Shown: positions 1 through 64,000 of the stretch, one piece after another | Position numbering within the stretch: position 1 is the stretch's first letter | Layout: the number at the start of each line of letters is the position of its first letter | NCBI GenBank assembly: GCA_015063165.1 | Contig: SUSZ01000002.1 | Location: 36,517 to 100,516, forward strand | Direction of reading: 5' to 3' | Length of the DNA: 64,000 nt | Source: Thermoplasmata archaeon | GTDB lineage: Archaea > Thermoplasmatota > Thermoplasmata > Methanomassiliicoccales > Methanomethylophilaceae | Made by a program: the position numbers and the translations under genes | Notes under the pieces: model-generated | What the model saw: the letters and a program-made list of their open reading frames with translations, nothing else | Told to the model about the DNA's origin: nothing | Databases searched by the model: none

Positions 1-577
1 CCTCCATCATCGCCACCATCTCCTTCTGGGTGTAGTATCTGACGATGCATTCGTCCTCTCCGTACCTGTAATGCATCGTCTTGTCACCGTCGTCCCAGTA
101 CGTGTCGGCGCTTCTGTCCTGCGGATAGCGTCCGCGCATCTCGTCTATGTTCTCGACTTCGATGAGGAGCTGCCCTCCTTCCGCGAGGCAGTCGTGGAAC
201 CTCCTCAGGAGGGGGATGTTGTCGTCCTCGCCGTAGAATCCGAAGCTGTTGTGCCAGTTGAGTATCGCGTCTTGCCCTTCAGGAAGATCGGATGTCAGCA
301 TGTCCCCGACCATGAAAGCCGGATTGCCGGAGGCCGTCCCGCTTCTCGCCTTCTCTATGAAGCGTTCGTTCACGTCGATCCCGGTCATGATCGCCCCGCG
401 CTGTGCGAGCTGGTGGCACATCTCCCCTCTCCCGCAGGGGCAGTCGAGGATGCGGAGCCCTTCGACGCCGCCGAAATGCTCGACTATCGATTCGGTGTCG
501 GAAGCGTAGTCGATGATGCCGTCGAACCATTCCTCGTCCTCGGGGATGTCCGGCCTCTCTCCGATGTTGTAGCGCAT
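1..577 (-). CDS. class I SAM-dependent methyltransferase (C-terminus runs off the window edge)
   Basis: Reverse-strand reading from ATG at 575-577 gives MRYNIGERPDIPEDEEWFDGIIDY...GLRILDCPCGRGEMCHQLAQRGAIMTGIDVNERF... This contains an LDxxCGxG-type motif I followed by an acidic residue after beta-2. The frame stays open to position 1. The listed + ORFs here look like antisense shadows. Confidence 0.6.
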   Translation of the reverse strand, partial: MRYNIGERPDIPEDEEWFDGIIDYASDTESIVEHFGGVEGLRILDCPCGRGEMCHQLAQRGAIMTGIDVNERFIEKARSGTASGNPAFMVGDMLTSDLPEGQDAILNWHNSFGFYGEDDNIPLLRRFHDCLAEGGQLLIEVENIDEMRGRYPQDRSADTYWDDGDKTMHYRYGEDECIVRYYTQKEMVAMME

Positions 578-617
578 CTGAATCGAAAAGGAAAAGAGCC
601 CCCGGAGGGGCCCGGTT

Positions 618-1778
618 TCAAAGGTACCTGTTCTGCCTCATCCTCTCGAGGGCGATCTTTATGCGCTCGACAGGCTCGGTGACGGTCATCCTGATGTATC
701 CGTCCGCGGACTCGCCGAACCCGGATCCCGGGGTGACGATGACTCCGATGTCGATCATCTTCTGCGTGAATTCGGCGGAGGACATCTTGCAGTCGAACCA
801 GACGTAGAAGGTTCCCTTGGGCATCTTCACGTCGAATCCGAGCTCTCTGAGCCCGTCCACGAGGACCTTCCTCCTCTCGGCGTAGACGGCCATGTTGTCA
901 GCGATGACCTTGGGCAGCTTGCCGTCGTCCCCGTACAGCTCCAGCGCCTTGATGGCGGCCTTCTGGATGAAGATGGGGGCTCCGGAGTCGGTCTGTCCTT
1001 TGCACTTCTTCAGTCCGGCGACGAGGTCGGGGTGTCCCACCGCGTATCCGAGGCGGAATCCGGTCATGTTGAACGTCTTGGAGAACGAGCCGAACTCGAT
1101 GCAGTCGGGTCCTGCCTGGAGCGCGGAGGGCGCCTGGTACCCGTCGTAGCACATCTCGGAGTAGGCGTTGTCGTAGCACATGATGGTGCCGTTGAGCTGG
1201 CACCACTCGTACACCTTCTTCAGGTACGCGAGGTCGCAGGTGGCTCCGGTGGGGTTGTTCGGATAGTTCAGGTAGAGCATCCTCGCTCCCTCGGGGCACT
1301 CGTCCACGTCGAGGAGCCAGTCCTTTTCGGCCCTCAGGGGGACCTTCACGCATTTGGCCTCGTTGAAGACGGTGGCTGCTCCGGAGTACACGGGGTATCC
1401 GGGCGACGGCGCGACTATGGTCTCTCCTTCGTTGACGAAAGCCTGGGCGATGTTGAAGATGGCCTCCTTCGACCCTATGGTGATGCATACCTGGGTGTCG
1501 GGGTCTATGTCGAGCCCGTATCTCCTCTTGTACCATTTCGCCACTGCCACGCGGAGGTCCTTCTCCCCCGCGGACGAGGAGTACTTCTGGTTCTCGTTCA
1601 CGTACGCGGCTTCGCACATGGCGTCCACTATGCACTTGGGCGTGGTGAGGTCGGGGTCTCCGATCCCGAAGTCAATCATGTCCCATCCGGCCGCCCTCTT
1701 CTCGGCGGACAGCTTCTCCAGCCTCACGAAAAGGTAGGGTGGTATCTGTTTCAGCCTCTCGGCCTGTTCGAATCCCAT
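618..1778 (-). CDS. dapL: LL-diaminopimelate aminotransferase (DapL-type PLP aminotransferase)
   Basis: 386 aa. N-terminus IPPYLFVRLEKL...IDFGIGDPDLTTP, NPTG motif and PLP-lysine motif SFSKTFNMTGFRLGY. First gene of a dapF-lysA-lysC co-directional block. Confidence 0.8.
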   Translation of the reverse strand: MGFEQAERLKQIPPYLFVRLEKLSAEKRAAGWDMIDFGIGDPDLTTPKCIVDAMCEAAYVNENQKYSSSAGEKDLRVAVAKWYKRRYGLDIDPDTQVCITIGSKEAIFNIAQAFVNEGETIVAPSPGYPVYSGAATVFNEAKCVKVPLRAEKDWLLDVDECPEGARMLYLNYPNNPTGATCDLAYLKKVYEWCQLNGTIMCYDNAYSEMCYDGYQAPSALQAGPDCIEFGSFSKTFNMTGFRLGYAVGHPDLVAGLKKCKGQTDSGAPIFIQKAAIKALELYGDDGKLPKVIADNMAVYAERRKVLVDGLRELGFDVKMPKGTFYVWFDCKMSSAEFTQKMIDIGVIVTPGSGFGESADGYIRMTVTEPVERIKIALERMRQNRYL

Positions 1779-1790
1779 TTCAAATCTCCT

Positions 1791-2615
1791 TCAGATTGTT
1801 CCCTCGAACACCAGCTCGGCAGGTCCTTCCATGAGGACGTACCCCAGGTCCCTGTCGACAGTTATCTTGAGCCATCCGCCCGGCAGATGCACGTCCACCG
1901 GCTCTCCGAACGGGACGAATCCCTGGAGGGCCGCCGCCGTTGTGGTGGCGCAGGCTCCTGTGCCGCAGGCGAGGGTCCATGCGGCGCCTCTTTCGTAAAC
2001 TCTTATATCTATCTTGCCGTCGTCGATGCTGCAGAATTCGACATTGGTCTTGCGGGGGAAGAACGGATGCTTCTCCAGGATCGGTCCGAGCCTGTCCACG
2101 GTGGCGTCGTCCATGGGCGTGAACGTGATGAAGTGGGGGTTGCCCATGGACACCGCGCTGGCGGTGAACTTCACTCCGTCAGCCTCGAAAGGCTGTCCGA
2201 TGAACCTTCCGTCGTGGTCCACGGGAACGGTCCTCCCGTCGAGTATGGGCGCTCCCATGTCTATGCGGACGGTCTTGACCTTCCCGTTCTCGACCTTGAC
2301 ATCGGCCTTCAGGTCTCCGGCCAGGGTGTGGATCGAGAACGAATCCTTCTTCACGATGCCGAAGTCGTAGGCGTGCTTGGCGACGCATCTGATGCCGTTC
2401 CCGCACATCTCTGCCTCGCTGCCGTCCGCGTTGATGATCCTCATGGTGATGTCGGTGCTCTCGCCGGGCATCACGTACAGGACGCCGTCCGCTCCGACGC
2501 CGTAGTGGCGGTCGCAGACCTTCTTGCACCATCCCGCGTCGATCTCCAGGCTTCCGTCGGATCCGTCCAGCAGGACGAAGTCGTTGCCGATTCCCTGGTA
2601 TTTCCAGAACCTCAT
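1791..2615 (-). CDS. dapF: diaminopimelate epimerase
   Basis: True start MRFWKYQGIGNDFVLLDG at 2613-2615. The 392-aa track ORF is an upstream extension into lysA. Catalytic Cys motifs EMCGNGIRC and LACGTGACA are present. ATGA overlap with the lysA stop. Confidence 0.9.
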   Translation of the reverse strand: MRFWKYQGIGNDFVLLDGSDGSLEIDAGWCKKVCDRHYGVGADGVLYVMPGESTDITMRIINADGSEAEMCGNGIRCVAKHAYDFGIVKKDSFSIHTLAGDLKADVKVENGKVKTVRIDMGAPILDGRTVPVDHDGRFIGQPFEADGVKFTASAVSMGNPHFITFTPMDDATVDRLGPILEKHPFFPRKTNVEFCSIDDGKIDIRVYERGAAWTLACGTGACATTTAAALQGFVPFGEPVDVHLPGGWLKITVDRDLGYVLMEGPAELVFEGTI

Positions 2616-3871
2616 CTCATGAGCCTCTCGGGGATGATCTGGTGCCTCCACTGCTCCTCCACGGTCTCGGCCTCGCGGATGAGCTCCGCCTTTCCGTCGT
2701 TGACGAGCACCTCCCTGCATAGGGGCCTGGAGTTGTAGTTGCTGCTCATGGAGAATCCGTACGCTCCGGCGTTGTAGACGGCGACGATGTCCCCCTCGGC
2801 GGGGTCGGGCAGGACGCGGTCGTGGGCCAGGTAGTCTCCGGACTCGCAGATGGGGCCGACGACGTCGTACTTGCTGGTGCACGCCTTGCCGAACTTGTTG
2901 GCGAGGGCGACGTAATGGTACGAGTCGTACATGGCGGGCCTGATGAGCGTGTTGAATCCGGCGTCGCATCCGACATACTTCTTGGTGCCGGCGTCCTTGA
3001 TGTCGTTCACCCTGGTGAGCAGGACGGTGGTGTCGCAGACGATGTACCTTCCAGGCTCGAGGATGAGGGTCTTGACGTCGGTCTCCTCGGTGATCATGTC
3101 GGTGAGGTTCATGGCGAGCTCTCCGACCTCCATCTCGTCCTCCTGGGGCTTGTACGGGACGCCTATCCCGCCTCCCATGTCGATGAAGTCCAGGTCGATG
3201 CCGAGCTCGGAGATCTCGTTGACGAGGCCGATGAGGACCTCCATCATGTCCATGAAGGGCTCGACCGTCTGCCCTCCGGATCCGATGTGGGCGTGGATGC
3301 CCTTGATGTCGAATCCGAGGTCCTTTGCCCTGGCGTAGGTGTTGATGACCTCGTCCAGAGGGATCCCGAACTTGGCTCCCTTGTTGCCGGTGATGACCTT
3401 GGCGCCGTGCCCGGACCCGACTCCGGGGGTGATCCTGAACGATACGGGGTATCCGGGAGCGATCTCAGCCAGCCTCTCCATCTCGGAGATGGAGTCCAGG
3501 TTGATCATCACTCCGAGGTCGGAGACCTCCTTGAGCTCCTGGTTGCTGACGTTCACTCCGGTGTACATGATCCTGTCGGGGCTGTATCCGGCCTTGAGGC
3601 AGGTCTTCACCTCTCCGATGGAGACCGCGTCGATGCCGGAGCCTTCCTGCTCCAGGATCTTGAGGATGGCCAGGTTGGTGTTGGCCTTGCAGGCGTAGTG
3701 GATCCTGGTGTCCATGTATTTGGAGAACGCTCCGTAGATGTTGCGGTAGTTCTCCCTGAGCCTCTGCTCGTCCGTGACATAGACAGGGGTCCCGAACTCG
3801 TCGGCGATCTCCACGGCGGACTTGCCGCCGATCATCATGACGCCGTCCTTTCCTTCGAATTCGCGCATCAT
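2612..3871 (-). CDS. lysA: diaminopimelate decarboxylase
   Basis: 419 aa. TPVYVTDEQRLRENY...HYACKANTNLAILK (PLP lysine), HIGSG, ESGD motifs. Confidence 0.92.
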   Translation of the reverse strand: MMREFEGKDGVMMIGGKSAVEIADEFGTPVYVTDEQRLRENYRNIYGAFSKYMDTRIHYACKANTNLAILKILEQEGSGIDAVSIGEVKTCLKAGYSPDRIMYTGVNVSNQELKEVSDLGVMINLDSISEMERLAEIAPGYPVSFRITPGVGSGHGAKVITGNKGAKFGIPLDEVINTYARAKDLGFDIKGIHAHIGSGGQTVEPFMDMMEVLIGLVNEISELGIDLDFIDMGGGIGVPYKPQEDEMEVGELAMNLTDMITEETDVKTLILEPGRYIVCDTTVLLTRVNDIKDAGTKKYVGCDAGFNTLIRPAMYDSYHYVALANKFGKACTSKYDVVGPICESGDYLAHDRVLPDPAEGDIVAVYNAGAYGFSMSSNYNSRPLCREVLVNDGKAELIREAETVEEQWRHQIIPERLMR

Positions 3872-5223
3872 CTTCGCTCACCTATGTACTTCTTGTGCAG
3901 TATCTTGACGACGTCTATGACCTGTCCCATGGGGACCACGAAGTTCAGCGAGACCTCGGAGGCTCCTTCGGAGATCATCTCGACGTTGGCGTTGGCCTCC
4001 TTCACGGCGGAGAATACGTCTCCGGAGACCCCGCGCTTGCCCAGGAGGTTGTCCCCCACGGCGCAGATCAGGGCGACGTTGTTCTTCACGTCGATCCTCT
4101 CGATGTCGTAGCCCTCGATGCCGTTGAGCTGCTTGAGGGTGTTCTTGACGTCGTTGCTGCTCACGAGGAACGCGAAGGTCGAGAGCGATGTGGAGATGGA
4201 GTATATGATGGTGTCCGCCGCAGCGATCCTGTCGAGGATCTTGGAGACCATCGCGGGCCTGTACGCCATCTCGGCGGAGCTTATGGTGATGATGGACAGG
4301 TCGGTCTTCGCGGCTACGCTCCTGAGGAGGTCGTTCCTGGGCTTCCTGAGGTGGTGGATGAGGGTTCCGGGCTCCTCCGGCTTGAAGGAGTTCCTGACCT
4401 TGAGCGGGATGTGCTTCACCCTGACGGGCTCGATGGTTCTGGGGTGGAGGACTTTGGCTCCGAAGTAGGCGAGCTCTGCGGCCTCTCCGAAGTTCATCTC
4501 GTCGATCTTGATGGCGCCGGGGATTATCCTGGGGTCGGCGGACATGAATCCGTCCACATCGGTCCAGATCTCGAGCATGTCGGCGTTGACGGCGTTGGCC
4601 ACGACGGCCGCGGCGTAATCGGAGCCTCCTCTTCCGAATGTGAGGGGCTTGCCGTCGGAGTTCACTCCGTAGTATCCGGTGATGACCGGCAGGATTCCCA
4701 TGGAGAGCAGGGGTCTGACGTTCATTGTCATACCCGCCTCGCTCTTGACGAGGTTGGCGGAGCCGTTGAGAGGGTGTCCCTCGGCTACGATCCCTGCATC
4801 CTCGGACGTCAGGGCCTTCGCATCGATGCCTATGCCCTTGAGGACGTGGGTGAGCAGGAGGGTGGAGAAGCGCTCTCCCTGGGACAGCACGCCGTCCCTG
4901 TAGAACGGGTCCTCCCTGTCGGAGAGGACGGCCTTCTCGAAGACCTTCATCCTGGCGTTGAACTCGCTCATGAACGCGTCCATCGCCTCCCCCTCGAACA
5001 GCTGGGAAGCTGTCGAGAGGTGCTTGTTCACGAACTTCTCCTTCGCCTCCTCGATGTCCTGGGACGGGTTGTCCACGAGGGATACGAGGAAGTTGGTTAC
5101 TCCGGACATGGCCGAGGCGACGACGATCCTGTCGCCTTCCGTGCCCGCGATGATGCTGGCGACTCTCTTTAGAGCCTCTGGGGAACCGACGCTGGTGCCC
5201 CCGAATTTCAGTACTGTGATCAT
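3868..5223 (-). CDS. lysC: aspartate kinase
   Basis: 451 aa. MITVLKFGGTSVGS amino-acid kinase N-terminus, C-terminal ACT-like region. Stop overlaps the lysA start (ATGATGA). Confidence 0.92.
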   Translation of the reverse strand: MITVLKFGGTSVGSPEALKRVASIIAGTEGDRIVVASAMSGVTNFLVSLVDNPSQDIEEAKEKFVNKHLSTASQLFEGEAMDAFMSEFNARMKVFEKAVLSDREDPFYRDGVLSQGERFSTLLLTHVLKGIGIDAKALTSEDAGIVAEGHPLNGSANLVKSEAGMTMNVRPLLSMGILPVITGYYGVNSDGKPLTFGRGGSDYAAAVVANAVNADMLEIWTDVDGFMSADPRIIPGAIKIDEMNFGEAAELAYFGAKVLHPRTIEPVRVKHIPLKVRNSFKPEEPGTLIHHLRKPRNDLLRSVAAKTDLSIITISSAEMAYRPAMVSKILDRIAAADTIIYSISTSLSTFAFLVSSNDVKNTLKQLNGIEGYDIERIDVKNNVALICAVGDNLLGKRGVSGDVFSAVKEANANVEMISEGASEVSLNFVVPMGQVIDVVKILHKKYIGERR

Positions 5224-5332
5224 TTCATGACCTCTTTCGTGAATTTGATAATGAAAGCGTCCCCGCTATCGAGCAGTTACGACCGGAAGCCATAATCCTG
5301 AGAGGGGGACTTGTCGCGACTTCTTGCGCCTC

Positions 5333-6208
5333 TCAGATGCCCAGGTCCTTGAGCACAGGGTCGAGCACAGCCTTACCGGCCTCGGACAGAGGCGTCAGGG
5401 GCAGGCGGGGGGCTCCGGCTCCGAATCCCATGCGTCCCATCACGTACTTGATGGGTATGGGGTTGCTCTCGCAGAACAGAGCGGTGAACAGCGGCAGCAG
5501 GGTGTCATGGATGTGCATCGCGACGTCGAAGTTCCCGCCGCGGGCGTTTCCGACCATGTCCGAGACGAGCCCGGGGCAGCAGTTGGAAGCCACGGACACG
5601 ACCCCGTCCGCCCCTAGGCTTATCAGAGGCAGGGTTATGCTGTCGTCGCCGCTGAGGACATCGAATCCCTTAGGCCTCCTGGCCAGGATGGCCTGGATCT
5701 GCGCCATGTTCCCGCTGGCTTCCTTCACTCCGACGATCCCGGGGACCTCGGCCAGCCTCATGAGGGTGTCCACGCTTACGTTGCATCCGCTCCTGCTGGG
5801 GATGTTGTACACCACCAGGGGGCAGTCAACGCTCTCCGCTATGGTCTTGTAGTGGAGGTAGAGGCCTTCCTGGGTAGGCTTGACGTAATAGGGCGAGATG
5901 GAAAGCAGGCCGTCCGCGCCGAGGTCGGCGGCCTTCTTGCTCAGGGCTACCGCCTCGGAGGTGCAGTTGCTCCCGGCTCCTGCCAGGACCTTCGCCTTCT
6001 GGGCCTCGTCTATGACGATCTCCAGCACGTGGATGTGCTCCTCGTGGCTGAGTGTGGCGGATTCTCCGGTGGATCCGCATGGGACGAGAACGTTCACTCC
6101 GTTCTCCTCCTGGAAGCGCACCAGTCTCCTCAGCGCCTCCTCGTCTATAGCTCCGTTCCTGTCGAACGGCGTGACAATGGCTGTTCCGGTTCCTGCGAAC
6201 ATGTTCAT
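5333..6208 (-). CDS. dapA: 4-hydroxy-tetrahydrodipicolinate synthase
   Basis: 291 aa. TAIVTPFDRNGAIDEEALRRLV...VPCGSTGESATLSHEEH and YNIPSRSG motifs. Confidence 0.92.
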   Translation of the reverse strand: MNMFAGTGTAIVTPFDRNGAIDEEALRRLVRFQEENGVNVLVPCGSTGESATLSHEEHIHVLEIVIDEAQKAKVLAGAGSNCTSEAVALSKKAADLGADGLLSISPYYVKPTQEGLYLHYKTIAESVDCPLVVYNIPSRSGCNVSVDTLMRLAEVPGIVGVKEASGNMAQIQAILARRPKGFDVLSGDDSITLPLISLGADGVVSVASNCCPGLVSDMVGNARGGNFDVAMHIHDTLLPLFTALFCESNPIPIKYVMGRMGFGAGAPRLPLTPLSEAGKAVLDPVLKDLGI

Positions 6209-6627
6209 GCCTCTCCGTAATGCTCCTTCAAAATCAGACGCGTGCGGGTGCTCAGAATGTTGTCGTAGCGTCTGACGCGCTCTATGATCTCGTTAAGATG
6301 CTGGGACGACTCCACATCGATGATGGCTATGATGTCCTGGTCCCCGGTTACCTCGAAGACCTCGGTGACGCCGTCGTATCCCGCCAGCTCTCTGGCGATC
6401 TGCTGGGTGTCGGTGTTGACGTCAATGCGTATCTCGACCAGAGCCTTGACGTTCTTGGAGCTCGTCTTGATCGTGAAGCCGCGTATTACGCCGTCCTCGG
6501 TCATCCTGTGGACTCTGCTGCGCACAGTTCCCTCGGAGACTCCTAGCTGGTTCGCGATCTCGACGAAAGGACATCTGGAGTCCTTCTTCATGATCTCTAT
6601 GATCTTCTTGTCAAGGTTGTCTATCAT
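6205..6627 (-). CDS. Lrp/AsnC family transcriptional regulator
   Basis: 140 aa. N-terminal HTH (LDKKIIEIMKKDSRCPFVEIANQLGVSEGTVRSRVHRM) plus a C-terminal RAM-like domain. ATGA overlap with the dapA start. Confidence 0.85.
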   Translation of the reverse strand: MIDNLDKKIIEIMKKDSRCPFVEIANQLGVSEGTVRSRVHRMTEDGVIRGFTIKTSSKNVKALVEIRIDVNTDTQQIARELAGYDGVTEVFEVTGDQDIIAIIDVESSQHLNEIIERVRRYDNILSTRTRLILKEHYGEA

Positions 6628-6674
6628 GGGCCCCGCATCCTGCTTACAATGCCTGCCGCCTGTAATCCATTTAG

Positions 6675-6684
6675 TTATATAAAA
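6675..6684 (-). promoter_or_regulatory. candidate archaeal TATA box for the Lrp-dapA transcript
   Basis: The reverse strand reads TTTTATATAA about 50 nt upstream of the Lrp ATG (6627), inside an otherwise GC-rich spacer. Confidence 0.35.
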
Positions 6685-6781
6685 TATGGTAAATCGTCAT
6701 CCGAACAAGCGAATCCGTACCTTAGACTATGGAAAAATGGGTAAGAGGTTTGTAATTCTGCGGAATCCGCAGATTGAGGGT

Positions 6782-8374
6782 TCAGTCGAAGTTGTCGTCG
6801 GGTCTCTTCTTTCCGTCGCAGGGCTGCTTGAGCGTGATCTCCATTTTGTTGTACGGGATCTCCACTCCGTTCTCCTTGAACAGCTCGAATATGCGCTCCC
6901 TGATCTCTCCGGCGTAGGTTCCGCTGCTGTCGAAATCGTCGACATATGCTCCGAGCCTGATCTCTATGCCGGAGTCCAGGAAGTTGGTGAGCCTGGTGGA
7001 AGGAGGGGACCTCCTCTCGTTGGTGATGACGTGAGGGTGCTCGTTGGCGGCCTGGACCATGAGCTTCTTCGCGAGGGCGAGGTCCGCCTCGTAGGCTATG
7101 CTCATGTAGACGAAGACCCTGATCTCCTTGCTCTCCTTCGTCACGTTGACTATGGTGGCTGCGGTGAGGCTGTTGTTGGGCATGGTGACGATCTGGTCGG
7201 CGTCCCAGGTGTACAGCTCGGTGAACATCAGCTTGACCTTCTTCACGATGTAGACCTTGTCGTTTATCTTGATGAAGTCGCCCTTCTTGAACGGCCTCGT
7301 GGCGAGCAGGACGATACCGCTGAAGAACTGCCCCAGAACGTTCTGGGCTCCCATGGTGATTCCCAGGGTGACCACTCCGGCGCTCATGAGTATTCCTGCA
7401 AGGTCCACTCCGAACGATGCGAGGATGATGGTCACCGCCACGATCGCGATGACGATCTGTCCGAACATCTTGAAAAGCGGCTGAAGGGAGGAATCCAGGC
7501 CTTCGATTTCGATATCGTCCACTCCCTTGAACAGGACGTTCAGGATGAACACGAATATGCGCCAAGCCAGCAGGGCCCCCACACAGACGTACACGAAAGT
7601 CGATATTGCGTCAATGTAGTGGCATATGGTCGGGCTGGCGCCGATGATCTGAGCGCACAGTCCCAGCGAGTACATGAACATCAGGACGCTCATTATCCTG
7701 GTGACCGACTTCTTCAGCTGCATCTTCTCCAGCTTGGTCACGCCGCTCTTGATGCGGTTGGTGAGGAGCGGTATGATGAGGTAGCAGAGGACGAAGTTGA
7801 GCACGAGCAGGACCACCATCGTGACCAGCGAGGCGAACCAGGGCTCTCCCATGAACCCGTCCAGCGTGTTGAAGAACATTCCGAAGAACTTGTTGTACAG
7901 GTCGTCCGAGTTGTATGCGGATTCGATCGCGAGCTCGAATGTTATGGTGGCTTCGAAGTCCCCTGTTCCGCTGAGGCTGTTCACATCGATCCTCAGAGGC
8001 AGCTCGTAGCTTCCCGTCTTCGCATACTCCTTGGCCTCTATGGTGAGGGCCGTGGTCCAGGTCTTTTCCGGATCCAGGCTGGTGTCCGTGGCCTTGGGCG
8101 ACAGGCTCGCCACATTGGAGATGGAAGAGCCGTGGATGAACACCGTGACGACTTCGAAGGACTTGTTGTGAATGTAGATGTTCAGCGTCTTGCTGGAGTT
8201 GCTGGACATCGATATTACGGGCGTGACCGTGGATTCAGGGTATTCGAAATCATCCAGCCCCGGGATGCTTATGGTGATCTCGTCTTCCGCGACTCCGTCC
8301 GATACGGTTGCGGGAACCACAGCCATCGCTAGGATGACTAGAAGAACGAGTCCCGTTGCCGTTTTAACGTTCAT
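6782..8374 (-). CDS. MscS-family mechanosensitive channel with large extracytoplasmic N-terminal domain
   Basis: Start chosen at MNVKTATGLVLLVILAMAVV (signal-like). The 617-aa track ORF extends further into the divergent neighbour. C-terminal half has MscS hallmarks (TM3 ...GVVTLGITMGAQNVLGQFFSGIVLLATRPFKKGDFIKI... plus a beta-domain). Confidence 0.8.
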   Translation of the reverse strand: MNVKTATGLVLLVILAMAVVPATVSDGVAEDEITISIPGLDDFEYPESTVTPVISMSSNSSKTLNIYIHNKSFEVVTVFIHGSSISNVASLSPKATDTSLDPEKTWTTALTIEAKEYAKTGSYELPLRIDVNSLSGTGDFEATITFELAIESAYNSDDLYNKFFGMFFNTLDGFMGEPWFASLVTMVVLLVLNFVLCYLIIPLLTNRIKSGVTKLEKMQLKKSVTRIMSVLMFMYSLGLCAQIIGASPTICHYIDAISTFVYVCVGALLAWRIFVFILNVLFKGVDDIEIEGLDSSLQPLFKMFGQIVIAIVAVTIILASFGVDLAGILMSAGVVTLGITMGAQNVLGQFFSGIVLLATRPFKKGDFIKINDKVYIVKKVKLMFTELYTWDADQIVTMPNNSLTAATIVNVTKESKEIRVFVYMSIAYEADLALAKKLMVQAANEHPHVITNERRSPPSTRLTNFLDSGIEIRLGAYVDDFDSSGTYAGEIRERIFELFKENGVEIPYNKMEITLKQPCDGKKRPDDNFD

Positions 8375-8411
8375 GCACACAGTATATTGCGGATATATAT
8401 CAAAATGATTA

Positions 8412-9269
8412 ATGGAAGCGCCGATGGTTCGGGTATTTGTCCTTGCAGCGGTCTGTATGTGCGCGGTTGCGGCGACCATGGTATTCGCCGCCATCTCGGA
8501 CGTCAGGTCCAGGGAGGTCGATGACATCCATTGGAAGGCCGTGATAGCCGTAGGGATCCCCTGCTCTGCAGCGGCGGCGATGGAAGAGTCCACTGCGCTT
8601 CCAGCGGTCCTGATGGCCCTGTCGTCCGTGTTCATGGCTCTTCACGTGCTCACCGACGCGTTGCCGTGGCCGGCATCTCTGATTGTTTCGGGTGCCTTCG
8701 CCGTGCTGTCCTACTGTTCGGCAGAGGGGATCCAAGGCCGCTGGACGCTTCTTGCGCCGTTCGTCTCGTCCTTAATGTTCTTGTTCATGTACCGTTTCCG
8801 CGTCTTGGCGGGCGGGGCGGACGCCAAGGCCCTGATAGCTCTGGCCATGGTCCCCCAGTATCCGTCCATCCCTGGGATCCCGGCGGTCTGGCAGGTCGGG
8901 TGGCCCCTTTCCGCCGTTCCGCTGTCGGTGTCCGTGCTGGTCATGGCGGTGATGCTGTCGCTGGTGCCGATGCTGCTGCTCGGGATTCGCAACGCCCTCG
9001 AAGGAAGCTACGGGCCGAGGATGTTCACCGAATACAGGATGCCGCTGGATGACGTCAGGGGATCCTTCGTGTGGCTGGCTGAGGACATGGAGGACGGCGA
9101 GGTCGTCCGTCGCAGGGTGATGGACGACGTGGACAATTCGCTCTCCAAACTGGACGATGCCGGAATTACCGACGTGGCGGTCACGCCGATGGTGCCGTTC
9201 GTGCTGTACATAGCCGCAGGGCTGCTCGTGGTGCTCCTGTTAGGTAACCCGCTGTTCGCGGTTTTGTAA
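8412..9269 (+). CDS. A24-family aspartic peptidase (archaeal prepilin/preflagellin peptidase, FlaK/PibD-like)
   Basis: 285 aa polytopic membrane protein. Both catalytic Asp motifs are present (AISDVRSREV and LAGGADAKAL, GxGD type). Confidence 0.75.
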   Translation: MEAPMVRVFVLAAVCMCAVAATMVFAAISDVRSREVDDIHWKAVIAVGIPCSAAAAMEESTALPAVLMALSSVFMALHVLTDALPWPASLIVSGAFAVLSYCSAEGIQGRWTLLAPFVSSLMFLFMYRFRVLAGGADAKALIALAMVPQYPSIPGIPAVWQVGWPLSAVPLSVSVLVMAVMLSLVPMLLLGIRNALEGSYGPRMFTEYRMPLDDVRGSFVWLAEDMEDGEVVRRRVMDDVDNSLSKLDDAGITDVAVTPMVPFVLYIAAGLLVVLLLGNPLFAVL

Positions 9270-9425
9270 AAGTAGGGCCGGGGTACGGACGGCTTCCGGA
9301 TCATGTCCGAGCCCGTCCCTTGGATACCAGTATTCGATATTCAATATAAAATTGTATTGGATGTATTTGCCATATCCTGGATTGAAGCAGTATATAACTA
9401 ATCGAGCTGCTGGACGATACGAAGA

Positions 9426-10439
9426 TCACATCCTTATGTTGATCTTGTGCCTGCAGCAGGAGCACCTGTCGCCGTCCAGCGATACGATGTCGACGAGGTA
9501 CCCGAGCCTTCTGATCACGGCCGTCCCGCATTCGGGGCAGTAGGTGTCGTCCGCGTCGTCGGTGAGGGTGTTCCCCACATATACGTAGTTCAGCCCGAGG
9601 TCCATCCCGAGCTCCCTGCAGCGCATGACGGTCTCCACGGGAGTCCATTGGACGTCCATCATCTCGTTGTCCGGGTGGAACCTGGTGAAATGGACAGGAA
9701 CATCCTCAGAGAGCTCGTTCTTCACCCATTCGCAGAACTTCGTTATCTCTTCGTCGGAGTCGTTGTATCCTGGTATGACCAGATAGGTCAACTCGAGGTG
9801 CACCCCGGACTCATGGACAATCTTGGCGCTCCTGAGGACGTCGGCCAGATGGGCTCCGCAGACCTTCATGTAGAACTCGTCGGTGAACCCCTTCACGTCT
9901 ATGTTCATGGCGTCGGTCACCGCGCACAGCTCCTTCAGGGGCTCCTCTGAGACCAGCCCGTTGCTGACAAGGATGAGGCCGAGGTCCGGATCGGTCTTCA
10001 TGACCTCCAGGATGTACTCGAACCAGATGACCGGCTCGTTGTACGTGAACGCTATCACGTCCTGCATCTCGTTGCGGCATAGCTGGACCAGTTCGTGGGG
10101 CCTCTCGTAGGTGGTGCGCTTCTTCCCGGACGGGAGCTGGGATATGGCGTAGTTCTGGCAGTGCTTGCAGGTCATGTTGCACCCGACGCCCCCTACGGAG
10201 AAGCATCTGGAGCCGGGCCGGTAATGGTACAGGGGCTTCTTCTCGACGGGATCCACGCATAAAGAGGATACTTTTCCGTAGGAATACGCGACCAGCATGT
10301 CCTCGTCGCCTCTGCGGGAGCCGCATCTCCCGTAGCTTCCGACCGCTATCCTGCAGTTGTGCGGGCACAGCCTGCAGATATAATGGTCCCCGTCCCTCTC
10401 GTAATACCTCGCTTCGATGCGTTCGTTAATAACGGCCAT
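9426..10439 (-). CDS. amrS: AmmeMemoRadiSam-system radical SAM enzyme
   Basis: 337 aa. N-terminal Cys cluster CRLCPHNCRI, radical-SAM CNMTCKHCQN (CX3CX2C), C-terminal CPECG...CSCC, which is typical of this pyruvate-formate-lyase-activase-like family. Confidence 0.8.
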   Translation of the reverse strand: MAVINERIEARYYERDGDHYICRLCPHNCRIAVGSYGRCGSRRGDEDMLVAYSYGKVSSLCVDPVEKKPLYHYRPGSRCFSVGGVGCNMTCKHCQNYAISQLPSGKKRTTYERPHELVQLCRNEMQDVIAFTYNEPVIWFEYILEVMKTDPDLGLILVSNGLVSEEPLKELCAVTDAMNIDVKGFTDEFYMKVCGAHLADVLRSAKIVHESGVHLELTYLVIPGYNDSDEEITKFCEWVKNELSEDVPVHFTRFHPDNEMMDVQWTPVETVMRCRELGMDLGLNYVYVGNTLTDDADDTYCPECGTAVIRRLGYLVDIVSLDGDRCSCCRHKINIRM

Positions 10440-11358
10440 TTCCGATCCTGCTCCTCTTTCCGTCAGCCAGAAGCTCAGGGAATCCGCTGTCGTCTACCAT
10501 TCCTATGATATGGAATGGAACTTCTGCATCGTATATCTTCCTGAGCATCCCCCTGTCGGCGGTGAACAGGAGCTCGTATTCCCCTCCGCAGTCGAACAGG
10601 AGGTCTCTGACTGGGACGCCGGTCTCTTCGGAGATCTCCTCGACGTAGTCCTCGCGGGGTATGAACTCCAATTCTATGTCCATCCCTACTCCGGAGGACT
10701 TGCAGAGTGTGTTTAGCGCCGTCCCCAGGCCGTCGGAGAGGTCCATGCAGGAGGATACCGCCCCGGTCGCGGACAGGGCTACTCCTTCCTCCATCTTGGG
10801 AATGGGCATGTAGAGGCTGTCTCTGGCCTCCTCCGATTCGATGCCGTGGTCTATCGCCGTCAGAGCCGCGGCTGGGCCCCCTATCGGTCCCGTGACGGCC
10901 ACTATGTCTCCCGGAACGGCGCCGGACCTGAGCATGGGCTTCCTGTCGTCCATGGTCCCGAGAGCCGTTCCTGCGACGATTCCAGGTCCGCGCTTGGTGT
11001 CTCCTCCCACGATCCCGGTGCCGCAGAACTCAGCGCACTGGTCGATCCCGCTCATGATGTCGTAGGCGGCCTGCACCTCCAAGGTCGAAGGCAGCGCAAG
11101 TGCCGCGAGGAATCCCGTGGGCCTGGCGCCCATCGCCGCGAGGTCGCTGAAGTTGACCGCAGCGGCATACCATCCGAACTGCTCGTATGTCATCCCCGCT
11201 GGGAAGTGCCTGTCGAAGGTGACGATGTCGGTGGTCACGACGGTGCCGTCAAGAGTGATAGCTGCGTCGTCTCCGGGCCCCACGCGCCCTTCAGGCTTTA
11301 TGAAGCTCCTGAAATCCTCTATGAGCTGGCGTTCGTCCACGTCTCCTAGCAGGGTCAT
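10426..11358 (-). CDS. thiL: thiamine-monophosphate kinase
   Basis: 310 aa. PurM-like AIR-synthase fold motifs GDDAAIT, TTDIVTFDRHF, GGDTKRG. 14-nt overlap with amrS. Confidence 0.85.
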   Translation of the reverse strand: MTLLGDVDERQLIEDFRSFIKPEGRVGPGDDAAITLDGTVVTTDIVTFDRHFPAGMTYEQFGWYAAAVNFSDLAAMGARPTGFLAALALPSTLEVQAAYDIMSGIDQCAEFCGTGIVGGDTKRGPGIVAGTALGTMDDRKPMLRSGAVPGDIVAVTGPIGGPAAALTAIDHGIESEEARDSLYMPIPKMEEGVALSATGAVSSCMDLSDGLGTALNTLCKSSGVGMDIELEFIPREDYVEEISEETGVPVRDLLFDCGGEYELLFTADRGMLRKIYDAEVPFHIIGMVDDSGFPELLADGKRSRIGNGRY

Positions 11359-11435
11359 CGGCCTGTAATCCCCGGATATCGATTAAAAACGTTGCTAAGG
11401 CGGTTCATTGCATCGTTATCGGCGAACGACGCGTT

Positions 11436-12731
11436 TCAATCGCGAAGCGAAGTTATCGGCACCACGTACACCCCGTCTTTGCGCTTGTAGGCGTATCTGC
11501 AGACGCCGCAGATGACACATAGGAGGCAGGGTGTCCTTCCACCCTTCTCCTCGAACATCCTGGACATCTTCAGCAGATTGGAGGCGGCCTCGTCTATCTG
11601 GTTCTGGCCGAGTTTTATCTCGAACATCCCCCAACGGCCGTCGTCCAGCTCGACGATGGCATCGACTTCATTTCCGCGGTCGTCGCGATAGTGGAACAGT
11701 GTCCCGTCGTCGACTTCGGAATACACCCTCAGGTCTCTTTCGCACATCGCTTCGAAAAGGAATCCGAACGTTCTGATGTCGTTCATTGCCGATTCCGGCG
11801 TCATCCTGAGCGCTGCGAATGATAACGAGGGGTCGGCCAGATGTCTTTTCGGATTTTTGCCGACACGGATGGATGAACGCAGGTTAGGATCGAACGCGGT
11901 CTGTTCCCAGACAACGTTCAGTCTTTCCAGAATCTGAAGATAGTCGTTGAATGTGGATTCGCTTATGTCCTCATCATCGAACTCTTTCATGTCTTTCCTG
12001 AGCGTCGTCCCCTTGACCACAGTGGATTCGTTGCGTGCCAGCGCGCGAATCAGCTTCATCATCTTCTTCGGGTTCCTTCTCGTCCCATCTATCCCTACCG
12101 CGTCATGCTGGCATAGCGTTTCGAGATACATGCGGTTAGCCAGTCCGGAATCTGTTCCTTTTTCGAGGTTAGAGGGCCAGCCTCCTCTGGAGACGAGATG
12201 GATCAGATACTCAAGGTTCGTGTCCTTGGGTTCTGTTCCTATCGGTTCGCCATCGAAAAGGCTCATTAGAGACACCGAACCGTCCGAATCCTTGGATTCG
12301 AACAACGACATGGTCTGCAGCTCCAGAGGGGCTATGCGACCGATTCCGCTGTGAAGTATCTTGTCCTCGTCCTTTTTAGGGACGGAGTAGGAGCCGCAGA
12401 GGATGTACTGGCCTTTTTTCCCTGTACGGTCCACGCTGAAGCGGACATCGTTCCAAAGCTCAGGTATGACCTGCCATTCGTCTATAAGGCGGGGGCTGTC
12501 TCCATTCAGGGCTATGGAGTGGTCGACCTCCACGGCTGATATCGCTTCCGAGTCCAGCTGGATCTCGCTCGCACAGTGGTTTCTGCTGATCCAGGTCTTC
12601 CCCGAGTTCTTAGGCCCTTTAACATAGACCGCTCCGAACGTCTTGAGATAGGCGGACATCTTTTTGTCCAGGAGGCGGTCCATGTATCCATCGGGTCTCA
12701 GGGTCATGATGCCCCGTACGTCGTCCATCAT
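11436..12731 (-). CDS. COG1373-type AAA ATPase with DUF4143-like C-terminal domain (paralog 1)
   Basis: 431 aa. Walker A GPKNSGKTW, Walker B-like LIDEWQ. C-terminal EVDAIVELDDGRWGMFEIKLG (ExD...ExK nuclease-like signature). Confidence 0.8.
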   Translation of the reverse strand: MMDDVRGIMTLRPDGYMDRLLDKKMSAYLKTFGAVYVKGPKNSGKTWISRNHCASEIQLDSEAISAVEVDHSIALNGDSPRLIDEWQVIPELWNDVRFSVDRTGKKGQYILCGSYSVPKKDEDKILHSGIGRIAPLELQTMSLFESKDSDGSVSLMSLFDGEPIGTEPKDTNLEYLIHLVSRGGWPSNLEKGTDSGLANRMYLETLCQHDAVGIDGTRRNPKKMMKLIRALARNESTVVKGTTLRKDMKEFDDEDISESTFNDYLQILERLNVVWEQTAFDPNLRSSIRVGKNPKRHLADPSLSFAALRMTPESAMNDIRTFGFLFEAMCERDLRVYSEVDDGTLFHYRDDRGNEVDAIVELDDGRWGMFEIKLGQNQIDEAASNLLKMSRMFEEKGGRTPCLLCVICGVCRYAYKRKDGVYVVPITSLRD

Positions 12732-12742
12732 TAATAATCATA

Positions 12743-12800
12743 GGTTTTTCAGACTTTCTGCCAAGGGTTTTTCAGACTTTCCTCCAAGGGTTTTTCGAAG
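12743..12800. repeat. tandem 23-bp repeat (2.5 units) in divergent promoter region
   Basis: GGTTTTTCAGACTTTCTGCCAAG (12743-12765), GGTTTTTCAGACTTTCCTCCAAG (12766-12788, 21/23 identical), then partial GGTTTTTCGAAG (12789-12800). Confidence 0.9.
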
Positions 12801-12895
12801 ATCACCAGTTTCATGACCTGTCCGGTCCGCTCTGTCCGCTCGCTCTTCACAACGTTTACCTTAATTATTAGTGCACTGTTAAGAGGTCAGATACT

Positions 12896-15229
12896 ATGAT
12901 GATTGACGTGAAGTACGGCAAGGACGGAGTCCAGAAGGTGGACATACCTGATGCCAACTACATCGGCACGTTCTACCCCAAGGATGTCGTCTGCGGGGAC
13001 CCCGACGCCGTCATAGGGGAGTCCATCGACGACCCAATCGGCTACGAGTCCCTGGAGAAGTTCCTGGAAGGCGGCAAGGATGTCGTGTTCATCGTGAACG
13101 ACGGAACCCGTCCCACCCCTACGGCCAAGGTCCTCGACGCTCTCTCCAAGAGGATGGACCTGAGATCCGCCAGGTACCTCATCGCCACTGGAACCCACAG
13201 GGACATGACCGAGGAGGAGTACGCCTTCGTCTTCGGATCACACCGCCAGGAGCTCAAGGACCGCATCATTTGCCACGATGCGAAGAACTCCGAGTGCGTG
13301 TTCCTGGGAACCTCCAAGAACGGCACCCCTATGGAGGTCAACAAGGTCGCCGTGGACGCTGACAGGCTCGTGATAATAACCTCCGTGGAGCCCCACTACT
13401 TCGCAGGATACACCGGCGGAAGGAAGTCGTTCCTGCCCGGAGTCGCCTCCTTCAAGACCGTGGAGGCCAACCACAAGCTCGCCATGAGCATGGAGGCCCA
13501 GTCCCTGGCTCTCGAGGGCAACCCCGTCCACGAGGACATGATGGACGCTCTGGAGACCGTGAAGGGAAAGAAGATCTTCTCCATCCAGATGGTCCTCGAC
13601 AGGCATCAGAACATCTACAAGGTCGCCTCCGGAGACCTGAACCAGGCCTTCTCCCGCGCCGTCGGATGGGCTAACGAGGTCTTCTCCGTCCCCATACCCG
13701 AGAAGGCGGACGTCGTGATCTCCGTCGCTCCCTACCCCATGGACGTGGACCTGTACCAGTCCCAGAAGGCTTTGGACAACGGAAAGTGGGCTCTCAAGGA
13801 GGGCGGAACCATCATAATGGTCTCCAAGTGCAGGGAAGGGGTCGGACACGCCACCTTCCTGAAGCAGCTGTCCACCTCCAAGGACCCCAAGCAGGTCCTG
13901 GAGAATCTCAAGGCGGAGTACAAGCTGGGATACCACAAGGCCGCCAAGATGGCCGAGATCGCCACCTGGGCGAAGATCTGCGCCGTCACCGACCTGGACC
14001 CCAAGATCATCTCCGATGCCAACATCACCCCCTACAGCAACGTGGCCGACGCTGTCGGCGATGCTCTGAAGGAGAAGCCCGACGCGAAGGTCATCGTCCT
14101 CATGGACGGAAGCGTGACTATCCCCAAGGTGGGGCCAGTGTTCAGCACCGAGAAGCTCGAGGCAGTCAGGAAAGCCGTCAACGTCTGTACCATGTGCGGA
14201 TTCTGCAAGAGCGTCTGCCCCTCGTTCAAGGCCATCGGATGGGACACCGCACTCTCCAGGGGACGTATCGTCCTCACCTACGGCCTGCTGAACGGCGACC
14301 TGGAGGCGGACGAGTCCGTCGTCAGGAACATGTACACCTGCACGACCTGCGCCGACTGCGTCAGGAGATGTCCCTCCAAGGTCGAGATCGTCGACATCAT
14401 CGAGATGTGCCGCGCCGACCTGGTCAAGAACGGGCACATCCTGCCCAAGCACAAGACGATGTGCGAGAACATCCTCGCCGACGGTAACCCGTTCGGGGAG
14501 AAGACCCCCAGGCGCGAAGCTCTGAAGAAGACGCCTCACAACGCCGAGGTAGGATACTTCGTGGGATGCACCGCCACCTACAGGTCCAAGAAGACCGCGG
14601 AGGCCACGTTCTCCATCCTCGACAAGCTCAAGGTCGACTACACCACCGTGGACGAGGTCTGCTGCGGTTCCGTCATGCAGAGGGTCGGATGGCCCCAGGA
14701 GGACGTCACCGAGCTCATGAAGAAGAACGTCGAGGCCATCAAGGCCCTCGGGATCAAGAAGCTCGTGCTCGCCTGCGCCGGATGCTACAGGATGTTCAAG
14801 CTCGAGTACCCCAAATATGTGGATGTTCCGTTCGAGGTCCTCCACATCACCGAGTTCCTGGCGACCCAGGACCTCAAGCTTAAGCCCATGGAAGGAAAGG
14901 TCCTCACCTACCACGACCCCTGCCATCTCGGCAGGCACTGCAACGTGTACGAGGCCCCCAGGGACGTCATCAAGCAGATCCCCGGAGCGGACTTCAGGGA
15001 GATGGAGTTCAACCGCAAGACCAGCCACTGCTGCGGAGGCGGAGGAGGGGTCAGGTCCGCATACCCCCAGGACTCCATGAACATCGCGAACACCAGGCTG
15101 GACGAGGCCTCGTTCGCGGACGTCATCATAACCACCTGTCCGTTCTGCGTCAACAACCTGGAGTCCGCCAAGGGCGACAGGAAGGTGCAGGTTAGGGACC
15201 TGGTAGAGATCGTGGACGAGCTCCTATGA
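12896..15229 (+). CDS. fusion protein: LarA-like (DUF2088, nickel-pincer racemase family) N-terminal domain + HdrD/GlpC/LutA-like Fe-S CCG-domain oxidoreductase
   Basis: 777 aa. The N-terminal ~420 aa carry LarA motifs IATGTHRDMT and EPHYFAGYTGGRKSFLPG. The C-terminal half carries two ferredoxin motifs (CTMCGFCKSVCP, CTTCADCVRRCP) and two CCG motifs (VCCGS...CAGCYRM; HCCGGGGG...CPFCVNN). Confidence 0.8.
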   Translation: MMIDVKYGKDGVQKVDIPDANYIGTFYPKDVVCGDPDAVIGESIDDPIGYESLEKFLEGGKDVVFIVNDGTRPTPTAKVLDALSKRMDLRSARYLIATGTHRDMTEEEYAFVFGSHRQELKDRIICHDAKNSECVFLGTSKNGTPMEVNKVAVDADRLVIITSVEPHYFAGYTGGRKSFLPGVASFKTVEANHKLAMSMEAQSLALEGNPVHEDMMDALETVKGKKIFSIQMVLDRHQNIYKVASGDLNQAFSRAVGWANEVFSVPIPEKADVVISVAPYPMDVDLYQSQKALDNGKWALKEGGTIIMVSKCREGVGHATFLKQLSTSKDPKQVLENLKAEYKLGYHKAAKMAEIATWAKICAVTDLDPKIISDANITPYSNVADAVGDALKEKPDAKVIVLMDGSVTIPKVGPVFSTEKLEAVRKAVNVCTMCGFCKSVCPSFKAIGWDTALSRGRIVLTYGLLNGDLEADESVVRNMYTCTTCADCVRRCPSKVEIVDIIEMCRADLVKNGHILPKHKTMCENILADGNPFGEKTPRREALKKTPHNAEVGYFVGCTATYRSKKTAEATFSILDKLKVDYTTVDEVCCGSVMQRVGWPQEDVTELMKKNVEAIKALGIKKLVLACAGCYRMFKLEYPKYVDVPFEVLHITEFLATQDLKLKPMEGKVLTYHDPCHLGRHCNVYEAPRDVIKQIPGADFREMEFNRKTSHCCGGGGGVRSAYPQDSMNIANTRLDEASFADVIITTCPFCVNNLESAKGDRKVQVRDLVEIVDELL

Positions 15230-16155
15230 TCGATCTGAGAAGGGCGTCGGCCAGAGGAAGGCCCTCGATAATGGGCATACTCAACGTGACGCCCGACTCC
15301 TTTTCCGACGGCGGGAAGTGGGGCTCTCCCCATCTCGCCGTCGAACACGCTTTCGAGATGGCCGACTCCGGCGCCGACATCATCGACATCGGGGCGGAAT
15401 CCACCCGTCCGTCGGCCTCTCCGGTTTCCGCAGAGGAGGAGATAGCCCGCCTGGAGCCCGTTCTGAAGGAGCTCGTCCCCTCGCTGAGCGTTCCTGTCTC
15501 CGTAGACACCATGAAGGCCGCGGTCGCCAGGAGGGCGGTGGAGCTCGGGGCGGAGATGGTCAACGACGTCTACGGCCTCAGAGGCGACGGCATGGCGGAG
15601 TTCTGCGCCGAATCTGGCGTGGCCGTAGTCATAATGCATATGGAAGGGGTCCCCGGGACCACTCATTCGTCCGTCATGGGGGACGATTACATGGATTCAA
15701 TCCGTGATTTCCTCAGGGAGAGGACGGAATCCGCGCTGGAGGCGGGCATACGCAGGGACAGGATAGTCCTCGATCCTGGCATAGGGTTCGGCAAGACGCC
15801 AGCCCAGAACACGGTCATAATGAGGAGCGCCACCTTCTTCTCCGAAGGGTATCCCGTCCTTATCGCTCCTTCCAGGAAGAGGTTCCTTGCCGAGGCCTTT
15901 CCCGGGATGGACCGCGACCAGGCGACCTACGAGGCCGTGAAGGAGGCTGTCGCGTGGGGCGCAGACATGGTCCGCGTGCACGATGTGGCCGGAACGGTCA
16001 ATGCTCTTCGTCTTTCGCATCGATCTTTCTGGCGTAGAAGTCGTAGCATATGTTGTCGCGAAGGCTCCTCGAGAAGCAGTTCGCGTAGAACAGGCCGGAG
16101 ACTATCGATATCGCGGCGAGCGGGATCAGATACTCCACGTAGTACTCCGCGATAG
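15226..16155 (+). CDS. folP: dihydropteroate synthase (pterin-binding domain)
   Basis: IMGILNVTPDSFSDGG, DIIDIGAESTRP, VSVDT, NDV, DPGIGFGKT, SRKRF, VRVHDV motifs. ATGA overlap with the upstream fusion gene. The last ~45 codons are an unusual tail lying antisense in the convergent gene and end at a TAG, so the 3' end is uncertain. Confidence 0.8.
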   Translation: MIDLRRASARGRPSIMGILNVTPDSFSDGGKWGSPHLAVEHAFEMADSGADIIDIGAESTRPSASPVSAEEEIARLEPVLKELVPSLSVPVSVDTMKAAVARRAVELGAEMVNDVYGLRGDGMAEFCAESGVAVVIMHMEGVPGTTHSSVMGDDYMDSIRDFLRERTESALEAGIRRDRIVLDPGIGFGKTPAQNTVIMRSATFFSEGYPVLIAPSRKRFLAEAFPGMDRDQATYEAVKEAVAWGADMVRVHDVAGTVNALRLSHRSFWRRSRSICCREGSSRSSSRRTGRRLSISRRAGSDTPRSTPR

Positions 16156-17137
16156 CCATGACGGTGTTACCGTAGTAGATCGATAACAGGAAGCTGAAGA
16201 AGAACAGTCCCAACGTGGCGAATCCCATGAAGAGCTGCTGTCTGGCTCCTTTCCACAGATAATACGGCCTGGGAGCGCCGGAAATGACCCTCGCTCCCGA
16301 GCTCTTGATGCACAGCCAGGGTATGACCATCGCGGGCAGGAAGATGGACAGGATGATCATCACCCTGACGATCAGCTCCTTCGGCACGGTCTCCAGCATC
16401 ATGGGGTTCAGGAACAGCATCGAGCATATCAGCACCCCGAGCGCGAACGTGTATCCCGTCATCCAGACGAACGACGTGAGGTCTAGCGCATGGTCGTCCT
16501 TCTCCGGGACGAGCTCCACGCGGTCCACGTCGATGATGTCGGGGACCTTGAAGAACTTCGCAGCGGTATTCTTGCCATTCTTGTCGCCCCCTTCTACCGA
16601 CAGGAGGACCCCGGGCATGTACTTCGAGAGCATGGCGGAGATGGTCGTCAGTATGCCTATCGGGGCCATCAGCATGATGAACAGGGTGAACAGGAGGTCG
16701 GCAAAGCGGAAGTTGGCCGATACCGATTCCGTGCCTGACTCCTTTATGAAATCCAGGCCCTTCAGGAAAAGGACATCGTCGGCTCCGGTGACATGGACCC
16801 AGGCGAGCATCAGGGCGACGACCATGATGCCCATGATCATCCGCACCGGGAATGGTCCTTCATCCATGTAGGACGACGCCCAGATTCCAACGAAGGCGAA
16901 AGCGAGACCGAATATGACGCAGAGGCGGCTTATGATCATCCAGAAGTCGTAGTTCCCACGCCATACCGTGAGGACGATGGTCATCACGACGCATATGATG
17001 ATCAGCTTGGGGAAGATCTTGATGATGGTGGCGTCCCTCTTCTTAGCGCGGAGGTTCACCGCATACCCTCTTTTAAATGAGGACACGGCTTCGTCCAAGT
17101 CCTCCATCATGTTCTCCCTCGTCTCTTCTCTGTTCAC
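15998..17137 (-). CDS. polytopic membrane protein, function unknown
   Basis: 379 aa with about 9 hydrophobic segments. I recognise no family motif. Confidence 0.6.
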   Translation of the reverse strand: MNREETRENMMEDLDEAVSSFKRGYAVNLRAKKRDATIIKIFPKLIIICVVMTIVLTVWRGNYDFWMIISRLCVIFGLAFAFVGIWASSYMDEGPFPVRMIMGIMVVALMLAWVHVTGADDVLFLKGLDFIKESGTESVSANFRFADLLFTLFIMLMAPIGILTTISAMLSKYMPGVLLSVEGGDKNGKNTAAKFFKVPDIIDVDRVELVPEKDDHALDLTSFVWMTGYTFALGVLICSMLFLNPMMLETVPKELIVRVMIILSIFLPAMVIPWLCIKSSGARVISGAPRPYYLWKGARQQLFMGFATLGLFFFSFLLSIYYGNTVMAIAEYYVEYLIPLAAISIVSGLFYANCFSRSLRDNICYDFYARKIDAKDEEH

Positions 17138-17266
17138 GGCAGCGCCTTCCGTTTACCGGAACGAAATCCGGTATTTACCGCATGTTGTAGGTCGGTATTA
17201 ACAACCTTAGTCCGGGACGTTCCCGCTTATCTGTTTCTTCTTCGTCTTTCAACAAAAGGTGATTGT

Positions 17267-17515
17267 ATGGTAAGGTTTGTGCTGAGGAACAAGGCCAGGT
17301 CGGTGTCCATGAAGATGGATCTGAACGAGGACGACGCTGTCTCCGAGATCGGGGACACTGCGGCGGAGTACTGGGGAGGGGGCTACATCCTCCGCAGCGG
17401 GTACAGCCTGCTGAGGTCTGACGGAAGGGTCGGCGACGTGATCGGCGACGGGGATATCGTGGATGCCCTTCCTGACCCGGACTTCTGTTTCGACAGGATT
17501 GAAGCTAGAGTCTGA
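17267..17515 (+). CDS. small hypothetical protein
   Basis: 82 aa, preceded by AAAAGGTGATTGT ATG (GGTGA Shine-Dalgarno-like). Acidic, with no recognisable motif. Confidence 0.4.
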   Translation: MVRFVLRNKARSVSMKMDLNEDDAVSEIGDTAAEYWGGGYILRSGYSLLRSDGRVGDVIGDGDIVDALPDPDFCFDRIEARV

Positions 17516-17594
17516 TCTTTTCAAGGGAGGGCATCCTCCCCTTTTCTAAATTTCATATACGGAGACGTGCGTAATCCTTCGGGGAGCGAGTCGA

Positions 17595-18422
17595 ATGAGG
17601 ACGAGGCTAGGCTCGAAGGCGGATGCGGTCATGGACCCGCGCGTGGTGGAAGCAGCCGCCATATACGGGGAGGACGAGGCTTCCGACGGGAAGGATGCGG
17701 AGACCTATCTGAAAGGGCCGATCTGCAGGGATTCCAAGGGGGATTTCCTCTCAATAGAAGGCGTGTCGCTGTCCCCGGAAGGCGCGATAGGCATGTGCGT
17801 GTCGTACGAGGACGGCGGGATAGAGCCCATGGAGCATTCCCGCGAAAGGTTCCTGTCCTTATTCCCGGACGGGATCCTGATCGTGATAGACGTCTACGCC
17901 CATCAGGTCGCGATGTACAAGTCTGAAAAAGGGGAGCTCGTCCCTGCATCGGTGCTGATGAGGGAGCGATCAGACCCAGATGGCGTGACGGTTGCGCATC
18001 TCCTTCTCGGTTATGCCGCCGCGCTCCATTATCTCGCAGACGAGGCATTCGAAGAACAGGTGAGCCGAGTCCTCGAAAGCCGATCCCAGAGGGGTGACCT
18101 TCTTAGACTCGTCGTCGTTCTTGAGGTCGAACTTCAGGACTATGTCCGAGGTCTTGGCCAGCTTGCTGTCCGCGACTGCGGTGAGGGAGACCACCCTCGT
18201 CCCTATGCGGCGCGCGATGACGGCCGTCTGGACGACGGAAGAGGTCTTTCCCGTGTTGGACAGGAGGATGATGAGGTCCTCCTTCGTGATTATGGGCGTG
18301 GTCATCTCTCCGATGAAGTGGACGTCGAATCCGAGCTGGACCAGACGCACCGCGAAGAGCTGTCCTACGAGCCCGGACCTGCCGGACCCGTAGATGAAGA
18401 TCCGTCTGCTGTCGAATATTAG
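17595..18422 (+). CDS. doubtful ORF: the first ~125 codons look coding, the rest is antisense to the PHI gene
   Basis: The N-terminal portion (…MDPRVVEAAAIYGEDEASDGKDAETYLKGPICRDSKGDFLSIEGVSL...) fills an otherwise unassigned 450-nt gap. From 17970 onward the frame runs antisense through the SIS-domain gene to a TAG. Confidence 0.2.
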   Translation: MRTRLGSKADAVMDPRVVEAAAIYGEDEASDGKDAETYLKGPICRDSKGDFLSIEGVSLSPEGAIGMCVSYEDGGIEPMEHSRERFLSLFPDGILIVIDVYAHQVAMYKSEKGELVPASVLMRERSDPDGVTVAHLLLGYAAALHYLADEAFEEQVSRVLESRSQRGDLLRLVVVLEVELQDYVRGLGQLAVRDCGEGDHPRPYAARDDGRLDDGRGLSRVGQEDDEVLLRDYGRGHLSDEVDVESELDQTHREELSYEPGPAGPVDEDPSAVEY

Positions 18423-18518
18423 GTCGATCAGCTTGTCCTTGCCCTTTGGATCGACAGATTCCACCGAGCTCATGCAGCTCTCGAGGATCCTTCCGAGGGT
18501 GCTGTGCATCTCACTCAC
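17970..18518 (-). CDS. hxlB: 6-phospho-3-hexuloisomerase (SIS domain)
   Basis: 182 aa, GTG start. RIFIYGSGRSGLVGQLFAVRLVQLGFDVHFIGE...LLSNTGKTSSV is typical of PHI/SIS. Confidence 0.8.
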   Translation of the reverse strand: MSEMHSTLGRILESCMSSVESVDPKGKDKLIDLIFDSRRIFIYGSGRSGLVGQLFAVRLVQLGFDVHFIGEMTTPIITKEDLIILLSNTGKTSSVVQTAVIARRIGTRVVSLTAVADSKLAKTSDIVLKFDLKNDDESKKVTPLGSAFEDSAHLFFECLVCEIMERGGITEKEMRNRHAIWV

Positions 18519-19545
18519 TGCTCTCGCTCTTCCTCTTGTCTTTGAGCATCTTGGCCACTTTCTTGGTGAGGACCCTCTCGTGGATGATCCTCATGTACAT
18601 GGCGTCGTGCTCCAGCAGGGGTGAGGTGGAGATGATGGTCGCGTTCGGCTTCATCTCTATGAGCGCATCGGCGAGAGGCTCGAACTTGAGGTCTCCTTTC
18701 TTGATGGGGGTGAGCCTCTTCTCGTCTCCGTCGGCATACTCGACGCCCGCGAACGCTGTGTGGATCCTGCCGTCGCTGTAGGGCTGCACCTCTTCGAGGA
18801 TGTCTTTGAAGTCGTCGGCCTCCAGGAGGGTTCCGTTGGTGCGGGAGTGGTGATGGGAGAAGTTGACGACGGGAGTTATGCATCCGGGGAACGCCTCGCA
18901 CAGGTCGATAACTTGGTCCAGGGATCCGAAGACCTCCTGCTGTCCGGTGATCTCCACTCCGAACCTCGGCTTGAGCTTGCACTCCTTCCACCAGCTGGTG
19001 AGGTAGTCGACGTTCGCGTAGATGTTGTTGTCCACATCTTCGCGGTCCTGGTCTTTTCCGTAGATCCCGAGGCTGGTGACCACGATGTCCCCGCCCAGCG
19101 CGTTGAGGACCAGGGCGGCGTTCTGTATGCTCTGCACGCATTCCTCGGCCAGACCGGTCTCGGACCCGAGGTCCATGTAGTAAGGGGTGTGGATGGATAG
19201 GTTGACGTCCAGCCATTTCGCGGAGTTGCCGATGTTCTCGAGGCTTCCGTAGTTGCTGGCGATGTCGCCCTGCAGGGTGATGAGCTCGTCGTCCTCTTCG
19301 ATAGGCTCGTCCGGGTCGGTGATGATCTCCTCGTCCCTGAGGATGCTTATGACGAAGTCCTCGGTGACGTCCCTGAATCCCTTTCCGACCTCTTCGTCCT
19401 CGTCAGGGGGCCTGCTGTAGGTCATAGGCCTTACCATCTGAATCTCGAGCGCGCTCAGACTGAGATTGTGCACGTCCTCGATTCCGTCTAGGAGAGTGCG
19501 ACCTTTGCAAGAGAGCGGTATTCCCGCGGGGCCGAACCTTATCAT
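18511..19545 (-). CDS. TIM-barrel protein of the xylose-isomerase-like/AP-endonuclease-2 superfamily
   Basis: 344 aa. MIRFGPAGIP N-terminus, HTPYY and NFSHHH metal-ligand-like motifs, plus an acidic insertion. Function is tentative. Confidence 0.6.
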   Translation of the reverse strand: MIRFGPAGIPLSCKGRTLLDGIEDVHNLSLSALEIQMVRPMTYSRPPDEDEEVGKGFRDVTEDFVISILRDEEIITDPDEPIEEDDELITLQGDIASNYGSLENIGNSAKWLDVNLSIHTPYYMDLGSETGLAEECVQSIQNAALVLNALGGDIVVTSLGIYGKDQDREDVDNNIYANVDYLTSWWKECKLKPRFGVEITGQQEVFGSLDQVIDLCEAFPGCITPVVNFSHHHSRTNGTLLEADDFKDILEEVQPYSDGRIHTAFAGVEYADGDEKRLTPIKKGDLKFEPLADALIEMKPNATIISTSPLLEHDAMYMRIIHERVLTKKVAKMLKDKRKSESSE

Positions 19546-19751
19546 ACAATCACGCGCGTGGCATGTTCGTAAAGTTATTAATTGTGTCGGATGCCTGTCG
19601 GTCTACTGAATGGCTGCGGAGAGGCTTTTTCGGCCCGATAGGCTGCTGGAAGCGCCCGATTCACGACGGTTCCTTCAGTTACTATTATATCCAACCCCGA
19701 TATACGACGCTTACCCAACAAGGGTAACCCAATGTCGGGAGAGTCAGAAAA

Positions 19752-20111
19752 ATGAGCAGCAAAAAGACGAACCCCCAGCTCGTCGCCACCATTGACAACC
19801 TCAAGGCGATGACCAGGGAGAACGAAGCCGCTATCTGGCGAGACATCGCGCTTAGGCTCGAGAAACCCAAGAGGAACTGGGCCGAAGCGAATCTCAGCAA
19901 ACTCGAGAGATATGCCGCGGACGGAGAGACCATCATCGTCCCCGGTAAGGTCCTCGCAGCAGGTAGCATCAGCAAGAAGATCACCGTGGCCGCATACAGC
20001 TTCTCCGAGGCTGCAGCTTGCGCTATTGTGGCCGCAGGCGGAAAGACCATGTCCCTCGAGGAGCTCGCAAAGGCCAACCCCAAGGGAACCGGCGTCAGGA
20101 TCATGAGGTGA
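19752..20111 (+). CDS. rpl18e: 50S ribosomal protein L18e
   Basis: 119 aa. TNPQLVATIDNLK...WRDIALRLEKPKRN...IVPGKVLAAG, typical of archaeal L18e. Confidence 0.9.
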   Translation: MSSKKTNPQLVATIDNLKAMTRENEAAIWRDIALRLEKPKRNWAEANLSKLERYAADGETIIVPGKVLAAGSISKKITVAAYSFSEAAACAIVAAGGKTMSLEELAKANPKGTGVRIMR

Positions 20112-20113
20112 TT

Positions 20114-20542
20114 ATGATGGTTACAGTTATCGACGGAAGGAACCTCGTCCACGGAAGGCTCGCTAGCATCATCGCGGAGAGGATCATGGACGGCGAGGAG
20201 ATCGTCGTTCTCAATGCCGAAGCCATCGTCATCACCGGAGTCAAGGAGAACGTTTTCCAGGACTTCAGGGCGAAGGTCATCCGCGGAGACACCACCAAGA
20301 GGAAGGGACCTTTCTACCCCCGCAGGGCAGATCTCCTGTTCAAGAGGTGCGTCAGGGGAATGATTCCCTGGACTACGAGCAGCGGAAGGGACGCTTACAG
20401 GAGGCTTCATGTCTTCGTCGGCACCCCCAAGCAGTTCGAGGATGTCGAGAAGGAGAGGCCCGCTGAGGCTTGCAGAAAGATCACCGGTAAATACACGACC
20501 CTGGGAGCCGTTTCCAAATTCCTGGGTTCCAATGTGAGATGA
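20114..20542 (+). CDS. rpl13: 50S ribosomal protein L13
   Basis: Start MMVTVIDGRNLVHGRLASIIAERI. The track ORF from 20018 is an upstream extension overlapping L18e. Confidence 0.9.
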   Translation: MMVTVIDGRNLVHGRLASIIAERIMDGEEIVVLNAEAIVITGVKENVFQDFRAKVIRGDTTKRKGPFYPRRADLLFKRCVRGMIPWTTSSGRDAYRRLHVFVGTPKQFEDVEKERPAEACRKITGKYTTLGAVSKFLGSNVR

Positions 20543-20546
20543 TCCC

Positions 20547-20948
20547 ATGGTTGAGTGCGTAAACACAAGCGGAAAGAGGAAGACCGCAATCGCAAGGGCG
20601 GTCGTCAAGGCCGGTACCGGCAAGGTCACCATCAACAAGGTCCCCATAGACGTCTTCACCCCTGAGCTCGCCAGGCTCAAGATCGAGGAGCCCCTCGGAC
20701 TTGTCCCTGAGAAGGCACAGAATGTCGACATCGCCGTTCTCGTCAACGGCGGAGGGGTCATGGGACAGGCGGCTGCCGCAAGGACCGCCATCGCCAGGGG
20801 ACTCGTGGAGTTCTACAAGGACGAGGAGATGGAAACCGTCTTCAGGGCCTACGACAGGACCCTGATCATCAACGATGACAGGCGCAAGCTCCCCAAGAAC
20901 CCGCTTGGACCCGGTGCCCGTGCCAAGAAGCAGAAGTCCTACCGTTGA
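20547..20948 (+). CDS. rps9: 30S ribosomal protein S9
   Basis: 133 aa. GKRKTAIARAVVKAGTGKVTIN...GGGVMGQAAAARTAIARGL...DDRRKLPKNPLGPGARAKKQKSYR. Confidence 0.95.
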   Translation: MVECVNTSGKRKTAIARAVVKAGTGKVTINKVPIDVFTPELARLKIEEPLGLVPEKAQNVDIAVLVNGGGVMGQAAAARTAIARGLVEFYKDEEMETVFRAYDRTLIINDDRRKLPKNPLGPGARAKKQKSYR

Positions 20949-20957
20949 AGTGATGTC

Positions 20958-21149
20958 ATGATAATTCCGGTTAGATGTTTCACATGTGGCAAAGTCGTAG
21001 GCTCTGCCTACAAGCCGTACGTTGATCGCGTCAGGAACGGCGAGAATCCCAAAGCGGTCCTCGACGATCTTGGATTCGAGAGGTACTGCTGCCGTAGGAT
21101 GATCGTGGCTCACGCCGATCTGATCGGAGAAATTGCTCCTCTCGGATGA
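20958..21149 (+). CDS. rpoN: DNA-directed RNA polymerase subunit N (Rpo10)
   Basis: 63 aa. [15 protein letters not shown]...YCCRRM zinc-binding motif. Confidence 0.95.
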
Positions 21150-22126
21150 TTTCCAAAAGCCGTTCGGGATTCTCCCGGACGGCACTTAAAACTCCTTTCA
21201 CTTCTTCTTCGACTATCCGTTCTCGCATCCGTGGTTACGTATCGGACGCGGAGCTCGTCGATGCGAGGGATGCCGTCCATGGCTCCTCTCTTGGTGCACG
21301 ACAGCGACGCCGCCTTCACCGCCAGCCTGATGGAGTCCTCCAGAGGACGGCCTTCCGACAGCGATGCGGCGAGGTAGCCTACGAAGGTGTCTCCTGCACC
21401 GGAGGTGTCTATCGTTTCGATACTAGGGGCCGGGACCGTCCAGCTGCGATGGCCGTCCTTGTAGAAGCATCCGTCTTTTCCGAGGGTGACTATGGCCGTT
21501 CCGGCGCCCTTGGACAACAGCATTTCGCAGCCTTTTTCGACATCGTCCGTTCCAGAGAGCGATTGGAACTCCGATTTGTTCATCACCAGATAGTCCGACA
21601 TCCCGAGAACATCGTCGTCCAAAGGTCTGAACGGCGCGGGATTGTAGACTGTCTTCACGTTCCTCTTCCGAGCGATCCCCAGGGCGGCCGCATCGGTATC
21701 GGAAGGGATCTCGTTCTGCAGGACCATGACGTCGCATTCGGAGACGACATCGGACATGCTCTCGACATCCTCCGGGGAGAGCAGCATGTTGGCGCCCCCG
21801 ACCACGGCTATGCGGTTCTCCGAACGTCTGTCCACTTCGATGAACGCCTGGCCCGTGTCCCCTTGCTTCCAGGCGACGGAGAGCGTCATCCCTTCGTCCG
21901 CAAGCCTCTGCTCCAGGCTCCTGCCTTCGTCATCGTCCCCGAACGCGGTGATGAAGGTCACTTCGGCCCCTGCTCTTGCGGCGGCGACGGCCTGGTTGGC
22001 TCCTTTGCCTCCGCATGAGACCTTCTTCCCAGTCGCATACACGGTCTCTCCAGGCGACGAGAATCTGTCGAGATAGATCACCGTGTCCACGTTCGAGCTT
22101 CCGACGACCATCACCTTATGTTTCAC
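21110..22126 (-). CDS. rbsK: ribokinase (PfkB family)
   Basis: 338 aa. [15 protein letters not shown] and [13 protein letters not shown] motifs. The R-rich C-terminal tail overlaps the rpoN 3' end by 40 nt. Confidence 0.85.
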
Positions 22127-22273
22127 GATCTACGCCCCGTTTCTATAGCCTCTTTATCGCTATTGAATCCTGCGGACAGGGGACGGAACAAGATGGAACA
22201 GCAGCAGATGCCAGACGTTTCCTGTCGATTATCTGGCTATACGGATTCCTATGTGTTTACAAAGAACACAAGA

Positions 22274-22281
22274 TTTATAAT
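22274..22281 (+). promoter_or_regulatory. candidate TATA box for tRNA-Pro
   Basis: TTTATAAT is centred about 28 nt upstream of the mature tRNA 5' end. Confidence 0.5.
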
Positions 22282-22305
22282 CATGAATTCTTTCACGCAT
22301 TTTGT

Positions 22306-22378
22306 GGGCCCGTGGGGTAGCTTGGTATCCTTCGTGCTTGGGGTGCACGTAACTCCAGTTCAAATCTGGGCGGGCCCA
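22306..22378 (+). tRNA. tRNA-Pro (anticodon GGG)
   Basis: Manual cloverleaf: acceptor GGGCCCG/CGGGCCC. D arm GGGT..TCCT (3 bp, 13:22 unpaired). Anticodon stem CGTGC/GCACG with loop TTGGGGT. T arm TCCAG-TTCAAAT-CTGGG. Discriminator A. CCA is not fully encoded (ACCT). Confidence 0.9.
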
Positions 22379-22558
22379 CCTTTATCCCAAATTCCTGTGC
22401 TTCTCTGAGGATTCCATGTGCTTTCGGCGGGCGAAGCGATCGGTCAAGACGACCAGCATCCTGTTATCGAAGATATGGAAAACGGTCTCCGAGAGTCAAG
22501 TCTCATCAATTCGTTATCGATGAATCATCGACCCTTTGGAAGATAGCGAGGGTTCTGT

Positions 22559-22864
22559 TCACTCAATCTTCAGCAATCCTGAGAAGTTGGTCATGTCCAG
22601 AACGGCCTTGACCTCCTTGTTCACGTTGACCAGCTTGATCCCGTTCTTGTCTTCCATTAGCTCGTCCGCGTTCAGCAGGGACCTAAGCCCGGCCGACGAG
22701 ATGTACGACACGTTCGACATGTCGAATATCAGCGAGGCAGCTGATGCGGCCTCCCTCTCGACGACTTCGTCCAGCTCGGGAGCGGTGACGTAGTCGATGT
22801 TACCTTTGGGCGATATGGTGGTCATGCCGTCTTTCTTCTCTATTCCTATCTCCATGATGTTCAC
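22559..22864 (-). CDS. STAS-domain protein (SpoIIAA/RsbV-like anti-sigma-factor antagonist)
   Basis: 101 aa, GTG start. FDMSNVSYISSAGLRSLL carries the phosphorylatable Ser motif. GTGA overlap with the upstream gene stop. Confidence 0.85.
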   Translation of the reverse strand: MNIMEIGIEKKDGMTTISPKGNIDYVTAPELDEVVEREAASAASLIFDMSNVSYISSAGLRSLLNADELMEDKNGIKLVNVNKEVKAVLDMTNFSGLLKIE

Positions 22865-24672
22865 ATCTCCTTCTCTAACTTCAATATGTTGCGGTCGCCT
22901 TCGCGAACGTAAGAGACGTCGTCACATATCTTCTTCACCAGCATTATACCGAGCCCTCCCTTCCTACGCTCCTTGAAGCTGAGGATCGGATCAGGATCCT
23001 CGCGTTCGAGCGGGTTGAACGGGATTCCCCAGTCGGTGAACGTGATGCGGACAGCTCCGTTGATGACGTCCGTGGTGACCAGGACGTCCCCCTTCTCTTC
23101 CTCGTCCTTATACGCGTACATGTCGATGTTCGCATAGATCTCGGAGCAGGCGGTCTCCATCTCGGTGATGGTCCTGGCAGAGCATCCCGCCTCGCTCATC
23201 CTCTGCTTAATGCGTCCCATGACCTTCTCGTAGCCCTGGTTGTCCGCGCGGACCCTTATCCCTTCGTCCGGCTCTATGTCGTAGGGATGGGTGTACACGA
23301 TGGACATCATGGTCATGTCGTCGCTCTGGTCGGCGCTTCCCACGAAGTCCGACACGTCCGATTTCACCTTGGCGATGGTCTCGGCGGAACCTGCATCGGC
23401 TACGGACGAGAGCGACTTCTCGAGGCGATCCTCCTTGAACATGTCGCCGTCGGTCCTGGCGGCCTCCGTGACGCCGTCCGTGTAGAGGAAGATCCCGTCC
23501 CCGACGTCCAGGTGGAGATGATGCCTGTTGTAGCTCATCCTCTTTTTCCGTCCGAACACGAAATCCGGCTGGGACCTGAGCATCTCGTACTTACCGCCCT
23601 TGCGTATGAAAGGCGGGTTGTGTCCCGCGTTGACGTATGTCACGTCCCCGGTCCTGAGGTTTATGACCCCGATCCAGACCGTGACGAAGTACTTCATCGA
23701 GTTATTGGCGGAGAGCTCCCTGTTGGCCTTCTCCATGGCCTTATCCAGGTCTCCCCCGGCCTGCACGTTGGACCTTATCAGGGCCATGGATGTAGCCATG
23801 AACAGGGAGGCTGGGAGCCCCTTCCCGGAGACGTCGGCTATCACCACAGCGAGATGTTCGTCGCCTACCACGAAGCAGTCATAGAAGTCTCCGCCAACCT
23901 CTTTGGCGGCTGACATCGACGAGGACACGTCGCAGTAGGGCTTGCATGGGAAATCTGTGATGAGCAGGCCCTGCTGTATCCCTCTGGCGTTCGACATCTC
24001 CTTCTCTATACCTGTCCGCTCCCTCATCAGGTCGGACTGCCACTTGGAGTCGGTTATGCCGATCTTCACGGAATAGTAGCATGGGATGCAGACCAGGAGG
24101 TAGATGAGAAGGTCGACGGTGTAGAACGTCTTGATCAGCGAGAACAGCCTGTCCCATCTGGTCATGCCCTGGTACATCCCGATTATTATCGTTTCCAGGC
24201 CGTCATAGATGAGGAGCCCTGCGAGCATCAGCAATGCCCCTATGACGATCGTGCCCATTATGAAGTTGATGCGGTAGTAGAGACAGCTCGAGACCACCGG
24301 CAGAAGCATCAGGATCATCATCGAATAGTCCATCACGGCGATGATGGTGAAAGAGTTGATCAGTATCGATCCGATCAGGAGATATTTCGTCCACCAGTGG
24401 CTTCCTAAGAGAAAACAGATTATCGCGCTGGAAGCCATGAAGGCCATGGTAAGGTAAACGAGGTCTATGTAGTCGGCGACCCCGTAGCGTCCTTCCCCGG
24501 TGAAGATCCATGCAACGTTCATGACCAGGACCGCGACTATTATGATCTCGACGATCCTGTCCGCGCGTCCGTCTCTGTACTGGACTATCTCGTCCAGGAT
24601 TTCGCTGTCGGAAGGTTTCTTGAACATTGAACAGAAGCGCGTTCTCTTCGTTTCATCCGTGGTCTCGGCCAT
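22861..24672 (-). CDS. membrane-anchored PP2C (SpoIIE/RsbU-type) phosphatase fused to an RsbW/SpoIIAB-type HATPase serine kinase
   Basis: Start chosen at MAETTDETKR (24670-24672). The track ORF extends into the PPTase gene. About 6 TM helices are followed by PP2C motifs GGDFYD, VIADVSGKG, LYTDGVTEA, DDMTMM. A C-terminal HATPase_c-like region follows (ETACSEIYANIDMYAY...GGLGIMLVKKICDDV). Confidence 0.85.
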   Translation of the reverse strand: MAETTDETKRTRFCSMFKKPSDSEILDEIVQYRDGRADRIVEIIIVAVLVMNVAWIFTGEGRYGVADYIDLVYLTMAFMASSAIICFLLGSHWWTKYLLIGSILINSFTIIAVMDYSMMILMLLPVVSSCLYYRINFIMGTIVIGALLMLAGLLIYDGLETIIIGMYQGMTRWDRLFSLIKTFYTVDLLIYLLVCIPCYYSVKIGITDSKWQSDLMRERTGIEKEMSNARGIQQGLLITDFPCKPYCDVSSSMSAAKEVGGDFYDCFVVGDEHLAVVIADVSGKGLPASLFMATSMALIRSNVQAGGDLDKAMEKANRELSANNSMKYFVTVWIGVINLRTGDVTYVNAGHNPPFIRKGGKYEMLRSQPDFVFGRKKRMSYNRHHLHLDVGDGIFLYTDGVTEAARTDGDMFKEDRLEKSLSSVADAGSAETIAKVKSDVSDFVGSADQSDDMTMMSIVYTHPYDIEPDEGIRVRADNQGYEKVMGRIKQRMSEAGCSARTITEMETACSEIYANIDMYAYKDEEEKGDVLVTTDVINGAVRITFTDWGIPFNPLEREDPDPILSFKERRKGGLGIMLVKKICDDVSYVREGDRNILKLEKEM

Positions 24673-24733
24673 TCGCTCATCCCTCGGGCGGGTATTTGAT
24701 TCGTATGCTCTTGATTCGATAAAATAGGGCGTA

Positions 24734-25405
24734 TCAGACGAGGTCGGAAAGGTCCACGAATCTGAGAGAAGGTTCGAATTCCGGATTCGTCGAGCATACG
24801 GCGCACCTGTATCCGTCGCCGGGGTCGTACTCCTTGAAATGGTATTCCCTGCCGTCGACGTGCTGCTCCACGCGTATGGGATCGCCGAGGTCGATGCGGA
24901 AGGAGTCAAGCTGGAGGGACATCCCAAGGCCTGTAGCCTTCATGAAGCTCTCCTTCAGGGTCCAGTACCTGCAGAACATCCTCGGCATCTCCTCGGTGCC
25001 CTGAAGGGCCGCTATGGCGTCGTATTCCGAGCCGTGGAAGAACCTCTCGGCCATGTCGAGCCCCGCGTACCTTATCGTCTCGACGTCGCATCCGACCTCG
25101 GAGTCGGAGACGGAGCAGGCCACGCGCTCCTCTGAGTGCGACAGGTTGAAGCGCATCCAGGAGCCTTCCAGGAACGGCTTACCGTTCTTTCCTTCTCCGA
25201 CGGATATCTTATCCGGATCCTCTCCCAGGTCCTCCATGGCTTTGCGAAGGAGGGTCCAGACGCCTATGCAGAGACGTCTGTCCTTCAGGAACAGGAATCT
25301 GTCCGCCTTCTCCCTGCGATACGCCGGCATCTGGCGGTACAGTGCGGAATAGACCGACGGTTCTTCCAAGCTATAGATGTCGGAATAGTATGTCCTGGTC
25401 TTCAT
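24734..25405 (-). CDS. Sfp-type 4'-phosphopantetheinyl transferase
   Basis: 223 aa. GKPFL...FNLSHSEERVACSVS...GCDVE and WTLKESFMKATG motifs. Confidence 0.85.
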   Translation of the reverse strand: MKTRTYYSDIYSLEEPSVYSALYRQMPAYRREKADRFLFLKDRRLCIGVWTLLRKAMEDLGEDPDKISVGEGKNGKPFLEGSWMRFNLSHSEERVACSVSDSEVGCDVETIRYAGLDMAERFFHGSEYDAIAALQGTEEMPRMFCRYWTLKESFMKATGLGMSLQLDSFRIDLGDPIRVEQHVDGREYHFKEYDPGDGYRCAVCSTNPEFEPSLRFVDLSDLV

Positions 25406-25950
25406 GTCCTGCTCCGTTGTCGGAATCTCGGTTCCTAGGCAAGAGGATTAAGGCGAACCACACGAAATAGATTTCAGGACGGGGAATCACTCCATATGAT
25501 CGGACTATTGTATTTTTACTGCAACCTGGTGGTTCTGAGCTATTCCGAGAAGGATACGCGTAAGCTCTTCGCCCGGATCACGGGCCACGACAACTACGGG
25601 GAGCTCGACGTCGTCGACAACGATCCCGAGGACCTGGTGTTGAGTATAGCCTGCATCCACGACGGCGTATGCGGCGGGAAAAAGCCCTGCCGTCCCGTAG
25701 AGCACGTCTTTCCATGGGGGAGGCCGCTTCTCTGTTCGGAGTTCAGGACATGGGCCCGCTGATGTTGGACCGCTTGCTATCGTTCGGGACTCCCGAGGAG
25801 ATACGCAGGCTCCTTTCGGACGGGACCGAGGATCCGGTCCTCTGCCGTGTCGGAGGCAGGGCTGATAAACGAGCCGAAGAAGCAGATCGATAATGATTGC
25901 TCCTTCGGGTAACAGGCAGGGCAGGAGGGATTCCCGCCCCGCCAAGGGTT

Positions 25951-28900
25951 TCATCTGAAGAATCTCAGGGACTTCAGCGTCTTGAACGCCTTGTCGATGT
26001 ATCCGTCGGATATTATCGGCCACGAGAATCCCAGCCTGTACAGCGCCTTCACGGTGTAGGAGTCGTCCGCCGGCACGAACCTGCGGGTCTCTCCGGCGTT
26101 TCCGAGGTAGCTTATCAGACCTGAGACGTACTCCCCGTTGGCCTCGTCCTTCATGGCCTCCATGAACCTGCGGTCGAACTCCTTCCTGGAGACGACCTCG
26201 ACGGGCATTCCGTTGTCCCTCATGACCTTCAGGACGTTCGCCATGTGCACCTTGTGGCAGTTGTTGACGTGGAACACGGTGAACTGCTCCGGGGTTCCGG
26301 CGAGGATCACGACCGCTTTGGCGACCATGTCTATCGGCGAGAACTCCACCTCGGTGTCCATGTCGGTCACGGAGAAGAATCCCAGCTTCACATAGGACTT
26401 CATCTGCTTCATGAAGGCGTTGGTGTTGAAGTTGATCTGGAACTCTCCGTCGCTGTCGCGGCTCATAAGGTTCCCGACGCGGATGATCTTCGCCTTCAGG
26501 CCGTCCGGAATGGCTTTTATCATCTCCTCCTCGGCCATGAACTTGGAGTGGGCGTACTTGTTGTCCAGGTTCTGTCCGAAGTCGAGCTCGTTCTCCTTCA
26601 GCTTCCTGTCCTCGGGGATGCTGCCGTTCACGGATTCTCCAGCCACGCTCTCGGTCGAGATCTGGACCAGCATGGAGCCGGTGCTCTCGGCGACCTTGAT
26701 CAGGTTCTGGACCCCTCCGACGTTGACCCTGTCGATGGAGTCGTCGGCCGCGAAGTGCTTGACCACGGCGGCGCAGTTGATGATCGTGTCGAACTCGCAG
26801 CCGTCCAGCTTCTCCAGGAGGTTCTGGTCGGTGATGTCCCCGTCTATGATGGTGACATCCTTCAGGGCGTCCTCGGAAGCCATCCCGCCGAAGTAGTACA
26901 TGAACATCGTCTTGACTCTCTCCTCGGATGTCTGGCCCTTTCCGCTCCTCACCAGGCAGTACACGTGCTTGGCGTTCCTCCTCAGGAGCTCGAACAGGAC
27001 GTGGGCGCCCAGGTATCCGGTCGCTCCGGTCAGGAGTATCCTGCGGGGGCTGTGGGAGCTTATGGAGTCCAGGCTGCTCTCGACGTTGGCCGCCAGGGGG
27101 CTCTCGTCTATGGTGTCCCTCTTCTCCTCCTTGCTGGCTTCCCCGAGCGTGCCGATGAATCTTGCCAGGGCCTCGGGCGAGGGGTTGTCGAAGACGTTCT
27201 TGTAGACTATCGGGAACCCGGAGTTCATACAGTTGAGGACGAGCTTGGACGCGGAGATGGACGTTCCGCCGATCTCGAAGAAGTTGTCGTCGGCGTTGAC
27301 CTTCTTCAGGCCGAGGACGTTCGCGAATATCTCGCAGAGCTTTGTCTCCACCGGGTCCGAAGGCTCCCTTCCGGCCTTCCTGGGCTCGGAGGACGGCTCG
27401 GGAAGCCTCCTCCTGTCCACCTTGCCGTTGACCGTCATCGGGATGGAATCCAGCTGGATGAAGTGTGCGGGGACCATGTACGGGGGCTTGGTGCTCCTGA
27501 TGAAATCTGCGAGTCCGTTGAAGTCAACGGGGGAGTCCGATACCACGTAGGCTGTGATGGACTTCCCTCCAGCGGGGTCGTCGAAGGCCTTCACGGTGGC
27601 GTCTTTTATGCCCTGGTAGCTGCGGACGGCTCCTTCCACCTCCCCGAGCTCGATCCTGAACCCGCGGACCTTGACCATTCCGTCGCGTCTGCCGATGTAG
27701 TCGATGTTGCCGTCGGGAAGCAGGCGGACCACGTCTCCGGTCCTGTACAGGCGGTCGAAGCCGGGTTCGTCCGAGAACGGATTCCTGGTCACCGTCTTGG
27801 CGGTCTTCTCGGGGTTGTTGAGGTATTCCCTGAACACCTGGGGGCTGCTGATGCACAGCTCTCCGCAGCATCCGACCGGGACGATCCTGTCGCTCTTGTC
27901 CAGGACGTACAGCCTCACGTTGGCGTTCGGCTTTCCGATCGGGAGCAGGGGGCTGTCGTCCTTCACTATGAACGTGGTGACGTTCACGGTGCATTCGGTC
28001 GGTCCGTAGATGTTGTAGAAGTCCACCCATTCGGGCGGGTTCAGCGGCACCAGCCTCTCCCCTCCCGCCATGAACTTCTTAAGGGATCTGCACTTGGTGC
28101 TCTCCATGAACATCCTCCCCATCTGGGTGGTCATGAATCCGTGGGTGATTCCGTTGCTGATGAAGTATCTGTCCACCTCGGCCAGGTCCTTGCGCATGTC
28201 CTCGGGGATTATGTGCACGGTTGCACCGGCGGAGAGCGAAGAGTGGAGGTCCATCATGCACGCGTCGAACCCGTAGCTGGCGTAGGAGGCGTATCTGGAC
28301 GTGCTCGTGAGACCCACCTCGGGGATCATCCAGTTCAGGAAGCTGGCTATGTTCCTGTGCTCCAGGACGCATCCCTTGGGGGTCCCGGTGGTTCCGGATG
28401 TGTACAGGATTATGAAGGCGTCCTCGGGGGAAGGCGCCAGGGATGTCACGTCGGGACGCTTGCCGGTGCAGAGCCCGTCGATCTCGTCCGTGTACAGGAC
28501 GTCTCCCTGATACCCGGAGACGAGTCCGCGGAGGGACCTGTCGGCTATCAGCAGCCTGACTCTGGAGTCCTGCATCATGAACAGCAGGCGCTCTTCCGGG
28601 TATGTCGGGTCCAGAGGCTGGTAGGCCGCTCCGGACTTCACGACTCCCTCGGCGGCCACCACCATGTACACCGACCTGGGAACCAGAACGGCGACGTACT
28701 CGTCCTTGCCGATCCCCTTCGAGTGGATGTAGTCTGCTATGTAGTCCGTCTTCTCGTCCAGCTCTCCGTAGGTCAGGCTGTCGTCGAGATGAACCACGGC
28801 CAGGTTGTCAGGGTGCTCCCTGGCGTTCCTCCTGAACATGTCCACCACGGTGACGGACCTGTCGAACGGGACGTCAGTGTCGTTCATCCTGTCCACTGTC

Positions 28901-31900
28901 GCTATGGTCTTGCTGTCGGTCAGGCTGATCTCGCCGAGCGTCGTGCACGTCGGGAATTCGGATATGGCCTTGTCGAACGACCTGGTGAAGAACTCGATGA
29001 ACTCGGAGGTGAACCTGTCCTTGTCGAACTCCACCATGTACGCGAGCTCGTCGCCGTATTTAGCAACCTGGAACAGTATGGGCTCCTTCTCGCTGGACAG
29101 GCTGACCTGGATCGATTCAGACGGCTTCCCGCAGAACCTGTCGAAGCTGAAGCCGTCGCCCTGGTAGACGAACATCACGTCCGCCTTGACCTCCAGCTCG
29201 CGGCTGACCTCGGCGAAGGAGTAGATGTCGTTGGCCATGCTGTCCAGGATCTGGTCGCTTATCTTCTCGGACAGGCGCAGGGGCGACATGGCGTCGTCGG
29301 AGACGTCGCAGAGGACCGGGAGGGTCTTGACGTACATCGAGACCGAATCCATCGTCCTGGAGTCGCTCCTTCCGTTGTAGATCGTGGTGAATATCGAGTG
29401 CTCGCTGCCGTTGTACTTCGCGAGGACGTAGCCGAAAGCGGCGCACATCAGGCCGTTCATGGTGATCCCGGCTCTCTCGCAGCGCTCGGAAAGCTTCCTC
29501 CCTAGCGAGCCATCGCTCCTCATCAGGAACGTGCTCTCGGCGTTCTGGTCGGGGCGATATCTGTCGCCTTTGGGGAGGGAGTCCCTGTCGTAGCCGGCCA
29601 GGAGTTCGTCGTAGTACTTCTTGGCGCCAGCCAGGGCCTCCGGGGTTCTCTCGTCGGCCTCCTTGAGGGAGGTCTCGAACCCGCTGAACCTCTCGGCCTC
29701 GGGCTTCTCCCCGGCGTATGCCTTGGAGATGTCGTCCGTCAGGACCTTCATGGAGGTTCCGTCGCTGATCATATGGTGCATCTCCAGGAACAGGTACTCC
29801 TTGTCGGCGTGGATGAGCTTGATGCGGAACAGCCTCGATCCCATGAGCCGGAACGGCTTGGCCAGCGTGGGCATCAGGGAGTCGATGGAATCGGCTGTGA
29901 TCTCCTCGATCTCGTCCGCGGAGAACGTCGGGAGGCCCTTCCTGATCAGGCGGATGTCGCCCTTGTCGTTCATGGCCAGCGTGGTCATCATGAACGGGTG
30001 GGCGTTTACCGCCTCGGCGATGGCGGACTTCAGCCTGTCCTTGTCGATGGAGCTGTCGTAGCTGATCAGCAGAGGGATGTTGTACGTGGTGCTGTCCGGC
30101 CTGGCCATGCACTCCACGAAAACGCCTTCCTGGGATTTGGTGAGCGGATAGTCGTCCTGGACCTCGTACGTCTTGGCCGGGACGGAGCTCTCTATCAGCC
30201 TCTCCAGCTTCTCGATGGTGCTGTTGTCCTTGACGTCCTTGGACTTGAACGGGATCCCGAACTCGTCCGAAAGTAGCACGTTGAAGCGGATGCTCCCTAT
30301 AGAAGTGAGCCCGGCCTGGAAAAGGTCCGTCTCTATTCCGAACCTGTCGGTTCTCAGCACCTCGGACGCTATCCTGAATATGCGCTTCTGGATGTCGGTC
30401 TTCGGAGGCGTCGCCTTGCCGAAGTCCATCGTCGGGACTGGGAGCTTTCTCTTGTCGACCTTGCTGTTCACGTTGAGCGGGATGCTGTCCAGCTGCATCG
30501 TCACGGCCGGGACCATGTAAGGAGGCTTGGTCTGGAGGATGAAGCTCTCCAGAGCCTTGATGTCGACCTTTCCATCGGATACGACGTATGCGGCGATCTG
30601 CTTCCCTCCGGCGGGGGCGTCGAACGCCTGGACTGTGGCGTCCTTGATCCCCTTGAACGCGCGGATGGCCCTTTCCACCTCTGTGAGCTCTATCCTGAAT
30701 CCGCGGACCTTGACCATTCCGTCGCGGCGGCCGATGTAGTCGACGTTGCCGTCCGGGAGGAGACGAACGATGTCGCCGGTCTTGTACATCAGGTCATGGT
30801 CTGGACTGTCGGAGTAGGGGTTGTCCACAAGCACCGAAGCGGTCTTGTCGGGGTTGTTCAGGTACCCTCTGAACACCTGCGGCCCGCTTATGCAGAGCTC
30901 TCCGCATGCTCCTGTTGGGACGATCCTGCGGTCCTTGTCCAGCACGTAGACCCTCACGTTGGTGTTCGGCTCCCCTATCGGCAGGAGGGGGCTGTCGTCC
31001 TTCACAAGGAACGATGTGACGCTGACGGTGGTCTCCGTAGGTCCGTACAGGTTGTGGAATTCGAGCCAGTCGGGCGGGGTTATCGGCACCAGGGCCTCTC
31101 CGCCCGTGGAGAAGTGCTTCAGAGATCTGCATTTGGTGCCCTCGATGAACATCCTTCCCATCTGGGTGGTCATGAAGCTGTGCGTCACCTTGTTGTCGAT
31201 AAAGAATTGGTCCATCGCGGCCAGGTCGCTGCGGATCTCGTTGGGTATCACCGCGATGCAGGCTCCGTATGCCAGGGTGACCATCATGTCCATCATGCAG
31301 GCGTCGAAGCCGAAGCTGGCATAGGTGGCGTATCTGGAGCCGGGACCCAGGCCGATCTTCTTGCCGTACCAGTCCGCGAAGGCAGCCATGTTCCTGTTCT
31401 CTATCACGCAGCCTTTTGGCGTCCCGGTGGTTCCAGACGTGTACAGGATGGCGAACGCGTCCTCGGGCGAGGGGGACAGAGGCTTTGCATCCGGAGCGTC
31501 TCCTGCGAACAGACTGTCGAACTCGTCCGTGTACAGGATCTCGCATTCGTGCCCGCTCACCAGCCTCGCCAGCGACCTGTCCGCGATCAGCAGCTTCACG
31601 CCGGAGTCCTGCATCATGAACAGCAGGCGCTCCTCCGGGTACGTCGGGTCCAGAGGCTGGTAGGCCGCTCCGGACTTCACGACTCCCATCGCGGCTATCA
31701 CCATGGTCGCGGACCTGGGGACGAGGACGGAGACGAACTGCTCCTTCCCGATCCCCTTCGATGAGATGTACGATGCGATATGGTCGGTTATCCTGTCCAG
31801 CTCCCCGTAGGAGATCATAGCGTTATCGAACAGGACGGCGTCGGCATCGGGATCATCTTTCGCTCTGGCTCTGAACAAATCGACTATAGTCCTACTCCTG

Positions 31901-34875
31901 TCGTATTCGGAATCGGTCGAGTTAACCTTCTTGACAAGGTCCAGATCATCCTCTCCAGCAACCGTGACATCCCTGAGGGTGGGCGCCTCGAGGAACCCTT
32001 CCGCGCACCTCTCCAAGGTGGACAGGAAGCTCTCCATCATCTCCTTCGAATACACAGATGCGTCATATTCGATGTCCATCAGGAACCCGTCCTTCATCGG
32101 GTATACCTGCACAGTCAGGGGGTTCTTCACGTCCTTTATCTCCATCTGTGAGTCCAGGACGCTCTCGTCCTCCAGTATCCCCTGGTAGGCGAACAGCACG
32201 TCCGATGTGACTCCCATCCTGGAGCTGATCTCCGAGAACGGGAAGATGTCGTTCTGCATCGAAGCTATCAGCTGGTCTCCGGTGCGTCTGACCAGGGCCC
32301 CTGGGCTCTCGTCCAGGTCGAACCTGAATACGACAGGGAGGGTCTTGACCAGCATACCTACGAGGTGGGCGGTCTTCCCGCCCTTCCTTCCGGTGTACAC
32401 GGTGGCATGGCAGGCGTTGTCTGTGCAGTTGAATCTGGACAGCGCGTATCCCATAGCCGATTGGAAGAATGCGTTCTCCGTGGTTCCGGCGGATTCCACG
32501 AACGCCTTGATCTTTTCAGGAGGGACGTCAAGCTTCGACCTCAGGTGGCCTTTGATCCTCTTCTCTCCGTAGACGTCCCTCTGGATGAGCGAGGTACCGT
32601 CCACGTCCGAGAGGAGCTCGTAGTAGTACTTCTCGGCACGACTATAGTCTCCCGAGCTCATGCGTCCTGTCTCCTCCTCGGAGAGGTCGAACATGGTGAA
32701 CGTCTCTGCTACTGGCTCTCCGCCGCCGAGCGCCGTTCCCAGATCGTTCATCAGGACCAGGCTGGAGGAGCCGTCGAACATTATGTGGCTGAAGTCCAGC
32801 AGCAGGGTCTCCGCGTCCCCGGTGTCAAAGACGACTATCCTGTACAGCTCCTTCGACATGTCGAACGGCTTCACGAAGGATTCGCGGTACGCCTCCAGGT
32901 CGGCTTCGGAGCCTTCCATGCGCTCTATCCTGACTTCCGCGTCCGGATGCGGCACCATGCACATCTCTCCCTTGGTGTCGGGTTCGATGGTGCATTTCAG
33001 TCCAGGGTGGGCCTCGATGACCTTTCTCACTATAGTCTCCAAGCTCTTTCCGGAAAGCCGGTCCTTCTCGAACCTGGCCTGCATCGGGAGGTTGTACATC
33101 ACGGTCTCGGGGTCGCTGTAGCACGCCTGGTACACCCCCATCTGCGACCTCGTGAGCAGGTACCTGTCCTTGAGGGCCTTCTTCTCGATCGGAGCCGAGG
33201 TGGCCTTCTCCACGAGCTTGGAGATTATCTCGTCGGATACGGAGGCTATCGAGCATCCGCTAAGCATGCCGGCCACGTCAAGGTCCACTCCGAACCTTCC
33301 CATGACCTCCGATGTGAACTTGATCGCGGTGAGGGAGCTGAGTCCGCAGTACACGAGATTCTCGTCGTAGCGGAAGTCGTCCCTTTCGGTGAGGCTCTTC
33401 AGAATCTCCCTCACGCCTTTGGTGACCGCGTTCTCCTCGAAGTCCGTGGGTCCGGCTGTGACGGCGGAGCCGCTTCCGGGCTCGGTGGGGTCCGGGAGGG
33501 ATTTCCGGTCGATCTTTCCGCTGGGGTTCAGCGGGAGCCTGTCCATGCGGACGAGATAGGCTGGAACCATGTATCCAGGCAGCTTGCTCTTGAGGTAGTC
33601 GCGTACGGCCTCCACGGGGATGTCCGTCGCCGCGGCGTAGTACGCGCACAGGAAGGTCTGGTCGTCGGTGCCCTTGAAGTCCTTGACCGCGGCCTGGACG
33701 ATCCCGGGAAGGGTCATCATCACTCCGGAGATCTCTCCGGGCTCCACGCGCTGGCCGTTTATGTTCACCATCCAGTCGTTGCGCTCCATGTACAGCAGGT
33801 TCCCGTCCTCGAGGCGTCTTCCGATGTCCCCGGTGCGGACCATCGTGTCGTGTCCGTCGCGGTCCTTGAACGGGTTGGGGACGAACGCCTTGGCGGTGGC
33901 TTCGGGAAGGTTGAGGTATCCGTCGGAGAAGTGCCCTGTGAAGCAGATCTCGCCCTCCTCAGCCTCGTTCCCGTTCTCGTCCAGGATGTAGGCGCATACT
34001 CCCTTCAGCGGCTTTCCCAGAGGGGTCTTGTCGTACGCCTTGTCGAGGAAGAATCCGGTGACCATGCTGCAGGTCTCGGACGATCCGTAGCCGTTCACGA
34101 TGGTGAAGTCGTCGGACCATACCTTCACGGCGCGCTCGCCGCCTATGAGGACCAGACGGAGCGTCTTCCTTTTCTGGCGGTAGTATGGGAGCATGGCCGG
34201 CGCTATGAATGTCAATGTGATCTCGTTGTCGGAGTTGAATTCGGAGAGCTTGTTGAGATTTATGCGGATGTCGGCCGGGACGATGTAGTCAGGGCATCCC
34301 AGAGCCAGGAGATTGATGTTGATGGTGGTTCCGACCACGAACGTGAACGCAGCAGGGTTGGCGAATCTGTCGTTCTCTTGGATTTTGAAGAGGTCGTCGA
34401 TCCTGTCCACATAGGAAGATATGGACAGATGCGAATGCACCACCCCTTTGGGCCTGCCGGTGGAGCCGGACGTGTAGATTATGAACGCTATGTTCTTCGG
34501 CGACGGCGTCACGGGGTCGCAGTCCAGCGTCTCGGCCCCGATCCTCTCCAGGTATTCGGGGGTCACGCGGATCTTTGCCTTGCAATCCTCGGCGATGTAC
34601 GCCTTCCTGTCCTCCGGATAGGAGCTGTCGGAAGGGACGAAGAACCCTCCCAGCATCCATGCGCCCAGCATGAATCCCATGTACTCCTTGCATCTGGGGA
34701 GCTCTATCACCACGCCGTCCCCTCTGCAGAATCCGTCCTTCTTCAAGGTCGCCGCCACGCGGTACGAGTAGCTGCGCAGCTCTTCGTACGTGAACGAGCC
34801 CTTGTCGGTCCAGACGGCGGTCTTGTTCGGAGTGGATTCTGCATTGTCCAAAATCATCTCGAGTATGTTCCGCAT
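25951..34875 (-). CDS. nonribosomal peptide synthetase, three modules, A-T-C-A-T-C-A-T-R
   Basis: 2974 aa. Three AMP-binding domains (YTSGSTGRPKG / YTSGTTGTPKG twice; YGPTE; TGD; GK(I/V)D(R/K)). Three carrier domains (CGLSSL, AGLTSI, GGTSIS). Two condensation domains (SHIMFDG, HHMISDG). A C-terminal thioester reductase (TGATGYLG, YAHSK). Confidence 0.97.
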   Translation of the reverse strand: MRNILEMILDNAESTPNKTAVWTDKGSFTYEELRSYSYRVAATLKKDGFCRGDGVVIELPRCKEYMGFMLGAWMLGGFFVPSDSSYPEDRKAYIAEDCKAKIRVTPEYLERIGAETLDCDPVTPSPKNIAFIIYTSGSTGRPKGVVHSHLSISSYVDRIDDLFKIQENDRFANPAAFTFVVGTTININLLALGCPDYIVPADIRINLNKLSEFNSDNEITLTFIAPAMLPYYRQKRKTLRLVLIGGERAVKVWSDDFTIVNGYGSSETCSMVTGFFLDKAYDKTPLGKPLKGVCAYILDENGNEAEEGEICFTGHFSDGYLNLPEATAKAFVPNPFKDRDGHDTMVRTGDIGRRLEDGNLLYMERNDWMVNINGQRVEPGEISGVMMTLPGIVQAAVKDFKGTDDQTFLCAYYAAATDIPVEAVRDYLKSKLPGYMVPAYLVRMDRLPLNPSGKIDRKSLPDPTEPGSGSAVTAGPTDFEENAVTKGVREILKSLTERDDFRYDENLVYCGLSSLTAIKFTSEVMGRFGVDLDVAGMLSGCSIASVSDEIISKLVEKATSAPIEKKALKDRYLLTRSQMGVYQACYSDPETVMYNLPMQARFEKDRLSGKSLETIVRKVIEAHPGLKCTIEPDTKGEMCMVPHPDAEVRIERMEGSEADLEAYRESFVKPFDMSKELYRIVVFDTGDAETLLLDFSHIMFDGSSSLVLMNDLGTALGGGEPVAETFTMFDLSEEETGRMSSGDYSRAEKYYYELLSDVDGTSLIQRDVYGEKRIKGHLRSKLDVPPEKIKAFVESAGTTENAFFQSAMGYALSRFNCTDNACHATVYTGRKGGKTAHLVGMLVKTLPVVFRFDLDESPGALVRRTGDQLIASMQNDIFPFSEISSRMGVTSDVLFAYQGILEDESVLDSQMEIKDVKNPLTVQVYPMKDGFLMDIEYDASVYSKEMMESFLSTLERCAEGFLEAPTLRDVTVAGEDDLDLVKKVNSTDSEYDRSRTIVDLFRARAKDDPDADAVLFDNAMISYGELDRITDHIASYISSKGIGKEQFVSVLVPRSATMVIAAMGVVKSGAAYQPLDPTYPEERLLFMMQDSGVKLLIADRSLARLVSGHECEILYTDEFDSLFAGDAPDAKPLSPSPEDAFAILYTSGTTGTPKGCVIENRNMAAFADWYGKKIGLGPGSRYATYASFGFDACMMDMMVTLAYGACIAVIPNEIRSDLAAMDQFFIDNKVTHSFMTTQMGRMFIEGTKCRSLKHFSTGGEALVPITPPDWLEFHNLYGPTETTVSVTSFLVKDDSPLLPIGEPNTNVRVYVLDKDRRIVPTGACGELCISGPQVFRGYLNNPDKTASVLVDNPYSDSPDHDLMYKTGDIVRLLPDGNVDYIGRRDGMVKVRGFRIELTEVERAIRAFKGIKDATVQAFDAPAGGKQIAAYVVSDGKVDIKALESFILQTKPPYMVPAVTMQLDSIPLNVNSKVDKRKLPVPTMDFGKATPPKTDIQKRIFRIASEVLRTDRFGIETDLFQAGLTSIGSIRFNVLLSDEFGIPFKSKDVKDNSTIEKLERLIESSVPAKTYEVQDDYPLTKSQEGVFVECMARPDSTTYNIPLLISYDSSIDKDRLKSAIAEAVNAHPFMMTTLAMNDKGDIRLIRKGLPTFSADEIEEITADSIDSLMPTLAKPFRLMGSRLFRIKLIHADKEYLFLEMHHMISDGTSMKVLTDDISKAYAGEKPEAERFSGFETSLKEADERTPEALAGAKKYYDELLAGYDRDSLPKGDRYRPDQNAESTFLMRSDGSLGRKLSERCERAGITMNGLMCAAFGYVLAKYNGSEHSIFTTIYNGRSDSRTMDSVSMYVKTLPVLCDVSDDAMSPLRLSEKISDQILDSMANDIYSFAEVSRELEVKADVMFVYQGDGFSFDRFCGKPSESIQVSLSSEKEPILFQVAKYGDELAYMVEFDKDRFTSEFIEFFTRSFDKAISEFPTCTTLGEISLTDSKTIATVDRMNDTDVPFDRSVTVVDMFRRNAREHPDNLAVVHLDDSLTYGELDEKTDYIADYIHSKGIGKDEYVAVLVPRSVYMVVAAEGVVKSGAAYQPLDPTYPEERLLFMMQDSRVRLLIADRSLRGLVSGYQGDVLYTDEIDGLCTGKRPDVTSLAPSPEDAFIILYTSGTTGTPKGCVLEHRNIASFLNWMIPEVGLTSTSRYASYASYGFDACMMDLHSSLSAGATVHIIPEDMRKDLAEVDRYFISNGITHGFMTTQMGRMFMESTKCRSLKKFMAGGERLVPLNPPEWVDFYNIYGPTECTVNVTTFIVKDDSPLLPIGKPNANVRLYVLDKSDRIVPVGCCGELCISSPQVFREYLNNPEKTAKTVTRNPFSDEPGFDRLYRTGDVVRLLPDGNIDYIGRRDGMVKVRGFRIELGEVEGAVRSYQGIKDATVKAFDDPAGGKSITAYVVSDSPVDFNGLADFIRSTKPPYMVPAHFIQLDSIPMTVNGKVDRRRLPEPSSEPRKAGREPSDPVETKLCEIFANVLGLKKVNADDNFFEIGGTSISASKLVLNCMNSGFPIVYKNVFDNPSPEALARFIGTLGEASKEEKRDTIDESPLAANVESSLDSISSHSPRRILLTGATGYLGAHVLFELLRRNAKHVYCLVRSGKGQTSEERVKTMFMYYFGGMASEDALKDVTIIDGDITDQNLLEKLDGCEFDTIINCAAVVKHFAADDSIDRVNVGGVQNLIKVAESTGSMLVQISTESVAGESVNGSIPEDRKLKENELDFGQNLDNKYAHSKFMAEEEMIKAIPDGLKAKIIRVGNLMSRDSDGEFQINFNTNAFMKQMKSYVKLGFFSVTDMDTEVEFSPIDMVAKAVVILAGTPEQFTVFHVNNCHKVHMANVLKVMRDNGMPVEVVSRKEFDRRFMEAMKDEANGEYVSGLISYLGNAGETRRFVPADDSYTVKALYRLGFSWPIISDGYIDKAFKTLKSLRFFR
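25954..27054 (-). other. NRPS terminal thioester reductase (R/TD) domain
   Basis: aa ~2608-2974. Rossmann motif LLTGATGYLG (2614-2623), SDR catalytic YAHSK (2774-2778). No thioesterase domain is present. Confidence 0.85.
27151..27363 (-). other. NRPS carrier domain 3
   Basis: aa ~2505-2575. FFEIGGTSISASKL, predicted Ppant serine aa 2539. Confidence 0.8.
27397..28869 (-). other. NRPS adenylation domain A3
   Basis: aa ~2003-2493. LYTSGTTGTPKGC, YGFDACMMD, YGPTECT, YRTGD, NGKVDRRR. Confidence 0.8.
28564..28648. repeat. intragenic near-identical tract (module 3 copy)
   Basis: 85 nt, 83/85 identical to 31603-31687 (offset 3039 nt, equal to 1013 codons). Encodes GVVKSGAAYQPLDPTYPEERLLFMMQDS in both modules. 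Confidence 0.9.
28891..30168 (-). other. NRPS condensation domain C2
   Basis: aa ~1570-1995. LTKSQEGVF, canonical HHMISDG (aa 1700-1706). Confidence 0.8.
30181..30402 (-). other. NRPS carrier domain 2
   Basis: aa ~1492-1565. LFQAGLTSIGSIRF, predicted Ppant serine S525 of that block (aa 1525). Confidence 0.75.
30430..31908 (-). other. NRPS adenylation domain A2
   Basis: aa ~990-1482. LYTSGTTGTPKGC, FGFDACMMD (Asp1191 present), YGPTETT, YKTGD, NSKVDKRK. Confidence 0.8.
31603..31687. repeat. intragenic near-identical tract (module 2 copy)
   Basis: Partner of 28564-28648. Confidence 0.9.
31921..33183 (-). other. NRPS condensation domain C1
   Basis: aa ~565-985. LTRSQMGVY start, active-site variant SHIMFDG (aa 696-702). 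Confidence 0.75.
33211..33444 (-). other. NRPS carrier (T/PCP) domain 1
   Basis: aa ~478-555. LVYCGLSSLTAIKF, predicted Ppant serine S514. Confidence 0.75.
33490..34875 (-). other. NRPS adenylation domain A1 (loading module; boundaries approximate)
   Basis: aa 1-462. Motifs FIIYTSGSTGRPKGV, NGYGSSETC, VRTGDIG, PSGKIDRK. The residue 37 positions after the A3 lysine is Val180, not Asp. Confidence 0.8.
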
Positions 34876-34879
34876 ATGC

Positions 34880-35209
34880 TCATGTCCCGATGTGTGATGT
34901 TATCACCACATAGTAGTAAAACCCTAACGCATGGATTTTTTTTGAAAGAATGTCACATTCGGAATGCTTTTTCAAGATGATCTCGGACACTCCTTTCCCA
35001 TTGATTCCGAGGGCAATCCATGCTGGCCCTTTATCCAGAGGCTCCGAGACGTATCCTTCTGAAACCATCTGCTTCAGGTCGTGGTGTCCGAGGAACTCGG
35101 CCAAGGGGCATCTCTCATGCTCTTCCCGAAGCACCTCGGGGGGTGTAGGGGTACCGCCCACAAGCCTTCTGAAGTAGAGCATTCCGTCGGTACTGATACG
35201 TGCATACAC
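34880..35209 (-). CDS. doubtful small ORF abutting the NRPS start
   Basis: 109 codons with a GTG start. Its TGA stop lies 4 nt before the NRPS ATG. The segment ...LKQMVSEGYVSEPLDKGPAWIALGINGKG looks loosely winged-helix-like. The region is AT-rich, with a T8 run inside and a T9 run just upstream, so this could be a degraded gene or only leader sequence. Confidence 0.25.
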   Translation of the reverse strand: MYARISTDGMLYFRRLVGGTPTPPEVLREEHERCPLAEFLGHHDLKQMVSEGYVSEPLDKGPAWIALGINGKGVSEIILKKHSECDILSKKIHALGFYYYVVITSHIGT

Positions 35210-35286
35210 GTTTTTTTTTGAGCCTTAGAGAGGTGTTCGTCATTCTTGCGACAGGGTCTCCGATGTCTGACGTAATAATAGTTCCT

Positions 35287-35316
35287 GGAAAAAATTAGGA
35301 AATATGAATTTTTTCC
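35287..35316. promoter_or_regulatory. perfect 10-bp inverted repeat in the divergent NRPS/ATPase intergenic region
   Basis: GGAAAAAATT (35287-35296), a 10-nt spacer, then AATTTTTTCC (35307-35316). Flanking CCTGG on both sides. Confidence 0.6.
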
Positions 35317-35389
35317 TGGGAATAAATTAACAATATACCAACTTTTATACAAAATTAATTTATACTAATTCGTTTGATATAAATATGTC

Positions 35390-36769
35390 ATGGAAAGGAA
35401 GATAATGCGGGATCTGAAGCTCTGGAAGGAGGGCGGAAGGAGAGAAGCCCTTCTGATCAAAGGCGCAAGGCAGGTGGGGAAGACGTACGTCGTAGACGAG
35501 TTCCTGTATTCTGAATTCCCGGTCTTTTTGAAGATAGATTTCCACGAGCGTCCGGATCTCAAGGGAATATTCGAAGGGGACCTTTCCGCGGATTCGCTGA
35601 TATCCAAGATGGAGCTTATGGTTCCCGGGTTCAGGATGGTGCCTTTCCAGACTGCTATATTCTTGGACGAGATACAGTTCTGTTCCAACGCCAGGGTCTC
35701 CTTGAAATATCTGGCATCGGACGAGCGCATACGCGTGATAGCTTCGGGCTCCCTTCTGGGGTTGAACTATTCCAAGGTCGATTCCTATCCTGTGGGATAT
35801 GAGAGGACCATAGTCCTTCATCCGATGGATTTCGAGGAGTTCCTGTGGGCCGTAGGCATAGAGAAGGAGGCTATCGATTCCATGAGGGCCCGTATATCGG
35901 AGCGGAAGCCGCTGGGAAAAGCATTGGTGGATGCAATGGAGTCCTATTACCGCATCTACGTGGCCGTAGGCGGGATGCCCGAAGCGGTATCCGAGTATCT
36001 GAAGTCAAACGACTACCGTGCAGCCAGGGAGGTCCAGAAGAAGATCGTCGAGGGGTATCGCAACGACATCGGCAAGTACTCCCATGCGAAAGACCGCAAC
36101 CGTATCTTCGCCGTTTTCGATTCGGTCCCGTCGCAGCTGTCGAGGGAGAACAAGAAGTTCATGTACTCGAAGGTCGGCGGAACCAAGCCTGCGACGTACG
36201 ATTCCTATGCTGCGGCCCTGCAATGGCTCACGGATGCGGGCGTCTGTCTGAAGTGCGTTCGTCTTAACGATCCGAATCTTCCGTTAGAGACGGGAGCCGA
36301 TCCGGAGGCCTTCAAGCTGTATATCAACGACACCGGCCTTCTGGCATCCATGATGTCCGAGGATGTGGCGCATGCCATCCTCACGGGAGACGTTCGTACG
36401 AACAAGGGCTCCGTGATCGAGAACGCGGTGGCTTCAGCGTTGGAGTCCAAGGGGCATAGGCTCTATTACTTTTCCAGCAAGAACTTCGAAATAGATTTCA
36501 TCACGGTGATGAGAGGAGCCGTCGCGGCGATCGAGGTGAAGTCCGGAAACAACCGGAGGTCGAAGTCCTTGGACTCCATGAAGGATAAGTATGGGACGAA
36601 ACGCAGGATGAAGTTCGAGATCACTGACATAGCGGTCACGGAGGACGGGGTCGAGCATTATCCCCTGTTCTGCTGCCAGTTCCTGGACAGCCTCTACGAA
36701 CCATACGGCACGGTCTCAGGGATGCCCGACGCGGGAGAGGTCAACGATCTGCTGAGGAAGGCGTCTTGA
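35390..36769 (+). CDS. COG1373-type AAA ATPase with DUF4143-like C-terminal domain (paralog 2)
   Basis: 459 aa. Walker A GARQVGKTY, Walker B FLDEIQ. C-terminal EIDFITVMRGAVAAIEVKSG. Confidence 0.85.
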   Translation: MERKIMRDLKLWKEGGRREALLIKGARQVGKTYVVDEFLYSEFPVFLKIDFHERPDLKGIFEGDLSADSLISKMELMVPGFRMVPFQTAIFLDEIQFCSNARVSLKYLASDERIRVIASGSLLGLNYSKVDSYPVGYERTIVLHPMDFEEFLWAVGIEKEAIDSMRARISERKPLGKALVDAMESYYRIYVAVGGMPEAVSEYLKSNDYRAAREVQKKIVEGYRNDIGKYSHAKDRNRIFAVFDSVPSQLSRENKKFMYSKVGGTKPATYDSYAAALQWLTDAGVCLKCVRLNDPNLPLETGADPEAFKLYINDTGLLASMMSEDVAHAILTGDVRTNKGSVIENAVASALESKGHRLYYFSSKNFEIDFITVMRGAVAAIEVKSGNNRRSKSLDSMKDKYGTKRRMKFEITDIAVTEDGVEHYPLFCCQFLDSLYEPYGTVSGMPDAGEVNDLLRKAS

Positions 36770-36810
36770 GGATGTCCGTCCGGTTCTTTGCGGATGGATG
36801 GCGGATCCGC

Positions 36811-36854
36811 TGACCCTACCAATATCCTACCAATACATTACCAATTTGGTAGGG
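36811..36854. repeat. CCTACCAAT-unit repeat cluster upstream of Fic (left direct repeat plus palindrome)
   Basis: The sequence is TGACCCTACCAATATCCTACCAATACATTACCAATTTGGTAGGG. It has three direct (C/T)TACCAAT units. The last unit forms the palindrome TACCAA-T-TTGGTA (36839-36851). Confidence 0.9.
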
Positions 36855-36883
36855 TATTTCTATCTTGAGAGCGTTGCAATACC

Positions 36884-38158
36884 ATGCATCTACCCAAGAA
36901 CCCTCCCGATATCTTCGCGATGTTCAAAGATGAGTCTAGAACAGAGGCCACTCTTTCGGAAGGTGTCGGTGAGTATGCGAGGGAGTTCAACAGGAAGTAT
37001 CTTCATTGGTCGGAGGTCCGCATGAGGGACACCGGGCCTTATGATCCAGATATGGTCTGGGCCAGGATGAAGCTGCCGCGCATGGACGGACCGGTTCTGG
37101 TGTTCGGTAGAACGCATTATCGCTATTTCGTGTCAGATAGAATACTAAAAGGGCTCCATGAGTTCGATCTGAGGGCTTCGGCAGGGGTTCTTCCGGATAA
37201 TTTGGATTTCCATAGGAAGGTGTATTATGCGGTCAGCTCATTGATGGAGGAGTCGATAGCTTCCAGCCAGATGGAAGGCGCTGTCACCACGACGAAGAAA
37301 GCCAAGGAGATGCTCCGCAGGAACGCCCGCCCCAGAGACAGATCCGAGCGCATGATAACGAACAACTACAAGGCCATGCAGTTCATCAAGGACAACCTGG
37401 ATCAAGATCTCACCCCCGAGCTGATAAAGGACATCCACAGGATCGTCACCGACGGCACGCTGGACGAGAGGTTCACGGGCAGGTTCCGGGACAACGATGA
37501 CGTAGTGGTGCAGGATCCGTTGACGGGCGAGGTTTTCCATCAGCCTGTTCCTGTAAAGGATATCGAAGAGTCTATTGAGGGATTATGCGAATTCATGAAC
37601 GACGAGAGCGAGTTCATGCATCCGGTTCTGAAGGGGATCGTGTTTCATTACGTGTTGGCATACGTCCATCCTTTCGAGGACGGCAACGGGCGTGTCGCAC
37701 GCAGCCTGTTCTACTGGTACGAGCTGAAGAGCGGGTACTGGATCATGGAATATCTCGCCCTTTCCAAAATCATTAAAGATCACAAGGGGAAATACGAGGA
37801 GGCGTTCGTATTCGGCGAGACCGATGACAACGATATGACGTATTTCGTTCTCTACAACCTCAAAGCCCTGACGGATTCTATGGACCTGTTCGAGGGATAT
37901 CTGAGGAGAAAGATGGAGGATGAGCGCTCCAAGAGGGACAGGCTGTCCGTTCTAGGTCTGAACGACAGGCAGATCGGTATCGTCATGAGCCTCATGGATG
38001 GCGAGACGGCCACGGTTAGGTCGGTCCAGAATCAATATGGCGTGGCGCTTAACACGTCCCGGTCCGACATCAAGGGATTGAAGGACATGGGCCTGATAGT
38101 TGAATCGGGAAGGGACGTGAACATGAAGGTTTATTCCTGGTCAGGCAAGAGCGTCTGA
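36884..38158 (+). CDS. Fic-family protein (AMPylase-type) with N-terminal inhibitory motif and C-terminal winged-helix-like domain
   Basis: 424 aa. Fic motif HPFEDGNGRVARSLFYW. An SxxxEG inhibitory-helix motif (SSQMEGA) lies upstream. The C-terminal ~70 aa are HTH-like. Confidence 0.9.
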   Translation: MHLPKNPPDIFAMFKDESRTEATLSEGVGEYAREFNRKYLHWSEVRMRDTGPYDPDMVWARMKLPRMDGPVLVFGRTHYRYFVSDRILKGLHEFDLRASAGVLPDNLDFHRKVYYAVSSLMEESIASSQMEGAVTTTKKAKEMLRRNARPRDRSERMITNNYKAMQFIKDNLDQDLTPELIKDIHRIVTDGTLDERFTGRFRDNDDVVVQDPLTGEVFHQPVPVKDIEESIEGLCEFMNDESEFMHPVLKGIVFHYVLAYVHPFEDGNGRVARSLFYWYELKSGYWIMEYLALSKIIKDHKGKYEEAFVFGETDDNDMTYFVLYNLKALTDSMDLFEGYLRRKMEDERSKRDRLSVLGLNDRQIGIVMSLMDGETATVRSVQNQYGVALNTSRSDIKGLKDMGLIVESGRDVNMKVYSWSGKSV

Positions 38159-38165
38159 CGTGCAA

Positions 38166-38189
38166 TGACCCTACCAATACCCTACCAAT
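38166..38189. repeat. right direct repeat flanking Fic
   Basis: TGACCCTACCAATACCCTACCAAT is 23/24 identical to 36811-36834. It starts 8 nt after the Fic stop codon. Confidence 0.9.
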
Positions 38190-38702
38190 GCCTTGTTGAT
38201 TCGGCCGGGTGTCAACCTATACGAATAGCAGTCCTAGGCCGAAGGGGTTCGGACGGACTATCGTCGTAGAGCATGGTCATCCGAAACAGAGGCGTTCGCA
38301 GGGCTGTGAGAAGGTGAGGAAGATCGGCTCGGGGGCGTTCTCTCCGGCATCGTCTTCATGTCGATCGGCGGAAGCGAGCTCTTTCAGACGTCCAAGAACC
38401 TCTTCGGGAAGGCCTTCGAGGGCTCCGACGGGGTCCTCCGGGAGCTCTGAGAGAAACAGGGCCGTCGGCATCCCGGCGGCTCTCCTTACTCTATCTGGAC
38501 GCTATAAACTATGTGATGCGTTGATTAAAGGATCACGGCAATACTTATTAAATAAAGTCTAAACGATTCAATAGAAAAAAGTGAAAGTTGGATGGAAGTG
38601 ACATGCACTTGATAAATCCTGGATGTGGTCACAACCTTCCACTTTAATGCGGATGGCAGTATAGTGCTGCTCTATCTCAAAGTCGATCATGGAGGATATG
38701 CA

Positions 38703-40370
38703 ATGCGTTACGGAAGCATCGTCCTAGGCGTCATAGCGATCCTGGCACTCCTCGCACCCGCTGTCGTCCTCTCCGATGACAGCTCCGCCGCTGCATGCGA
38801 CGACATCAAGGTGTACATCGAGGAAGCCGACGGAAGCTATGAGATGTCGGTCGTGAGCGGAGTCACCACCGTCAAGGGGCTCATCGAAGCCGCTGTCGCC
38901 GACCAGGGCAAGACAATAGAATACAACTCGAAAGGGAACGTCAGGTCCGTCGACGGCCTCCTGGGTGACGACGACCACAGCTGGAGGGTGCACCAGTGGC
39001 TCCCTCTGGGAACGTCCGGCTGGGGCTTGATGGCCTTCAACGGCGTATCCGATATGATGGTGATATCAGGGGCCACCTACTGCCTCCATCTGTCCACCAT
39101 GTCGTCCCAGGACGGCACTATAGTGTATTCAGCTCCCGACTTCAAGCCCGAGGCGGACGGGTATGTGTTCATCAGGTTCGCTAACGGATTCTCTCCCGAC
39201 ACCCCGGAGGTCCAGGAGGCGTTCACCGCCGACGTCAGGAAAGAAGGGTTCTGGCTCAAGGGACATGGGGCAACCATGGCCGAGGTTCTCAAGGACGCCA
39301 TAGACTCGAACGGATTCCAGATCGAGCTCACATACGGCACGGACTCCAACGGCAACGAGCTGCAGGGATGGGTCACCGACATGTTCGGCCTGGGCGACGT
39401 TCTTCTCGGCGATGACACATGGTCCTACTGGAGCCAGTGGACCTGGGTAGACCATGAGTGGTACTATAATGACTGGACGCTCGGATTCTACGACCCTGCC
39501 GTCTACAAGTACGTCGAATGCATCTATCTGATCTCGACCCCCGATCCTTACGCTGAGGGATTCGTCATAGACAAGGGAGGCCCTGAGCCCAATCCCGACG
39601 TGGATGAGATCGTCTGTATCAGCAGCAACCCCGTGGTCACGTTCAAGCTGGAGGACGGCACCGTTGTCGATACCCAATACCTCAGTTACGGCGACAGGAT
39701 CACATCCGTCCCCGAGGCTCCTGAGCAAGCCGGAAAGATCTTCGTCGGATGGGGCGACGTCACGGCACCGATTGTCAGCGACACGACCTTCATCGCTGAA
39801 TACAAGGCCGTAGCCACCTATATGGTACGCTACTACGACGAGTCCAAGATCGTCGCCCTCTATGCGGAATCCGTTCCCAGCGGCTCTGCATCCGTTTACA
39901 AGGGAACGACCCCTTACAAGGCTCCGACCGAGGGATACACCTACGAGTTCATCGGATGGAGCGCTGACACCTCGAACGTGACCAGCGACATGGACGTCAC
40001 CGCGGTTTTCAAGGCGATACCCACAACCCACGACCACGTATGGGATGAGGGAAAGGTCACCAAGCAGCCTACCTGCAAGGAGACCGGCATCAAGACGTAC
40101 ACATGCACCACCTGCGGCGATACCAGGACCGAGTCCATCCCCACGACAGACCATGTCTGGTCCAGCTGGAAGGTCGTCAAGGAGGCGACCGCCGACCAGG
40201 CAGGTCAGGAGGAGCGCACATGTTCCGTCTGCGGAGAGGTCGAGACCAGGGAGATTCCCGCAACGGGGGGCTCTCTTGATGTCACCATGATCACGATGAC
40301 CGTCTCGGCTATCATACTGGGGCTGGTCCTGTTCGTGTTCGGATTATACATGGTGAGGAAGAAGCAGTGA
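38703..40370 (+). CDS. secreted, C-terminally membrane-anchored surface protein: DUF4430-like N-domain + Flg_new (Listeria-Bacteroides) repeats + Cys-rich repeats
   Basis: Start at MRYGSIVLGVIAILALLAPAVVL (GGAGGA 8 nt upstream). The track ORF starts earlier at a GTG. Repeats of the type VTFKLEDGTVVDTQ...FVGWGD...DTTFIAEYK. Duplicated HVW...TC..CG motifs. C-terminal TM helix plus a basic tail. Confidence 0.75.
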   Translation: MRYGSIVLGVIAILALLAPAVVLSDDSSAAACDDIKVYIEEADGSYEMSVVSGVTTVKGLIEAAVADQGKTIEYNSKGNVRSVDGLLGDDDHSWRVHQWLPLGTSGWGLMAFNGVSDMMVISGATYCLHLSTMSSQDGTIVYSAPDFKPEADGYVFIRFANGFSPDTPEVQEAFTADVRKEGFWLKGHGATMAEVLKDAIDSNGFQIELTYGTDSNGNELQGWVTDMFGLGDVLLGDDTWSYWSQWTWVDHEWYYNDWTLGFYDPAVYKYVECIYLISTPDPYAEGFVIDKGGPEPNPDVDEIVCISSNPVVTFKLEDGTVVDTQYLSYGDRITSVPEAPEQAGKIFVGWGDVTAPIVSDTTFIAEYKAVATYMVRYYDESKIVALYAESVPSGSASVYKGTTPYKAPTEGYTYEFIGWSADTSNVTSDMDVTAVFKAIPTTHDHVWDEGKVTKQPTCKETGIKTYTCTTCGDTRTESIPTTDHVWSSWKVVKEATADQAGQEERTCSVCGEVETREIPATGGSLDVTMITMTVSAIILGLVLFVFGLYMVRKKQ

Positions 40371-40383
40371 TGGAAGCCTTCGG

Positions 40384-41805
40384 ATGAAAGCGTCAACGAT
40401 TAAGCTGGTCGCCGCTGCGCTGATAGCGACTTTCGTGGTGGCTTCGATACCGTTCATAGGGTTCACAGTGGACACTCTGGACGAGAAGCAGGGCGTGATG
40501 ATAGATTTCGCCTATTACAACGTCGACTGGGTGGAGATGGACCTCGACGGGATGACCGGAGACGAGGCCCTGAAGGCCGCCTGCGAGAAGCGCGGATACA
40601 AGTTGGAATACGATGACGACGGCTCCGTCTACTCCGTGAACAACACCCCAAGGCTGATAAGCGTCAGCTGGGGCCTCTACGTGCTGGACGGATACGGAGC
40701 CAGCACGACATGGAAGAAGGTTGAGGACCCGGCGTCCTTCGACGTCTCCGACCAGATGATAATCTCCTGGGCCAGAGCGGGCGAGGGCAGCAGCATGATG
40801 CCCGCGGTGGACGCCACCGGCTTCACCTATTACAGCTATGCGAACGAAGGCGTCAACCAGTACGGCGAGAAGCTCAAGATCGCCACCCTGGCCCCATCGG
40901 TGGCCGAGACGGTGGCCGCGGTCGGAGGGCTTCCGTACATCGTGGCGACCGACAGGTACTGCGACTACCCTCACAGCCTCGTCGAGAGGCAGAACAAGGG
41001 CGAGGTCAGGATCGTCGGAGGGTTCACCGACCCCAACTTCGAGCTCATCGTGGCCGAGAATCCCGACATAGTCTTCCTGGACGGGGGCACAGGCGAGCAT
41101 GTCACCATGGCGGACAAGCTCCGCAAGGCCGGCGTGAACTGCGTTGTCCTCTATGCGGCCCAGAGTACCGACGACCTTCTGAAGAACCTGTGGATCTGCG
41201 CCTCCGCATTGGGGTTCCCCCAGACCGGGAACGCTTACATCAAGGACGTGAACGAGGCTATCAACAACATCTGCAGGATAGCAGACCTGAGCGGCAAGAA
41301 GGTGTTCGTCTCGCTAGGAGCCAGCGACTCCCCGTACACCGCCGGTGGGAACACCTATGTGACCAATATGATCGAGTCCCTCGGGGCGGTGAACATATTC
41401 GCGGCCGACTCTGACTCATGGTTCATGGTCGACAAGGAAGCCGTCTACGACAAGCAGCCGGAGATAATCATAATCATCTACGACATCAAGGAGATAACCT
41501 CCCAGAGGGAGTACAGGGCCCTTTTGACGGACCTGAACGATATGTGGAAGGAGACCCCGGCTTACCAGAACGGGGAGGTCTACGTGTTCTCCGGAGATGC
41601 GGCCAGCCTTCTTTCGAGACCGGGAGCCAGGCTTCAGGAGTCTCTGGAGCTCCTGGCGAAGATAATGGATCCCGAGTCCTTCGAGGCCGCGGACCCCACC
41701 GATGTGGTCGGTGTGAAATACTACAACAACAGCTACAACGACGGCGACAACGGATATCTGACGTACGTCAAGGCGCAGGGGTTATTGGAATGGCAAAGAG
41801 ACTGA
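40384..41805 (+). CDS. ABC-importer substrate-binding protein (BtuF/FepB-like Peripla_BP_2) with extra N-terminal DUF4430-like module
   Basis: 473 aa. N-terminal TM/signal. KIATLAPSVAETVAAVGGLPYIVATDRYCDYP...PNFELIVAENPDIVFL is typical of class III binding proteins. Confidence 0.8.
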   Translation: MKASTIKLVAAALIATFVVASIPFIGFTVDTLDEKQGVMIDFAYYNVDWVEMDLDGMTGDEALKAACEKRGYKLEYDDDGSVYSVNNTPRLISVSWGLYVLDGYGASTTWKKVEDPASFDVSDQMIISWARAGEGSSMMPAVDATGFTYYSYANEGVNQYGEKLKIATLAPSVAETVAAVGGLPYIVATDRYCDYPHSLVERQNKGEVRIVGGFTDPNFELIVAENPDIVFLDGGTGEHVTMADKLRKAGVNCVVLYAAQSTDDLLKNLWICASALGFPQTGNAYIKDVNEAINNICRIADLSGKKVFVSLGASDSPYTAGGNTYVTNMIESLGAVNIFAADSDSWFMVDKEAVYDKQPEIIIIIYDIKEITSQREYRALLTDLNDMWKETPAYQNGEVYVFSGDAASLLSRPGARLQESLELLAKIMDPESFEAADPTDVVGVKYYNNSYNDGDNGYLTYVKAQGLLEWQRD

Positions 41806-43691
41806 TGCTTCTGCTGGTTCTGCTGGCCGTTCTGGTTCCGGTCGCGTTCGAGGAGTCTTCCGCGGAGGAAGAGGAGAACCTATTGGTCGACTACGGGAAC
41901 GGCGGCACCGCCTGGTACCCCATCGTGAGCTCGCAGTCGCTCAAGGACGTCATATCCGGGACTCTCGGCGCAGCCGGCGTGGAGGTGACCTTCGTCGCCG
42001 AAGGGGACTCCCAGCATGTCCTGTCCGTCGGAGGGCAGGGCCCGGTCACCGTCGGGAACGGATCCACTCCTGAGATGCAGGAATGCGTCTGGAGGGTGTA
42101 CTCCTGGAACGGCGTGTCGTGGGATTCGGAGCCTAGGGACGTCGATCTAGAGTACTATGGCGGCTCCTATGCCCTCGGATTCTATCCGAAGGACTCCATC
42201 TTCCCTGTTTCCACCCCGGACTACAAGGACGTATGGACCTGCTACAGGGGCAACTCCTCGTCCGACGGGGTGAGCCAGTCATATGGCCCTAACTCCGTGG
42301 CCGTCCCGCTGGAATGGTATAACACATACGCGGGTGCCGTGGATTGCTCCATACTGTACGCGGACGGACTCATCTATCACACCGTCTCCGGACTCTATGG
42401 GAGCGTCGGGATGGACAGCCTCGCCTGGCTCTTCTGCCTCGACCCCGTGAACAAGCAGGTGGCGTGGTCCGTGAGCTACTCCGATTCCGGGAACATAGAG
42501 ATCTCCACCCCTGTCATAATCGGGGACCTCATCGTCCTGACCTCCGGGAACTGGCACGTCTACTGCCTCGACAGGTACACCGGGGAGGCCGTGGCCGAGC
42601 TCTATCCGTCCGGTTCGTCCCCGGACATGTGCAACCTGTCCCGTTCCACCGAGTACGAGGTCATGAAGGGCGATCCCTCCGTGGTCAACGACAGGGTCCA
42701 TGTGAACGCCGGCCCCACCAACGCGGTCTACGACAGCGGAGCCCTGTACTTCGACGCCTCCGACGGAGTCATGAGATGCTACTCCGTCGACAGGGAGGAG
42801 GGCTTCAAGGAGATCTGGACCCATGTCCCGGATTCTTCCGTCAGAGGATGCTTCTACTACTATCCCCCGTACGTGACGGAAGTCGACGGCAGGAAGGTCG
42901 TCGTATCCGGCAACTACAGCGGCAGGATGATGTGCGTGGACGCCCTGACAGGCGAAGGCATCTGGGCGACCACGATAAAAGACTCCAACGGCAACAAGTC
43001 CGGAGCCGTGACGGCTGTCGCTGTCTGCAGCGGCGGCAGGGCGGTCGTATGCTTCGCCGACGGAGGCATGGTGTCCTCCAGCGGAGGGGTGGCCCTCGTA
43101 GACCTCAGGGACGGCTCCGTCATATGGGAGCAGGACGTCCTCTGCAGCAAGCCCGCCGTCAGCGGGGACAGGTTCTATTCTTACGTTTCATACTCTTCGA
43201 AGGGCGCCAAGACCCTTGTCGACCATGACACCGGCGCCGAGGTCGAGCTGGTGAGCGGATACTGCTCGTTCTGGGTCGACGACGGCACTCTGAGCTGGAT
43301 CCATCCTACCGACGCTCTTTCCGTCGGAGGAGTGACCTACTGCGGGAGCAGGATCTACAGCATGGACTACTCCCCAGGGTCCGAGGGGTCCCTCGGAGGC
43401 TGGGTCTGGTGCATGGACGCCGATACCGGGGACGTCGTATGGAAGGCCAAGGTCAGCCCCTACGGCGGAGCCGCATACAGCATGTGCGCGCCCACGGTCG
43501 TGGACGGGAAGGTCCTCGTCGGAAACGACTATGGCGCGATCTATGTCATTTCAGAGGTCCACGGGGAGGAGCGCCAGAGCTCTTCCGAGATATCTTACGA
43601 GTCGCAAGGGCTGGCCCACTGGTCGTGGATAGCCCTTTTCGTCGCTTTGGCGGCATTCACCTTCGTCATGGTGAGGATGTACAGGAGCTGA
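41790..43691 (+). CDS. surface beta-propeller protein (PQQ-like repeats) with DUF4430-like N-module and C-terminal TM anchor
   Basis: Start MAKRLMLLLVLLAVLVPVAF (16-nt overlap with the upstream gene). Repeated ...(L/V)Y..(S/D).G.(L/M/V).C(L/V)D..TGE..W units (HVYCLDRYTGE, MMCVDALTGEGIW, VWCMDADTGDVVWK, VALVDLRDGSVIWE). Confidence 0.7.
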   Translation: MAKRLMLLLVLLAVLVPVAFEESSAEEEENLLVDYGNGGTAWYPIVSSQSLKDVISGTLGAAGVEVTFVAEGDSQHVLSVGGQGPVTVGNGSTPEMQECVWRVYSWNGVSWDSEPRDVDLEYYGGSYALGFYPKDSIFPVSTPDYKDVWTCYRGNSSSDGVSQSYGPNSVAVPLEWYNTYAGAVDCSILYADGLIYHTVSGLYGSVGMDSLAWLFCLDPVNKQVAWSVSYSDSGNIEISTPVIIGDLIVLTSGNWHVYCLDRYTGEAVAELYPSGSSPDMCNLSRSTEYEVMKGDPSVVNDRVHVNAGPTNAVYDSGALYFDASDGVMRCYSVDREEGFKEIWTHVPDSSVRGCFYYYPPYVTEVDGRKVVVSGNYSGRMMCVDALTGEGIWATTIKDSNGNKSGAVTAVAVCSGGRAVVCFADGGMVSSSGGVALVDLRDGSVIWEQDVLCSKPAVSGDRFYSYVSYSSKGAKTLVDHDTGAEVELVSGYCSFWVDDGTLSWIHPTDALSVGGVTYCGSRIYSMDYSPGSEGSLGGWVWCMDADTGDVVWKAKVSPYGGAAYSMCAPTVVDGKVLVGNDYGAIYVISEVHGEERQSSSEISYESQGLAHWSWIALFVALAAFTFVMVRMYRS

Positions 43692-43695
43692 TAAG

Positions 43696-44844
43696 TTGGG
43701 AAAGGAAGGATCAGGCCCGTTGAAAGGGTTCATAGGGACTTTGCGCAAGGGCGTGAGGTCGATGAACGACAGCATGGTGCCCAGCGATGACACCAGGAGC
43801 GAGATCAAGATCAAGAGGAGGAGGTTCAGGATCATCCTTCTCATGGGGACGGTGTTCCTCTTCGCCATGTTCCTGATCTCGATATCCATCTCGTCGGGAG
43901 GCATCATACCGATCTCGGACGCGTTCATGTTCCTGATATCCGCCATCGCCAAGGGAGGTGAGGACCTCACCACCGAGGAGCTGTACGTGTTCTCGTCGAG
44001 GCTTCCCAGGGTGGTCGCCGCCATAGGCGTGGGAGCCGGGCTGGCCATTGCAGGCTGCATGTTCCAGGCCCTCATCAGGAACCCTCTGGTCGACCCTTAC
44101 ATCACAGGAGTTTCGTCCGGAGCGGGATGTCTCGCCGTCGCCGCGTCCACCACCATATCCAGCTTCGCCTTCCTCGCCGGATACAGTGCGTACATCATCC
44201 CTATCGCGGCCATCGTCGGAGGTCTTCTGGCCTTCGCGTTCACCCTCGCGGTCGCCGAAGGGGCGGGAGGTTCCGCCACGAACTACATCCTCTCGGGAGT
44301 CATCGTGGGATTCGCGTTCTCGTCGCTCCAGACCGTGTTCCTTTCCCTGAACAAGGATAATCTCACCAACGTCATGTGGTGGCTGTACGGGTCCTTCGGG
44401 AACATCACATGGGAGAACGCGTTCCTGGTGCTGATCCCGGCGCTGGGCATATCGATAATAGCGATGCTGTGGGCCAGGGAGTTCAACGTCTTCATGTCCG
44501 GGGAGGACCAGGCCAGGCTCCTGGGCCTGAACGTGAGGAGGTTCAAGGCGATCATGATGGTCATCGCGTCGGTGCTGACCTCGGTGTGCGTCGCCTTCGT
44601 CGGGGTCATAGGATTCGTGGGACTCATTGTCCCTCACGCATGCAGGATGCTCCTTGGAAGCGACCACAGGCTGATCATGCCCGCTTCCATAGTTCTGGGA
44701 GCCTGCCTCATGCTCTTCGCGGACATCATAGCCAGGGTGGCCATATCGCCGCTGGAGCTTCCTGTGGGAGCGATCACCGCTCTCATCGGTACCCCGGTGT
44801 TTGCTTACATGCTGGTCAGAAGGGGGCGCGAATATGACGGATGA
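43696..44844 (+). CDS. FecCD/BtuC-family ABC importer permease
   Basis: RLPRVVAAIGVGAGLAIAGCMFQALIRNPLVDPYITGVSSGAG is typical of the family. The TTG start has AGGAG 8 nt upstream; an alternative ATG lies at 43762. Confidence 0.9.
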   Translation: MGKEGSGPLKGFIGTLRKGVRSMNDSMVPSDDTRSEIKIKRRRFRIILLMGTVFLFAMFLISISISSGGIIPISDAFMFLISAIAKGGEDLTTEELYVFSSRLPRVVAAIGVGAGLAIAGCMFQALIRNPLVDPYITGVSSGAGCLAVAASTTISSFAFLAGYSAYIIPIAAIVGGLLAFAFTLAVAEGAGGSATNYILSGVIVGFAFSSLQTVFLSLNKDNLTNVMWWLYGSFGNITWENAFLVLIPALGISIIAMLWAREFNVFMSGEDQARLLGLNVRRFKAIMMVIASVLTSVCVAFVGVIGFVGLIVPHACRMLLGSDHRLIMPASIVLGACLMLFADIIARVAISPLELPVGAITALIGTPVFAYMLVRRGREYDG

Positions 44845-45637
44845 GAAGCCGATGATGGAGATACGCGACCTCAGGATATCCTTCGACGATTTCGAGGCCC
44901 TTCATGGGGTGACCTTCGATGTCCCGAAGGGGAAGCTGGTGGGTCTGATCGGTCCGAACGGATGCGGGAAGTCCACGATGATGAAGTGCATCTCGAAGCT
45001 CCACACCCATTGGACCGGAAACATAACGATAGACGGGGAGGACACCTCCAAGATGCGCCCTCCGGACGTCGCCAAGGTCGTGGCCAACGTTCCTGCCGAG
45101 GTGGGATCGATCTACGGCATGTCGGTGATGGACATGGTCATGCTCGGGAGATACCCGTTCGTGAACAAGGTCTGGTGGGAGTCCGAGGAGGACGAGAAGG
45201 TCGTCAGGGAGGCCCTCCAGACGTTCGGCCTTGACCATTACAGGAGGAAGCAGGTGTCTCTGCTGTCCTCGGGAGAGAAGCAGCGTACCCTCATCGCGAA
45301 GGCGTACGTCCAGAATCCCAAGGTCATGCTGGTCGACGAGCCCACGTCCCATCTGGACATGAAGTACAAGCTCGAGGTCATGGAGTATCTCCAGAAGATG
45401 GCCCGCAACGACATGACCGTTATGGTCGCGGAGCACGACATCTCTCTTATGGCCAGATACTGCGACCTGTGCATCATCATGAAGAAGGGAAGCATAGTGA
45501 CCATCGGGGACCCGAAGGAGGTCATCACCGAGGACCTGATCAGAGAGGTCTACGAGGTGGAGTCCTGCGTCGGAGTCGACCGCGAAGGCGAGATCTACGT
45601 CCTCCCCAAGAGATATATCAGGACGGAAGGCGAGTGA
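44834..45637 (+). CDS. ABC importer ATP-binding protein (BtuD/FepC-like)
   Basis: Start MTDEKPMMEIRDL. Walker A GPNGCGKST, signature LSSGEKQR, Walker B MLVDEPTSHLD. 11-nt overlap with the permease. Confidence 0.92.
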   Translation: MTDEKPMMEIRDLRISFDDFEALHGVTFDVPKGKLVGLIGPNGCGKSTMMKCISKLHTHWTGNITIDGEDTSKMRPPDVAKVVANVPAEVGSIYGMSVMDMVMLGRYPFVNKVWWESEEDEKVVREALQTFGLDHYRRKQVSLLSSGEKQRTLIAKAYVQNPKVMLVDEPTSHLDMKYKLEVMEYLQKMARNDMTVMVAEHDISLMARYCDLCIIMKKGSIVTIGDPKEVITEDLIREVYEVESCVGVDREGEIYVLPKRYIRTEGE

Positions 45638-45638
45638 G

Positions 45639-48572
45639 ATGCGCATCCGTGTACTCCTGCTGCTGATGGTCCTCGTCCTTTCCGCGGTCGTCGCAGCCGA
45701 CGACTCTTCCGCGGAGGAGACACATACCGTATCGTTCGCCATACCGGACGGCACGGTGATATCCCAGCAGCAGGTGGCGCACGGAGGGCAGGTTGACCTG
45801 ACGCTCATCCCCTCTATCGAGGTCCCCGACGACGTCACCGTCTACTGGGGAGCGGTCACGCAGCCGATCTATCAGGACACCACATTCACCGCCACGTTCG
45901 TCTCCAGGACTCCCGCCTACGTCGTCAGCTACTACGACGACAGCGGGAGCATCTGCCTCTACAGGGAGGTCGTGAAGGAGGGCGATCCCGCCTCGTACGA
46001 CGGGGTCCCCAGCAAGGCTTCCGACGACATGTACGACTACGTCTTCGCCGGTTGGAGCCAGGACCTCTCCAAGGTGACCTCCGACATGGATGTCAAGGCT
46101 GTCTTCGACCCCGTCCCTAAGGGATGCGAGGTCAACTTCTACGACTACGACAGGACTCTGATATGCGTCAAGAAGGTTCCGTACGGGGAGGATCTCACGG
46201 ACATGCCCGAGAACCCCACCAGGCCCTCGACCGTCGGATACAGCTACACCTTCGTCTGCTGGAGCATCACTCCCAACGGGAACAGCCCCGCCGACTTCAC
46301 CAACATAACCGACACCCTGTTCGTGTTCGCGTTCTACCAGCCCTCACTCGCCGAGTACACCGTGAGGTTCCACCAGGGCTCCGAGGTCGTCATGGAGTCC
46401 GTCGTGAAGTACAACTCCGCCATAGGGGCGGCTTCCGCGCTGGACATGTTCGACGGCGGCATCGCGCTGATGTACAGGGACCCTGCCTTCACCCGTCCGA
46501 TGAGCGTCAACACGGTCATCATCGGAGACACCGACGTTTACGTCCGCGAGGTCCCCGGGATCTACGAGGCGGAGAGGGACTCCAGCGGCAGCGTCATAGG
46601 CAACGTGATAACGGTCAAGCACGACGACACCACCGTGTCCAGGATGGTCTCCGAGAACGGGAGGGTCGTACTTTACGACATCTCGCAGTTCGGCAGCGGA
46701 TGCATAGCGTCCATAGACGCAGAATCGATCAGGAAGGTGGCCGAGAGGTTCGGCGACGATGCGCTCCTGAGCATGAGTGTCCCCCGCGGGACCGTCTCCA
46801 TCAGGGCGGGGGACCTCGTCTCCCTCGCGGATGACGACATCACCCTCGCGATAAACAACGGCCCTTCCAGCATCAAGATAACCTCCGCTCTGAAGAGGAT
46901 CAACTACTCCGCATTCTACAGCATCGTGCTGAGGGTCGGAGGGCATTCCATAACCGAGCTCCCGGAGGCCATGTCCCCTGCGACGTTCGACATCCCCGTC
47001 AGCCTGGCGGAAGGCCTTCACGGAGCCGTCTGGAACATAACTTCCCGGGGAGCGCTCGAGCAGATGGAAGCGGAATACGCGAACGGGGTCGTCAGCTTCT
47101 CGTCCAGCGTGATACAGTTCTACGCCGTCGGAACGGACAGCGAAGGGGCCGCCGAGGTCAAGGAGCAGGTTGTGGTCCCGTACGGCGACACCCTCTGCAC
47201 CATCGCAGCCGAGGACGGCGTCCAGAAGGCCACCGTGACCTCCATGGCCGTTGACTGCCTCGGAGGGGTGATGTTCGTGCCCTCCTCGTTCAGCTCCCGC
47301 CAGGTCATTGCCATGGATGCGGGCGCTCTGAACGACGTCAAGAACGCGGCGGCGATCGTCATCCCCGGCGGAGTGGAGCGCTTCAGCTGGGAGAACTGGT
47401 CGAACACCGTCCCGGACGTCTATTTCCTCGGAGACGCTCCGCAGTTCACGGGCGAGGTCCCTTCCTCGGTGACCGTCTACAGGCTCGAGAACGCCTCGGG
47501 ATGGGACGATACCGCCGAACAGGTGCCTGTGTACCTCTACGACGGAGCGTACAAGAAGGACCCGTTCTCGTTCTACTATTACATCGTCAACGGCGAGGCC
47601 GTCGTGCACAGGTACGTCACAGGAGTTTACGTGCAGATACCCAAGGCGGTGGCTGCAGCAGGAAGCGAGTATCCCGTCTCTTACATCGGATGCTCCGCGT
47701 TCATGTGGTCCTCAGAGCTATACGACACCTACGGTCTCCGCTACACCAGCTACAATCTCGAGACGGTCGAGATCCCCTCCTCCGTCAGGGACATAATGAC
47801 GGACGCCTTCCGCAGCTCCACCCTCAAGACGGTCTACGACATGGGTTCGGTGGAGCGCATATGGGACGGAGCGTTCAGCGGATGCACCTCGCTATCAGGC
47901 GTGACGTACCCTGACACGCTGCTGTACATCGGCTCCGGAGCCTTCAGAGGATGCTCCGGCAAGACCTTCGCCAAGGTCAACCTCCCGGACGGCGTAAGGG
48001 TCATCGGCGACGCCGCGTTCTACGGGTGCAACAACGTCACCGGTGTCAAGCTCGGGAAGGCCATAGAGGCGATCCCGGCGGACTGCTTCGGATTCTGTTC
48101 TGCCCTCAACAGCATATCCATCCCGGATTCGGTGAAGACGATAGGCGAAGGCGCGTTCTTCAACTGCAGCAGCATCCTCTACATGGACCTGAACAACGTC
48201 GTGTCTGTAGGTCGCAACGCGTTCGCCAATTCCGGCTCCACATCCATGCTGGAATGCGTCGTCTTCGGAGAGTCTTTGGCCACTCTGGGCTCGGGATCGT
48301 TCTCCAACTGCGCTTCTATCGCGGAGATAGAGGCGTACTGCGCCAGGCCGGATAGCATTGACGATGCCTTCACCGGTGTTGACCTGGAGTCTGTGAGCTA
48401 TTACGTCGAGACCGAGGACTATGACACCTGGAAGGCGCATTACGACAAGGTGGAGCTTCTGGACGAGGCTATCGAGGAGAAGAAGGACCATACGATGACA
48501 TACGTTTCCGTCGGGCTCCTGATCTTCTTCATAATAGCGGGGATCCTGTCGTTCAGATATCGCATGAAGTGA
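45639..48572 (+). CDS. adhesin-like surface protein: signal peptide, four Flg_new repeats, BspA-type leucine-rich repeats, C-terminal TM anchor
   Basis: 977 aa. Flg_new-type units (YVVSYYDDSG...YVFAGWSQDLSKVTSDMDVKAVF). LRR units of the form (A/F)F.(G/N)C..L..(I/V)..P.SV..IG..AF. Terminal hydrophobic helix plus RYRMK. Confidence 0.8.
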   Translation: MRIRVLLLLMVLVLSAVVAADDSSAEETHTVSFAIPDGTVISQQQVAHGGQVDLTLIPSIEVPDDVTVYWGAVTQPIYQDTTFTATFVSRTPAYVVSYYDDSGSICLYREVVKEGDPASYDGVPSKASDDMYDYVFAGWSQDLSKVTSDMDVKAVFDPVPKGCEVNFYDYDRTLICVKKVPYGEDLTDMPENPTRPSTVGYSYTFVCWSITPNGNSPADFTNITDTLFVFAFYQPSLAEYTVRFHQGSEVVMESVVKYNSAIGAASALDMFDGGIALMYRDPAFTRPMSVNTVIIGDTDVYVREVPGIYEAERDSSGSVIGNVITVKHDDTTVSRMVSENGRVVLYDISQFGSGCIASIDAESIRKVAERFGDDALLSMSVPRGTVSIRAGDLVSLADDDITLAINNGPSSIKITSALKRINYSAFYSIVLRVGGHSITELPEAMSPATFDIPVSLAEGLHGAVWNITSRGALEQMEAEYANGVVSFSSSVIQFYAVGTDSEGAAEVKEQVVVPYGDTLCTIAAEDGVQKATVTSMAVDCLGGVMFVPSSFSSRQVIAMDAGALNDVKNAAAIVIPGGVERFSWENWSNTVPDVYFLGDAPQFTGEVPSSVTVYRLENASGWDDTAEQVPVYLYDGAYKKDPFSFYYYIVNGEAVVHRYVTGVYVQIPKAVAAAGSEYPVSYIGCSAFMWSSELYDTYGLRYTSYNLETVEIPSSVRDIMTDAFRSSTLKTVYDMGSVERIWDGAFSGCTSLSGVTYPDTLLYIGSGAFRGCSGKTFAKVNLPDGVRVIGDAAFYGCNNVTGVKLGKAIEAIPADCFGFCSALNSISIPDSVKTIGEGAFFNCSSILYMDLNNVVSVGRNAFANSGSTSMLECVVFGESLATLGSGSFSNCASIAEIEAYCARPDSIDDAFTGVDLESVSYYVETEDYDTWKAHYDKVELLDEAIEEKKDHTMTYVSVGLLIFFIIAGILSFRYRMK

Positions 48573-48739
48573 TCCGAGAAGAAGGGGGGCCAAGCCCCGA
48601 CGAGGTACGAACCTTTGCGGTCCTGGAAAGGGTCGGCCAAGGTTTGGATGAAGATCTGATCAGAGCCCTTGTGTTCGTTCCGTCTGGAGTCCTCTCTTTC
48701 TTTTAATGGTGAGCGCATATCCGTTCAGGGTCGAATATA

Positions 48740-49471
48740 ATGGATGTCAGGTCGGAGCTTCTTTCGTTGAAGGACGAGGCCAATGCCGAATTCGAGGCCA
48801 AGCTCATTCCAGGCAACCACGTCATCATCGGCGCCAGGCTTCCCGAGATGAGGAAGCTTGCAAAGAAGGTCGCCAGAAACGGATGGAAGGAGTATCTGGG
48901 CACATGGGACCCGGAGTATCTCGAGGACTACATGATGAGGGACTTGGTGATAGCCTATGCGAAGGTCTCTCTGGAAGAGAGGCTTCGCCTGTATGCGGAT
49001 TTCGTCCCTCTGATAGACAACTGGTCCGTGTGCGACTCTTTCTGCTCGTCGTGGAAGCCTCAACCTGACGAGAAGGGGGCCTTGTGGAGCTTCATACTTC
49101 CGTACATGGACACGGACGACGAGTTCCAGATGAGGTTCGCGACCGTCATGATGATGGACCATTTCATCGAGGACGGCCACGTCGACAAGGTCATCGAGGA
49201 GATGGACCGCGCCAGGAACGACGGGTACTACCTCAAGATGGCGGTGGCATGGTGTCTCGCGACATGCATGGCGAAGTATCCGGAGAAGGTCATGGCCTAC
49301 CTGAAGGACGGGAGCTCTCTCGACGACTGGACCTATCTGAAGACGATCCAGAAGGCGCTGGAGTCGTACCGCATATCCGACGACATGAAGGAAGAGCTGA
49401 GGCTGATGAGGAAGGCCTGCAGGGAATCCCCAGGCCGTCAAAATCGACATCCGTCGTTGGACAACCATTAA
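48740..49471 (+). CDS. DNA alkylation repair protein (AlkD-like HEAT-repeat family)
   Basis: 243 aa. ...RLPEMRKLAKK...LIDNWSVCDSF...YLKMAVAWCLA pattern typical of PF08713-type proteins. Confidence 0.75.
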   Translation: MDVRSELLSLKDEANAEFEAKLIPGNHVIIGARLPEMRKLAKKVARNGWKEYLGTWDPEYLEDYMMRDLVIAYAKVSLEERLRLYADFVPLIDNWSVCDSFCSSWKPQPDEKGALWSFILPYMDTDDEFQMRFATVMMMDHFIEDGHVDKVIEEMDRARNDGYYLKMAVAWCLATCMAKYPEKVMAYLKDGSSLDDWTYLKTIQKALESYRISDDMKEELRLMRKACRESPGRQNRHPSLDNH

Positions 49472-49495
49472 ACGGCCATTCGCATATGACATCCC

Positions 49496-50683
49496 ATGGA
49501 ACCTTCGTCTAAGCCTTACGCCGTTCTAGCGGTCGCGGTGCCAGCAGCCGCCACGATAATCGCATGGGCTTTGGGCTGGAGCATGTTCCAGATATTCTTC
49601 GTTGCGATCGTCATGTTCTGCTGCATCCCGATCGTCTGCATGGGGCTTTGCCAGTGGATGCATGGCAACGGATACAGATTCCTCAACGTCGGAGTCGACT
49701 GGAGCACCAAGAAGGATAAGGAATCCAGAGAGATAGCCTCCCGCTGGGGGAAGTGGATAGTCATCGGAACCATTGTTCTTGCTCTGGCATGTGCCTTCAT
49801 AACGTACAATCTCATCGTAGGGCTGCTTCTGATGGGGCTATCCATCGTGCTCATGGTGGCTCCTATTTTCAAGGGGCTGAGCAAAGGCTCGCCACTGCCC
49901 TCGTGGTCCAAGGGAACTCGCATCGCGGTCGTAGCTGTAGCCCTCGTTCTCGCCGTGGTCCCCTTTATGTACATAGTCGGAGGGGGCATGGGGACCACGG
50001 AATCCGTGGACGTCTCCGTGGGCGACGACAGCTTCACCGTGAAGGCTCCTTTCTTCGATCACACGTTCTCGTACGACGAGGTCGACGACTGCCAGTTCAT
50101 GTACCCCTTCGATAAGGGAAAGCGCGTGATGGGCTACCATTCCGGTACGATATCGAGCGGGCATTACAACAACAGCCTGTTCGGTGACTACGAGCTGGCG
50201 GCCTACACGCAGGTGGAAGCCTGCATAGTGGTGTCCGTGGACGGGGAGATTTACGCGTTCAACCAGGACACGGACGAGCTGACGACGGATGTGTACGACG
50301 AGCTGATAAAGAAGTTGGATGGCTACCGATCAGACCGAGGAGCGAGGAATCCATTCGTCGTCGAAGCATGGGGCATCGGAGATCTCCAGCTCCTCGCCGA
50401 CGTCCAGGACCATCCTGTCGCGAGCGGCTATGGTGCGCACTCCGGTCTCCTCCTCCACGTAGGCGGCCTCCTTCTCCGGTCCGGCCCTTATCAGGACCAC
50501 TCCCAGATGCACGAATACCGTCAGCTCCGGCTTCACTATGTTCGCGAACAACACCGCATCGTCCGTGCAGGTGTGGTAGTCTATCCTGTTTCCGCGAGGC
50601 GTGGTCACGGGCAGGATCAGCACCCTGCTTCCGATGTACTGCTTCGCGATCTCCTCCGTGAAGGACGTGTCGCTCACGTATGA
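49496..50683 (+). CDS. membrane protein with soluble C-terminal domain, function unknown; 3' end doubtful
   Basis: About 5 TM segments are followed by a soluble domain (…FTVKAPFFDHTFSYDEVDDCQFMY...GEIYAFNQDTDELTTDVYDELIKKL). The last ~115 codons are antisense to the MBL gene. Confidence 0.5.
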   Translation: MEPSSKPYAVLAVAVPAAATIIAWALGWSMFQIFFVAIVMFCCIPIVCMGLCQWMHGNGYRFLNVGVDWSTKKDKESREIASRWGKWIVIGTIVLALACAFITYNLIVGLLLMGLSIVLMVAPIFKGLSKGSPLPSWSKGTRIAVVAVALVLAVVPFMYIVGGGMGTTESVDVSVGDDSFTVKAPFFDHTFSYDEVDDCQFMYPFDKGKRVMGYHSGTISSGHYNNSLFGDYELAAYTQVEACIVVSVDGEIYAFNQDTDELTTDVYDELIKKLDGYRSDRGARNPFVVEAWGIGDLQLLADVQDHPVASGYGAHSGLLLHVGGLLLRSGPYQDHSQMHEYRQLRLHYVREQHRIVRAGVVVYPVSARRGHGQDQHPASDVLLRDLLREGRVAHV

Positions 50684-51163
50684 GACGTTCCCGTGGCTGG
50701 TGTGGAACGTGAAACCGACGTTGGTCGGGTCGCTGTGGAGCGCCTTGTGGATGTCCACCCGCATCCCGTCCACATCCAGGACGTCGCCAGGCTTGAACGC
50801 CATGCATTTCGTGGGGAGCTCGCGGTGGTACTTCGATATGCAGGGCCCTAGCCCTCCTTCGCCTTCGATGACCGTCTTGGATCCGTACAGGCTCCCTCTC
50901 CTCTTCCATCCTCCGTACGTCATCCCTTCGATGACGCATTCGGCGTCCGAATAGTGGTCCGGGTGGCAGTGCGAGATCATCACCGAATCGGTGCTGGCGG
51001 GGTCGTAGTGTATCTTGTGCATCTGCGTGAGCGCGCCGGGCCCCGGATCCATGTGGAGGAACTTCCCGTCGTGCTCTATGAGCATCCCGCCGGTGCTGCG
51101 GACCTGGAACATGGTGGTGTGCCGGCCCCCTCCCGTGCCTAAAAATGTGATGCGGAATGTCAT
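50330..51163 (-). CDS. MBL-fold metallo-hydrolase
   Basis: 277 aa. HCHPDH (HxHxDH) motif plus downstream His/Asp ligand positions. Confidence 0.85.
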   Translation of the reverse strand: MTFRITFLGTGGGRHTTMFQVRSTGGMLIEHDGKFLHMDPGPGALTQMHKIHYDPASTDSVMISHCHPDHYSDAECVIEGMTYGGWKRRGSLYGSKTVIEGEGGLGPCISKYHRELPTKCMAFKPGDVLDVDGMRVDIHKALHSDPTNVGFTFHTSHGNVSYVSDTSFTEEIAKQYIGSRVLILPVTTPRGNRIDYHTCTDDAVLFANIVKPELTVFVHLGVVLIRAGPEKEAAYVEEETGVRTIAARDRMVLDVGEELEISDAPCFDDEWIPRSSV

Positions 51164-51252
51164 GTCCCGATAATCGATAGCACGATATTTCGTTTTTTCC
51201 GAATCCCGCGAGTGAGAAACAGTTATGACTTCAAGACATCATTCCCACGGAC

Positions 51253-52542
51253 ATGATAACAGCCATCCGTGATGCATGGATTGTCACGCAGGATGCTCAG
51301 AGAAGGATAATCAAGGGCGATCTCGTCATAGAGGACGAGAAGATTGTCTCCGTCGGGACCAAATACAACGGAACCGCCGACAGGGAGATCGACGCTTCCG
51401 GCGACATCGTCATGCCCGGAATGATCAACACCCACACACATGTGGCGATGTCGGTCATGAAAGGGGTCGTCGACGACCTCTCCTTCCCGGATTTCCTCGA
51501 CAAGGTCTTCAAGATCGATTCCGACAGGACCGACAAGGACCTTACCATCGGGACCAAGCTCGGCTGCATGGAGATGATGCGCGGGGGGACCACAACCTTC
51601 ATGGACCTCTATTACTCCGAGGACGTCATCGCCAAGGCGACCCAGGAAGCTGGAATAAGGGGAGTCCTCTGCTGGTGCGTCCTGGACCAGGACAAGACCA
51701 CCCAGGTAGGGAACCCCTTGCAGAACTGCAAGAACTTCTATTCCAAGTTCAAGGGCGAGAGGAAGATTGTCCCCGGAGTCGGTCTCCAGGGAGTCTACGT
51801 CTGCGACGAGGAGACCTGCGTCGGAGCCAAAGAGTTCTCCGACGAGGTCAAGGCGCCCATGAACTTCCACCTTTCCGAGACCAGAGGAGAGGTCAACGAC
51901 CACAAGAAGAAGACCGGAAAGAGGCCGGGAGAGTGGCTCGCCGACCTTGGTGTATTCGGACCCAGGGGAGTCGCCGCCCATTCCGCATGGCTCACCATGA
52001 GAGAGGTGAAGGCCATGGGAGACGCAGGCATGTCCATCTCCTCCTGTCCTGTCTCCAACATGAAGCTCGCCACCGGAGGCGTAGCCCCTGTCCCCGAGTT
52101 CATCAGGAACGGGGTGAACGTCTCCATCGGAACCGACGGTAACACCACCAACAACTCGCTCGACATGTTCGCAGAGATGAAGGCCCTCGGCCTCCTCCAG
52201 AAGGCCAGCAGATGGGACCCTACCGTCGCCACCGCCCAGGAGCTCCTGGACTTCGCAACCATAAACGGCGCCAAGGCCGTCGGCATGGAGAAGTGCATAG
52301 GCTCCCTCGAGCCCGGGAAGTACGCCGACGTCGTCATCCTTGACGGAAAGGCGCCCAACCTCAGGCCCCTCCTCGCCGACAATATCGTCGCCAACATCGT
52401 CTACTCAGGCAACAGCCTCAACGTGAAGACGGTGTTCTGCCAGGGAGACCTCGTCGTCGACGACCGCAGGATAACCACCATCGACGCCGAAGCGGTGCTT
52501 GCAGAGTCCGAGGACGCCTGGAAATCGCTCTGTCTAAGGTGA
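51253..52542 (+). CDS. amidohydrolase of the MTA/SAH (5'-deoxyadenosine) deaminase family
   Basis: 429 aa. PGMINTHTHVAMS (HxH), FHLSET, AHSAWL, GTDG motifs. MtaD/DadD-like. Confidence 0.8.
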   Translation: MITAIRDAWIVTQDAQRRIIKGDLVIEDEKIVSVGTKYNGTADREIDASGDIVMPGMINTHTHVAMSVMKGVVDDLSFPDFLDKVFKIDSDRTDKDLTIGTKLGCMEMMRGGTTTFMDLYYSEDVIAKATQEAGIRGVLCWCVLDQDKTTQVGNPLQNCKNFYSKFKGERKIVPGVGLQGVYVCDEETCVGAKEFSDEVKAPMNFHLSETRGEVNDHKKKTGKRPGEWLADLGVFGPRGVAAHSAWLTMREVKAMGDAGMSISSCPVSNMKLATGGVAPVPEFIRNGVNVSIGTDGNTTNNSLDMFAEMKALGLLQKASRWDPTVATAQELLDFATINGAKAVGMEKCIGSLEPGKYADVVILDGKAPNLRPLLADNIVANIVYSGNSLNVKTVFCQGDLVVDDRRITTIDAEAVLAESEDAWKSLCLR

Positions 52543-52547
52543 CATGA

Positions 52548-53492
52548 TTGGAAGTCAAGCACTGCAAGCCTAATCACAAGGCCTTGGAGAACCAGGGCAA
52601 GATGGCTGTGGACATGCATTTCCACACCAACTGCTCCGATTCCTTCACTGACGTGGACAAGCTGATGAAGCTGGCCCAGGCCCGCCGCACTGGCGTGGCC
52701 ATCACGGACCACAACCTCATCAAGTCCCTGCAGAAGATCCAAGGGAAGGAGTACACCGTCCCGGTGATCCCAGGGATGGAGGTCAGCACATCGGACGGAC
52801 CTCACATCCTCGTCTACTTCTACGATTTCAAGGACCTGGAGAGCTTCTGGACCAGGAACATCCGTCCCCAGCTCAACTACTGTCCCTGGCTTGCGCTGAA
52901 GCACTGCACCACGGAGAACCTTCTGGACCTCCTGGAGAAGGAGAACTGCGTTGTATCGGGCGCCCACCCCATGGGATATCTGATGTCCAACAAGGGCGTC
53001 GAGGTATGCATCAACAAGAAGTATCTCGAGCCCGAGATGGCCACTCGTCTGGATGCATACGAGGTCATCTGCAGCGGAATGACCCGCAGATCCAACCAGT
53101 ACGCTTACGAGGCGGCGATGAAGTACGGGATAGGCTTCACCGGCGGAACGGACGGTCATCTGATGACCGAGGTCGGCAACGTCGTGACGATCTCCAGCGC
53201 CAAGGACATCGACGGGTTCCTCGACTCCATCAAGGAGCACAAGGTCGACATATGCGGCTTGGAGAAGAGCGTCCCGAGGAAGGTCCAGATGGGCTCCGCC
53301 TCTATGGTCAGGTTCATCCAGCATGCACCTTCGGCCACAGCCGTGCAGACGATCCAGACCGCGAAGTCTTTCCGGAGAGCCTTCCGCAGACGATCTCACA
53401 TCTGTCCGGAGAAGAACCACGATATCTTCGTGGCGAACTTCTGGAATATCCCCAGAGACGCGTACTTCTCATGGGAGTACTCGGTGCAATAG
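52548..53492 (+). CDS. PHP-domain metal-dependent phosphoesterase
   Basis: VDMHFHTNCSD...AITDHN...EV...GAHP...GGTDGH pattern. The TTG start is uncertain (alternative ATG at 52602). The C-terminal tail overlaps the convergent cls gene by 97 nt and ends at a TAG. Confidence 0.7.
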   Translation: MEVKHCKPNHKALENQGKMAVDMHFHTNCSDSFTDVDKLMKLAQARRTGVAITDHNLIKSLQKIQGKEYTVPVIPGMEVSTSDGPHILVYFYDFKDLESFWTRNIRPQLNYCPWLALKHCTTENLLDLLEKENCVVSGAHPMGYLMSNKGVEVCINKKYLEPEMATRLDAYEVICSGMTRRSNQYAYEAAMKYGIGFTGGTDGHLMTEVGNVVTISSAKDIDGFLDSIKEHKVDICGLEKSVPRKVQMGSASMVRFIQHAPSATAVQTIQTAKSFRRAFRRRSHICPEKNHDIFVANFWNIPRDAYFSWEYSVQ

Positions 53493-54811
53493 CCGAGGTC
53501 TTCCATGAACGCGTCCTCCATCTGCTTCCCGATCCTATCGGAGTAGATGACCGCATTCGTCTCGAAGTTCAGGCGCATGCTGCGGTCGTCGAAGTTTGCC
53601 GATCCCACTGAGCACAGGGATCCGTCCACGACCACGGTCTTGGAATGGACGAACCCTCTGTTGTACTCGAACACCCTCACACCGCTCTTCATCACGTCGT
53701 CGGCGAATTTCCTGTTGGCCCAATAGACGAAAGGATGGTCGGGCTTGTCAGGTATGATGACTCTGACGTCTACTCCGCGCATGGCGGCTGCCCTCAGAGC
53801 GGACGAATACGTCTCGTTCGGGGCGAAGTAAGGCGTGTGGATGTAGAGGGTCTTGTCGGCTTTCTCGATCATCATGAGGTACTGGAACCCGATCTCGCTG
53901 TTCTCGTGCATGTCGGGCCCTCCGCTGGCGATCTGCATGGCGACATCGCCCTTGGGCTCGCTCCTGCACTCGTACTTCTCTGTGAACAGGTCCTCCTTGA
54001 AAGCGTATTTCCAGTCCACGTTGAACCTGTAGATCACGCCGCTGACTGCCGGTCCTTCGATCCTGACCGCGGAGTCCCTCCAATAGCCGAGCTTACCCTT
54101 TCCGAGGTACTCGTCTCCGATGTTGAACCCGCCCACGTAAGCCACTTTCCCGTCCATGACGGCTATCTTGCGGTGGTTCCTGTTGTTCTTCTTGGGGCTG
54201 AACAGGCAGGTCGCCAGGGAATGGAACAGGGTGACCTTGGCTCCGGAGTTCTTGAGCTTGTTGAAAACCAGTCTTCCGGTCTTTATGCCGAGCGCATCTA
54301 CCATGAGCCTGACCTCCACGCCCTCTCTCGCCTTCTTCTCGAGGAGCTCCAGTATCTCGTCTCCGAGGGTGTCGCTGCGGATGATGTAGTATTCCACGTG
54401 GATGTATTCCTTGGCGGCTTCTATGTCCCTCTTCAGGTCTTCGAATTTGGCGTTCCCCTCGGTGTACAGCTTGACCTCGTTGCCGTACGTGAGCACGGAA
54501 CCCATGCTCTCCAATGCTTTCGCGACATCTTCATCATCAATAGGCAGCGGGTCTCCCGACATGGCCTTCTGCTTCTGGTGGTAGAGCTTCTCATCCTTGT
54601 CCCTGAGCCTGAAAGCGTGCTTGGAATAGAACGACTGCCCCAGGATAAGGTAGCAGATGAATCCCACCAGGGGGGTGATCAGGAGGATCAGGGCCCAGAA
54701 GAGGGTCTTCCTCGGATCCTGCCATTCCAGAATGACTATGAGAGCCACCAGCATGGCGTCGATGGCATAGATCGTCCAGTTGAGGTCTTCGATAAAGACG
54801 TCTATCAGCAT
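53396..54811 (-). CDS. cls: cardiolipin synthase (phospholipase D superfamily)
   Basis: Start MLIDVFIEDLNW at 54809-54811. Two TM helices and two HKD motifs (HRKIAVMDGKVAYVGGFNIGD; HSKTVVVDGSLCSVGSANFDD). The 1082-aa track ORF is a spurious upstream extension. Confidence 0.9.
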   Translation of the reverse strand: MLIDVFIEDLNWTIYAIDAMLVALIVILEWQDPRKTLFWALILLITPLVGFICYLILGQSFYSKHAFRLRDKDEKLYHQKQKAMSGDPLPIDDEDVAKALESMGSVLTYGNEVKLYTEGNAKFEDLKRDIEAAKEYIHVEYYIIRSDTLGDEILELLEKKAREGVEVRLMVDALGIKTGRLVFNKLKNSGAKVTLFHSLATCLFSPKKNNRNHRKIAVMDGKVAYVGGFNIGDEYLGKGKLGYWRDSAVRIEGPAVSGVIYRFNVDWKYAFKEDLFTEKYECRSEPKGDVAMQIASGGPDMHENSEIGFQYLMMIEKADKTLYIHTPYFAPNETYSSALRAAAMRGVDVRVIIPDKPDHPFVYWANRKFADDVMKSGVRVFEYNRGFVHSKTVVVDGSLCSVGSANFDDRSMRLNFETNAVIYSDRIGKQMEDAFMEDLGYCTEYSHEKYASLGIFQKFATKISWFFSGQM

Positions 54812-54837
54812 GCCACTTGCAAAAGCGTAGTAATCGG

Positions 54838-56721
54838 TTATACTTTGCGGGATTCCGACGCTTTGACAGCGGCCTCGTCGCCGACGTCCCTGATGGCATC
54901 TTCCTCGTATCCGGGCAGCGCGGTCTTGTCTTCGGGAGACTCCAAGGTCTCCTCTTCCGGCTCCTCCTCCGTCTTGTCGGGGGAGTGGCTCTTCACCATG
55001 TAATAGTACAGTACGATCACTATTACGATTGCCGCAGCGATCACGTAGAGGTGCTCCGCCAGGCCGAGCGGGTTGGGTACTATCGCTATCAGGAGGAGGT
55101 CGATGAAGGTGACCATCAAGAGCGTGGTAATCTCCAGATATCTCCTGTACTTGTTCCCTCTGCGGATGAAGTCCTTCTCGCCTTCCATGGCCACGAGCAT
55201 GCGGGAGTTCTTGACGATGATGTTCTCGATCTCCCTGACGCTCCTGACGAGGTAGCTGGTCGGGAAGAGCAGCACCAGGAAGTTCAGCATGACAAGCCCG
55301 AAGTACCACAGGTGAAGGTCTCCGCCGAACATATCGGCCAGCATGGGTCCGACTATCGGGACTCCCGCGTAGAATATGACCTCTATGAACAGGATGGCCA
55401 GGACGTCTATGTAGGCGTAGGTCATCCCTCTGCGGATGGCTTTCTTGGACTTCTTGGTCGTTGTCATGAACGCCGCGTATATGGCGTCCCTCACCCCGTC
55501 CAACATGTCTATCCAGTTGTGGACGAACTCCGGACATATGCTGGATCCCTTGTCCCAGATCTTGTCCGAGTACCGTGTGAGTATCGGCAGGGATATCATA
55601 GACAGCAGCGCGGCTCCGATGACGGAGGTGTAGAAGTTCTCGTCCACGACCCCGTAGTCGAGAGCCTCCTTCGAGATGATGAACGCGAACTCTCCCATCG
55701 CGGTCAGGCTGACTGCGGATACGAACCCGTAGCGTCCGGACTCTCCTCCGATCCAGTACCCGAGGAACACGGTGGCCGTCTTCAGGACGGCGAACAGGAG
55801 GTAGAATATCAGGATCGTGGGGATGTTTCCCGAGAGGGTGCTCAGGTGCACCTCCATGCCGACCGAGATGAAGAACATGGCCATGAACAGGCTCTTCATG
55901 GGCTCGATGGCCTCGTTGATGTCCTTCGCCTTCCTGCACCCGGACATCAGCATGCCCATCAGGAACGCTCCGATGGCCATGGAAAGACCTGCCTTGCTGG
56001 CGAGCAGCGCCATTCCGAACGCGAGCCCCACGGAGAACACTATCACGATCTCGGGCGAGACGTTGTCGGAGACCCAGTTGATCATCCTGGGTATGATCTT
56101 CAGTCCGATGAACAGGCTGGCGATCATGAACACCGCGATGGAGACTATCAGGACCACCAGGTTGGTGACGTCCATGGTGGATCCCGCCAGAACAGGGGTC
56201 AGCATCGACAGCATGACGACCTGTCCGATGTCCTCCATGATGGTGATCAGCACCAGCATGTCGATCTGTTCCTTGGTGAGCTTGTTCTGGGACTTCAGAA
56301 CGGCCATGACCACGGCCGTGCTCGAACCGGAGATGATGGCGCCGAGCGCGATGGACTGGACAGGGTCGTAGCCCATGAACATCCCGGCCACGATTCCGCC
56401 CACCACCATCAGCGGCAGCTGCACCACCGCGACGGTTATGGCGAAGACACCCTGCTTCTTGATTTTCTTTATATTGACTTCCAGCCCGATGCAGAACATC
56501 AGCAGCACCAGACCGAAGTCGGACAGCATCTCGACGGCGATGGTTCCGGTCTCGCTGATCGTGAGCAGATTGGCGATGACGATACCGGCGACGAGATATC
56601 CGATGAGCGGAGGAAGCTTGAGCTTGTTGAAGACGATGGAACAAACGCCAGCGAGCAACGTGAACAATGCGATACTGGTCAGTAAGAGTGTCTCGTCCAA
56701 GCCCAATCCCTGCACCCGCAT
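54838..56721 (-). CDS. cation:proton antiporter (CPA2/Kef-type) with additional C-terminal membrane region
   Basis: 627 aa. LPPLIGYLVAGIVIANLL... N-terminus, about 13 TM segments. No KTN domain; acidic tail. Confidence 0.85.
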   Translation of the reverse strand: MRVQGLGLDETLLLTSIALFTLLAGVCSIVFNKLKLPPLIGYLVAGIVIANLLTISETGTIAVEMLSDFGLVLLMFCIGLEVNIKKIKKQGVFAITVAVVQLPLMVVGGIVAGMFMGYDPVQSIALGAIISGSSTAVVMAVLKSQNKLTKEQIDMLVLITIMEDIGQVVMLSMLTPVLAGSTMDVTNLVVLIVSIAVFMIASLFIGLKIIPRMINWVSDNVSPEIVIVFSVGLAFGMALLASKAGLSMAIGAFLMGMLMSGCRKAKDINEAIEPMKSLFMAMFFISVGMEVHLSTLSGNIPTILIFYLLFAVLKTATVFLGYWIGGESGRYGFVSAVSLTAMGEFAFIISKEALDYGVVDENFYTSVIGAALLSMISLPILTRYSDKIWDKGSSICPEFVHNWIDMLDGVRDAIYAAFMTTTKKSKKAIRRGMTYAYIDVLAILFIEVIFYAGVPIVGPMLADMFGGDLHLWYFGLVMLNFLVLLFPTSYLVRSVREIENIIVKNSRMLVAMEGEKDFIRRGNKYRRYLEITTLLMVTFIDLLLIAIVPNPLGLAEHLYVIAAAIVIVIVLYYYMVKSHSPDKTEEEPEEETLESPEDKTALPGYEEDAIRDVGDEAAVKASESRKV

Positions 56722-57122
56722 AGTAATTTTACGGTTAAATCTATTGCCTAGACAATGGTGGACGTTTCTGTCACGCCAGCATCCAGAGAAGTCTGGAGAC
56801 GGACATGCGGATTCTCGCCATCTAGCGCCTCCTTTCGAACTCTTGGTACGAGTACGTTTTCGACCTTCCGAGGTCCACCAGGAACCGTTCTGCGAGCTCT
56901 TTCGTCAGCGAGGGAGCCGTCGTCCAGGTTGACGGTTCCCTGGAGCAGCGGACATCTCCAGAACGTCTCTATCATCATGAAGAACGGACGGGCGAGACAG
57001 GTCATGGTACTGTCTCGGAAACAGCCCAGGCTGGGACAGACGATTTAATAACGTGTCGAAGAACTCCCGCGAATGCGGAATCGACTGACAAAAAAGGGTA
57101 AGGGGGAGGTTCCCCTCTATGA

Positions 57123-57671
57123 TCAGAACTTCTTTCCGATGGCTTTCGCCTGGGAGATGATCTCCTCGTTCTTCTCGGCGTATTTCCTGTCGTTTCCGGT
57201 GATCATGGCGATCTTTCCGATAGGCTCGAACTTGAAGAACGAGACCAGATGTCCGCACATCTTGTCCGCGAGCTCGTCTGCTCCTCCGGTACCGGCCGCG
57301 GTGACGACTGCGACCTTCTTTCCGGGCGCGATGCTGTCCTCGGGTGCGACTCCGAAGAATCTGTAGAGCCTGTCTTCGAACAGCCTGTACTGTCCGCAGG
57401 CCTCTCCGAAGTAGACGGGGGAAGAGATGATGACTCCCTCGGAATCCTTCACCGCATCGATCAATGGCGCAAGGTCGTCCTTGGTGACGCACTTTCCGCC
57501 GTTCTTCTTGCAGGCGTCGCAAGCCTGGCAGCCTTTGCGGTTAGCCATGCTGTTGATGTCGAAGTAGACGACTTCCTTTCCGTTCTCCTCAGCGCTTTTG
57601 GCGATGGTCTTGACAACGAACTCCGTGTTGGCGTTCTTCTGGGGGCTGGATGTGATAGCCACTATTGCCAT
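57123..57671 (-). CDS. iron-sulfur flavoprotein (Isf-like, flavodoxin/NADPH-dependent FMN reductase fold)
   Basis: 182 aa. MAIVAITSSPQKNANT..., compact Cys motif CQACDACKKNGGKC (CX2CX2CX6C), SSPVYFG. Confidence 0.8.
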   Translation of the reverse strand: MAIVAITSSPQKNANTEFVVKTIAKSAEENGKEVVYFDINSMANRKGCQACDACKKNGGKCVTKDDLAPLIDAVKDSEGVIISSPVYFGEACGQYRLFEDRLYRFFGVAPEDSIAPGKKVAVVTAAGTGGADELADKMCGHLVSFFKFEPIGKIAMITGNDRKYAEKNEEIISQAKAIGKKF

Positions 57672-57768
57672 GGAGAATTGTAGCGGCTTAGGTTATATTT
57701 TTTATTTGTCAATTCCAGCGTTCATTCGATGAAAAACAATTAAATCGACTCCAGCGATTGCTATTCAG

Positions 57769-58203
57769 ATGCAGGCTTCTACCAGATTCACAGTCGCCGT
57801 CCATATTCTTCTGTGCGTGGATATCTGCGACGGTGAGCACGGGATGACCAGCGACCTTCTGGCCAGAAGCATAGGCACCAACCCCGTTTTCGTCCGCAAT
57901 CTTCTCGGGCACCTCAAGAAGGCCGGCTTGATAGAGACCACCAGGGGATGCAAGAGCGGCATCACGATACCCAAGCCCCTGTCCGAGATAACCTTCTACG
58001 ACATATACAGGGCCGTCGAGTCCCCTGAGGAGGAGAGCGTGTTCCAGTTCCATGACAACCTGAACATGGAATGCCCCATAGCCAAAGGGATTCATTCAGT
58101 CCTTGACGACAGGATAAGGTCGATAGACGAGGCTTTCATGGAGATCCTCCGCGGATACAACATGAAGGACGCCGCTGACGACATGAGGGCCGAGATGCAT
58201 TAG
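57769..58203 (+). CDS. Rrf2-family transcriptional regulator
   Basis: 144 aa. RFTVAVHILLCV...TSDLLARSIGTNPVFVRNLLGHLKKAGLIETTRG is typical Rrf2 wHTH. Divergent from the Isf gene. Confidence 0.85.
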   Translation: MQASTRFTVAVHILLCVDICDGEHGMTSDLLARSIGTNPVFVRNLLGHLKKAGLIETTRGCKSGITIPKPLSEITFYDIYRAVESPEEESVFQFHDNLNMECPIAKGIHSVLDDRIRSIDEAFMEILRGYNMKDAADDMRAEMH

Positions 58204-58388
58204 GATGCATGACTCCCGAAGCCTTTGCGATTAGACATTTTCAAAAACACCATTTGTGAATCATCAAAATGCAACGAATATGAAGCAGGGCCAGCATGTT
58301 CGACTTCTGCTCGAATTCAGATATGTGCAGATATTCGAGATTATCACTATAGTCTTCCGAAACTGCTGGTTCCCGTTGACAGTTCGGA

Positions 58389-59036
58389 TCATTCTATGAT
58401 CGTAGCGGTGAACGTCTTTCCGAGGATGCCATATCCGACTTTCATTTGCAATGTGCAGTTCTTCCTGACCACGAACTGTTTTTCGGAAGACAAGGCATCG
58501 ATGAATACGAAAACCACGGTATGGGCGCCTTTGGATAGCATTACATACGAAGTGTCTTTTAGAAGGTATCTTTCGCCGTCGATAAGAATGGGACAGGGGT
58601 ACTCTGACATCCAGGATGTTATCAGGCCTGAATACTTGAGCTCCACACGACATTTCTCAGACAGATTCTTCTTGATCTCTTCTTTCAGTTTCGGATCGTC
58701 CGTGTTCTTGAAGGCGTTCTTGAGCCCGACTACACGGTCCTCGTAATCATCGGTGCACATAGCCTTTATGAACCAGGCTCTGGCGAGCGTGCGGTCCAGC
58801 TCCACGGCATCCGACGCATATCCGTACGCCTTCTCCTTGAACCCTTCCGAGTAGTAGTCCTCGGCATTCTGGAGCAGGTTCCTGGCCTGGCGCGTGTAGT
58901 CCATCTCCACCTTGTACGTGAGCGCTTCCTGCAGCATTATCTTGGTTCCGCAGTACTGGCAGAATCCGAAATCGTGCGAATCCTCGAACTGCAGGTCCCC
59001 TCCGCAGTTGGGACATTTCAAAGCCACAAGCGCCAT
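58389..59036 (-). CDS. zinc-ribbon protein, function unknown
   Basis: 215 aa. N-terminal CPNCGG...CQYCG zinc ribbon, a helical middle and a beta-rich C-terminus. Lies in a visibly AT-richer patch. Confidence 0.55.
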   Translation of the reverse strand: MALVALKCPNCGGDLQFEDSHDFGFCQYCGTKIMLQEALTYKVEMDYTRQARNLLQNAEDYYSEGFKEKAYGYASDAVELDRTLARAWFIKAMCTDDYEDRVVGLKNAFKNTDDPKLKEEIKKNLSEKCRVELKYSGLITSWMSEYPCPILIDGERYLLKDTSYVMLSKGAHTVVFVFIDALSSEKQFVVRKNCTLQMKVGYGILGKTFTATIIE

Positions 59037-59360
59037 GATGTGGAATATACTCCAAGTTATTTGGTTGCTTGTCCGGTCTATTTGTTATTTTTCGAATCGG
59101 ACGATGTTGTTATCGATTTTTTCGGATAATGTGTAAGACATTAGTATATCTAATGAGGATTTTTTCATCCTGGGTTTCTTTGAGCATTACAGTTGTCGAG
59201 GATCCGCATATGACGAAAATGCAATCGAGATCCTTCGATTCCCTATCCGAGGATTTCTGGATCACCGATGATATTTCTCTGCATACGGACTTGCTTAGGC
59301 ATAGCAGCATTCTGTTGTTCGTCAAGATTTAGAATACTTCAGAATGGCATTCATCTTTGT

Positions 59361-60593
59361 TCAAATCGCCGTGAATGGCAGAGCGTATACCATGTCATTA
59401 ATCGGATAGGCCTTTTCAGCTAGGCAAAGGATGCATCTGCCCACGATAGGATATTGCGAGGGGATTCCCTTCTGTATCGTCTTGATGTCGTCCCATTCGA
59501 ATTCTGACCCGGATTTGCATTCGATAAGCGAGATTTTTCCGTTCCTGACGATGACTACGTCCACCTCGTTCTTGTTGCCTTCTCTATAATAGTAGCAAGG
59601 GGAAGCCATCTTGTTGTTCCGATACGTCTTTAGTATCTCGTTCACCATGAATGTCTCTGTCATCGGGCCCTTCAGATATCCCGCCATGAGGCTGTCGGCA
59701 TCGAGCACGCGGGCCAGATGACATGCCAATCCTGTATCCCAGAAGTAGAGCTTCGGCCTCTTAACTATACGTTTGGAAGTTGATCTGTCGTTATAAGGCT
59801 GTAGAAGATGAATGATGTCCCCGGTCATCAGAACCGATATCCAGGATTTCACGGTCTTTCCGTCTATTCCTACATCTGAAGCGATTCTTTCGTAGTTCAG
59901 CTCTTGCCCTGTCAGAGAAGCTACCAGCTGCATGAACGCGTGGAATTTCTCTTTGTTCACGACATTGATGATCTCAGAGACGTCGCGATCGATGTATGTA
60001 TCCACATAGTCGGAATAGAACTCGTCCGTAGTGAGCTCTGGTTTGGTTTCCGGTTCAGGATACATTCCGCGGATTAGACGTTCGTAGAACTCTTTAGGGC
60101 CGAGGGAATACTCAGTGGATCTTCTTATGTTCTCAGGCAAGTCTATGTCAAACGGAGGCTCTTCTCTTCCGACAATCTCGCTCATGCTCAATGGGGACAT
60201 GTTTATGATGGAGATCCTTCCCGCCAGCGAATCGGTTACCCCCTCCATGAGCTTGTATGATTGACTCCCTGTGAGGACGAACATGCCTGTATTTTCTTTC
60301 CCATCTTCCCTCATCCCGTCCACAGCTGTTTCTATGGACTCTAATAGAGCGGGGGCGTACTGGATCTCGTCGATGATGAGCGGAGCCTCATGCAGTCTCA
60401 GGAACATGTCTGGATCGGAGCGTGCCATGGCTCTCTCGCTTTTATAGCGGAGGGATACGTAATTGAATCCTTTTTCATCGCGCAGCTTCAGGCAAAGGGT
60501 GGTCTTCCCTACTTGGCGTGCACCGGTGATGAGCGTAACCGGGCGCAGGGATACGCTGTGGATTATCTGACGATATACGCTCCTCTCGATCAT
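59361..60593 (-). CDS. COG1373-type AAA ATPase with DUF4143-like C-terminal domain (paralog 3)
   Basis: 410 aa. Walker A GARQVGKTT, Walker B IIDEIQ. C-terminal EVDVVIVRNGKISLIECKSG. Confidence 0.85.
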   Translation of the reverse strand: MIERSVYRQIIHSVSLRPVTLITGARQVGKTTLCLKLRDEKGFNYVSLRYKSERAMARSDPDMFLRLHEAPLIIDEIQYAPALLESIETAVDGMREDGKENTGMFVLTGSQSYKLMEGVTDSLAGRISIINMSPLSMSEIVGREEPPFDIDLPENIRRSTEYSLGPKEFYERLIRGMYPEPETKPELTTDEFYSDYVDTYIDRDVSEIINVVNKEKFHAFMQLVASLTGQELNYERIASDVGIDGKTVKSWISVLMTGDIIHLLQPYNDRSTSKRIVKRPKLYFWDTGLACHLARVLDADSLMAGYLKGPMTETFMVNEILKTYRNNKMASPCYYYREGNKNEVDVVIVRNGKISLIECKSGSEFEWDDIKTIQKGIPSQYPIVGRCILCLAEKAYPINDMVYALPFTAI

Positions 60594-60622
60594 ACTGATG
60601 TATTGCGATTGCTATTATTTGA

Positions 60623-60647
60623 AAATTCGGAGTCTGATTCCGAATTT
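60623..60647. promoter_or_regulatory. 9-bp-arm inverted repeat 30 nt upstream of ATPase paralog 3
   Basis: AAATTCGGA (60623-60631), a 7-nt loop, then TCCGAATTT (60639-60647). Arms are perfectly complementary. Confidence 0.6.
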
Positions 60648-60931
60648 GCATAAATTCAGGGCAGACTCCATCATGTCTGTGGGATGGAGTAATCATTTCC
60701 GATCGTTGAGAGCTTCGAGGAATGGCTGTAATCCGCAAGCGACCTGAGGCCGATGCAGCAAGATGCGGTCGGCTGTCAGAAAATATATAGTCAGAAGACG
60801 AACCGATTCTCATGGAAGATGAAGTCGAAAGCGAGAACGAGCTTTTGGAATACAAGACGGGGTCACCTCCCAGGAGCCGTCGCCTCGAGTACCTGGCGGA
60901 CATCCATCGTTTCGCTTAGGAATGGCGCGCA

Positions 60932-61468
60932 TTGTATATCTGCCATAACGTTCTTGGCACCAGATTCTTCACCAATTCGCACATGAACGAGGATCTGGAA
61001 GCCCTGGGGATCAGTTTGGACTTCTATTTTCCAAACAAAGCACTGGAACAAAAGCTAAAGTTCATCACGGAGATCACTCCTGAAATCATCGAGCTCTACA
61101 AGGGAAGAGAGGGGATCCACACCTTATGCGAAGCTCTTTACATCAAATGGCGGTATTGGAACCATTGGAGTTACGGGGAAAGAGAGGACAAAGACTTCGA
61201 CGAAGAGATTCTGCTTCTGACCTTGCTGTACGATGTTACGAAAGAGGAACGTCCTTTTCGCGAATCCTGTCCTGTTATCACGTCATCAGGGAATAAGATG
61301 GAGCAATCTCTTCAAGAACAACGATTGCCCCGCACAGGCCGGAAATGGACACTATACCGACTAGGACGACCACGTCGTTTTCGTAGGCGAGATCGTGGAC
61401 ACGTATGTGCTGATGTCTGTTCTCTAAGCAACATCCATTTAATCTGCGATACGATGCTGGGAACATGA
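60932..61468 (+). CDS. doubtful hypothetical ORF
   Basis: The N-terminal ~100 codons look protein-like (MNEDLEALGISLDFYFPNKALEQKLKFITEITPEIIELYKG...). The C-terminal part is R-rich. Its stop overlaps the next gene start as ATGA. Confidence 0.25.
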   Translation: MYICHNVLGTRFFTNSHMNEDLEALGISLDFYFPNKALEQKLKFITEITPEIIELYKGREGIHTLCEALYIKWRYWNHWSYGEREDKDFDEEILLLTLLYDVTKEERPFRESCPVITSSGNKMEQSLQEQRLPRTGRKWTLYRLGRPRRFRRRDRGHVCADVCSLSNIHLICDTMLGT

Positions 61469-62256
61469 AAGCAGTGATCGTGAACGGTAGCCCTCGCAAG
61501 AACTGGAACACCGACAAGGCGCTGAAGAGCGTGGCGGAGGGGCTCAGGTCCCAAGGGTTCGAGACCGAGGAGGTCAGGCTCTACGACATCGAGTACAAGG
61601 GATGCATAGAGTGCCTGGCGTGCAAGCTCAAGAACTCCAAGACGAACGGGCTCTGCGCCTACAAGGACGCCCTCACTCCGATACTGGAGAAATGCCGCGA
61701 GGCCGACGTCGTGATCGTCGGGGCTCCCGTGTTCTACAACGAGGCTCCGGGACAGGTCAGGTCGTTCATCGAGCGCTGGCTGTTCCCGATCGGGACGTAC
61801 ATGTGGAAGGATGGAAAGCAGATCGTGGTCAGGGACAAGGAGGTCCCCACGGGGCTGATCTACACCATGAACTGCCCCGAGGACGTCATGGAGAAGTGGA
61901 ACTACCCTATGCTCCTGTCCGACACAGCGAAGACGATGAAGCAGATCATGGGTTATAACGAGCTGCTGTACATCTGCAACACGTACCAGTTCAGGGACTA
62001 CTCCAAGTATGACTTCAACCTCTTCGACGAGGAGGACAAGAGGAGATATCGCGACGAGCACTTCGAGACTGACTTGAAGAACGCTTATGAAATGGGCGTG
62101 AGCCTGGCGAAGAGGGCAGGGCAATCCATCGAAAAACGATGCCGAATCCGATCCGTATCATCGAATATGATAAACCGGTCTTCGGGAGTCGGGATCATCC
62201 GAGGACAGCATACGGTGAATTCTTACAGCAGCTTCGATTTCGAGGGGAAGGAGTAG
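61465..62256 (+). CDS. flavodoxin-family NAD(P)H-dependent oxidoreductase (Isf-like, long form)
   Basis: 263 aa. MKAVIVNGSPRKNWNT, Cys motif CIECLACKLKNSKTNGLC, GAPVFYN. Confidence 0.8.
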   Translation: MKAVIVNGSPRKNWNTDKALKSVAEGLRSQGFETEEVRLYDIEYKGCIECLACKLKNSKTNGLCAYKDALTPILEKCREADVVIVGAPVFYNEAPGQVRSFIERWLFPIGTYMWKDGKQIVVRDKEVPTGLIYTMNCPEDVMEKWNYPMLLSDTAKTMKQIMGYNELLYICNTYQFRDYSKYDFNLFDEEDKRRYRDEHFETDLKNAYEMGVSLAKRAGQSIEKRCRIRSVSSNMINRSSGVGIIRGQHTVNSYSSFDFEGKE

Positions 62257-62817
62257 GACGGGTCGCAGAGTACGAAGTTGTCCGAACGATGGATACATGA
62301 AACGGAGGGTCTTTTTTAGGGGAAGACGGGATGAGAGCACGATTGAAACATATGCGATATAAGGCAGAGAGATAGGTTATTGTAAAGAACGAGAGGAATT
62401 GAAACTAAAGCCTATCTCGAATCAAAAAATCTGTTTTATACTGCTGAAGCGTCCACAATTACCGCAATCATCAATCTGCAGCCTATAAAACTGTTAACGC
62501 GCAGGCACATGGCTTGCATTGTCAGGCTGTCGGTCTTGGAGTAGACCATGTACGCCAAGACGTGGCATCCGAGGAATTGGCTCTCGCATGGACGAACAAG
62601 CCGGACCTCGTGCATATCGTATTCGAGATGTTTGGGGCAGCGATCTTCATCCGTGTCGACAATATGCAGGCTCAGGGATAACTTCTTTGAGTTATCTAAG
62701 AGGAGTCTCGATACTCATGTCGGGTTAGCGAGTGGGTACGTGCGCTTCTCCATGGGAAGAGGGCAGGGATATGCCAAGGGCAGGTTTTTATATTGACTCA
62801 AATGACCGATTCGCCCC

Positions 62818-63309
62818 TTACTCCAGGATAGGGAACTTCTTGACGATCCGAGCCTCCCTCCACCTGGGATGAAGGGACAGCTTATCGTATCCGCCCAGGA
62901 AATAAGTCGCCAGGATGCCGAGAACGAGCAGTATATGATAGTCGACGACAGGATTGTCCGAAGGCGGCATATGAAGCGAATACATGACCAGAAGGAAAGC
63001 GCACATTCCGAACGTGGTCAGCTTGGATGTCACTCCCAATGTGAGCGTGACGCCGAGAACCAGCAGGGCGGCCATCAGCACCACGTCTATGACGAAATTG
63101 CCTGCCAGGGATGTGTAGAAGTCCTTGAACACGCCATCGGCTACGTATACTACATACGACGAGGGTGAAACGCAGTCTATCCATCCGCCTCCGTGGGGAG
63201 TCTGGAACCCTAGCCCGAACATCTTGTCGAAGAACGGCCACAGCATGATCCATCCCGTGAGCACGCGGAACGCCGCCAAAACGTACAGACCAGTCATCTT
63301 TTCATTCAT
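62818..63309 (-). CDS. DoxX-like small membrane protein (tentative)
   Basis: Start chosen at MNEKMTGLYVLAAFRVLTGWIMLWPFFDKMFG. Four TM segments. The family call is tentative. Confidence 0.5.
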   Translation of the reverse strand: MNEKMTGLYVLAAFRVLTGWIMLWPFFDKMFGLGFQTPHGGGWIDCVSPSSYVVYVADGVFKDFYTSLAGNFVIDVVLMAALLVLGVTLTLGVTSKLTTFGMCAFLLVMYSLHMPPSDNPVVDYHILLVLGILATYFLGGYDKLSLHPRWREARIVKKFPILE

Positions 63310-63376
63310 AGACGCCCATATGCCGGAATGTAGATAACCTTGAAGGACGGAATCCAGCAGAGCCCTGAAAAATGTT

Positions 63377-63601
63377 TCAGGCTCTCCCATTCTTGATGCG
63401 GGCATGTATCAGGCATGCCAGAGACAGGACCATGAATGCCACGGATAGGTAAACCATCAGGTTGCCCATGAACCACAGCCTAGCCTGGATGTCGTAAGTG
63501 TGCTCTACAATACGTCCAGCTATGATCATGACGGTTCCGCAGGTAGCGATGGCCGTCGTTCCTAAAACCAGCATGAATGCCCAGAATTTGTCGTTCTCCA
63601 A
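63377..63601 (-). CDS. small two-TM membrane protein
   Basis: 74 aa with two hydrophobic helices. Lies immediately upstream of the DoxX-like gene. Confidence 0.4.
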   Translation of the reverse strand: MENDKFWAFMLVLGTTAIATCGTVMIIAGRIVEHTYDIQARLWFMGNLMVYLSVAFMVLSLACLIHARIKNGRA

Positions 63602-63776
63602 GATATCACCCCGGATTATTGCTATTTGGTTCTAAAAGATGTGAAGTTGCGATGCTTTATATATATTGTTGATTGCACTACAGAACGCAGTCGGATTTGG
63701 GCAAATTATATCATTATAAATCGCTTCTTATAGTTAGTTACCTAACATATTTCAATAACTACTGTCATGCTCATTC

Positions 63777-64000
63777 ATGGCAAGACCGGTTGAGCTGCAG
63801 ATCGTGAGGCACGTCCCTCTGGAGTCCCTTCAGAAAGAGGAACGCCGCCTGTCCGAGAGCATCAGGAGCCTGAAGAAGTCGGAGAGGATGCTCCAGAGGG
63901 TGACCTTCGTCCGCATGAGATACAGCGGATATTCCGTGGAGGAGGCGTCCGCGGCCGTCGGGTTCACGACCAAGACGGGATACAACGTCCAAGAGCTTTG
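63777..64000 (+). CDS. helix-turn-helix protein, N-terminal fragment (transposase-type HTH suspected; runs off the window)
   Basis: The reading is MARPVELQIVRHVPLESLQKEERRLSESIRSLKKSERMLQRVTFVRMRYSGYSVEEASAAVGFTTKTGYNVQEL... The ...RMRY.G.SV.EA...VG....TGYN pattern resembles the N-terminal HTH of IS630-type transposases. Preceded by an AT-rich spacer. Confidence 0.45.
   Translation, partial: MARPVELQIVRHVPLESLQKEERRLSESIRSLKKSERMLQRVTFVRMRYSGYSVEEASAAVGFTTKTGYNVQEL

Follow-up and report, generated by a model that had tools for sequence, protein, structure and literature searches.

A LarA-family racemase-like domain fused to an HdrD2-type iron-sulfur protein in Methanomassiliicoccales: a candidate module for 2-hydroxyacid oxidation

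In the genome of a rumen methanogen of the order Methanomassiliicoccales, a single gene joins a LarA-family domain, related to the nickel-pincer (NPN) racemases, to an iron-sulfur module resembling HdrD, which raises the question of what the two halves do together and where electrons would go. The original prediction, made from the window (the whole stretch of DNA that was analysed, 64,000 nucleotides), held that the LarA domain is wired directly to the HdrD-like module to form a net 2-hydroxyacid dehydrogenase, that heterodisulfide or membrane redox reactions could receive the electrons, HdrD being central to the energy conservation of methanogens of this type, and that the coupling of the gene to folP was an odd pairing.

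The reading frame encodes 777 aa plus the stop, starts with ATG and showed no internal stops upon translation. Pfam profiles matched both halves, namely Lar_N (residues 7-199, E 1.6e-49) and LarA_C (residues 270-406, E 2.4e-18) in the N-terminal half, and Fer4_8 (residues 428-496, E 8.8e-11) and two CCG domains reaching up to residue 755 (E 1.7e-31) in the C-terminal half, which confirmed that LarA and the 2x[4Fe-4S]/2xCCG protein form one polypeptide (Table 1). Full-length fused homologues of this 777-aa protein shared 55-99% identity with it. In the AlphaFold model the individual domains were confident, while the pTM of 0.53 left the interdomain geometry undefined either way.

Table 1. Features of the fused gene and its neighbourhood (coordinates are those of the window).
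Feature	Position	Strand	Evidence
AIRS/AIRS_C-family gene, conserved divergent larA neighbour in relatives	10426..11358	-	Pfam; same layout in f10 and f30
DUF4143 ATPase gene, inserted between the AIRS gene and larA	11436-12731	-	
Divergent spacer upstream of the fused gene, 164 nt, presumed promoter region	12732..12895	.	ORF coordinates
Whole fused gene, LarA + HdrD2-type Fe-S/CCG	12896..15229	+	ORF list, translation, Pfam, NCBIfam, fused homologues
LarA-family domain, residues 1-410, group-4 'malate-racemase-like'	12896..14125	+	Pfam, PDB match, NCBIfam, Desguin 2020
LarA active-site stretch	13196..13474	+	Residue mapping onto 5HUQ; kept in 102/103 homologues
Catalytic H101 codon	13196-13198	+	
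Catalytic H167 codon	13394-13396	+	
NPN-tethering K177 (GGRK) codon	13424-13426	+	
Ni-ligand H193 codon	13472-13474	+	
Fusion junction/linker, residues 411-416 (VGPVFS)	14126..14143	+	Junction census; AlphaFold pLDDT <50
Ferredoxin-like 2x[4Fe-4S] domain, residues 428-496, CxxCxxCxxxCP twice	14177..14383	+	Fer4_8; eight invariant Cys
Two CCG domains, each with the full C...CCG...CxxC set	14567..15160	+	Pfam CCG x2; ten invariant Cys
folP, dihydropteroate synthase, third operon gene	15226..16155	+	TIGR01496, 279 bits vs cut-off 163

The LarA-CCG fusion is not an oddity of this one genome. Both larA and this CCG gene were present in all 151 Methanomassiliicoccales genomes searched, mostly as two translationally coupled genes, with 0-12 nt between the larA stop and the hdrD2 start in the split pairs. 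The six-residue linker of the fused form stands where split forms have the stop and start codons, and the junction census indicated that losing the in-frame stop by a single base suffices to fuse the two genes. Most parsimoniously, the fused state required seven changes on the tree, at least four of which were forced. The closest relatives, from independent sheep-rumen MAGs (94%, 92% and 86% identity), were fused at the same junction, and the 99%-identical 777-aa cluster comprised 73 member sequences. A sequencing or assembly artefact at the junction, which the original prediction named as grounds for giving up the fusion, could be dismissed on the basis of these independent MAGs and of the 73-member cluster, with stop and start codons lost and no frameshift. 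A recoded Sec/Pyl stop in the split forms was also rejected, since TGA, TAA and TAG were all seen, a normal ATG came after each of them, and out-of-frame pairs were numerous. Outside the lineage, no fusion was found among the best 150 of 1.84 billion representatives, and one candidate (P0209, 644 aa) proved to be a CCG protein with a different N-terminus. A search of the ESM Atlas with the fused protein gave no usable match, and among the papers searched none connected HdrD or Methanomassiliicoccus to LarA, DUF2088 or nickel-pincer. The universal pairing, the close spacing and the repeated fusion argue for a 1:1 physical complex of LarA and HdrD2.

With regard to the LarA half, alignment with the Lactobacillus plantarum enzyme (5HUQ) placed D72, R75, H108 and H174 at D69, R72, H101 and H167, the GGRK lysine K184 at K177, H200 at H193, and Y294/Q295/K298 at Y287/Q288/K291. 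In 102 of 103 homologues, the two catalytic His were kept along with the Ni-ligand His, the lysine that tethers NPN and the residues that bind carboxylate; hence, the hallmarks read from the sequence at the outset, the GGRK lysine among them, are intact and the catalytic His have not been lost. Judged by these residues, the domain has the full two-base equipment of a racemase, which is its predicted activity. Its top PDB match was the malate racemase Mar2 (6D6Z, E 7.6e-76). Among the LarAH5/LarAH6 malate racemase equivalogs, its top NCBIfam match was LarAH6 (NF052593; 378 bits, below the cut-off of 500), and NF052595 scored 282 bits, also below its cut-off of 462. Of the residues that set specificity for the second carboxylate of malate, Q290 before the catalytic K291 and the 'GHK' motif G345/H347/K348 were present and invariant, but the third element differs, with Y168-F169 after the second His where Mar2 has Y-K. 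On the strength of the Q-before-K and GHK pattern, malate or a close analogue has been predicted for LarA group 4, in which the Methanomassiliicoccus sp. homologue H729_01150 was placed as 'MAR?' and whose gene neighbours include COG0247, COG0277 and COG0294 (Desguin 2020 and its Table S1, PMC7583248). From these motifs and from the gene contexts of 50%-identical relatives, we infer malate as the substrate of the LarA domain.

The genes for synthesis of the cofactor, whose absence would have spoken against the prediction, are all in the genome, where the profile search detected a larE-larB-larC cluster (G000:C23:3849-6489) with all three above cut-offs. As a separate observation, LarC was missing in 100 of the 151 genomes of the order, though LarA, LarB and LarE were present, and no LarC substitute was found beside larB/larE in one LarC-less genome. 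How nickel enters the cofactor in these two thirds of the order is a question of its own.

In the C-terminal half, the Cys ligands of the ferredoxin clusters are located at positions 431/434/437/441 and 482/485/488/492, and those of the CCG motifs at 558/589/590/627/630 in the first domain (Cys558-Cys630) and at 676/712/713/748/751 in the second (residues 671-755). All 18 were invariant in about 100 homologues, which bears out the two 4Fe-4S and two CCG motifs described earlier. The top NCBIfam match of this half was TfrB (profile positions 123-486; 225 bits, below the cut-off of 385), and HdrB and HdrC chains were matched in the PDB. The half is the orthologue of HdrD2 of M. luminyensis (WP_019177852.1) and not of HdrD1, and in that organism the genes are split and ordered LarA (WP_019177853.1), HdrD2 and folP. 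WP_019177852.1 was named 'hdrD2', a heterodisulfide reductase subunit, with LarA not mentioned (Borrel et al. 2014, PMC4153887), and the HdrD2-type half is annotated as HdrD in Ca. Methanoplasma termitum. The HdrD of the energy-conservation model of the order is the other paralogue, HdrD1 (WP_019178460). The HdrD2 domain shared 35% identity with the HdrD1 of its own genome, compared to 41-45% with CCG proteins encoded directly beside GlcD-type flavoenzymes (loci L131 and L132). The suggested part in energy conservation belongs to HdrD1 and is not supported for this protein, whose Fe-S half is the HdrD2 paralogue, nearer to the Fe-S partner subunits of GlcD. The fused protein as the sole HdrD of the organism was likewise rejected, as a standalone HdrD1 and HdrBC are also encoded in the genome.

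Outside the order, adjacent orthologous larA-hdrD2 pairs (~50% identity) were found in the families f10 and f30 (McrA in 0/11 and 0/3, respectively), and these McrA-less Thermoplasmata have the same larA-hdrD2-folP operon. As the gene pair also occurs in Thermoplasmata without McrA, heterodisulfide cannot be assumed to be the acceptor. In genome G169 of family f23, LarA (52% identity) and fumarase genes are divergent from a GlcD-CCG gene pair, in which the start of the CCG gene overlaps the GlcD end and the CCG protein shares 43% identity with the HdrD2 domain. Further arrangements included malic enzyme-LarA-GlcD in f21, GlcD-CCG in f15 and f18, and a bacterial cluster of citEF, two Mdh genes, LarA, GlcD, fumarase and CCG. 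The CCG protein is encoded next to GlcD at L131 and L132 and in G169, f15 and f18, but not in this genome. These contexts in relatives support a role in net 2-hydroxyacid oxidation.

Within the order, canonical MDH/LDH (Ldh_1_N) was present in 2 of the 151 genomes and class I fumarase in 145, while in this genome the profile search found neither Ldh_2 nor FrdA/TfrA. Malic enzyme is encoded in this genome and already provides an outlet for malate, so that the argument from a missing MDH is suggestive only. A GlcD-like gene was detected in all 119 high-quality genomes of the order, as well as in the outside families with an adjacent larA-hdrD2 pair (22/22 and 2/3 genomes). Its product in this genome (477 aa, L135:5755-7185; 54% identity to the GlcD of G169) is encoded on contig C49, a contig other than that of the fused gene. 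Neither in the order nor in f10 did the GlcD-like gene ever neighbour larA-hdrD2; in complete genomes it lay 40-105 kb off.

The explanation that we favour, to which we give about an even chance of being right, is that the fused protein tethers a malate racemase to the subunit through which electrons leave a GlcD-type D-malate dehydrogenase. The LarA domain would use NPN to racemise malate, or a 2-hydroxy-dicarboxylate very much like it, and HdrD2 would carry electrons out of a FAD-dependent D-2-hydroxyacid (D-malate) dehydrogenase of the GlcD type, whose flavoprotein would be provided from contig C49. Class I fumarase would hydrate fumarate to L-malate, which the LarA domain would convert into D-malate; hydride would then pass to the FAD of the GlcD-like protein with release of oxaloacetate, and the two cubane clusters would relay the electrons singly to the CCG site, from which they would reach an acceptor, perhaps CoM-S-S-CoB in methanogens. 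In this way the module would take the place of the NAD-dependent malate dehydrogenase that is lacking in the order. The substrate, the three-protein complex, the direction of electron flow and the acceptor are those which we infer. Since the universal GlcD-like flavoprotein offers a conventional hydride-to-electron converter, direct wiring of NPN to the clusters is not needed; of the dehydrogenase initially proposed, net oxidation fits the contexts of relatives, whereas direct electron transfer from LarA to the HdrD-like module is not required. Against this explanation stands that the translational coupling to HdrD2 and the repeated fusions with it involve LarA and not GlcD.

That same pattern, with fusion at least four times and GlcD never adjacent in these lineages, favours a reading in which LarA-HdrD2 alone is a net 2-hydroxyacid:acceptor oxidoreductase without a flavoprotein, i.e., the first NPN-dependent dehydrogenase. 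Here, NPN would take hydride from malate or lactate, the 2-oxoacid would leave, the [4Fe-4S] chain would re-oxidise NPN, and electrons would end at the CCG site, where heterodisulfide or some other disulfide would accept them. Oxidation of malate or lactate by CoM-S-S-CoB would be slightly exergonic judged by redox potentials, hydroxyacid dehydrogenases are commonly served by CCG proteins, and between the halves there is no flavin domain and a linker of only about six residues, all of which speak for this reading. However, the LarA homologues characterised to late 2025 are all racemases or epimerases, and both catalytic His are strictly kept, where a racemase needs two and a stereospecific dehydrogenase one. 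Moreover, for a nicotinamide-like hydride carrier to serve one-electron clusters a flavin is normally required, and the protein has no flavin, whereas in relatives a GlcD flavoprotein stands between LarA and the CCG protein. Neither the AlphaFold model (pTM 0.53), in which no defined interface between the LarA and ferredoxin domains was predicted, nor the occurrence of the pair in McrA-less lineages lends it support, and we regard direct oxidation by the fused protein as fairly unlikely. We consider it quite improbable that the halves have separate jobs, an ordinary malate racemase and a second disulfide reductase subunit (for heterodisulfide or another disulfide, with other partners, e.g., an Fpo-like complex) joined by a neutral fusion in a tight operon. 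The full HdrD/HdrB Cys set and the HdrD and 'hdrD2' annotations (Ca. Methanoplasma termitum; Borrel 2014) agree with this proposal, the folP gene illustrates that unrelated genes can stay coupled here, and loss of the in-frame stop by one base is enough for fusion. Nevertheless, repeated and retained fusion of unrelated enzymes is unlikely, the larA-hdrD2 gene order holds across orders even where identity has dropped to about 50%, HdrD2 has its closer kin among the subunits that partner GlcD and not in HdrD1, and archaea without McrA retain the pair as well.

With regard to folP, the stop of the fused gene overlaps its start as ATGA (15226-15229), and it lies directly downstream in 82 of 84 loci of the order as well as in the McrA-less f10 and f30; this coupling, conserved across the order and beyond, is no peculiarity of this gene as had been supposed. 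The conserved pairing is left unexplained by the racemase-dehydrogenase model that we favour. It would be accounted for if LarA-HdrD2 supplied or recycled a metabolite or reducing power for FolP, for example through a hydride-transfer step on a pterin or the oxidation of a by-product such as glycolate, and the presence of COG0294 among the group 4 neighbours is in line with this (Desguin 2020 Table S1, PMC7583248). Yet, the LarA active site is of the 2-hydroxy-dicarboxylate racemase type (~45% identity to Mar2, carboxylate binders kept), and in out-of-lineage relatives the genes linked with LarA and CCG are those for fumarase, malic enzyme, Mdh and GlcD rather than folate genes. Conserved folP operons without a functional link are also known elsewhere, which counts against a pterin or folate function, and we hold it to be very improbable.

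If the tethered-racemase explanation is true, 'HdrD2' is really part of a malate/2-hydroxyacid oxidising module and not a heterodisulfide reductase subunit, and energy-conservation models that count hdrD copies need correcting. It would furthermore explain how malate and oxaloacetate are interconverted without canonical MDH in these methanogens of gut and rumen as well as in relatives that are not methanogens, and would provide a natural racemase physically joined to its redox partner, a test case for combining NPN chemistry with net electron transfer. If the protein instead oxidised its substrate directly, it would count as the first net dehydrogenase that depends on NPN, working as a malate (or lactate):disulfide oxidoreductase, and in methanogens it could feed electrons from organic acids into CoM-S-S-CoB reduction.

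Comparison with known systems sets both halves in context. The LarA domain resembles Mar1/Mar2 (LarAH5/LarAH6; 6D6Z) in fold and domain pair, with all NPN-binding and catalytic residues in common, and differs from them in its constant partner, an Fe-S/CCG protein to which it is either fused or coupled. The Cys motifs of the HdrD2 half, two [4Fe-4S] and two full CCG, are the same as in HdrD of HdrDE, although HdrD2-type pairs, by contrast, also occur in archaea without McrA. They are also those of TfrB of thiol:fumarate reductase, from which the HdrD2 half differs in the absence of the SdhB-like [2Fe-2S] part; with no TfrA/FrdA in the genome either, such an enzyme was rejected as a candidate. 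GlcDEF and YdiJ combine a GlcD flavoprotein with a CCG Fe-S module, and the 2x[4Fe-4S] + 2xCCG architecture of HdrD2 is shared with GlcF (COG0247), fused YdiJ (NF049975) and 9OJN-like proteins in the PDB. The closest out-of-lineage homologues of HdrD2 likewise sit beside GlcD-type flavoproteins, whereas here the flavoprotein gene is unlinked and the CCG module is joined to a racemase, not to a dehydrogenase. In the lct operon of Acetobacterium woodii, a racemase of the LarA type supplies a stereospecific lactate dehydrogenase of the GlcD type. The neighbours of LarA group 1 include COG0277 and ETF (Desguin 2020, PMC7583248). Lactate operons with LarA, GlcD-type LDH and EtfAB follow the same logic as that proposed here, from racemase to stereospecific FAD dehydrogenase to dedicated carrier, but differ in that the substrate here is probably malate, the carrier is a CCG Fe-S protein rather than ETF, and the racemase is fused to the carrier.

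In agreement with the original prediction, a LarA-type nickel-pincer (NPN) half and an Fe-S/CCG half were found in a single polypeptide, with all Pfam domains lying in one uninterrupted ORF. The predicted LarA hallmarks were likewise intact, since a residue-by-residue alignment to the solved structures of LarA and the malate racemase Mar2 showed retention of D69, R72, both catalytic histidines (H101 and H167), the NPN-tethering lysine of the GGRK motif (K177), the nickel ligand H193 and the carboxylate binders Y287, Q288 and K291. The Fe-S half carries two CxxCxxCxxxCP and two full C...CCG...CxxC motifs. When about 100 homologues were compared, 102 of 103 sequences agreed in all eleven LarA residues, and no variation was seen among the 18 cysteine ligands of the Fe-S half.

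Features of the locus and related gene arrangements (residue numbers refer to the fused ORF)
Feature	Position or lineage	Strand	Remarks
Whole fused ORF	12896-15229	+	777 aa; ATG start, no internal stops
Lar_N	residues 7-199		Pfam
LarA_C	residues 270-406		Pfam
Ferredoxin-like dicluster domain	residues 428-496		Pfam
Two CCG domains	extend to residue 755		Pfam
folP	15226-16155	+	translationally coupled behind CCG gene
379-aa ORF	15998-17137	-	overlaps folP end on opposite strand
DUF4143/AAA_14 ATPase gene	11436-12731	-	between AIRS-like gene and larA
AIRS-like gene	10426-11358	-	beyond DUF4143/AAA_14 gene from larA
POR-GlcD-CCG	locus L131		close out-of-lineage homologue of Fe-S half
LarN-like/GlcD/CCG/CoA-ligase cluster	locus L132		close out-of-lineage homologue of Fe-S half
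Fumarase-LarA divergent from GlcD-CCG	Thermoplasmata family f23		GlcD and CCG translationally coupled
Malic enzyme-LarA-GlcD	Thermoplasmata family f21		ETF gene alongside
GlcD-CCG	Thermoplasmata families f15, f18		
larA-hdrD2-folP operon	Thermoplasmata families f10, f30		as in methanogens; divergent AIRS-like neighbour shared

A merger of two genes through sequencing or assembly error was rejected, given that 73 member sequences fall into a 99%-identical 777-aa cluster, that three independent MAGs at 94%, 92% and 86% identity share the fusion site, and that the fused MAG genes form one clade with the gene of the window. A six-frame search detected LarA and the CCG protein in all 151 Methanomassiliicoccales genomes (34 genera, 7 families), and a census of approximately 87 loci comprised 74 split and 13 fused ones. 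At split loci, the stop codon of LarA either overlaps the start codon of the CCG gene or lies 0-12 nt from it, and 43 split pairs are in frame, the intervening stop being TGA, TAA or TAG. Fusion junctions vary from lineage to lineage, and the fused state requires seven changes on a tree of 88 pairs, at least four of these changes being forced by well-supported branches. That always-coupled genes have fused repeatedly, and that the fusions were retained, argues for a 1:1 physical complex of LarA and the Fe-S half, HdrD2. No fused form was found beyond the lineage among the best 150 matches in 1.84 billion representative proteins. Separately, larA-hdrD2-folP of the Methanomassiliicoccales type (77-88% identical) was encountered on evidently mis-binned contigs of assemblies titled Bacteroides, Eggerthellaceae, Dialister, Prevotella, Bifidobacteriaceae, Lachnospiraceae, Ruminococcus or Firmicutes (loci L069, L070, L103, L105, L106, L111, L113, L115 and L116).

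The genome of the window (2.28 Mb, 99.9% complete), whose nearest named relatives are Methanomethylophilaceae MAGs from sheep rumen, encodes McrA and therefore belongs to a methanogen. The fused ORF is its sole LarA homologue. Absence of the cofactor-synthesis genes had been named as counter-evidence, but all were found, in a larE-larB-larC cluster on contig C23 in which each gene exceeds the curated cut-off; a second LarE-type gene above cut-off (TIGR00268) lies on another contig (C5:195-869, minus strand). Across the order, LarA-HdrD2 is present in 151/151 genomes, LarE in 135, LarB in 133 and LarC (PF01969) in only 51. LarC was not found in M. luminyensis or in any of the 11 genomes of genus g22, though LarA, LarB and LarE are present in each, and no LarC substitute was detected beside larB/larE in genome G057 (C1:652500-662500, locus L141). 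Eight genomes of genus g6, 95-99% complete (e.g., G042, G122 and G126), are missing LarB, LarC and LarE, and yet every cofactor-binding and catalytic residue is preserved in their larA-hdrD2 (loci L032 and L034).

Two elements of the original prediction needed revision. Firstly, the Fe-S half had been likened to the HdrD of energy conservation. Its M. luminyensis orthologue by exact look-up is WP_019177852.1, directly adjoined by LarA (WP_019177853.1) upstream and folP downstream; this protein is hdrD2 in Borrel et al. 2014 (PMC4153887), and the Fpo-like/HdrD model uses hdrD1 (WP_019178460). The genome of the window also encodes a standalone HdrD1 (399 aa), only 35% identical to the fused Fe-S domain, and an hdrC-hdrB pair. 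Secondly, the translational coupling to folP (here an ATGA overlap), previously regarded as odd, recurs in 82 of 84 loci of the order and in McrA-less Thermoplasmata families (loci L047-L130 and L138-L140). The folP product scores as a genuine dihydropteroate synthase, with an N-terminal extension of about 110 aa in some lineages (381-401 aa forms). In one Methanomassiliicoccus genome (L130, G069:C9:7000-11800), hdrD2 and folP are separated by an additional ORF (1285-2085, plus strand; about 266 aa), perhaps inserted there by a mobile element. The DUF4143/AAA_14 gene looks like an insertion as well, since the AIRS-like gene of distant relatives is directly divergent from larA. The 379-aa ORF had no match in Pfam or NCBIfam, its position is occupied in relatives by a small DUF2116 gene, and it may be spurious.

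Outside the lineage, the proteins most similar to the Fe-S half (41-45% identical) are encoded directly next to GlcD-type FAD dehydrogenases; HdrD1 is more distant from these CCG proteins (33-34%). The closest bacterial LarA homologues (about 52%) lie partly in citEF-2xMdh-LarA-GlcD-fumarase-CCG clusters and partly next to Mdh, malic enzyme or PGK genes. Within the class Thermoplasmata, every pairing of LarA, GlcD and CCG was seen (the tally includes one count from the unpublished genome G238, on which no claim depends). McrA is missing from families f10 (0/11) and f30 (0/3), which carry larA-hdrD2-folP, so the presence of the module does not depend on methanogenesis. The genome of the window possesses an unlinked GlcD-like gene (477 aa, contig C49), whose product shares 54% identity with its f23-cluster counterpart, comparable to the values for LarA (52%) and CCG (43%). 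Such a gene occurs in 119/119 high-quality Methanomassiliicoccales genomes and in virtually every outside genome carrying an adjacent larA-hdrD2 pair.

With regard to the substrate, the protein has both Q290 and the G-x-H347-K348 motif, neither of which varies among homologues, and the best PDB and NCBIfam matches of the LarA half are malate racemases, with a score below the equivalog cut-off. The presence of citrate lyase, fumarase, Mdh and malic enzyme genes in the clusters of relatives also points to a malate-type substrate. Class I fumarase was found in 145 of the 151 genomes of the order and canonical MDH/LDH (Ldh_1_N) in two; the genome of the window has a malic enzyme gene, and neither an Ldh_2-type MDH nor a fumarate reductase was found in it.

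The best-supported interpretation is a three-part system of LarA racemase, GlcD-type flavoprotein and fused HdrD2 electron carrier. L-malate made by fumarase would be converted to D-malate by the LarA domain and oxidized to oxaloacetate by the flavoprotein, flavin being the usual two-electron to one-electron converter, and HdrD2 would pass the electrons on, conceivably to CoM-S-S-CoB in methanogens. Judging from sequence, a true racemase would be expected to keep both catalytic histidines, and both are strictly conserved. The main weakness of this system is that GlcD never adjoins the pair in the order or in family f10, whereas LarA is without exception either coupled with HdrD2 or fused to it. 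For this reason the direct dehydrogenase originally proposed, in which electrons would pass from NPN to cluster without the flavoprotein, is kept as a live rival, albeit an unlikely one: it would be unprecedented, because every LarA homologue characterized so far is a racemase or epimerase. In an AlphaFold model built with 28 fused or read-through pairs as input, both domains fold well (mean pLDDT 86.5); with a pTM of 0.53 and a disordered linker (residues 411-416), the model neither supports nor excludes a fixed electron-transfer geometry.

Our literature search retrieved no paper connecting LarA or nickel-pincer enzymes to HdrD or to Methanomassiliicoccus, and the prior record of this gene-context association is a supplementary table only (Table S1, Desguin et al. 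2020, PMC7583248). In that study, a Methanomassiliicoccus sp. LarA homologue (H729_01150) was assigned to group 4, for which malate or a close analogue was predicted from the GHK signature, and the group 4 neighbours in the table, left uninterpreted, include COG0247 (Fe-S oxidoreductase), COG0277 (GlcD) and COG0294 (DHPS).

Follow-up and report, generated by a model that had tools for sequence, protein, structure and literature searches.

Partner-switch genes beside an NRPS in Methanomethylophilaceae: a membrane PP2C phosphatase/RsbW-type kinase fusion and its STAS protein

Partner-switching sets in bacteria and archaea

The two genes analyzed here encode a membrane PP2C phosphatase fused to an RsbW-type kinase and a separate STAS protein. 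They belong to the same three domain families, and appear to follow the same phospho-serine logic, as the RsbU/RsbV/RsbW and SpoIIE/SpoIIAA/SpoIIAB sets of Bacillus subtilis, but in B. subtilis a sigma factor is released, whereas our archaeal host has none to release. In Rv1364c of Mycobacterium tuberculosis, which has the domain order PAS-PP2C-RsbW kinase-STAS, an RsbW-type kinase likewise comes straight after the PP2C domain of the same polypeptide (structure 3KE6 holds the RsbU and RsbW domains). Rv1364c is, however, a cytosolic protein with a PAS input and a C-terminally fused STAS domain in a host that has sigma factors, while the present system has a six-TM input, a separate STAS gene, an archaeal host and a place in an NRPS operon, and the identity between the two is about 20%. 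SypE of Vibrio fischeri has the order kinase-REC-PP2C and is a response regulator from a polysaccharide locus, and it thus differs from our fusion both in domain order and in genetic setting, which here is an NRPS operon. SypE acts as a dual serine kinase/phosphatase on the STAS-only protein SypA (at Ser56), and unphosphorylated SypA acts on a target other than a sigma factor, itself not known (PMC8256260). In HsbR/HsbA of Pseudomonas aeruginosa and CrsR/CrsA of Shewanella oneidensis, a protein with PP2C followed by a kinase/anti-sigma domain sets the phosphorylation of a separate STAS protein, and HsbA, once phosphorylated, has a diguanylate cyclase, HsbD, as its binding partner (PMC6482189). 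Since phosphorylated HsbA binds an enzyme, sigma factors are not obligatory as outputs of STAS proteins. The PP2C-to-kinase order and the separate STAS protein are the same as in our locus, but HsbR and CrsR receive their input through a receiver domain from a phosphorelay and use the kinase domain to sequester RpoS, as opposed to a membrane input in a host without sigma factors. An earlier note on this DNA, made from the letters, had singled out the presence of both kinase and phosphatase in one protein; the two domains are indeed there (see below), but the arrangement is not new, being established in bacteria by Rv1364c, HsbR/CrsR and SypE.

In archaea, a SpoIIAA/SpoIIAB/SpoIIE-like trio of the Methanomicrobiales was flagged in 2009 as puzzling, because archaea have no sigma factors (PMC2686161), and the role of such bacterial-type anti-sigma and anti-anti-sigma sets in sigma-less archaea has been a standing question ever since. 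The trio consists of three separate genes for which an NRPS link is unreported, whereas in our locus phosphatase and kinase are fused into a membrane protein whose gene is linked to an NRPS operon. In 2010, Methanobrevibacter ruminantium M1 was described as having genes for a serine phosphatase, an anti-sigma antagonist and a kinase next to those for an NRPS and a PPTase (mru0066-0071 and mru0512-0516), for which the authors proposed a bacterial origin as well as roles in sensing the environment and in regulating the NRPS (PMC2812497). Compared by published description, the likeness is that of a rumen methanogen whose partner-switch genes flank NRPS and PPTase genes; the differences are another archaeal order, phosphatase and kinase encoded by separate genes, and an NRPS described as thioesterase-ended. 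The partner switch in an archaeon without a sigma factor, which the earlier note put forward, is sound as a description but had already been reported twice, in 2009 (PMC2686161) and in 2010 (PMC2812497). PP2C-kinase fusions, sigma-less archaeal trios and NRPS-adjacent sets being known, we regard the present set as a variant that is modestly new. For Methanomassiliicoccales or Methanomethylophilaceae specifically, we found no literature report of an NRPS-linked partner switch. The Methanomethylophilaceae clade offers a concrete handle on the question from 2009, as it has a two-gene switch in a small operon with the NRPS and the PPTase as obvious candidate targets.

The fusion protein and the STAS protein

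The window, i.e. the whole stretch of 64,000 nucleotides that was analyzed, belongs to a Thermoplasmata archaeon of the Methanomethylophilaceae. The archaeal host is borne out both by the NCBI names and by adjoining archaeal r-protein genes. The features of the locus are as follows.

25951..34875, minus strand: NRPS, 2974 aa, first gene of the conserved cassette (ORF and Pfam)
24734..25405, minus strand: 4'-phosphopantetheinyl transferase (PPTase), 223 aa (Pfam ACPS, 2.8e-18, and AASDHPPT_N)
22861..24672, minus strand: membrane PP2C phosphatase/RsbW-type kinase fusion, 603 aa plus stop (ORF, Pfam and NCBIfam)
23965..24672, minus strand: N-terminal six-TM region of the fusion, residues 1-236 (AlphaFold model and hydropathy)
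23287..23955, minus strand: SpoIIE/RsbU-type PP2C (PPM) phosphatase domain, residues ~240-462 (PF07228 and fold matches)
22864..23250, minus strand: RsbW/SpoIIAB-type GHKL serine kinase domain, residues ~475-603 (PF13581 and PDB matches)
22559..22855, minus strand: single-domain STAS protein of the anti-sigma-antagonist type, 98 aa plus stop (PF01740 and TIGR00377)
22694..22696, minus strand: codon of Ser54 (98-aa numbering), the predicted phospho-acceptor and second S of ISSAGL (alignment)

The fusion ORF encodes 603 aa from its ATG and is 100% identical to a database protein of the same length (P0001, 603 aa). Hydropathy and the AlphaFold model agree on six N-terminal helices at residues ~36-58, 66-89, 95-114, 116-132, 135-159 and 172-~200, in line with the roughly six TM helices first read from the letters. 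In the model (mean pLDDT 82.9) the helices span residues 22-58, 66-89, 95-114, 116-132, 135-159 and 172-236; the TM helices are connected by very short loops and the sixth extends to residue 236 as a long linker helix into the phosphatase. The six-TM region is without a Pfam family match and is the least conserved part of the fusion, its identity dropping from 51% to 22% across the archaeal lineages. Pfam found no REC or PAS domain in the fusion protein, and the six-TM region is presumed to be an intramembrane sensor.

The SpoIIE/RsbU-type PP2C domain is clear from the Pfam match (SpoIIE, PF07228, residues 271-457, E 9.3e-43), and the motifs by which it had been recognized (GGDFYD, DVSGKG, YTDGVTEA and DDMTMM) are all in the translation. 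Its fold matches SpoIIE, RssB, SiaA and Rv1364c, and residues D262, D265, D280, G283, D399, G400, D451 and D452 are invariant in an alignment of 27 homologues. The C-terminal domain, which the earlier note took for a HATPase of the anti-sigma kinase type, is assigned to the same class by profile search (HATPase_c_2, PF13581, residues 482-600, E 1.2e-17), and in the PDB it matches SpoIIAB (1tid/1th8, at ~2e-4) and the RsbW domain of 3KE6; its matches to the RsbW and SpoIIAB equivalogs of NCBIfam are weak. The N-box (E511, N515), G1 (D547, G549) and G2 (G572, G573, G575) of the kinase are kept in the 27-homologue alignment. By sequence as well as by fold the nearest solved relative is the RsbU plus RsbW two-domain unit of Rv1364c (3KE6), with E 2e-17 for the sequence match (query residues 234-549) and a Foldseek E of 2e-20 over 367 columns.

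SpoIIE, RsbW, SpoIIAB and SpoIIAA proper were considered as identities for the two proteins and ruled out, all scores being far under the NCBIfam equivalog cutoffs (TIGR02865, 52.6 versus 490.8; NF003144, 33.6 versus 145; TIGR01925, 24.1 versus 135; TIGR02886, 34.2 versus 114.75). The present genes are therefore not orthologues of the B. subtilis sets.

The STAS protein matches PF01740 (E 1.2e-15) and the anti-sigma antagonist family TIGR00377 (69.2 bits versus a cutoff of 53.45), and it carries the ISSAGL serine motif that had been pointed out before. Ser54 is invariant in 11 aligned STAS proteins, S53 is replaced by Ala in lineage L095, and Ser54 aligns with the DSAGL serine of TM1442 (1sbo) and the SSAGL serine of 4hyl. 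What has to be revised is the start of the gene: the 101-aa STAS protein with a GTGA overlap, as first annotated, is merely the longest ORF. The ATG at 22855 gives 98 aa and lies 5 nt past the TGA of the fusion gene, and independent-contig gene calls as well as 8/8 orthologues begin at a conserved M-x-I N-terminus. The true start is probably this ATG and not the overlapping GTG, so that the two genes would be tightly spaced, probably without overlap. The STAS protein is the best conserved component of the module, with identities of 90, 77, 66 and 55% across lineages. No paralogues of the STAS, PP2C, kinase or TM domains were found within the 64-kb window. Judged from the sequences, the natural reading would be that one polypeptide serves as both kinase and phosphatase for a single STAS substrate.

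Conservation and origin of the NRPS cassette

In the window the gene order is NRPS, PPTase, fusion gene and STAS gene, all on the minus strand, with 545 nt between NRPS and PPTase and 61 nt between PPTase and fusion gene. The earlier note had passed over this NRPS-PPTase operon context, from which most can be learned about the output of the switch. The NRPS contains AMP-binding (three), Condensation (two), PP-binding and NAD_binding_4 (residues 2615-2855) domains by Pfam, and its architecture is A-T-C-A-T-C-A-T-R, with the NAD_binding_4 domain as a terminal reductase. A PPTase primes the carrier domains of an NRPS. An 88-aa antisense ORF is without a Pfam match.

The fusion/STAS pair occurs with a terminal-reductase NRPS in nine archaeal lineages, counting one in which the NRPS is a remnant; the identity of the fusion across these lineages ranges from 100% down to ~34-35%, and both ORFs are intact in all nine. 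In L004, L006, L007, L009, L012, L014 and L097 the fusion gene is immediately preceded by that of an orthologous NRPS, with a 4-bp overlap between NRPS stop and fusion start in L006, L007, L009, L012 and L014, and the STAS start lies 1-13 nt past the fusion stop in each archaeal lineage. The cassette of most archaeal lineages includes a PPTase, with orthologues in L004, L009, L012, L014 and L095 that precede the fusion gene or else follow the STAS gene. The NRPS, the fusion and the STAS protein show parallel divergence across lineages, and the sequences flanking the NRPS-fusion-STAS block differ from lineage to lineage. The conserved neighbours in the nine archaeal loci are the NRPS and the PPTase; a sigma-like or other conserved regulator gene was seen in none of these loci. 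A membrane protein of ~160 aa, without a Pfam match, is present in three of them (L012, L014 and L097). By gene order, the fusion and STAS genes are the distal part of a putative operon that is kept throughout the monophyletic Methanomethylophilaceae clade.

L095 is the lineage with an NRPS remnant, and it has kept the fusion gene, the STAS gene and the PPTase. The remnant is the NRPS C-terminus, found at the end of an ORF of 70 aa that precedes the fusion gene, which indicates that the linkage is ancestral there too. Behind its PPTase, L095 also has a free-standing reductase; that this is a remnant of the NRPS R domain was considered and rejected, as the reductase is without similarity to the NRPS. 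The L095 pattern would agree with a target that lies elsewhere than in the NRPS, or else with an NRPS deletion of recent date.

The archaeal fusions are monophyletic in 99/100 NJ bootstraps (72 taxa, 377 columns). This tree and the bacterial context counts below come from a profile scan of genome contigs with the 27-sequence alignment and generic PP2C motif patterns; among the matches listed the scan gave bacterial loci only, and archaeal taxonomy was taken from the NCBI names. Fused homologues number in the thousands, and the archaeal clade stands among hundreds of them that come from gut and rumen bacteria. Because the fusion family is otherwise spread in such bacteria, we infer a transfer from bacteria; the NJ tree resolves no bacterial donor, the support for any candidate sister group being ~3%. 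The closest relative with a nucleotide sequence has 68% protein identity, a distance at which synonymous sites would be saturated. Among the matches listed, an NRPS is nearby in 2/80 bacterial loci with fused homologues, and the nearest bacterial STAS homologue (P0240, 47%) is in an unrelated context without an NRPS, which makes the NRPS link a property of the archaeal clade and not of the family. A Clostridia homologue (P0087) is adjoined by neither STAS nor NRPS. In Ruminococcus sp. JE7B6 the cluster reads NRPS-MatE-TIM-like-STAS-TM/HAMP/PP2C/kinase, with neighbour gaps of ≤14 nt or 4-bp overlaps, and L033 is the second bacterial case of the NRPS link.

Candidate outputs of the switch

Since sigma factors are absent from archaea and Ruminococcus has a comparable cassette, the switch most likely controls how much of the NRPS product is made. 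We propose that the fusion and STAS proteins form a self-contained, membrane-gated phospho-switch that was acquired with the NRPS cassette and controls its product, with a target possibly in the cassette itself, a proposal that we regard as evenly poised between right and wrong. The fusion would be held in the membrane by its six helices, which leave hardly any loops outside, suggesting that the signal is sensed within or at the membrane, and according to the model the sixth helix, as a long linker, would connect the membrane part to the phosphatase. The C-terminal kinase would phosphorylate Ser54 of the STAS protein and the PP2C domain would strip the phosphate, as suggested by catalytic residues that are intact and invariant and by a serine that does not vary either. 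The balance between kinase and phosphatase, and with it the phosphorylation state of the STAS protein, would be set by the signal. The predicted product of the NRPS is a short peptide aldehyde or alcohol. Control would probably be post-translational, and our guess is that the STAS protein or the kinase domain binds a cassette protein (NRPS or PPTase).

A bolder idea, which we find rather doubtful, is that the STAS switch is a portable, transcription-independent NRPS controller, in which the STAS protein or the kinase domain binds a carrier or reductase domain or the PPTase depending on Ser54 phosphorylation and so gates the synthesis of a peptide aldehyde when a membrane signal arrives. Contact between a STAS domain and a carrier protein has a precedent in the structure of the E. 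coli YchM STAS domain bound to ACP. If this idea is true, it would explain how a bacterial partner switch still works after transfer into archaea, and a biosynthetic megasynthase would for the first time be the output of such a switch. Should the target be the NRPS machinery, post-translational NRPS control would be able to cross the boundary between bacteria and archaea, and the switch would bear on the use of peptide aldehydes, a class that includes protease inhibitors, by gut and rumen methanogens.

Gene adjacency could, on the other hand, reflect merely co-transfer and co-expression. The switch may be real and have its output outside the cassette, with an archaeal regulator of transcription, a pathway of general stress or some membrane process as candidates, and the NRPS link would then be owing to no more than joint acquisition and shared transcription; if so, the module is an ordinary horizontally acquired signalling module. 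We consider this somewhat unlikely, yet it accommodates the unfused Methanomicrobiales trio with its unreported NRPS link (PMC2686161), the retention of fusion and STAS in L095 after loss of an intact NRPS, and the listed bacterial fused homologues, most of which are not adjacent to an NRPS. The archaeal clade is also old (identities down to 34%), leaving time enough to recruit a host target. It is harder to reconcile with the order of NRPS, fusion and STAS being kept, with 4-bp overlaps, across archaeal lineages whose surroundings change, with Ruminococcus and M. ruminantium having come by the same association independently, by origin or by transfer, and with the lack of a conserved regulator gene beside the block.

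Alternatively, the kinase and phosphatase might act directly on a serine of a cassette enzyme (an NRPS carrier domain or the PPTase), leaving the STAS protein as a competitive pseudo-substrate or kinase regulator. Both enzyme domains are intact and sit in the same putative operon as the NRPS and PPTase, and each carrier domain of an NRPS needs a modifiable serine for activity. To our knowledge, however, the RsbW/SpoIIAB-type kinases characterized so far have STAS proteins as their substrates, and the STAS protein is the best conserved component with an invariant acceptor serine, as expected of a true substrate and signal carrier, which makes direct action improbable. That the module is a non-functional passenger, which came with the NRPS cassette and is purposeless without a sigma factor, would agree with its bacterial-type family and the absence of the canonical sigma partner from archaea but is hardly credible, as the archaeal clade, diverged to ~34% identity, has kept all metal-binding aspartates of PP2C, the N, G1 and G2 boxes of the kinase and the serine of the STAS protein unchanged, the ORFs are intact in 9/9 lineages, the module in L095 has outlived the deletion of its NRPS, and the GC content shows no anomaly.

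The switch genes are also carried by the cultured Methanomassiliicoccales strain LGM-RCC1 (PMC10804542), for which a complete genome is available.

Domain structure of the fusion protein and its STAS partner

The archaeal host named in the earlier note is borne out by the names that NCBI gives to identical and related proteins (Thermoplasmata or Candidatus Methanomethylophilaceae archaeon) and by the archaeal ribosomal-protein genes L18e, L13 and S9 adjoining the gene cluster. The GC content is 0.55-0.60 across the cluster region, with no departure from the rest of the window. The two genes of the module have the following features.

Features of the fusion gene and the STAS gene
22861-24672, minus strand: fusion gene, 603 aa counted from ATG
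Fusion residues 271-457: SpoIIE phosphatase domain (PF07228; Pfam, E 9.3e-43)
Fusion residues 482-600: HATPase_c_2 kinase domain (PF13581; Pfam, E 1.2e-17)
22559-22855, minus strand: STAS gene, next after the fusion gene (PF01740, 1.2e-15; TIGR00377, 69.2 bits against a cutoff of 53.45)

The reading frame of the fusion gene stays open upstream as far as a TTG at 24927, and the databases carry the 603-aa form; database protein P0001, with 603 aa and 100% identity to the window protein, occurs on contigs of up to 154 kb. Six TM helices followed by a SpoIIE/RsbU-type PP2C domain and a C-terminal kinase-type HATPase domain had been proposed; Pfam recovers the two domains in this order, and the motifs quoted for it (GGDFYD, DVSGKG, YTDGVTEA and DDMTMM) were all found in the translation. 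Hydropathy and an AlphaFold2 model (27-sequence alignment, mean pLDDT 82.9) concur on the six N-terminal helices, which are joined by loops of 1-12 residues each, and in the model helix six is a long helix (172-236) that runs on into the phosphatase. The E-values lie well outside what chance would give, and the observation therefore stands, save that the start of the STAS protein has to be corrected. The NCBIfam equivalogs SpoIIE, SiaA, RsbW and SpoIIAB match the fusion protein only below threshold, which places it in these superfamilies and not as an orthologue of the named proteins.

Residue conservation was scored over 27 aligned homologues, the most distant of them 31% identical. The metal-binding and catalytic residues of the PP2C domain are invariant (D262 and D265 in GGDFYD; D280, G283 and K284 in ADVSGKG; T398-D399-G400; D451-D452). 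In the kinase domain E511, N515 (N-box), D547 and G549 (G1) are invariant, and G572, G573 and G575 of the G2 box are conserved at 90% or more. The best solved relative by both sequence and fold is 3KE6, a crystal structure covering the RsbU and RsbW domains of M. tuberculosis Rv1364c (phmmer E 2e-17, query 234-549; Foldseek E 2e-20, 367 columns), and SpoIIAB structures also match the kinase part. The non-kinase fold that would have counted against the earlier note was not found for the C-terminal domain, and the matches to 3KE6 and SpoIIAB uphold its assignment as a kinase.

A 101-aa STAS protein overlapping the fusion gene in a GTGA had been suggested; this GTG opens the longest possible frame and is probably not the true start. 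On independent contigs the gene callers take the ATG three codons past it, giving 98 aa, and the orthologous proteins all share an M-x-I N-terminus and start 1-13 nt beyond the fusion stop; in the window the fusion TGA is at 22861-22863 and the STAS ATG at 22855. The PF01740 and TIGR00377 matches sustain the reading of a STAS protein. In its ISSAGL motif Ser54 (98-aa numbering), the second serine and the predicted phospho-acceptor, is invariant in 11 of 11 proteins and lines up with the corresponding serine in the antagonist structures TM1442 and 4hyl, and Ser53 is replaced by alanine in one of the 11.

The NRPS cassette across archaeal lineages

Two further genes lie upstream of the fusion gene on the same strand.

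Upstream cassette genes in the window
24734-25405, minus strand: 4'-phosphopantetheinyl transferase (PPTase), directly upstream of the fusion gene
25951-34875, minus strand: NRPS, 2974 aa, with three adenylation domains, two condensation domains, carrier domains and a terminal NAD_binding_4 reductase

Genomic contexts were compared for homologues at falling identity to the window fusion protein.

Gene order at archaeal loci (identity to the window fusion protein unless stated)
L004, 68%: NRPS, PPTase, fusion gene, STAS
L006 and L007, 51-54%: NRPS, fusion gene, STAS
L009, 38%: NRPS, fusion gene, STAS, PPTase
L012 and L014 (second Methanomethylophilaceae clade), 36-39%: NRPS, fusion gene, STAS, PPTase
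L095, 36%: fusion gene, STAS, PPTase; NRPS only as a remnant
L097 (complete genome of cultured strain LGM-RCC1), STAS identity 76%: NRPS, 171-aa membrane protein, fusion gene, STAS

In eight of nine lineages, the window counted, a reductase-terminated NRPS of 2368-2979 aa precedes the fusion gene and STAS, and in five of these eight the NRPS stop and the fusion start overlap by 4 bp. The PPTase gene lies ahead of the fusion gene or behind STAS, and the sequence flanking the block changes from locus to locus. At L095 a 70-aa ORF just upstream of the fusion gene (9780-9992) closes with a 24-residue stretch sharing 50% identity with the C-terminal end of the L014 NRPS, which marks it as the remnant of an NRPS deletion; the fusion gene, STAS and PPTase are intact. 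Because L095 retains this remnant, the NRPS linkage is taken as ancestral to the whole archaeal clade.

Identity to the window proteins drops in parallel for the components (NRPS 80, 70, 58 and 49-47%; STAS 90, 77, 66 and 55%; fusion protein 68, 51, 38 and 36%), with STAS always best conserved and the TM region least (51% down to 22%). This contrast is in keeping with constraint on several faces of a small protein and with an adapting sensor.

The window NRPS, encoded in an archaeal genome, is tri-modular (A-T-C-A-T-C-A-T-R), and its predicted product is a tripeptide set free as an aldehyde or alcohol. At L012, L014 and L097 the NRPS is C-A-T-C-A-T-R with 2368-2402 aa, and these cassettes also share a conserved protein of some 160 aa, with a hydrophobic stretch at the N-terminus that apparently anchors it in the membrane (L012 2374-2859; L014 2351-2821; L097 7693-8208). 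The copies are 28-39% identical, lie upstream of the NRPS or between NRPS and fusion gene, and gave no Pfam family when those of L012 and L097 were scanned; the window's cassette has none. In the window a 545-nt gap (25406-25950) separates the NRPS from the PPTase gene; the junction is just 19 nt in L004, so this lineage seems to carry an insertion of its own. Gene callers report an 88-aa antisense ORF in the gap (25496-25762, plus strand), for which no Pfam match was found. Just upstream of the NRPS, 34000-38200 has a GC content of 0.52-0.54, below its flanks. Its plus strand encodes an AAA_14/DUF4143 ATPase (35390-36769) as well as a Fic/DOC protein (36884-38158), and the region may represent variable or mobile DNA next to the cassette. 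The metagenome protein P0258 (113 aa) is a chimera in which the first part of an NRPS condensation domain runs into the last 40-odd residues of the archaeal STAS protein; it reflects either a deletion variant or an error of assembly.

Bacterial relatives and origin

Fused PP2C-kinase proteins are very common (7997 matches at E <= 1e-5; at least 596 confirmed fused stretches in species-representative genomes). Bacterial contexts were evaluated at the 80 loci kept among the matches listed, all 80 bacterial and nearly all from gut or rumen, e.g. Oscillospiraceae, Lachnospiraceae, Atopobiaceae and Treponema. Within this set most homologues align only from about residue 217 on, so that the input domains of most of them differ; a STAS gene lies within a few kb at about 50 loci and an NRPS nearby at only two. 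One of these is a cultured bacterial counterpart of the archaeal cassette, an operon in Ruminococcus sp. JE7B6 (NZ_CP162391.1; L065 168-11221) with NRPS, MatE exporter, TIM-like protein, STAS and a TM-HAMP-PP2C-kinase fusion on one strand, joined by three 4-bp overlaps and a 14-nt gap at the fourth junction. The other belongs to an uncultured Firmicute, with the NRPS divergently oriented.

In a neighbour-joining tree of the PP2C+kinase region (72 taxa, 377 columns, 100 bootstraps) the fusions from archaeal contexts all form one clade with 99% support, and none of the bacterial groups is supported as its sister. The simplest history is that the module entered some ancestor inside Methanomethylophilaceae a single time and has since diverged vertically over a long period.

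A different elaboration of the module is found at L096 (2831-6716), where a homologue is followed by an HD_4 protein, a STAS-APH-type kinase fusion (391 aa) and a second STAS protein; the setting is apparently bacterial, with an IS605-type transposase gene nearby.

Known systems and the putative target of the switch

The earlier note had pointed to a bacterial module in an archaeon with unknown output, and its reading is right at the domain level, while the puzzle itself is already published: a SpoIIAA/SpoIIAB/SpoIIE-like trio in Methanomicrobiales was termed intriguing, given that archaea lack sigma factors and that its targets could not be worked out (Anderson et al. 2009, PMC2686161). In M. 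ruminantium the genes on either side of the NRPS mru0068 encode two serine phosphatases, an anti-sigma antagonist and a MatE exporter, and serine phosphatase, antagonist and anti-sigma kinase genes belong to a PPTase cluster there; the authors suggested a bacterial origin for these genes and a role in sensing the environment and regulating the NRPS (Leahy et al. 2010, PMC2812497). One protein serving as both kinase and phosphatase for a single STAS protein is likewise an established design, as in SypE, which acts on SypA, whose target is unknown and not a sigma factor (PMC8256260), and in HsbR and CrsR (REC-PP2C-kinase), where phosphorylated HsbA binds the enzyme HsbD (PMC6482189). We found no paper on the fused, NRPS-bound form in Methanomassiliicoccales; the genome note of strain ISO4-G1 mentions an NRPS of unknown function (PMC4824259). 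The new element is the two-gene, membrane-anchored version, which throughout Methanomethylophilaceae, a cultured strain among them, is an obligate part of an NRPS-reductase operon, and its main value is that the old question of the partner of archaeal partner-switch proteins becomes experimentally approachable.

In the mechanism we propose, the almost loopless six-TM domain would sense something in or at the membrane, and the helix linking TM6 to the PP2C domain would relay the signal. Ser54 of STAS would be phosphorylated by the kinase and dephosphorylated by the PP2C domain, and the output would presumably be carried by the phosphorylation state of STAS. Our guess is that this output acts on the cassette's own enzymes, because three lineages independently pair partner-switch genes with NRPS and PPTase genes, because the functional residues are all kept in a host without sigma factors, and because no conserved regulator gene was seen near the fusion gene and STAS at the archaeal loci. 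As a rival, a target in the host outside the cassette is considered unlikely, if still a serious candidate. That the kinase and phosphatase work directly on the NRPS or PPTase appears distinctly improbable. That the module is a functionless passenger is hardly credible, being contradicted by the invariant catalytic residues.

Follow-up and report, generated by a model that had tools for sequence, protein, structure and literature searches.

Linkage of a predicted partner-switching module to reductase-terminated non-ribosomal peptide synthetases of gut and rumen Archaea and Bacteria

Introduction

A four-gene block of a Thermoplasmata archaeon (Methanomethylophilaceae; GCA_015063165.1, contig SUSZ01000002.1, positions 36,517-100,516) carries genes for a non-ribosomal peptide synthetase (NRPS), a PPTase, a phosphatase/kinase and a STAS protein, raising the question of whether these genes belong together and on what a partner-switching module in such a locus might act. 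The whole stretch of 64,000 nt analyzed here is referred to as the window. A sequence-only reading of the window had stated that no case of a partner-switching module attached to an NRPS/PPTase pair was described; however, Leahy et al. (2010) had already noted that the NRPS gene mru0068 of Methanobrevibacter ruminantium is surrounded by genes for serine phosphatases, a MatE pump and an anti-sigma-factor antagonist, and that a PPTase gene, mru0514, shares a cluster with genes for an anti-sigma kinase, its antagonist type and a phosphatase (PMC2812497). These genes were proposed to sense the environment and regulate the NRPS ("regulating NRPS expression"), and to have been acquired by horizontal transfer from a bacterial origin (Leahy et al. 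2010; PMC2812497). Literature searches combining NRPS with SpoIIE and STAS found no reports, and those for partner switching with NRPS, or MatE with HATPase_c_2, found nothing relevant. The association is already described and uncharacterized; its near-universality within its NRPS family is what is new here.

Results

Layout of the four-gene block

Open reading frames and Pfam domains agreed with the minus-strand order NRPS-PPTase-phosphatase/kinase-STAS of the sequence-only reading, with each ORF at the position it had been assigned. The block and its surroundings comprise:

25951..34875, minus strand: NRPS gene, 2974 aa (ORF and Pfam), domain order A1-T1-C1-A2-T2-C2-A3-T3-R
25406..25950: NRPS-PPTase spacer, 545 nt, lineage-specific, with a frameshifted antisense gene remnant
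25669-25893, plus strand: spacer ORF, 74 aa (ORF list)
25496-25762, plus strand: spacer ORF, 88 aa (ORF list)
24734..25405, minus strand: Sfp-type PPTase, 223 aa (Pfam ACPS and AASDHPPT_N)
22861..24672, minus strand: membrane-anchored PP2C phosphatase/RsbW-type serine kinase, 603 aa (Pfam, AF2 model)
22559..22855, minus strand: single-domain STAS protein, 98 aa (Pfam STAS, NCBIfam TIGR00377)
22306-22380, plus strand: tRNA-Pro(GGG), convergent with the block

The reported gaps of 545 nt and 61 nt were found as described, whereas the overlap reported between the phosphatase/kinase and STAS genes depends on a GTG start at 22864, which runs into the kinase stop. Initiation at ATG 22855 gives a 98 aa protein, the length of all homologs, and leaves a 5-nt spacer after the kinase gene, and this is more likely the true start judging from the sequence comparison. 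The phosphatase/kinase start at ATG 24672 (603 aa) was the same as that chosen by independent gene callers on six metagenome contigs.

The block was not free of intervening material as first thought, since the 545-nt gap holds the two plus-strand ORFs listed above. Both were also called by gene predictors and neither matched a Pfam family. In a 94.5%-identical relative (L097) they form a single open frame of ~146 aa, so that the window spacer is read as the frameshifted remnant of a small antisense gene. The spacer has no terminal repeats and occurs only in the window's own lineage and in L097; in other relatives the gap is 19-74 nt or the PPTase is absent. As the spacer with its antisense remnant parts the NRPS gene from the other three, co-transcription of all four genes in this window is doubtful.

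At the other end, the block does adjoin a tRNA gene as had been claimed, although this lies on the opposite strand and the boundary is unconserved in other cassette loci. The tRNA was rejected as an integration site: a repeat of the tRNA-Pro 3'-end was not found in the window, and no tRNA lay beside the cassette in 15 other loci. No att-like repeat was present in the 64-kb window. We regard the position of the tRNA as incidental. An ORF of 153 aa that precedes the NRPS gene (35360-35821) was considered as a fifth cassette gene and discarded because it overlaps a plus-strand AAA_14 gene; it showed no homology to the ORFs of ~155 aa found ahead of the NRPS genes in loci L093 and L095.

The NRPS

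Pfam searches of 25951-34875, covering the full-length protein as well as three slices of it, identified three AMP-binding, two Condensation and three PP-binding domains and a terminal NAD_binding_4 domain, all on the minus strand:

33514..34848, minus strand: A1 adenylation, aa 10-454 (Pfam AMP-binding and AMP-binding_C), code VVTFLGGSMK
33238..33414, minus strand: T1 carrier, aa 488-546 (Pfam PP-binding), Ser in CGLSSL
31972..33168, minus strand: C1 condensation, aa 570-968 (Pfam Condensation)
30421..31875, minus strand: A2 adenylation, aa 1001 to ~1485 (Pfam), code DAMFSGLVSK
30193..30384, minus strand: T2 carrier, aa 1498-1561 (Pfam PP-binding), Ser in AGLTSI
28954..30162, minus strand: C2 condensation, aa 1572-1974 (Pfam Condensation)
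27421..28836, minus strand: A3 adenylation, aa 2014-2485 (Pfam), code DAMFMGIVNK
27154..27342, minus strand: T3 carrier, aa 2512-2574 (Pfam PP-binding), Ser in IGGTSI
26284..27042, minus strand: R, terminal thioester reductase, aa 2612-2864 (Pfam NAD_binding_4, E=1e-37)

The R domain carries the NAD(P)H motif TGATGYLG and a YxxxK motif (YAHSK), with G43, T45, G46, G49, Y200 and K204 invariant in a 12-sequence alignment. Module order, carrier serines and the SDR-type C-terminal reductase are all those of an NRPS with reductive release. Adenylation codes were read against a GrsA fragment, for which a register check returned the canonical DAWTIAAICK. As the A1 code lacks Asp235, the starter unit is probably not an alpha-amino acid, and the predicted product is most likely a three-unit acyl-dipeptide aldehyde whose first unit is not an alpha-amino acid.

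The gut commensal family reportedly has a dimodular architecture, C-A-T-C-A-T-R (or A-T-C-A-T-R). The window NRPS, with three A domains, departs from the dimodular plan of Guo et al. (2017), having three modules and an A-T loading module in place of the starter C domain; terminal reductase release and a gut or rumen habitat are common to both. Gut NRPS-reductase clusters reportedly give rise to (N-acyl) dipeptide aldehydes and pyrazinones (Guo et al. 2017; Schneider and Balskus 2018, ruminopeptin; both as cited in PMC8210680 and PMC12327764), and from the sequence we infer that the window NRPS may be kin to this dipeptide-aldehyde family.

The phosphatase/kinase, STAS protein and PPTase

Three domains and a predicted phospho-site were assigned in the two switch proteins:

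24058..24606, minus strand: six-helix membrane domain, aa 23 to ~205 of the phosphatase/kinase (hydropathy, AF2 helices)
23302..23862, minus strand: PP2C/SpoIIE phosphatase domain, aa 271-457 (Pfam SpoIIE, E=1e-42)
22873..23229, minus strand: HATPase_c_2 (RsbW/SpoIIAB-type) kinase domain, aa 482-600 (Pfam, E=1.5e-17)
22694-22696, minus strand: codon of Ser54 of the STAS protein, predicted phospho-site

Across 65 homologs the PP2C metal-binding residues D262, D280, D399, D451 and D452 never vary, and the N, G1 and G2 boxes of the kinase are intact, with E511, N515, D547, G549, G572, G573 and G575 invariant. An AF2 model of the phosphatase/kinase (mean pLDDT 86) had as its top PDB match 3ke6, the fused RsbU and RsbW domains of Rv1364c (E=8.5e-21); the phosphatase domains of SpoIIE, RsbX and RssB and SiaA (6k4e) also matched. 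The NCBIfam SiaA match was below cut-off. The sixth membrane helix runs on to aa 236, into the phosphatase domain, and P125 and Y132 of the membrane domain are invariant in the homolog alignment. This domain had no Pfam match at E<=1, and an exhaustive phmmer search of 1.84e9 representative proteins returned only nine matches, each of them this type of protein or a fragment of one. The same absence of a Pfam match, together with an hhalign probability of 0.7%, led to rejection of the domain as half of a MatE transporter. Modelled alone from its single sequence with no alignment, it reached a pLDDT of 50.

The STAS protein (Pfam E=1e-15) scored 68.7 bits against the NCBIfam anti-sigma-factor antagonist model TIGR00377, above the cut-off of 53.45. 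Ser54 is kept in 34 of 34 lineages, at the column of SpoIIAA-S58. The block thus encodes the components expected of partner switching, namely a PP2C phosphatase with its metal-binding aspartates, a GHKL-type kinase with its boxes and a single-domain STAS protein with its serine; no sigma-70 or HTH family was found near the block in the window. The NCBIfam equivalogs RsbW, SpoIIAB, SpoIIE and SpoIIAA missed their cut-offs by a wide margin.

The PPTase has the two-lobed ACPS architecture (Pfam AASDHPPT_N and ACPS across 223 aa), with the WxxKE(S/A) motif present as YWTLKESFMKA. HetI and AusB were the best NCBIfam matches, and as HetI, AcpT and AusB all fell under cut-off, the protein is an ortholog of no named family.

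Relation to known phospho-switches

All three domain families and the phospho-serine position are those of RsbU/RsbV/RsbW and SpoIIE/SpoIIAA/SpoIIAB of Bacillus, where the output is a kinase-held sigma factor; none is present in the clusters and none is possible in the archaeal host, since archaea, to our knowledge, lack sigma factors. Rv1364c of Mycobacterium tuberculosis (3ke6) fuses an RsbU-type PP2C to an RsbW-type kinase in the same order as the window protein. It is a cytosolic protein linked to a sigma factor, with a PAS sensor and a STAS domain in the same chain, whereas the window encodes STAS separately and has a membrane domain as the presumed sensor. Control of an enzyme rather than a sigma factor is known from SiaA/SiaB/SiaC/SiaD of Pseudomonas aeruginosa, in which the enzyme is directly controlled by a small partner protein whose state depends on a membrane-anchored PP2C and a kinase. 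That system differs from the window block in acting on a diguanylate cyclase, in having its phosphatase and kinase on separate chains and in having no link to secondary metabolism.

A closer parallel is SypE of Vibrio fischeri, which holds an RsbW-type kinase and a PP2C in one protein and toggles the single-domain STAS protein SypA on a conserved serine; both are encoded within a biosynthetic locus, and SypA is a downstream effector acting below transcription (PMC10120452). The window likewise combines kinase and PP2C in one polypeptide with a separate STAS protein in a biosynthetic locus. SypE is soluble, has a central REC domain and the order kinase-REC-PP2C, and its locus makes a polysaccharide; the window protein has an N-terminal six-TM anchor, the order PP2C-kinase and a non-ribosomal peptide as the product of its locus, and no Response_reg (REC) domain was found by Pfam in its 603 aa.

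The M. ruminantium M1 loci mru0066-0071 and mru0512-0516 likewise belong to a rumen archaeon and encode a reductase-type NRPS, phosphatase, antagonist and kinase, and a PPTase (PMC2812497). M1 is of another archaeal order, and its genes, likened here by the 2010 annotation only, are separate, spread over two loci and accompanied by MatE, whereas the window has a single block without MatE in which one chain carries a six-TM domain followed by phosphatase and kinase.

Linkage across genomes

A neighborhood search showed that the arrangement recurs. Archaeal contexts were taken from the contigs encoding homologs (a contig profile scan gave no Methanomethylophilaceae among the matches listed), and an NRPS gene lay directly upstream in seven of ten phosphatase/kinase homologs of 32-76% identity (L087, L088, L089, L090, L092, L093 and L095), so the phosphatase/kinase cannot be described as never linked to NRPS genes in related genomes. 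The two genes overlap by 4 nt in L089, L090, L092 and L093. L089 and L095 have the order NRPS-phosphatase/kinase-STAS without a PPTase, and L093 and L095 encode an NRPS of architecture C-A-T-C-A-T-R. Two further loci keep the PPTase beside the phosphatase/kinase with no NRPS within 10 kb, as PPTase-EamA-x-phosphatase/kinase-STAS in L091 and as phosphatase/kinase-STAS-PPTase-reductase in L094. Genes flanking the phosphatase/kinase-NRPS cassette were different in every homolog locus. FecCD-type importers, found near the cassette in five archaeal loci, were dismissed as a cassette part because their mutual identity of only 31-46% marks them as paralogs that were not co-inherited.

Viewed from the NRPS, the window reductase domain is 43-55% identical to those of human-gut and rumen metagenome NRPSs bearing the same accessory genes. 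The reductase-anchored sample consisted of the best 80 matches listed, mostly from rumen and human gut and not random; where at least 3 kb of downstream sequence was available, STAS was present in 43 of 52 of these loci and any switch part in 48. Dereplication of the NRPS-anchored lineages at 85% identity, again within the best 80 listed, left 32, among which STAS was found in 25, STAS with a kinase domain in 24 and any switch part in 28, the remaining four having long flanks devoid of switch parts; only 15 had a PPTase within their flanks. Conversely, 75 of 80 bacterial relatives of the phosphatase/kinase among the matches listed were not adjacent to an NRPS gene, so the phosphatase/kinase-STAS module is generic.

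The same gene set occurred in at least six orders (for instance STAS-NRPS-PP2C-kinase and NRPS-MatE::kinase-STAS-PP2C::kinase). Among the 130 ORFs that follow the NRPS gene in the 26 bacterial lineages listed, the recurrent Pfam families were HATPase_c_2 (24), MatE (17), STAS (15), SpoIIE (9) and ACPS (7), with none beyond these five. A MatE::HATPase_c_2 fusion in which the N-box and G1 box are kept was present in 21 lineages listed. A bacterial example of a MatE::kinase protein is that of the cultured Ruminococcus sp. JE7B6 (NZ_CP162391, locus L044). Where members of this phosphatase/kinase family lie away from NRPS genes (25 contexts), MatE did not figure among the leading families, and it is absent from the archaeal cassette version. 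In a large human-gut group the order is NRPS-STAS-PPTase, beginning 26-181 nt after the NRPS gene; this group could not be linked to a named characterized cluster, the name obtained being Pseudoruminococcus massiliensis. A distant reductase-terminated NRPS cluster on pBMB171 of B. thuringiensis, taken as an outgroup, has a PPTase and lacks the switch genes. Plasmid carriage was considered and set aside, as only distant (~32%) Bacillus megaplasmid NRPSs matched.

STAS divergence tracked that of the reductase domain (rho=0.33, a value reached in 0 of 2000 permutations), and NRPS-linked STAS proteins formed no sharply separate clade, the nearest neighbor being a non-NRPS protein in 5 of 34. The four-gene adjacency is far beyond chance, and these comparisons support the view that the block acts as a single conserved and mobile unit, with a specific tie between its switch genes and this NRPS family.

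Selection and origin

Orthologs of the NRPS in L087, L088, L089 and L092 are 58-84% identical, and those of the PPTase in L087 and L088 71-76%. Archaeal comparisons gave dN/dS values of 0.11-0.24 for the NRPS, 0.14-0.19 for the PPTase, 0.12-0.27 for the phosphatase/kinase and 0.045-0.095 for STAS, so that in archaea purifying selection acts on each of the four (dN/dS about 0.05-0.27). Acquisition of the block from a bacterium, as had been suggested, is plausible, since the NRPS-switch family is mostly found in Firmicutes, the archaeal copies lie in different genomic contexts and Leahy et al. (2010) proposed horizontal transfer for M. ruminantium (PMC2812497). Any such transfer was not recent, however, as the GC content of the block (0.58-0.61) matches that of its surroundings.

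Discussion

On balance we favor the reading that the block is a self-contained, horizontally mobile cassette of a gut and rumen family of reductase-terminated NRPSs, carrying a putative sigma-independent phospho-switch that would gate its output. By analogy, a switch resembling SypE/SypA most likely gates production or export of the peptide aldehyde after translation. The adjacent Sfp-type PPTase would prime the NRPS, which would release a three-unit acyl-dipeptide aldehyde through its R domain; the six-TM phosphatase/kinase would set the phosphorylation state of STAS Ser54 on sensing something at or in the membrane; and STAS, or the kinase domain bound by it, would act post-translationally on a pathway component as in SypE/SypA, so gating output of the reactive product. 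We infer that phosphorylation occurs, and likewise its signal, target and direction of effect. Control of the NRPS or of its priming after translation had been suggested from the sequence alone, and a post-translational role is indeed the strongest interpretation, since the cassette functions in sigma-less hosts and is accompanied by no DNA-binding regulator. An export or membrane step is the best supported site of action, ahead of the PPTase and the NRPS, although it is extrapolated from the bacterial clusters, as MatE is missing from the archaeal form and Pfam, hhalign and phmmer showed nothing transporter-like in its membrane domain. More tentatively, a partner switch that is a built-in and near-universal part of one gut and rumen NRPS family, shared by Bacteria and Archaea, might control the assembly line post-translationally, with STAS, toggled by the membrane-bound phosphatase/kinase, docking onto an exporter-tethered kinase domain, the PPTase or the synthetase.

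A switch acting on priming, with STAS or the kinase domain controlling the PPTase or carrier domains so that the NRPS is kept apo until a signal arrives, is unlikely overall. The linkage of PPTase and switch does survive where no NRPS is adjacent (L091, L094 and mru0512-0516; PMC2812497), and STAS directly adjoins the PPTase in the large human-gut group, while in L093 the two genes share 4 nt. Against this, fewer than half of the NRPS lineages among the best 80 listed carry a PPTase in their flanks, it is absent from L089 and L095, and no fusion of a switch domain to a PPTase was found, compared with the 21 lineages listed that have kinase::MatE.

Somewhat less likely again is classic Rsb/SpoIIA-type control of cluster transcription by a factor whose gene lies outside the cluster, which in Firmicutes would be a sigma factor and in the archaeon a recruited transcription factor. 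The switch domains are those of RsbU, RsbW and RsbV, STAS passes the anti-sigma-factor-antagonist model, and an effect on NRPS expression was what Leahy et al. (2010) had in mind (PMC2812497). However, no sigma-70 or HTH family recurred among 130 ORFs of NRPS contexts and 148 of non-NRPS contexts in the matches listed. All the parts are under purifying selection in archaea despite the lack of sigma factors there, and the working of the same parts in both domains of life is hard to square with a host-specific transcription factor as output.

That the switch genes are unrelated passengers, a general envelope or stress module co-mobilized with the NRPS, is improbable: although the module mostly occurs outside NRPS contexts, NRPS-linked STAS proteins form no clean clade and the cassette surroundings are variable and island-like, the gene set is kept while its flanks change, in nearly all NRPS lineages of the best 80 listed and in at least six orders, and there are also the 4-nt overlaps of NRPS and phosphatase/kinase genes, the MatE::kinase fusions seen specifically in NRPS clusters and the co-divergence of STAS and the reductase domain.

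The favored reading, a sigma-independent switch gating output of the pathway, bears on reductase-terminated NRPS clusters of a type that ranks with the commonest biosynthetic clusters of gut and rumen microbiomes and has characterized relatives producing peptide aldehydes that inhibit proteases. The standard accessory set of this family consists of STAS, PP2C and a kinase domain of RsbW-like type, the last often joined to the MatE exporter. This set is kept under selection even in sigma-less methanogens, and the annotation remark of 2010 becomes a concrete, testable hypothesis of post-translational control. If the docking proposal is true, a membrane signal would govern, by way of STAS, how a reactive peptide aldehyde is synthesized, primed for or exported. 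The cassette would then be the first known case of a non-ribosomal peptide pathway gated by a phospho-switch, and an example of partner switching at work in an organism that lacks sigma factors. With three or four genes and no other regulator, the cassette offers a natural minimal system for finding the binding target of a sigma-independent STAS switch. For rumen biology, it marks a predicted regulated secondary-metabolite pathway in methylotrophic methanogens.

Organization of the NRPS gene block

ORF calling located four minus-strand genes at the positions proposed in the sequence-only reading, with domains assigned by Pfam.

25951-34875, minus strand: NRPS; three AMP-binding, two Condensation and three PP-binding domains and a terminal NAD_binding_4 domain
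24734-25405, minus strand: PPTase; ACPS and AASDHPPT_N
start at 24672, minus strand: phosphatase/kinase, 603 aa; SpoIIE (E=1e-42) and HATPase_c_2 (E=1.5e-17)
22559-22864, minus strand: STAS-domain protein
22306-22380, plus strand, opposite to the block: tRNA-Pro(GGG)

The identical locus occurs on six metagenome contigs, where independent gene callers chose the start at 24672 and, for STAS, the ATG at 22855 (98 aa). The overlap previously proposed between the last two genes requires a GTG start; the ATG start is backed by all homologs and leaves a 5-nt spacer instead. Nor is the block uninterrupted as had been stated, since the 545-nt NRPS-PPTase gap (25406-25950) holds two ORFs on the plus strand (88 and 74 aa). 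These lack a recognisable family match and the gap lacks terminal repeats. In a 94.5%-identical relative (L097) the ORFs fuse into one frame of ~146 aa; the gap therefore contains what is left of a small antisense gene broken by a frameshift. The spacer is an insertion confined to the window's lineage, relatives having 19-74 nt at this point or no PPTase. Archaeal ribosomal-protein genes lie just 3' of the locus.

The NRPS modules (A, adenylation; T, carrier; C, condensation; R, thioester reductase) are ordered A1-T1-C1-A2-T2-C2-A3-T3-R by Pfam, and the carrier serines, reductase NAD(P)H motif and YxxxK were all found. Specificity codes were read against a GrsA fragment, which gave the canonical DAWTIAAICK in a register check. 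Against this reference A2 (DAMFSGLVSK) and A3 (DAMFMGIVNK) both have Asp235 and A1 (VVTFLGGSMK) lacks it, suggesting by inference a first unit that is not an alpha-amino acid and a three-unit acyl-dipeptide aldehyde as product.

Six TM helices are predicted for the phosphatase/kinase; in a structure model (mean pLDDT 86) the sixth is part of a long helix (aa 172-236) that reaches into the PP2C domain, after which comes the kinase domain. The PDB entry closest to the model was 3ke6 (E=8.5e-21), from M. tuberculosis Rv1364c with its fused RsbU and RsbW domains. PP2C metal ligands and the kinase N, G1 and G2 boxes were invariant across 65 homologs. The membrane domain has no Pfam family match and was found in only 9 of 1.84 billion representative proteins, each being of this protein type or a fragment; kinship with MatE was rejected, the two being unrelated on comparison. 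The STAS protein scored above the NCBIfam cut-off for anti-sigma-factor antagonist, and its Ser54 aligns with the SpoIIAA-Ser58 position. No further PP2C, STAS or HATPase_c_2 genes were found elsewhere within the window.

Other features of the window

Directly upstream of the NRPS (35390-38158), GC falls to 0.52 against ~0.60 over a pair of genes, AAA_14/DUF4143 ATPase and then Fic/DOC, with the look of a small mobile or defence islet; locus L096 likewise has an AAA_14/DUF4143 gene close to its switch module. FecCD, Peripla_BP_2 and ABC-type importer genes occur at 40384-45637 and likewise in L088, L092, L093 and L094. In all, five archaeal loci have such importers less than 10 kb from the cassette. 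The importers may have a functional tie to it, for example a metallophore role, although the FecCD proteins are mutually only 31-46% identical and were therefore rejected as cassette cargo in favour of abundant paralogs. The genes at 38625-40370 and 45639-48572 code for large, putatively surface-exposed proteins carrying Flg_new (Listeria-Bacteroides repeat) and BspA-type LRR_5 domains, of the adhesin-like kind typical of gut methanogens. An unusual 777-aa fusion of LarA-like (Lar_N and LarA_C), 4Fe-4S ferredoxin and CCG domains is encoded at 12896-15229 (L001:19444-21777), with a Pterin_bind gene coming after it. GC dips to ~0.47 at 58000-61000, the window mean being near 0.58.

Linkage of the switch to NRPS genes

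Genomic context was retrieved for ten phosphatase/kinase homologs (32-76% identity). An NRPS lay directly 5' in seven (the orthologous archaeal cassettes L087, L088 and L089, and L090, L092, L093 and L095), with a 4-nt overlap of NRPS stop and phosphatase/kinase start in L089, L090, L092 and L093, and flanking genes differed at every locus. STAS came next wherever the contig continued; the PPTase was placed before the phosphatase/kinase or after STAS, or was missing. Identity to the window dropped in step for all parts, conservation following the order STAS > NRPS > PPTase > phosphatase/kinase. L091 and L094 kept PPTase and switch with no NRPS within 10 kb and could be decayed clusters or clusters with the NRPS located elsewhere; L096 had neither PPTase nor NRPS. 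Both former loci are archaeal, L091:7788-12084 carrying phosphatase/kinase-STAS-PPTase and an EamA transporter and L094:10001-13692 the same three genes and a separate 330-aa NAD_binding_4 reductase. L096:2831-6716 (GC 0.30) encodes in order a phosphatase/kinase, an HD_4 protein, a fusion of STAS to an aminoglycoside-phosphotransferase-like kinase (STAS::APH) and a second STAS. Transposase genes (DDE_Tnp_1; IS605 OrfB/TnpB-like) adjoin the switch genes at L095:12244-13503 and L096:884-2089, which fits a mobile cassette.

Among the matches listed from more distant bacterial relatives (species-representative genomes), a reductase-terminated NRPS adjoined the switch in 5/80, the order being STAS-NRPS-PP2C-kinase in L075 and L077, NRPS-MatE::kinase-TIM-STAS-HAMP::PP2C::kinase in L044 (Ruminococcus sp. 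JE7B6) and different again in the rest. The other 75 were non-NRPS contexts, and the switch module as such is therefore generic. In 25 non-NRPS contexts of the phosphatase/kinase family only STAS and STAS::APH recurred as neighbours, MatE and sigma factors not being among them; genes similar to the L096 variant occurred in ~8 of these bacterial loci.

A metagenome scan keyed to the terminal reductase domain approached the linkage from the NRPS side, taking the best 80 loci (43-100% identity; mostly rumen and human gut) and detecting parts by tblastn at E<=1e-4. Where at least 3 kb lay downstream, STAS was present in 43/52 and any switch part in 48/52; after dereplication at 85% identity, counting only NRPS-reached lineages, STAS was present in 25/32, STAS with a kinase domain in 24/32 and any switch part in 28/32. 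The only recurrent Pfam families among 130 ORFs 3' of the NRPS in 26 bacterial lineages were HATPase_c_2 (24), MatE (17), STAS (15), SpoIIE (9) and ACPS (7), with no recurrent sigma-factor or HTH family. In 21 lineages a MatE exporter carries, fused at its C-terminal end, a kinase-like domain that retains N-box and G1 box; these proteins are specific to NRPS clusters.

L007:4233-5966; L044:6131-7885; and 19 further lineages, e.g. L121:11234-12994 and L147:226-1956: MatE::kinase, 576-611 aa, C-terminal HATPase_c_2, RsbW-like

STAS and reductase-domain divergence were correlated (rho=0.33; 0/2000 permutations as high), and the nearest neighbour of an NRPS-linked STAS was itself NRPS-linked in 29/34, a clean clade not being formed. 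On B. thuringiensis pBMB171, a distantly related cluster with a reductase-terminated NRPS (n=1) had a PPTase and no switch genes.

Selection and mode of action

Comparison of the window with L087, L088 and L089, where dS nears saturation and ratios are approximate, gave dN/dS of 0.11-0.24 for NRPS, 0.14-0.19 for PPTase, 0.12-0.27 for phosphatase/kinase (membrane domain 0.19-0.22, catalytic domains 0.08-0.14) and 0.045-0.095 for STAS, clearly well below 1 for all four genes. The four genes form a functional unit; the earlier suggestion of a signal-controlled secondary-metabolite locus is probably correct, and the cassette was probably acquired from bacteria. Its supposed novelty as an association did not stand, because Leahy et al. 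2010 (PMC2812497) had already reported a MatE pump, an anti-sigma-factor antagonist and a pair of serine phosphatases around the M. ruminantium NRPS mru0068. Neither a systematic or experimental study of the NRPS-switch association nor a description of the MatE::kinase fusion was found in the searchable literature. Within the literature searched, four points appear new: a near-universal accessory switch in this NRPS family (among the best 80 loci), a kinase domain joined to the exporter in most bacterial lineages, the fused six-TM-PP2C-kinase variant in Methanomethylophilaceae, and selective maintenance of the switch in a host that lacks sigma factors.

Archaea are not known to have sigma factors; together with retention of the same parts beside the NRPS in Bacteria and Archaea, and with no co-travelling DNA-binding regulator or sigma factor, this suggests most simply that the switch output is a protein within the cassette, i.e. 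post-translational control. Among worked-out systems the nearest parallel is SypE/SypA of Vibrio fischeri, where one protein with both kinase and phosphatase activity controls whether a STAS protein from a biosynthetic locus is phosphorylated, and this STAS protein acts below the level of transcription (PMC10120452). By analogy, the phosphatase/kinase would set the predicted phospho-state of STAS, which would act on a cassette protein. As to where it would act, the kinase::MatE fusion in most bacterial lineages and the tethering of the archaeal kinase to a membrane protein implicate the membrane/export step. The main alternative target is the PPTase, which stays linked to the switch even with no NRPS alongside, as in L091, L094 and M. 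ruminantium mru0512-0516. It is possible, if somewhat doubtful, that the block represents a genuinely new post-translational mode of control for a non-ribosomal peptide pathway.
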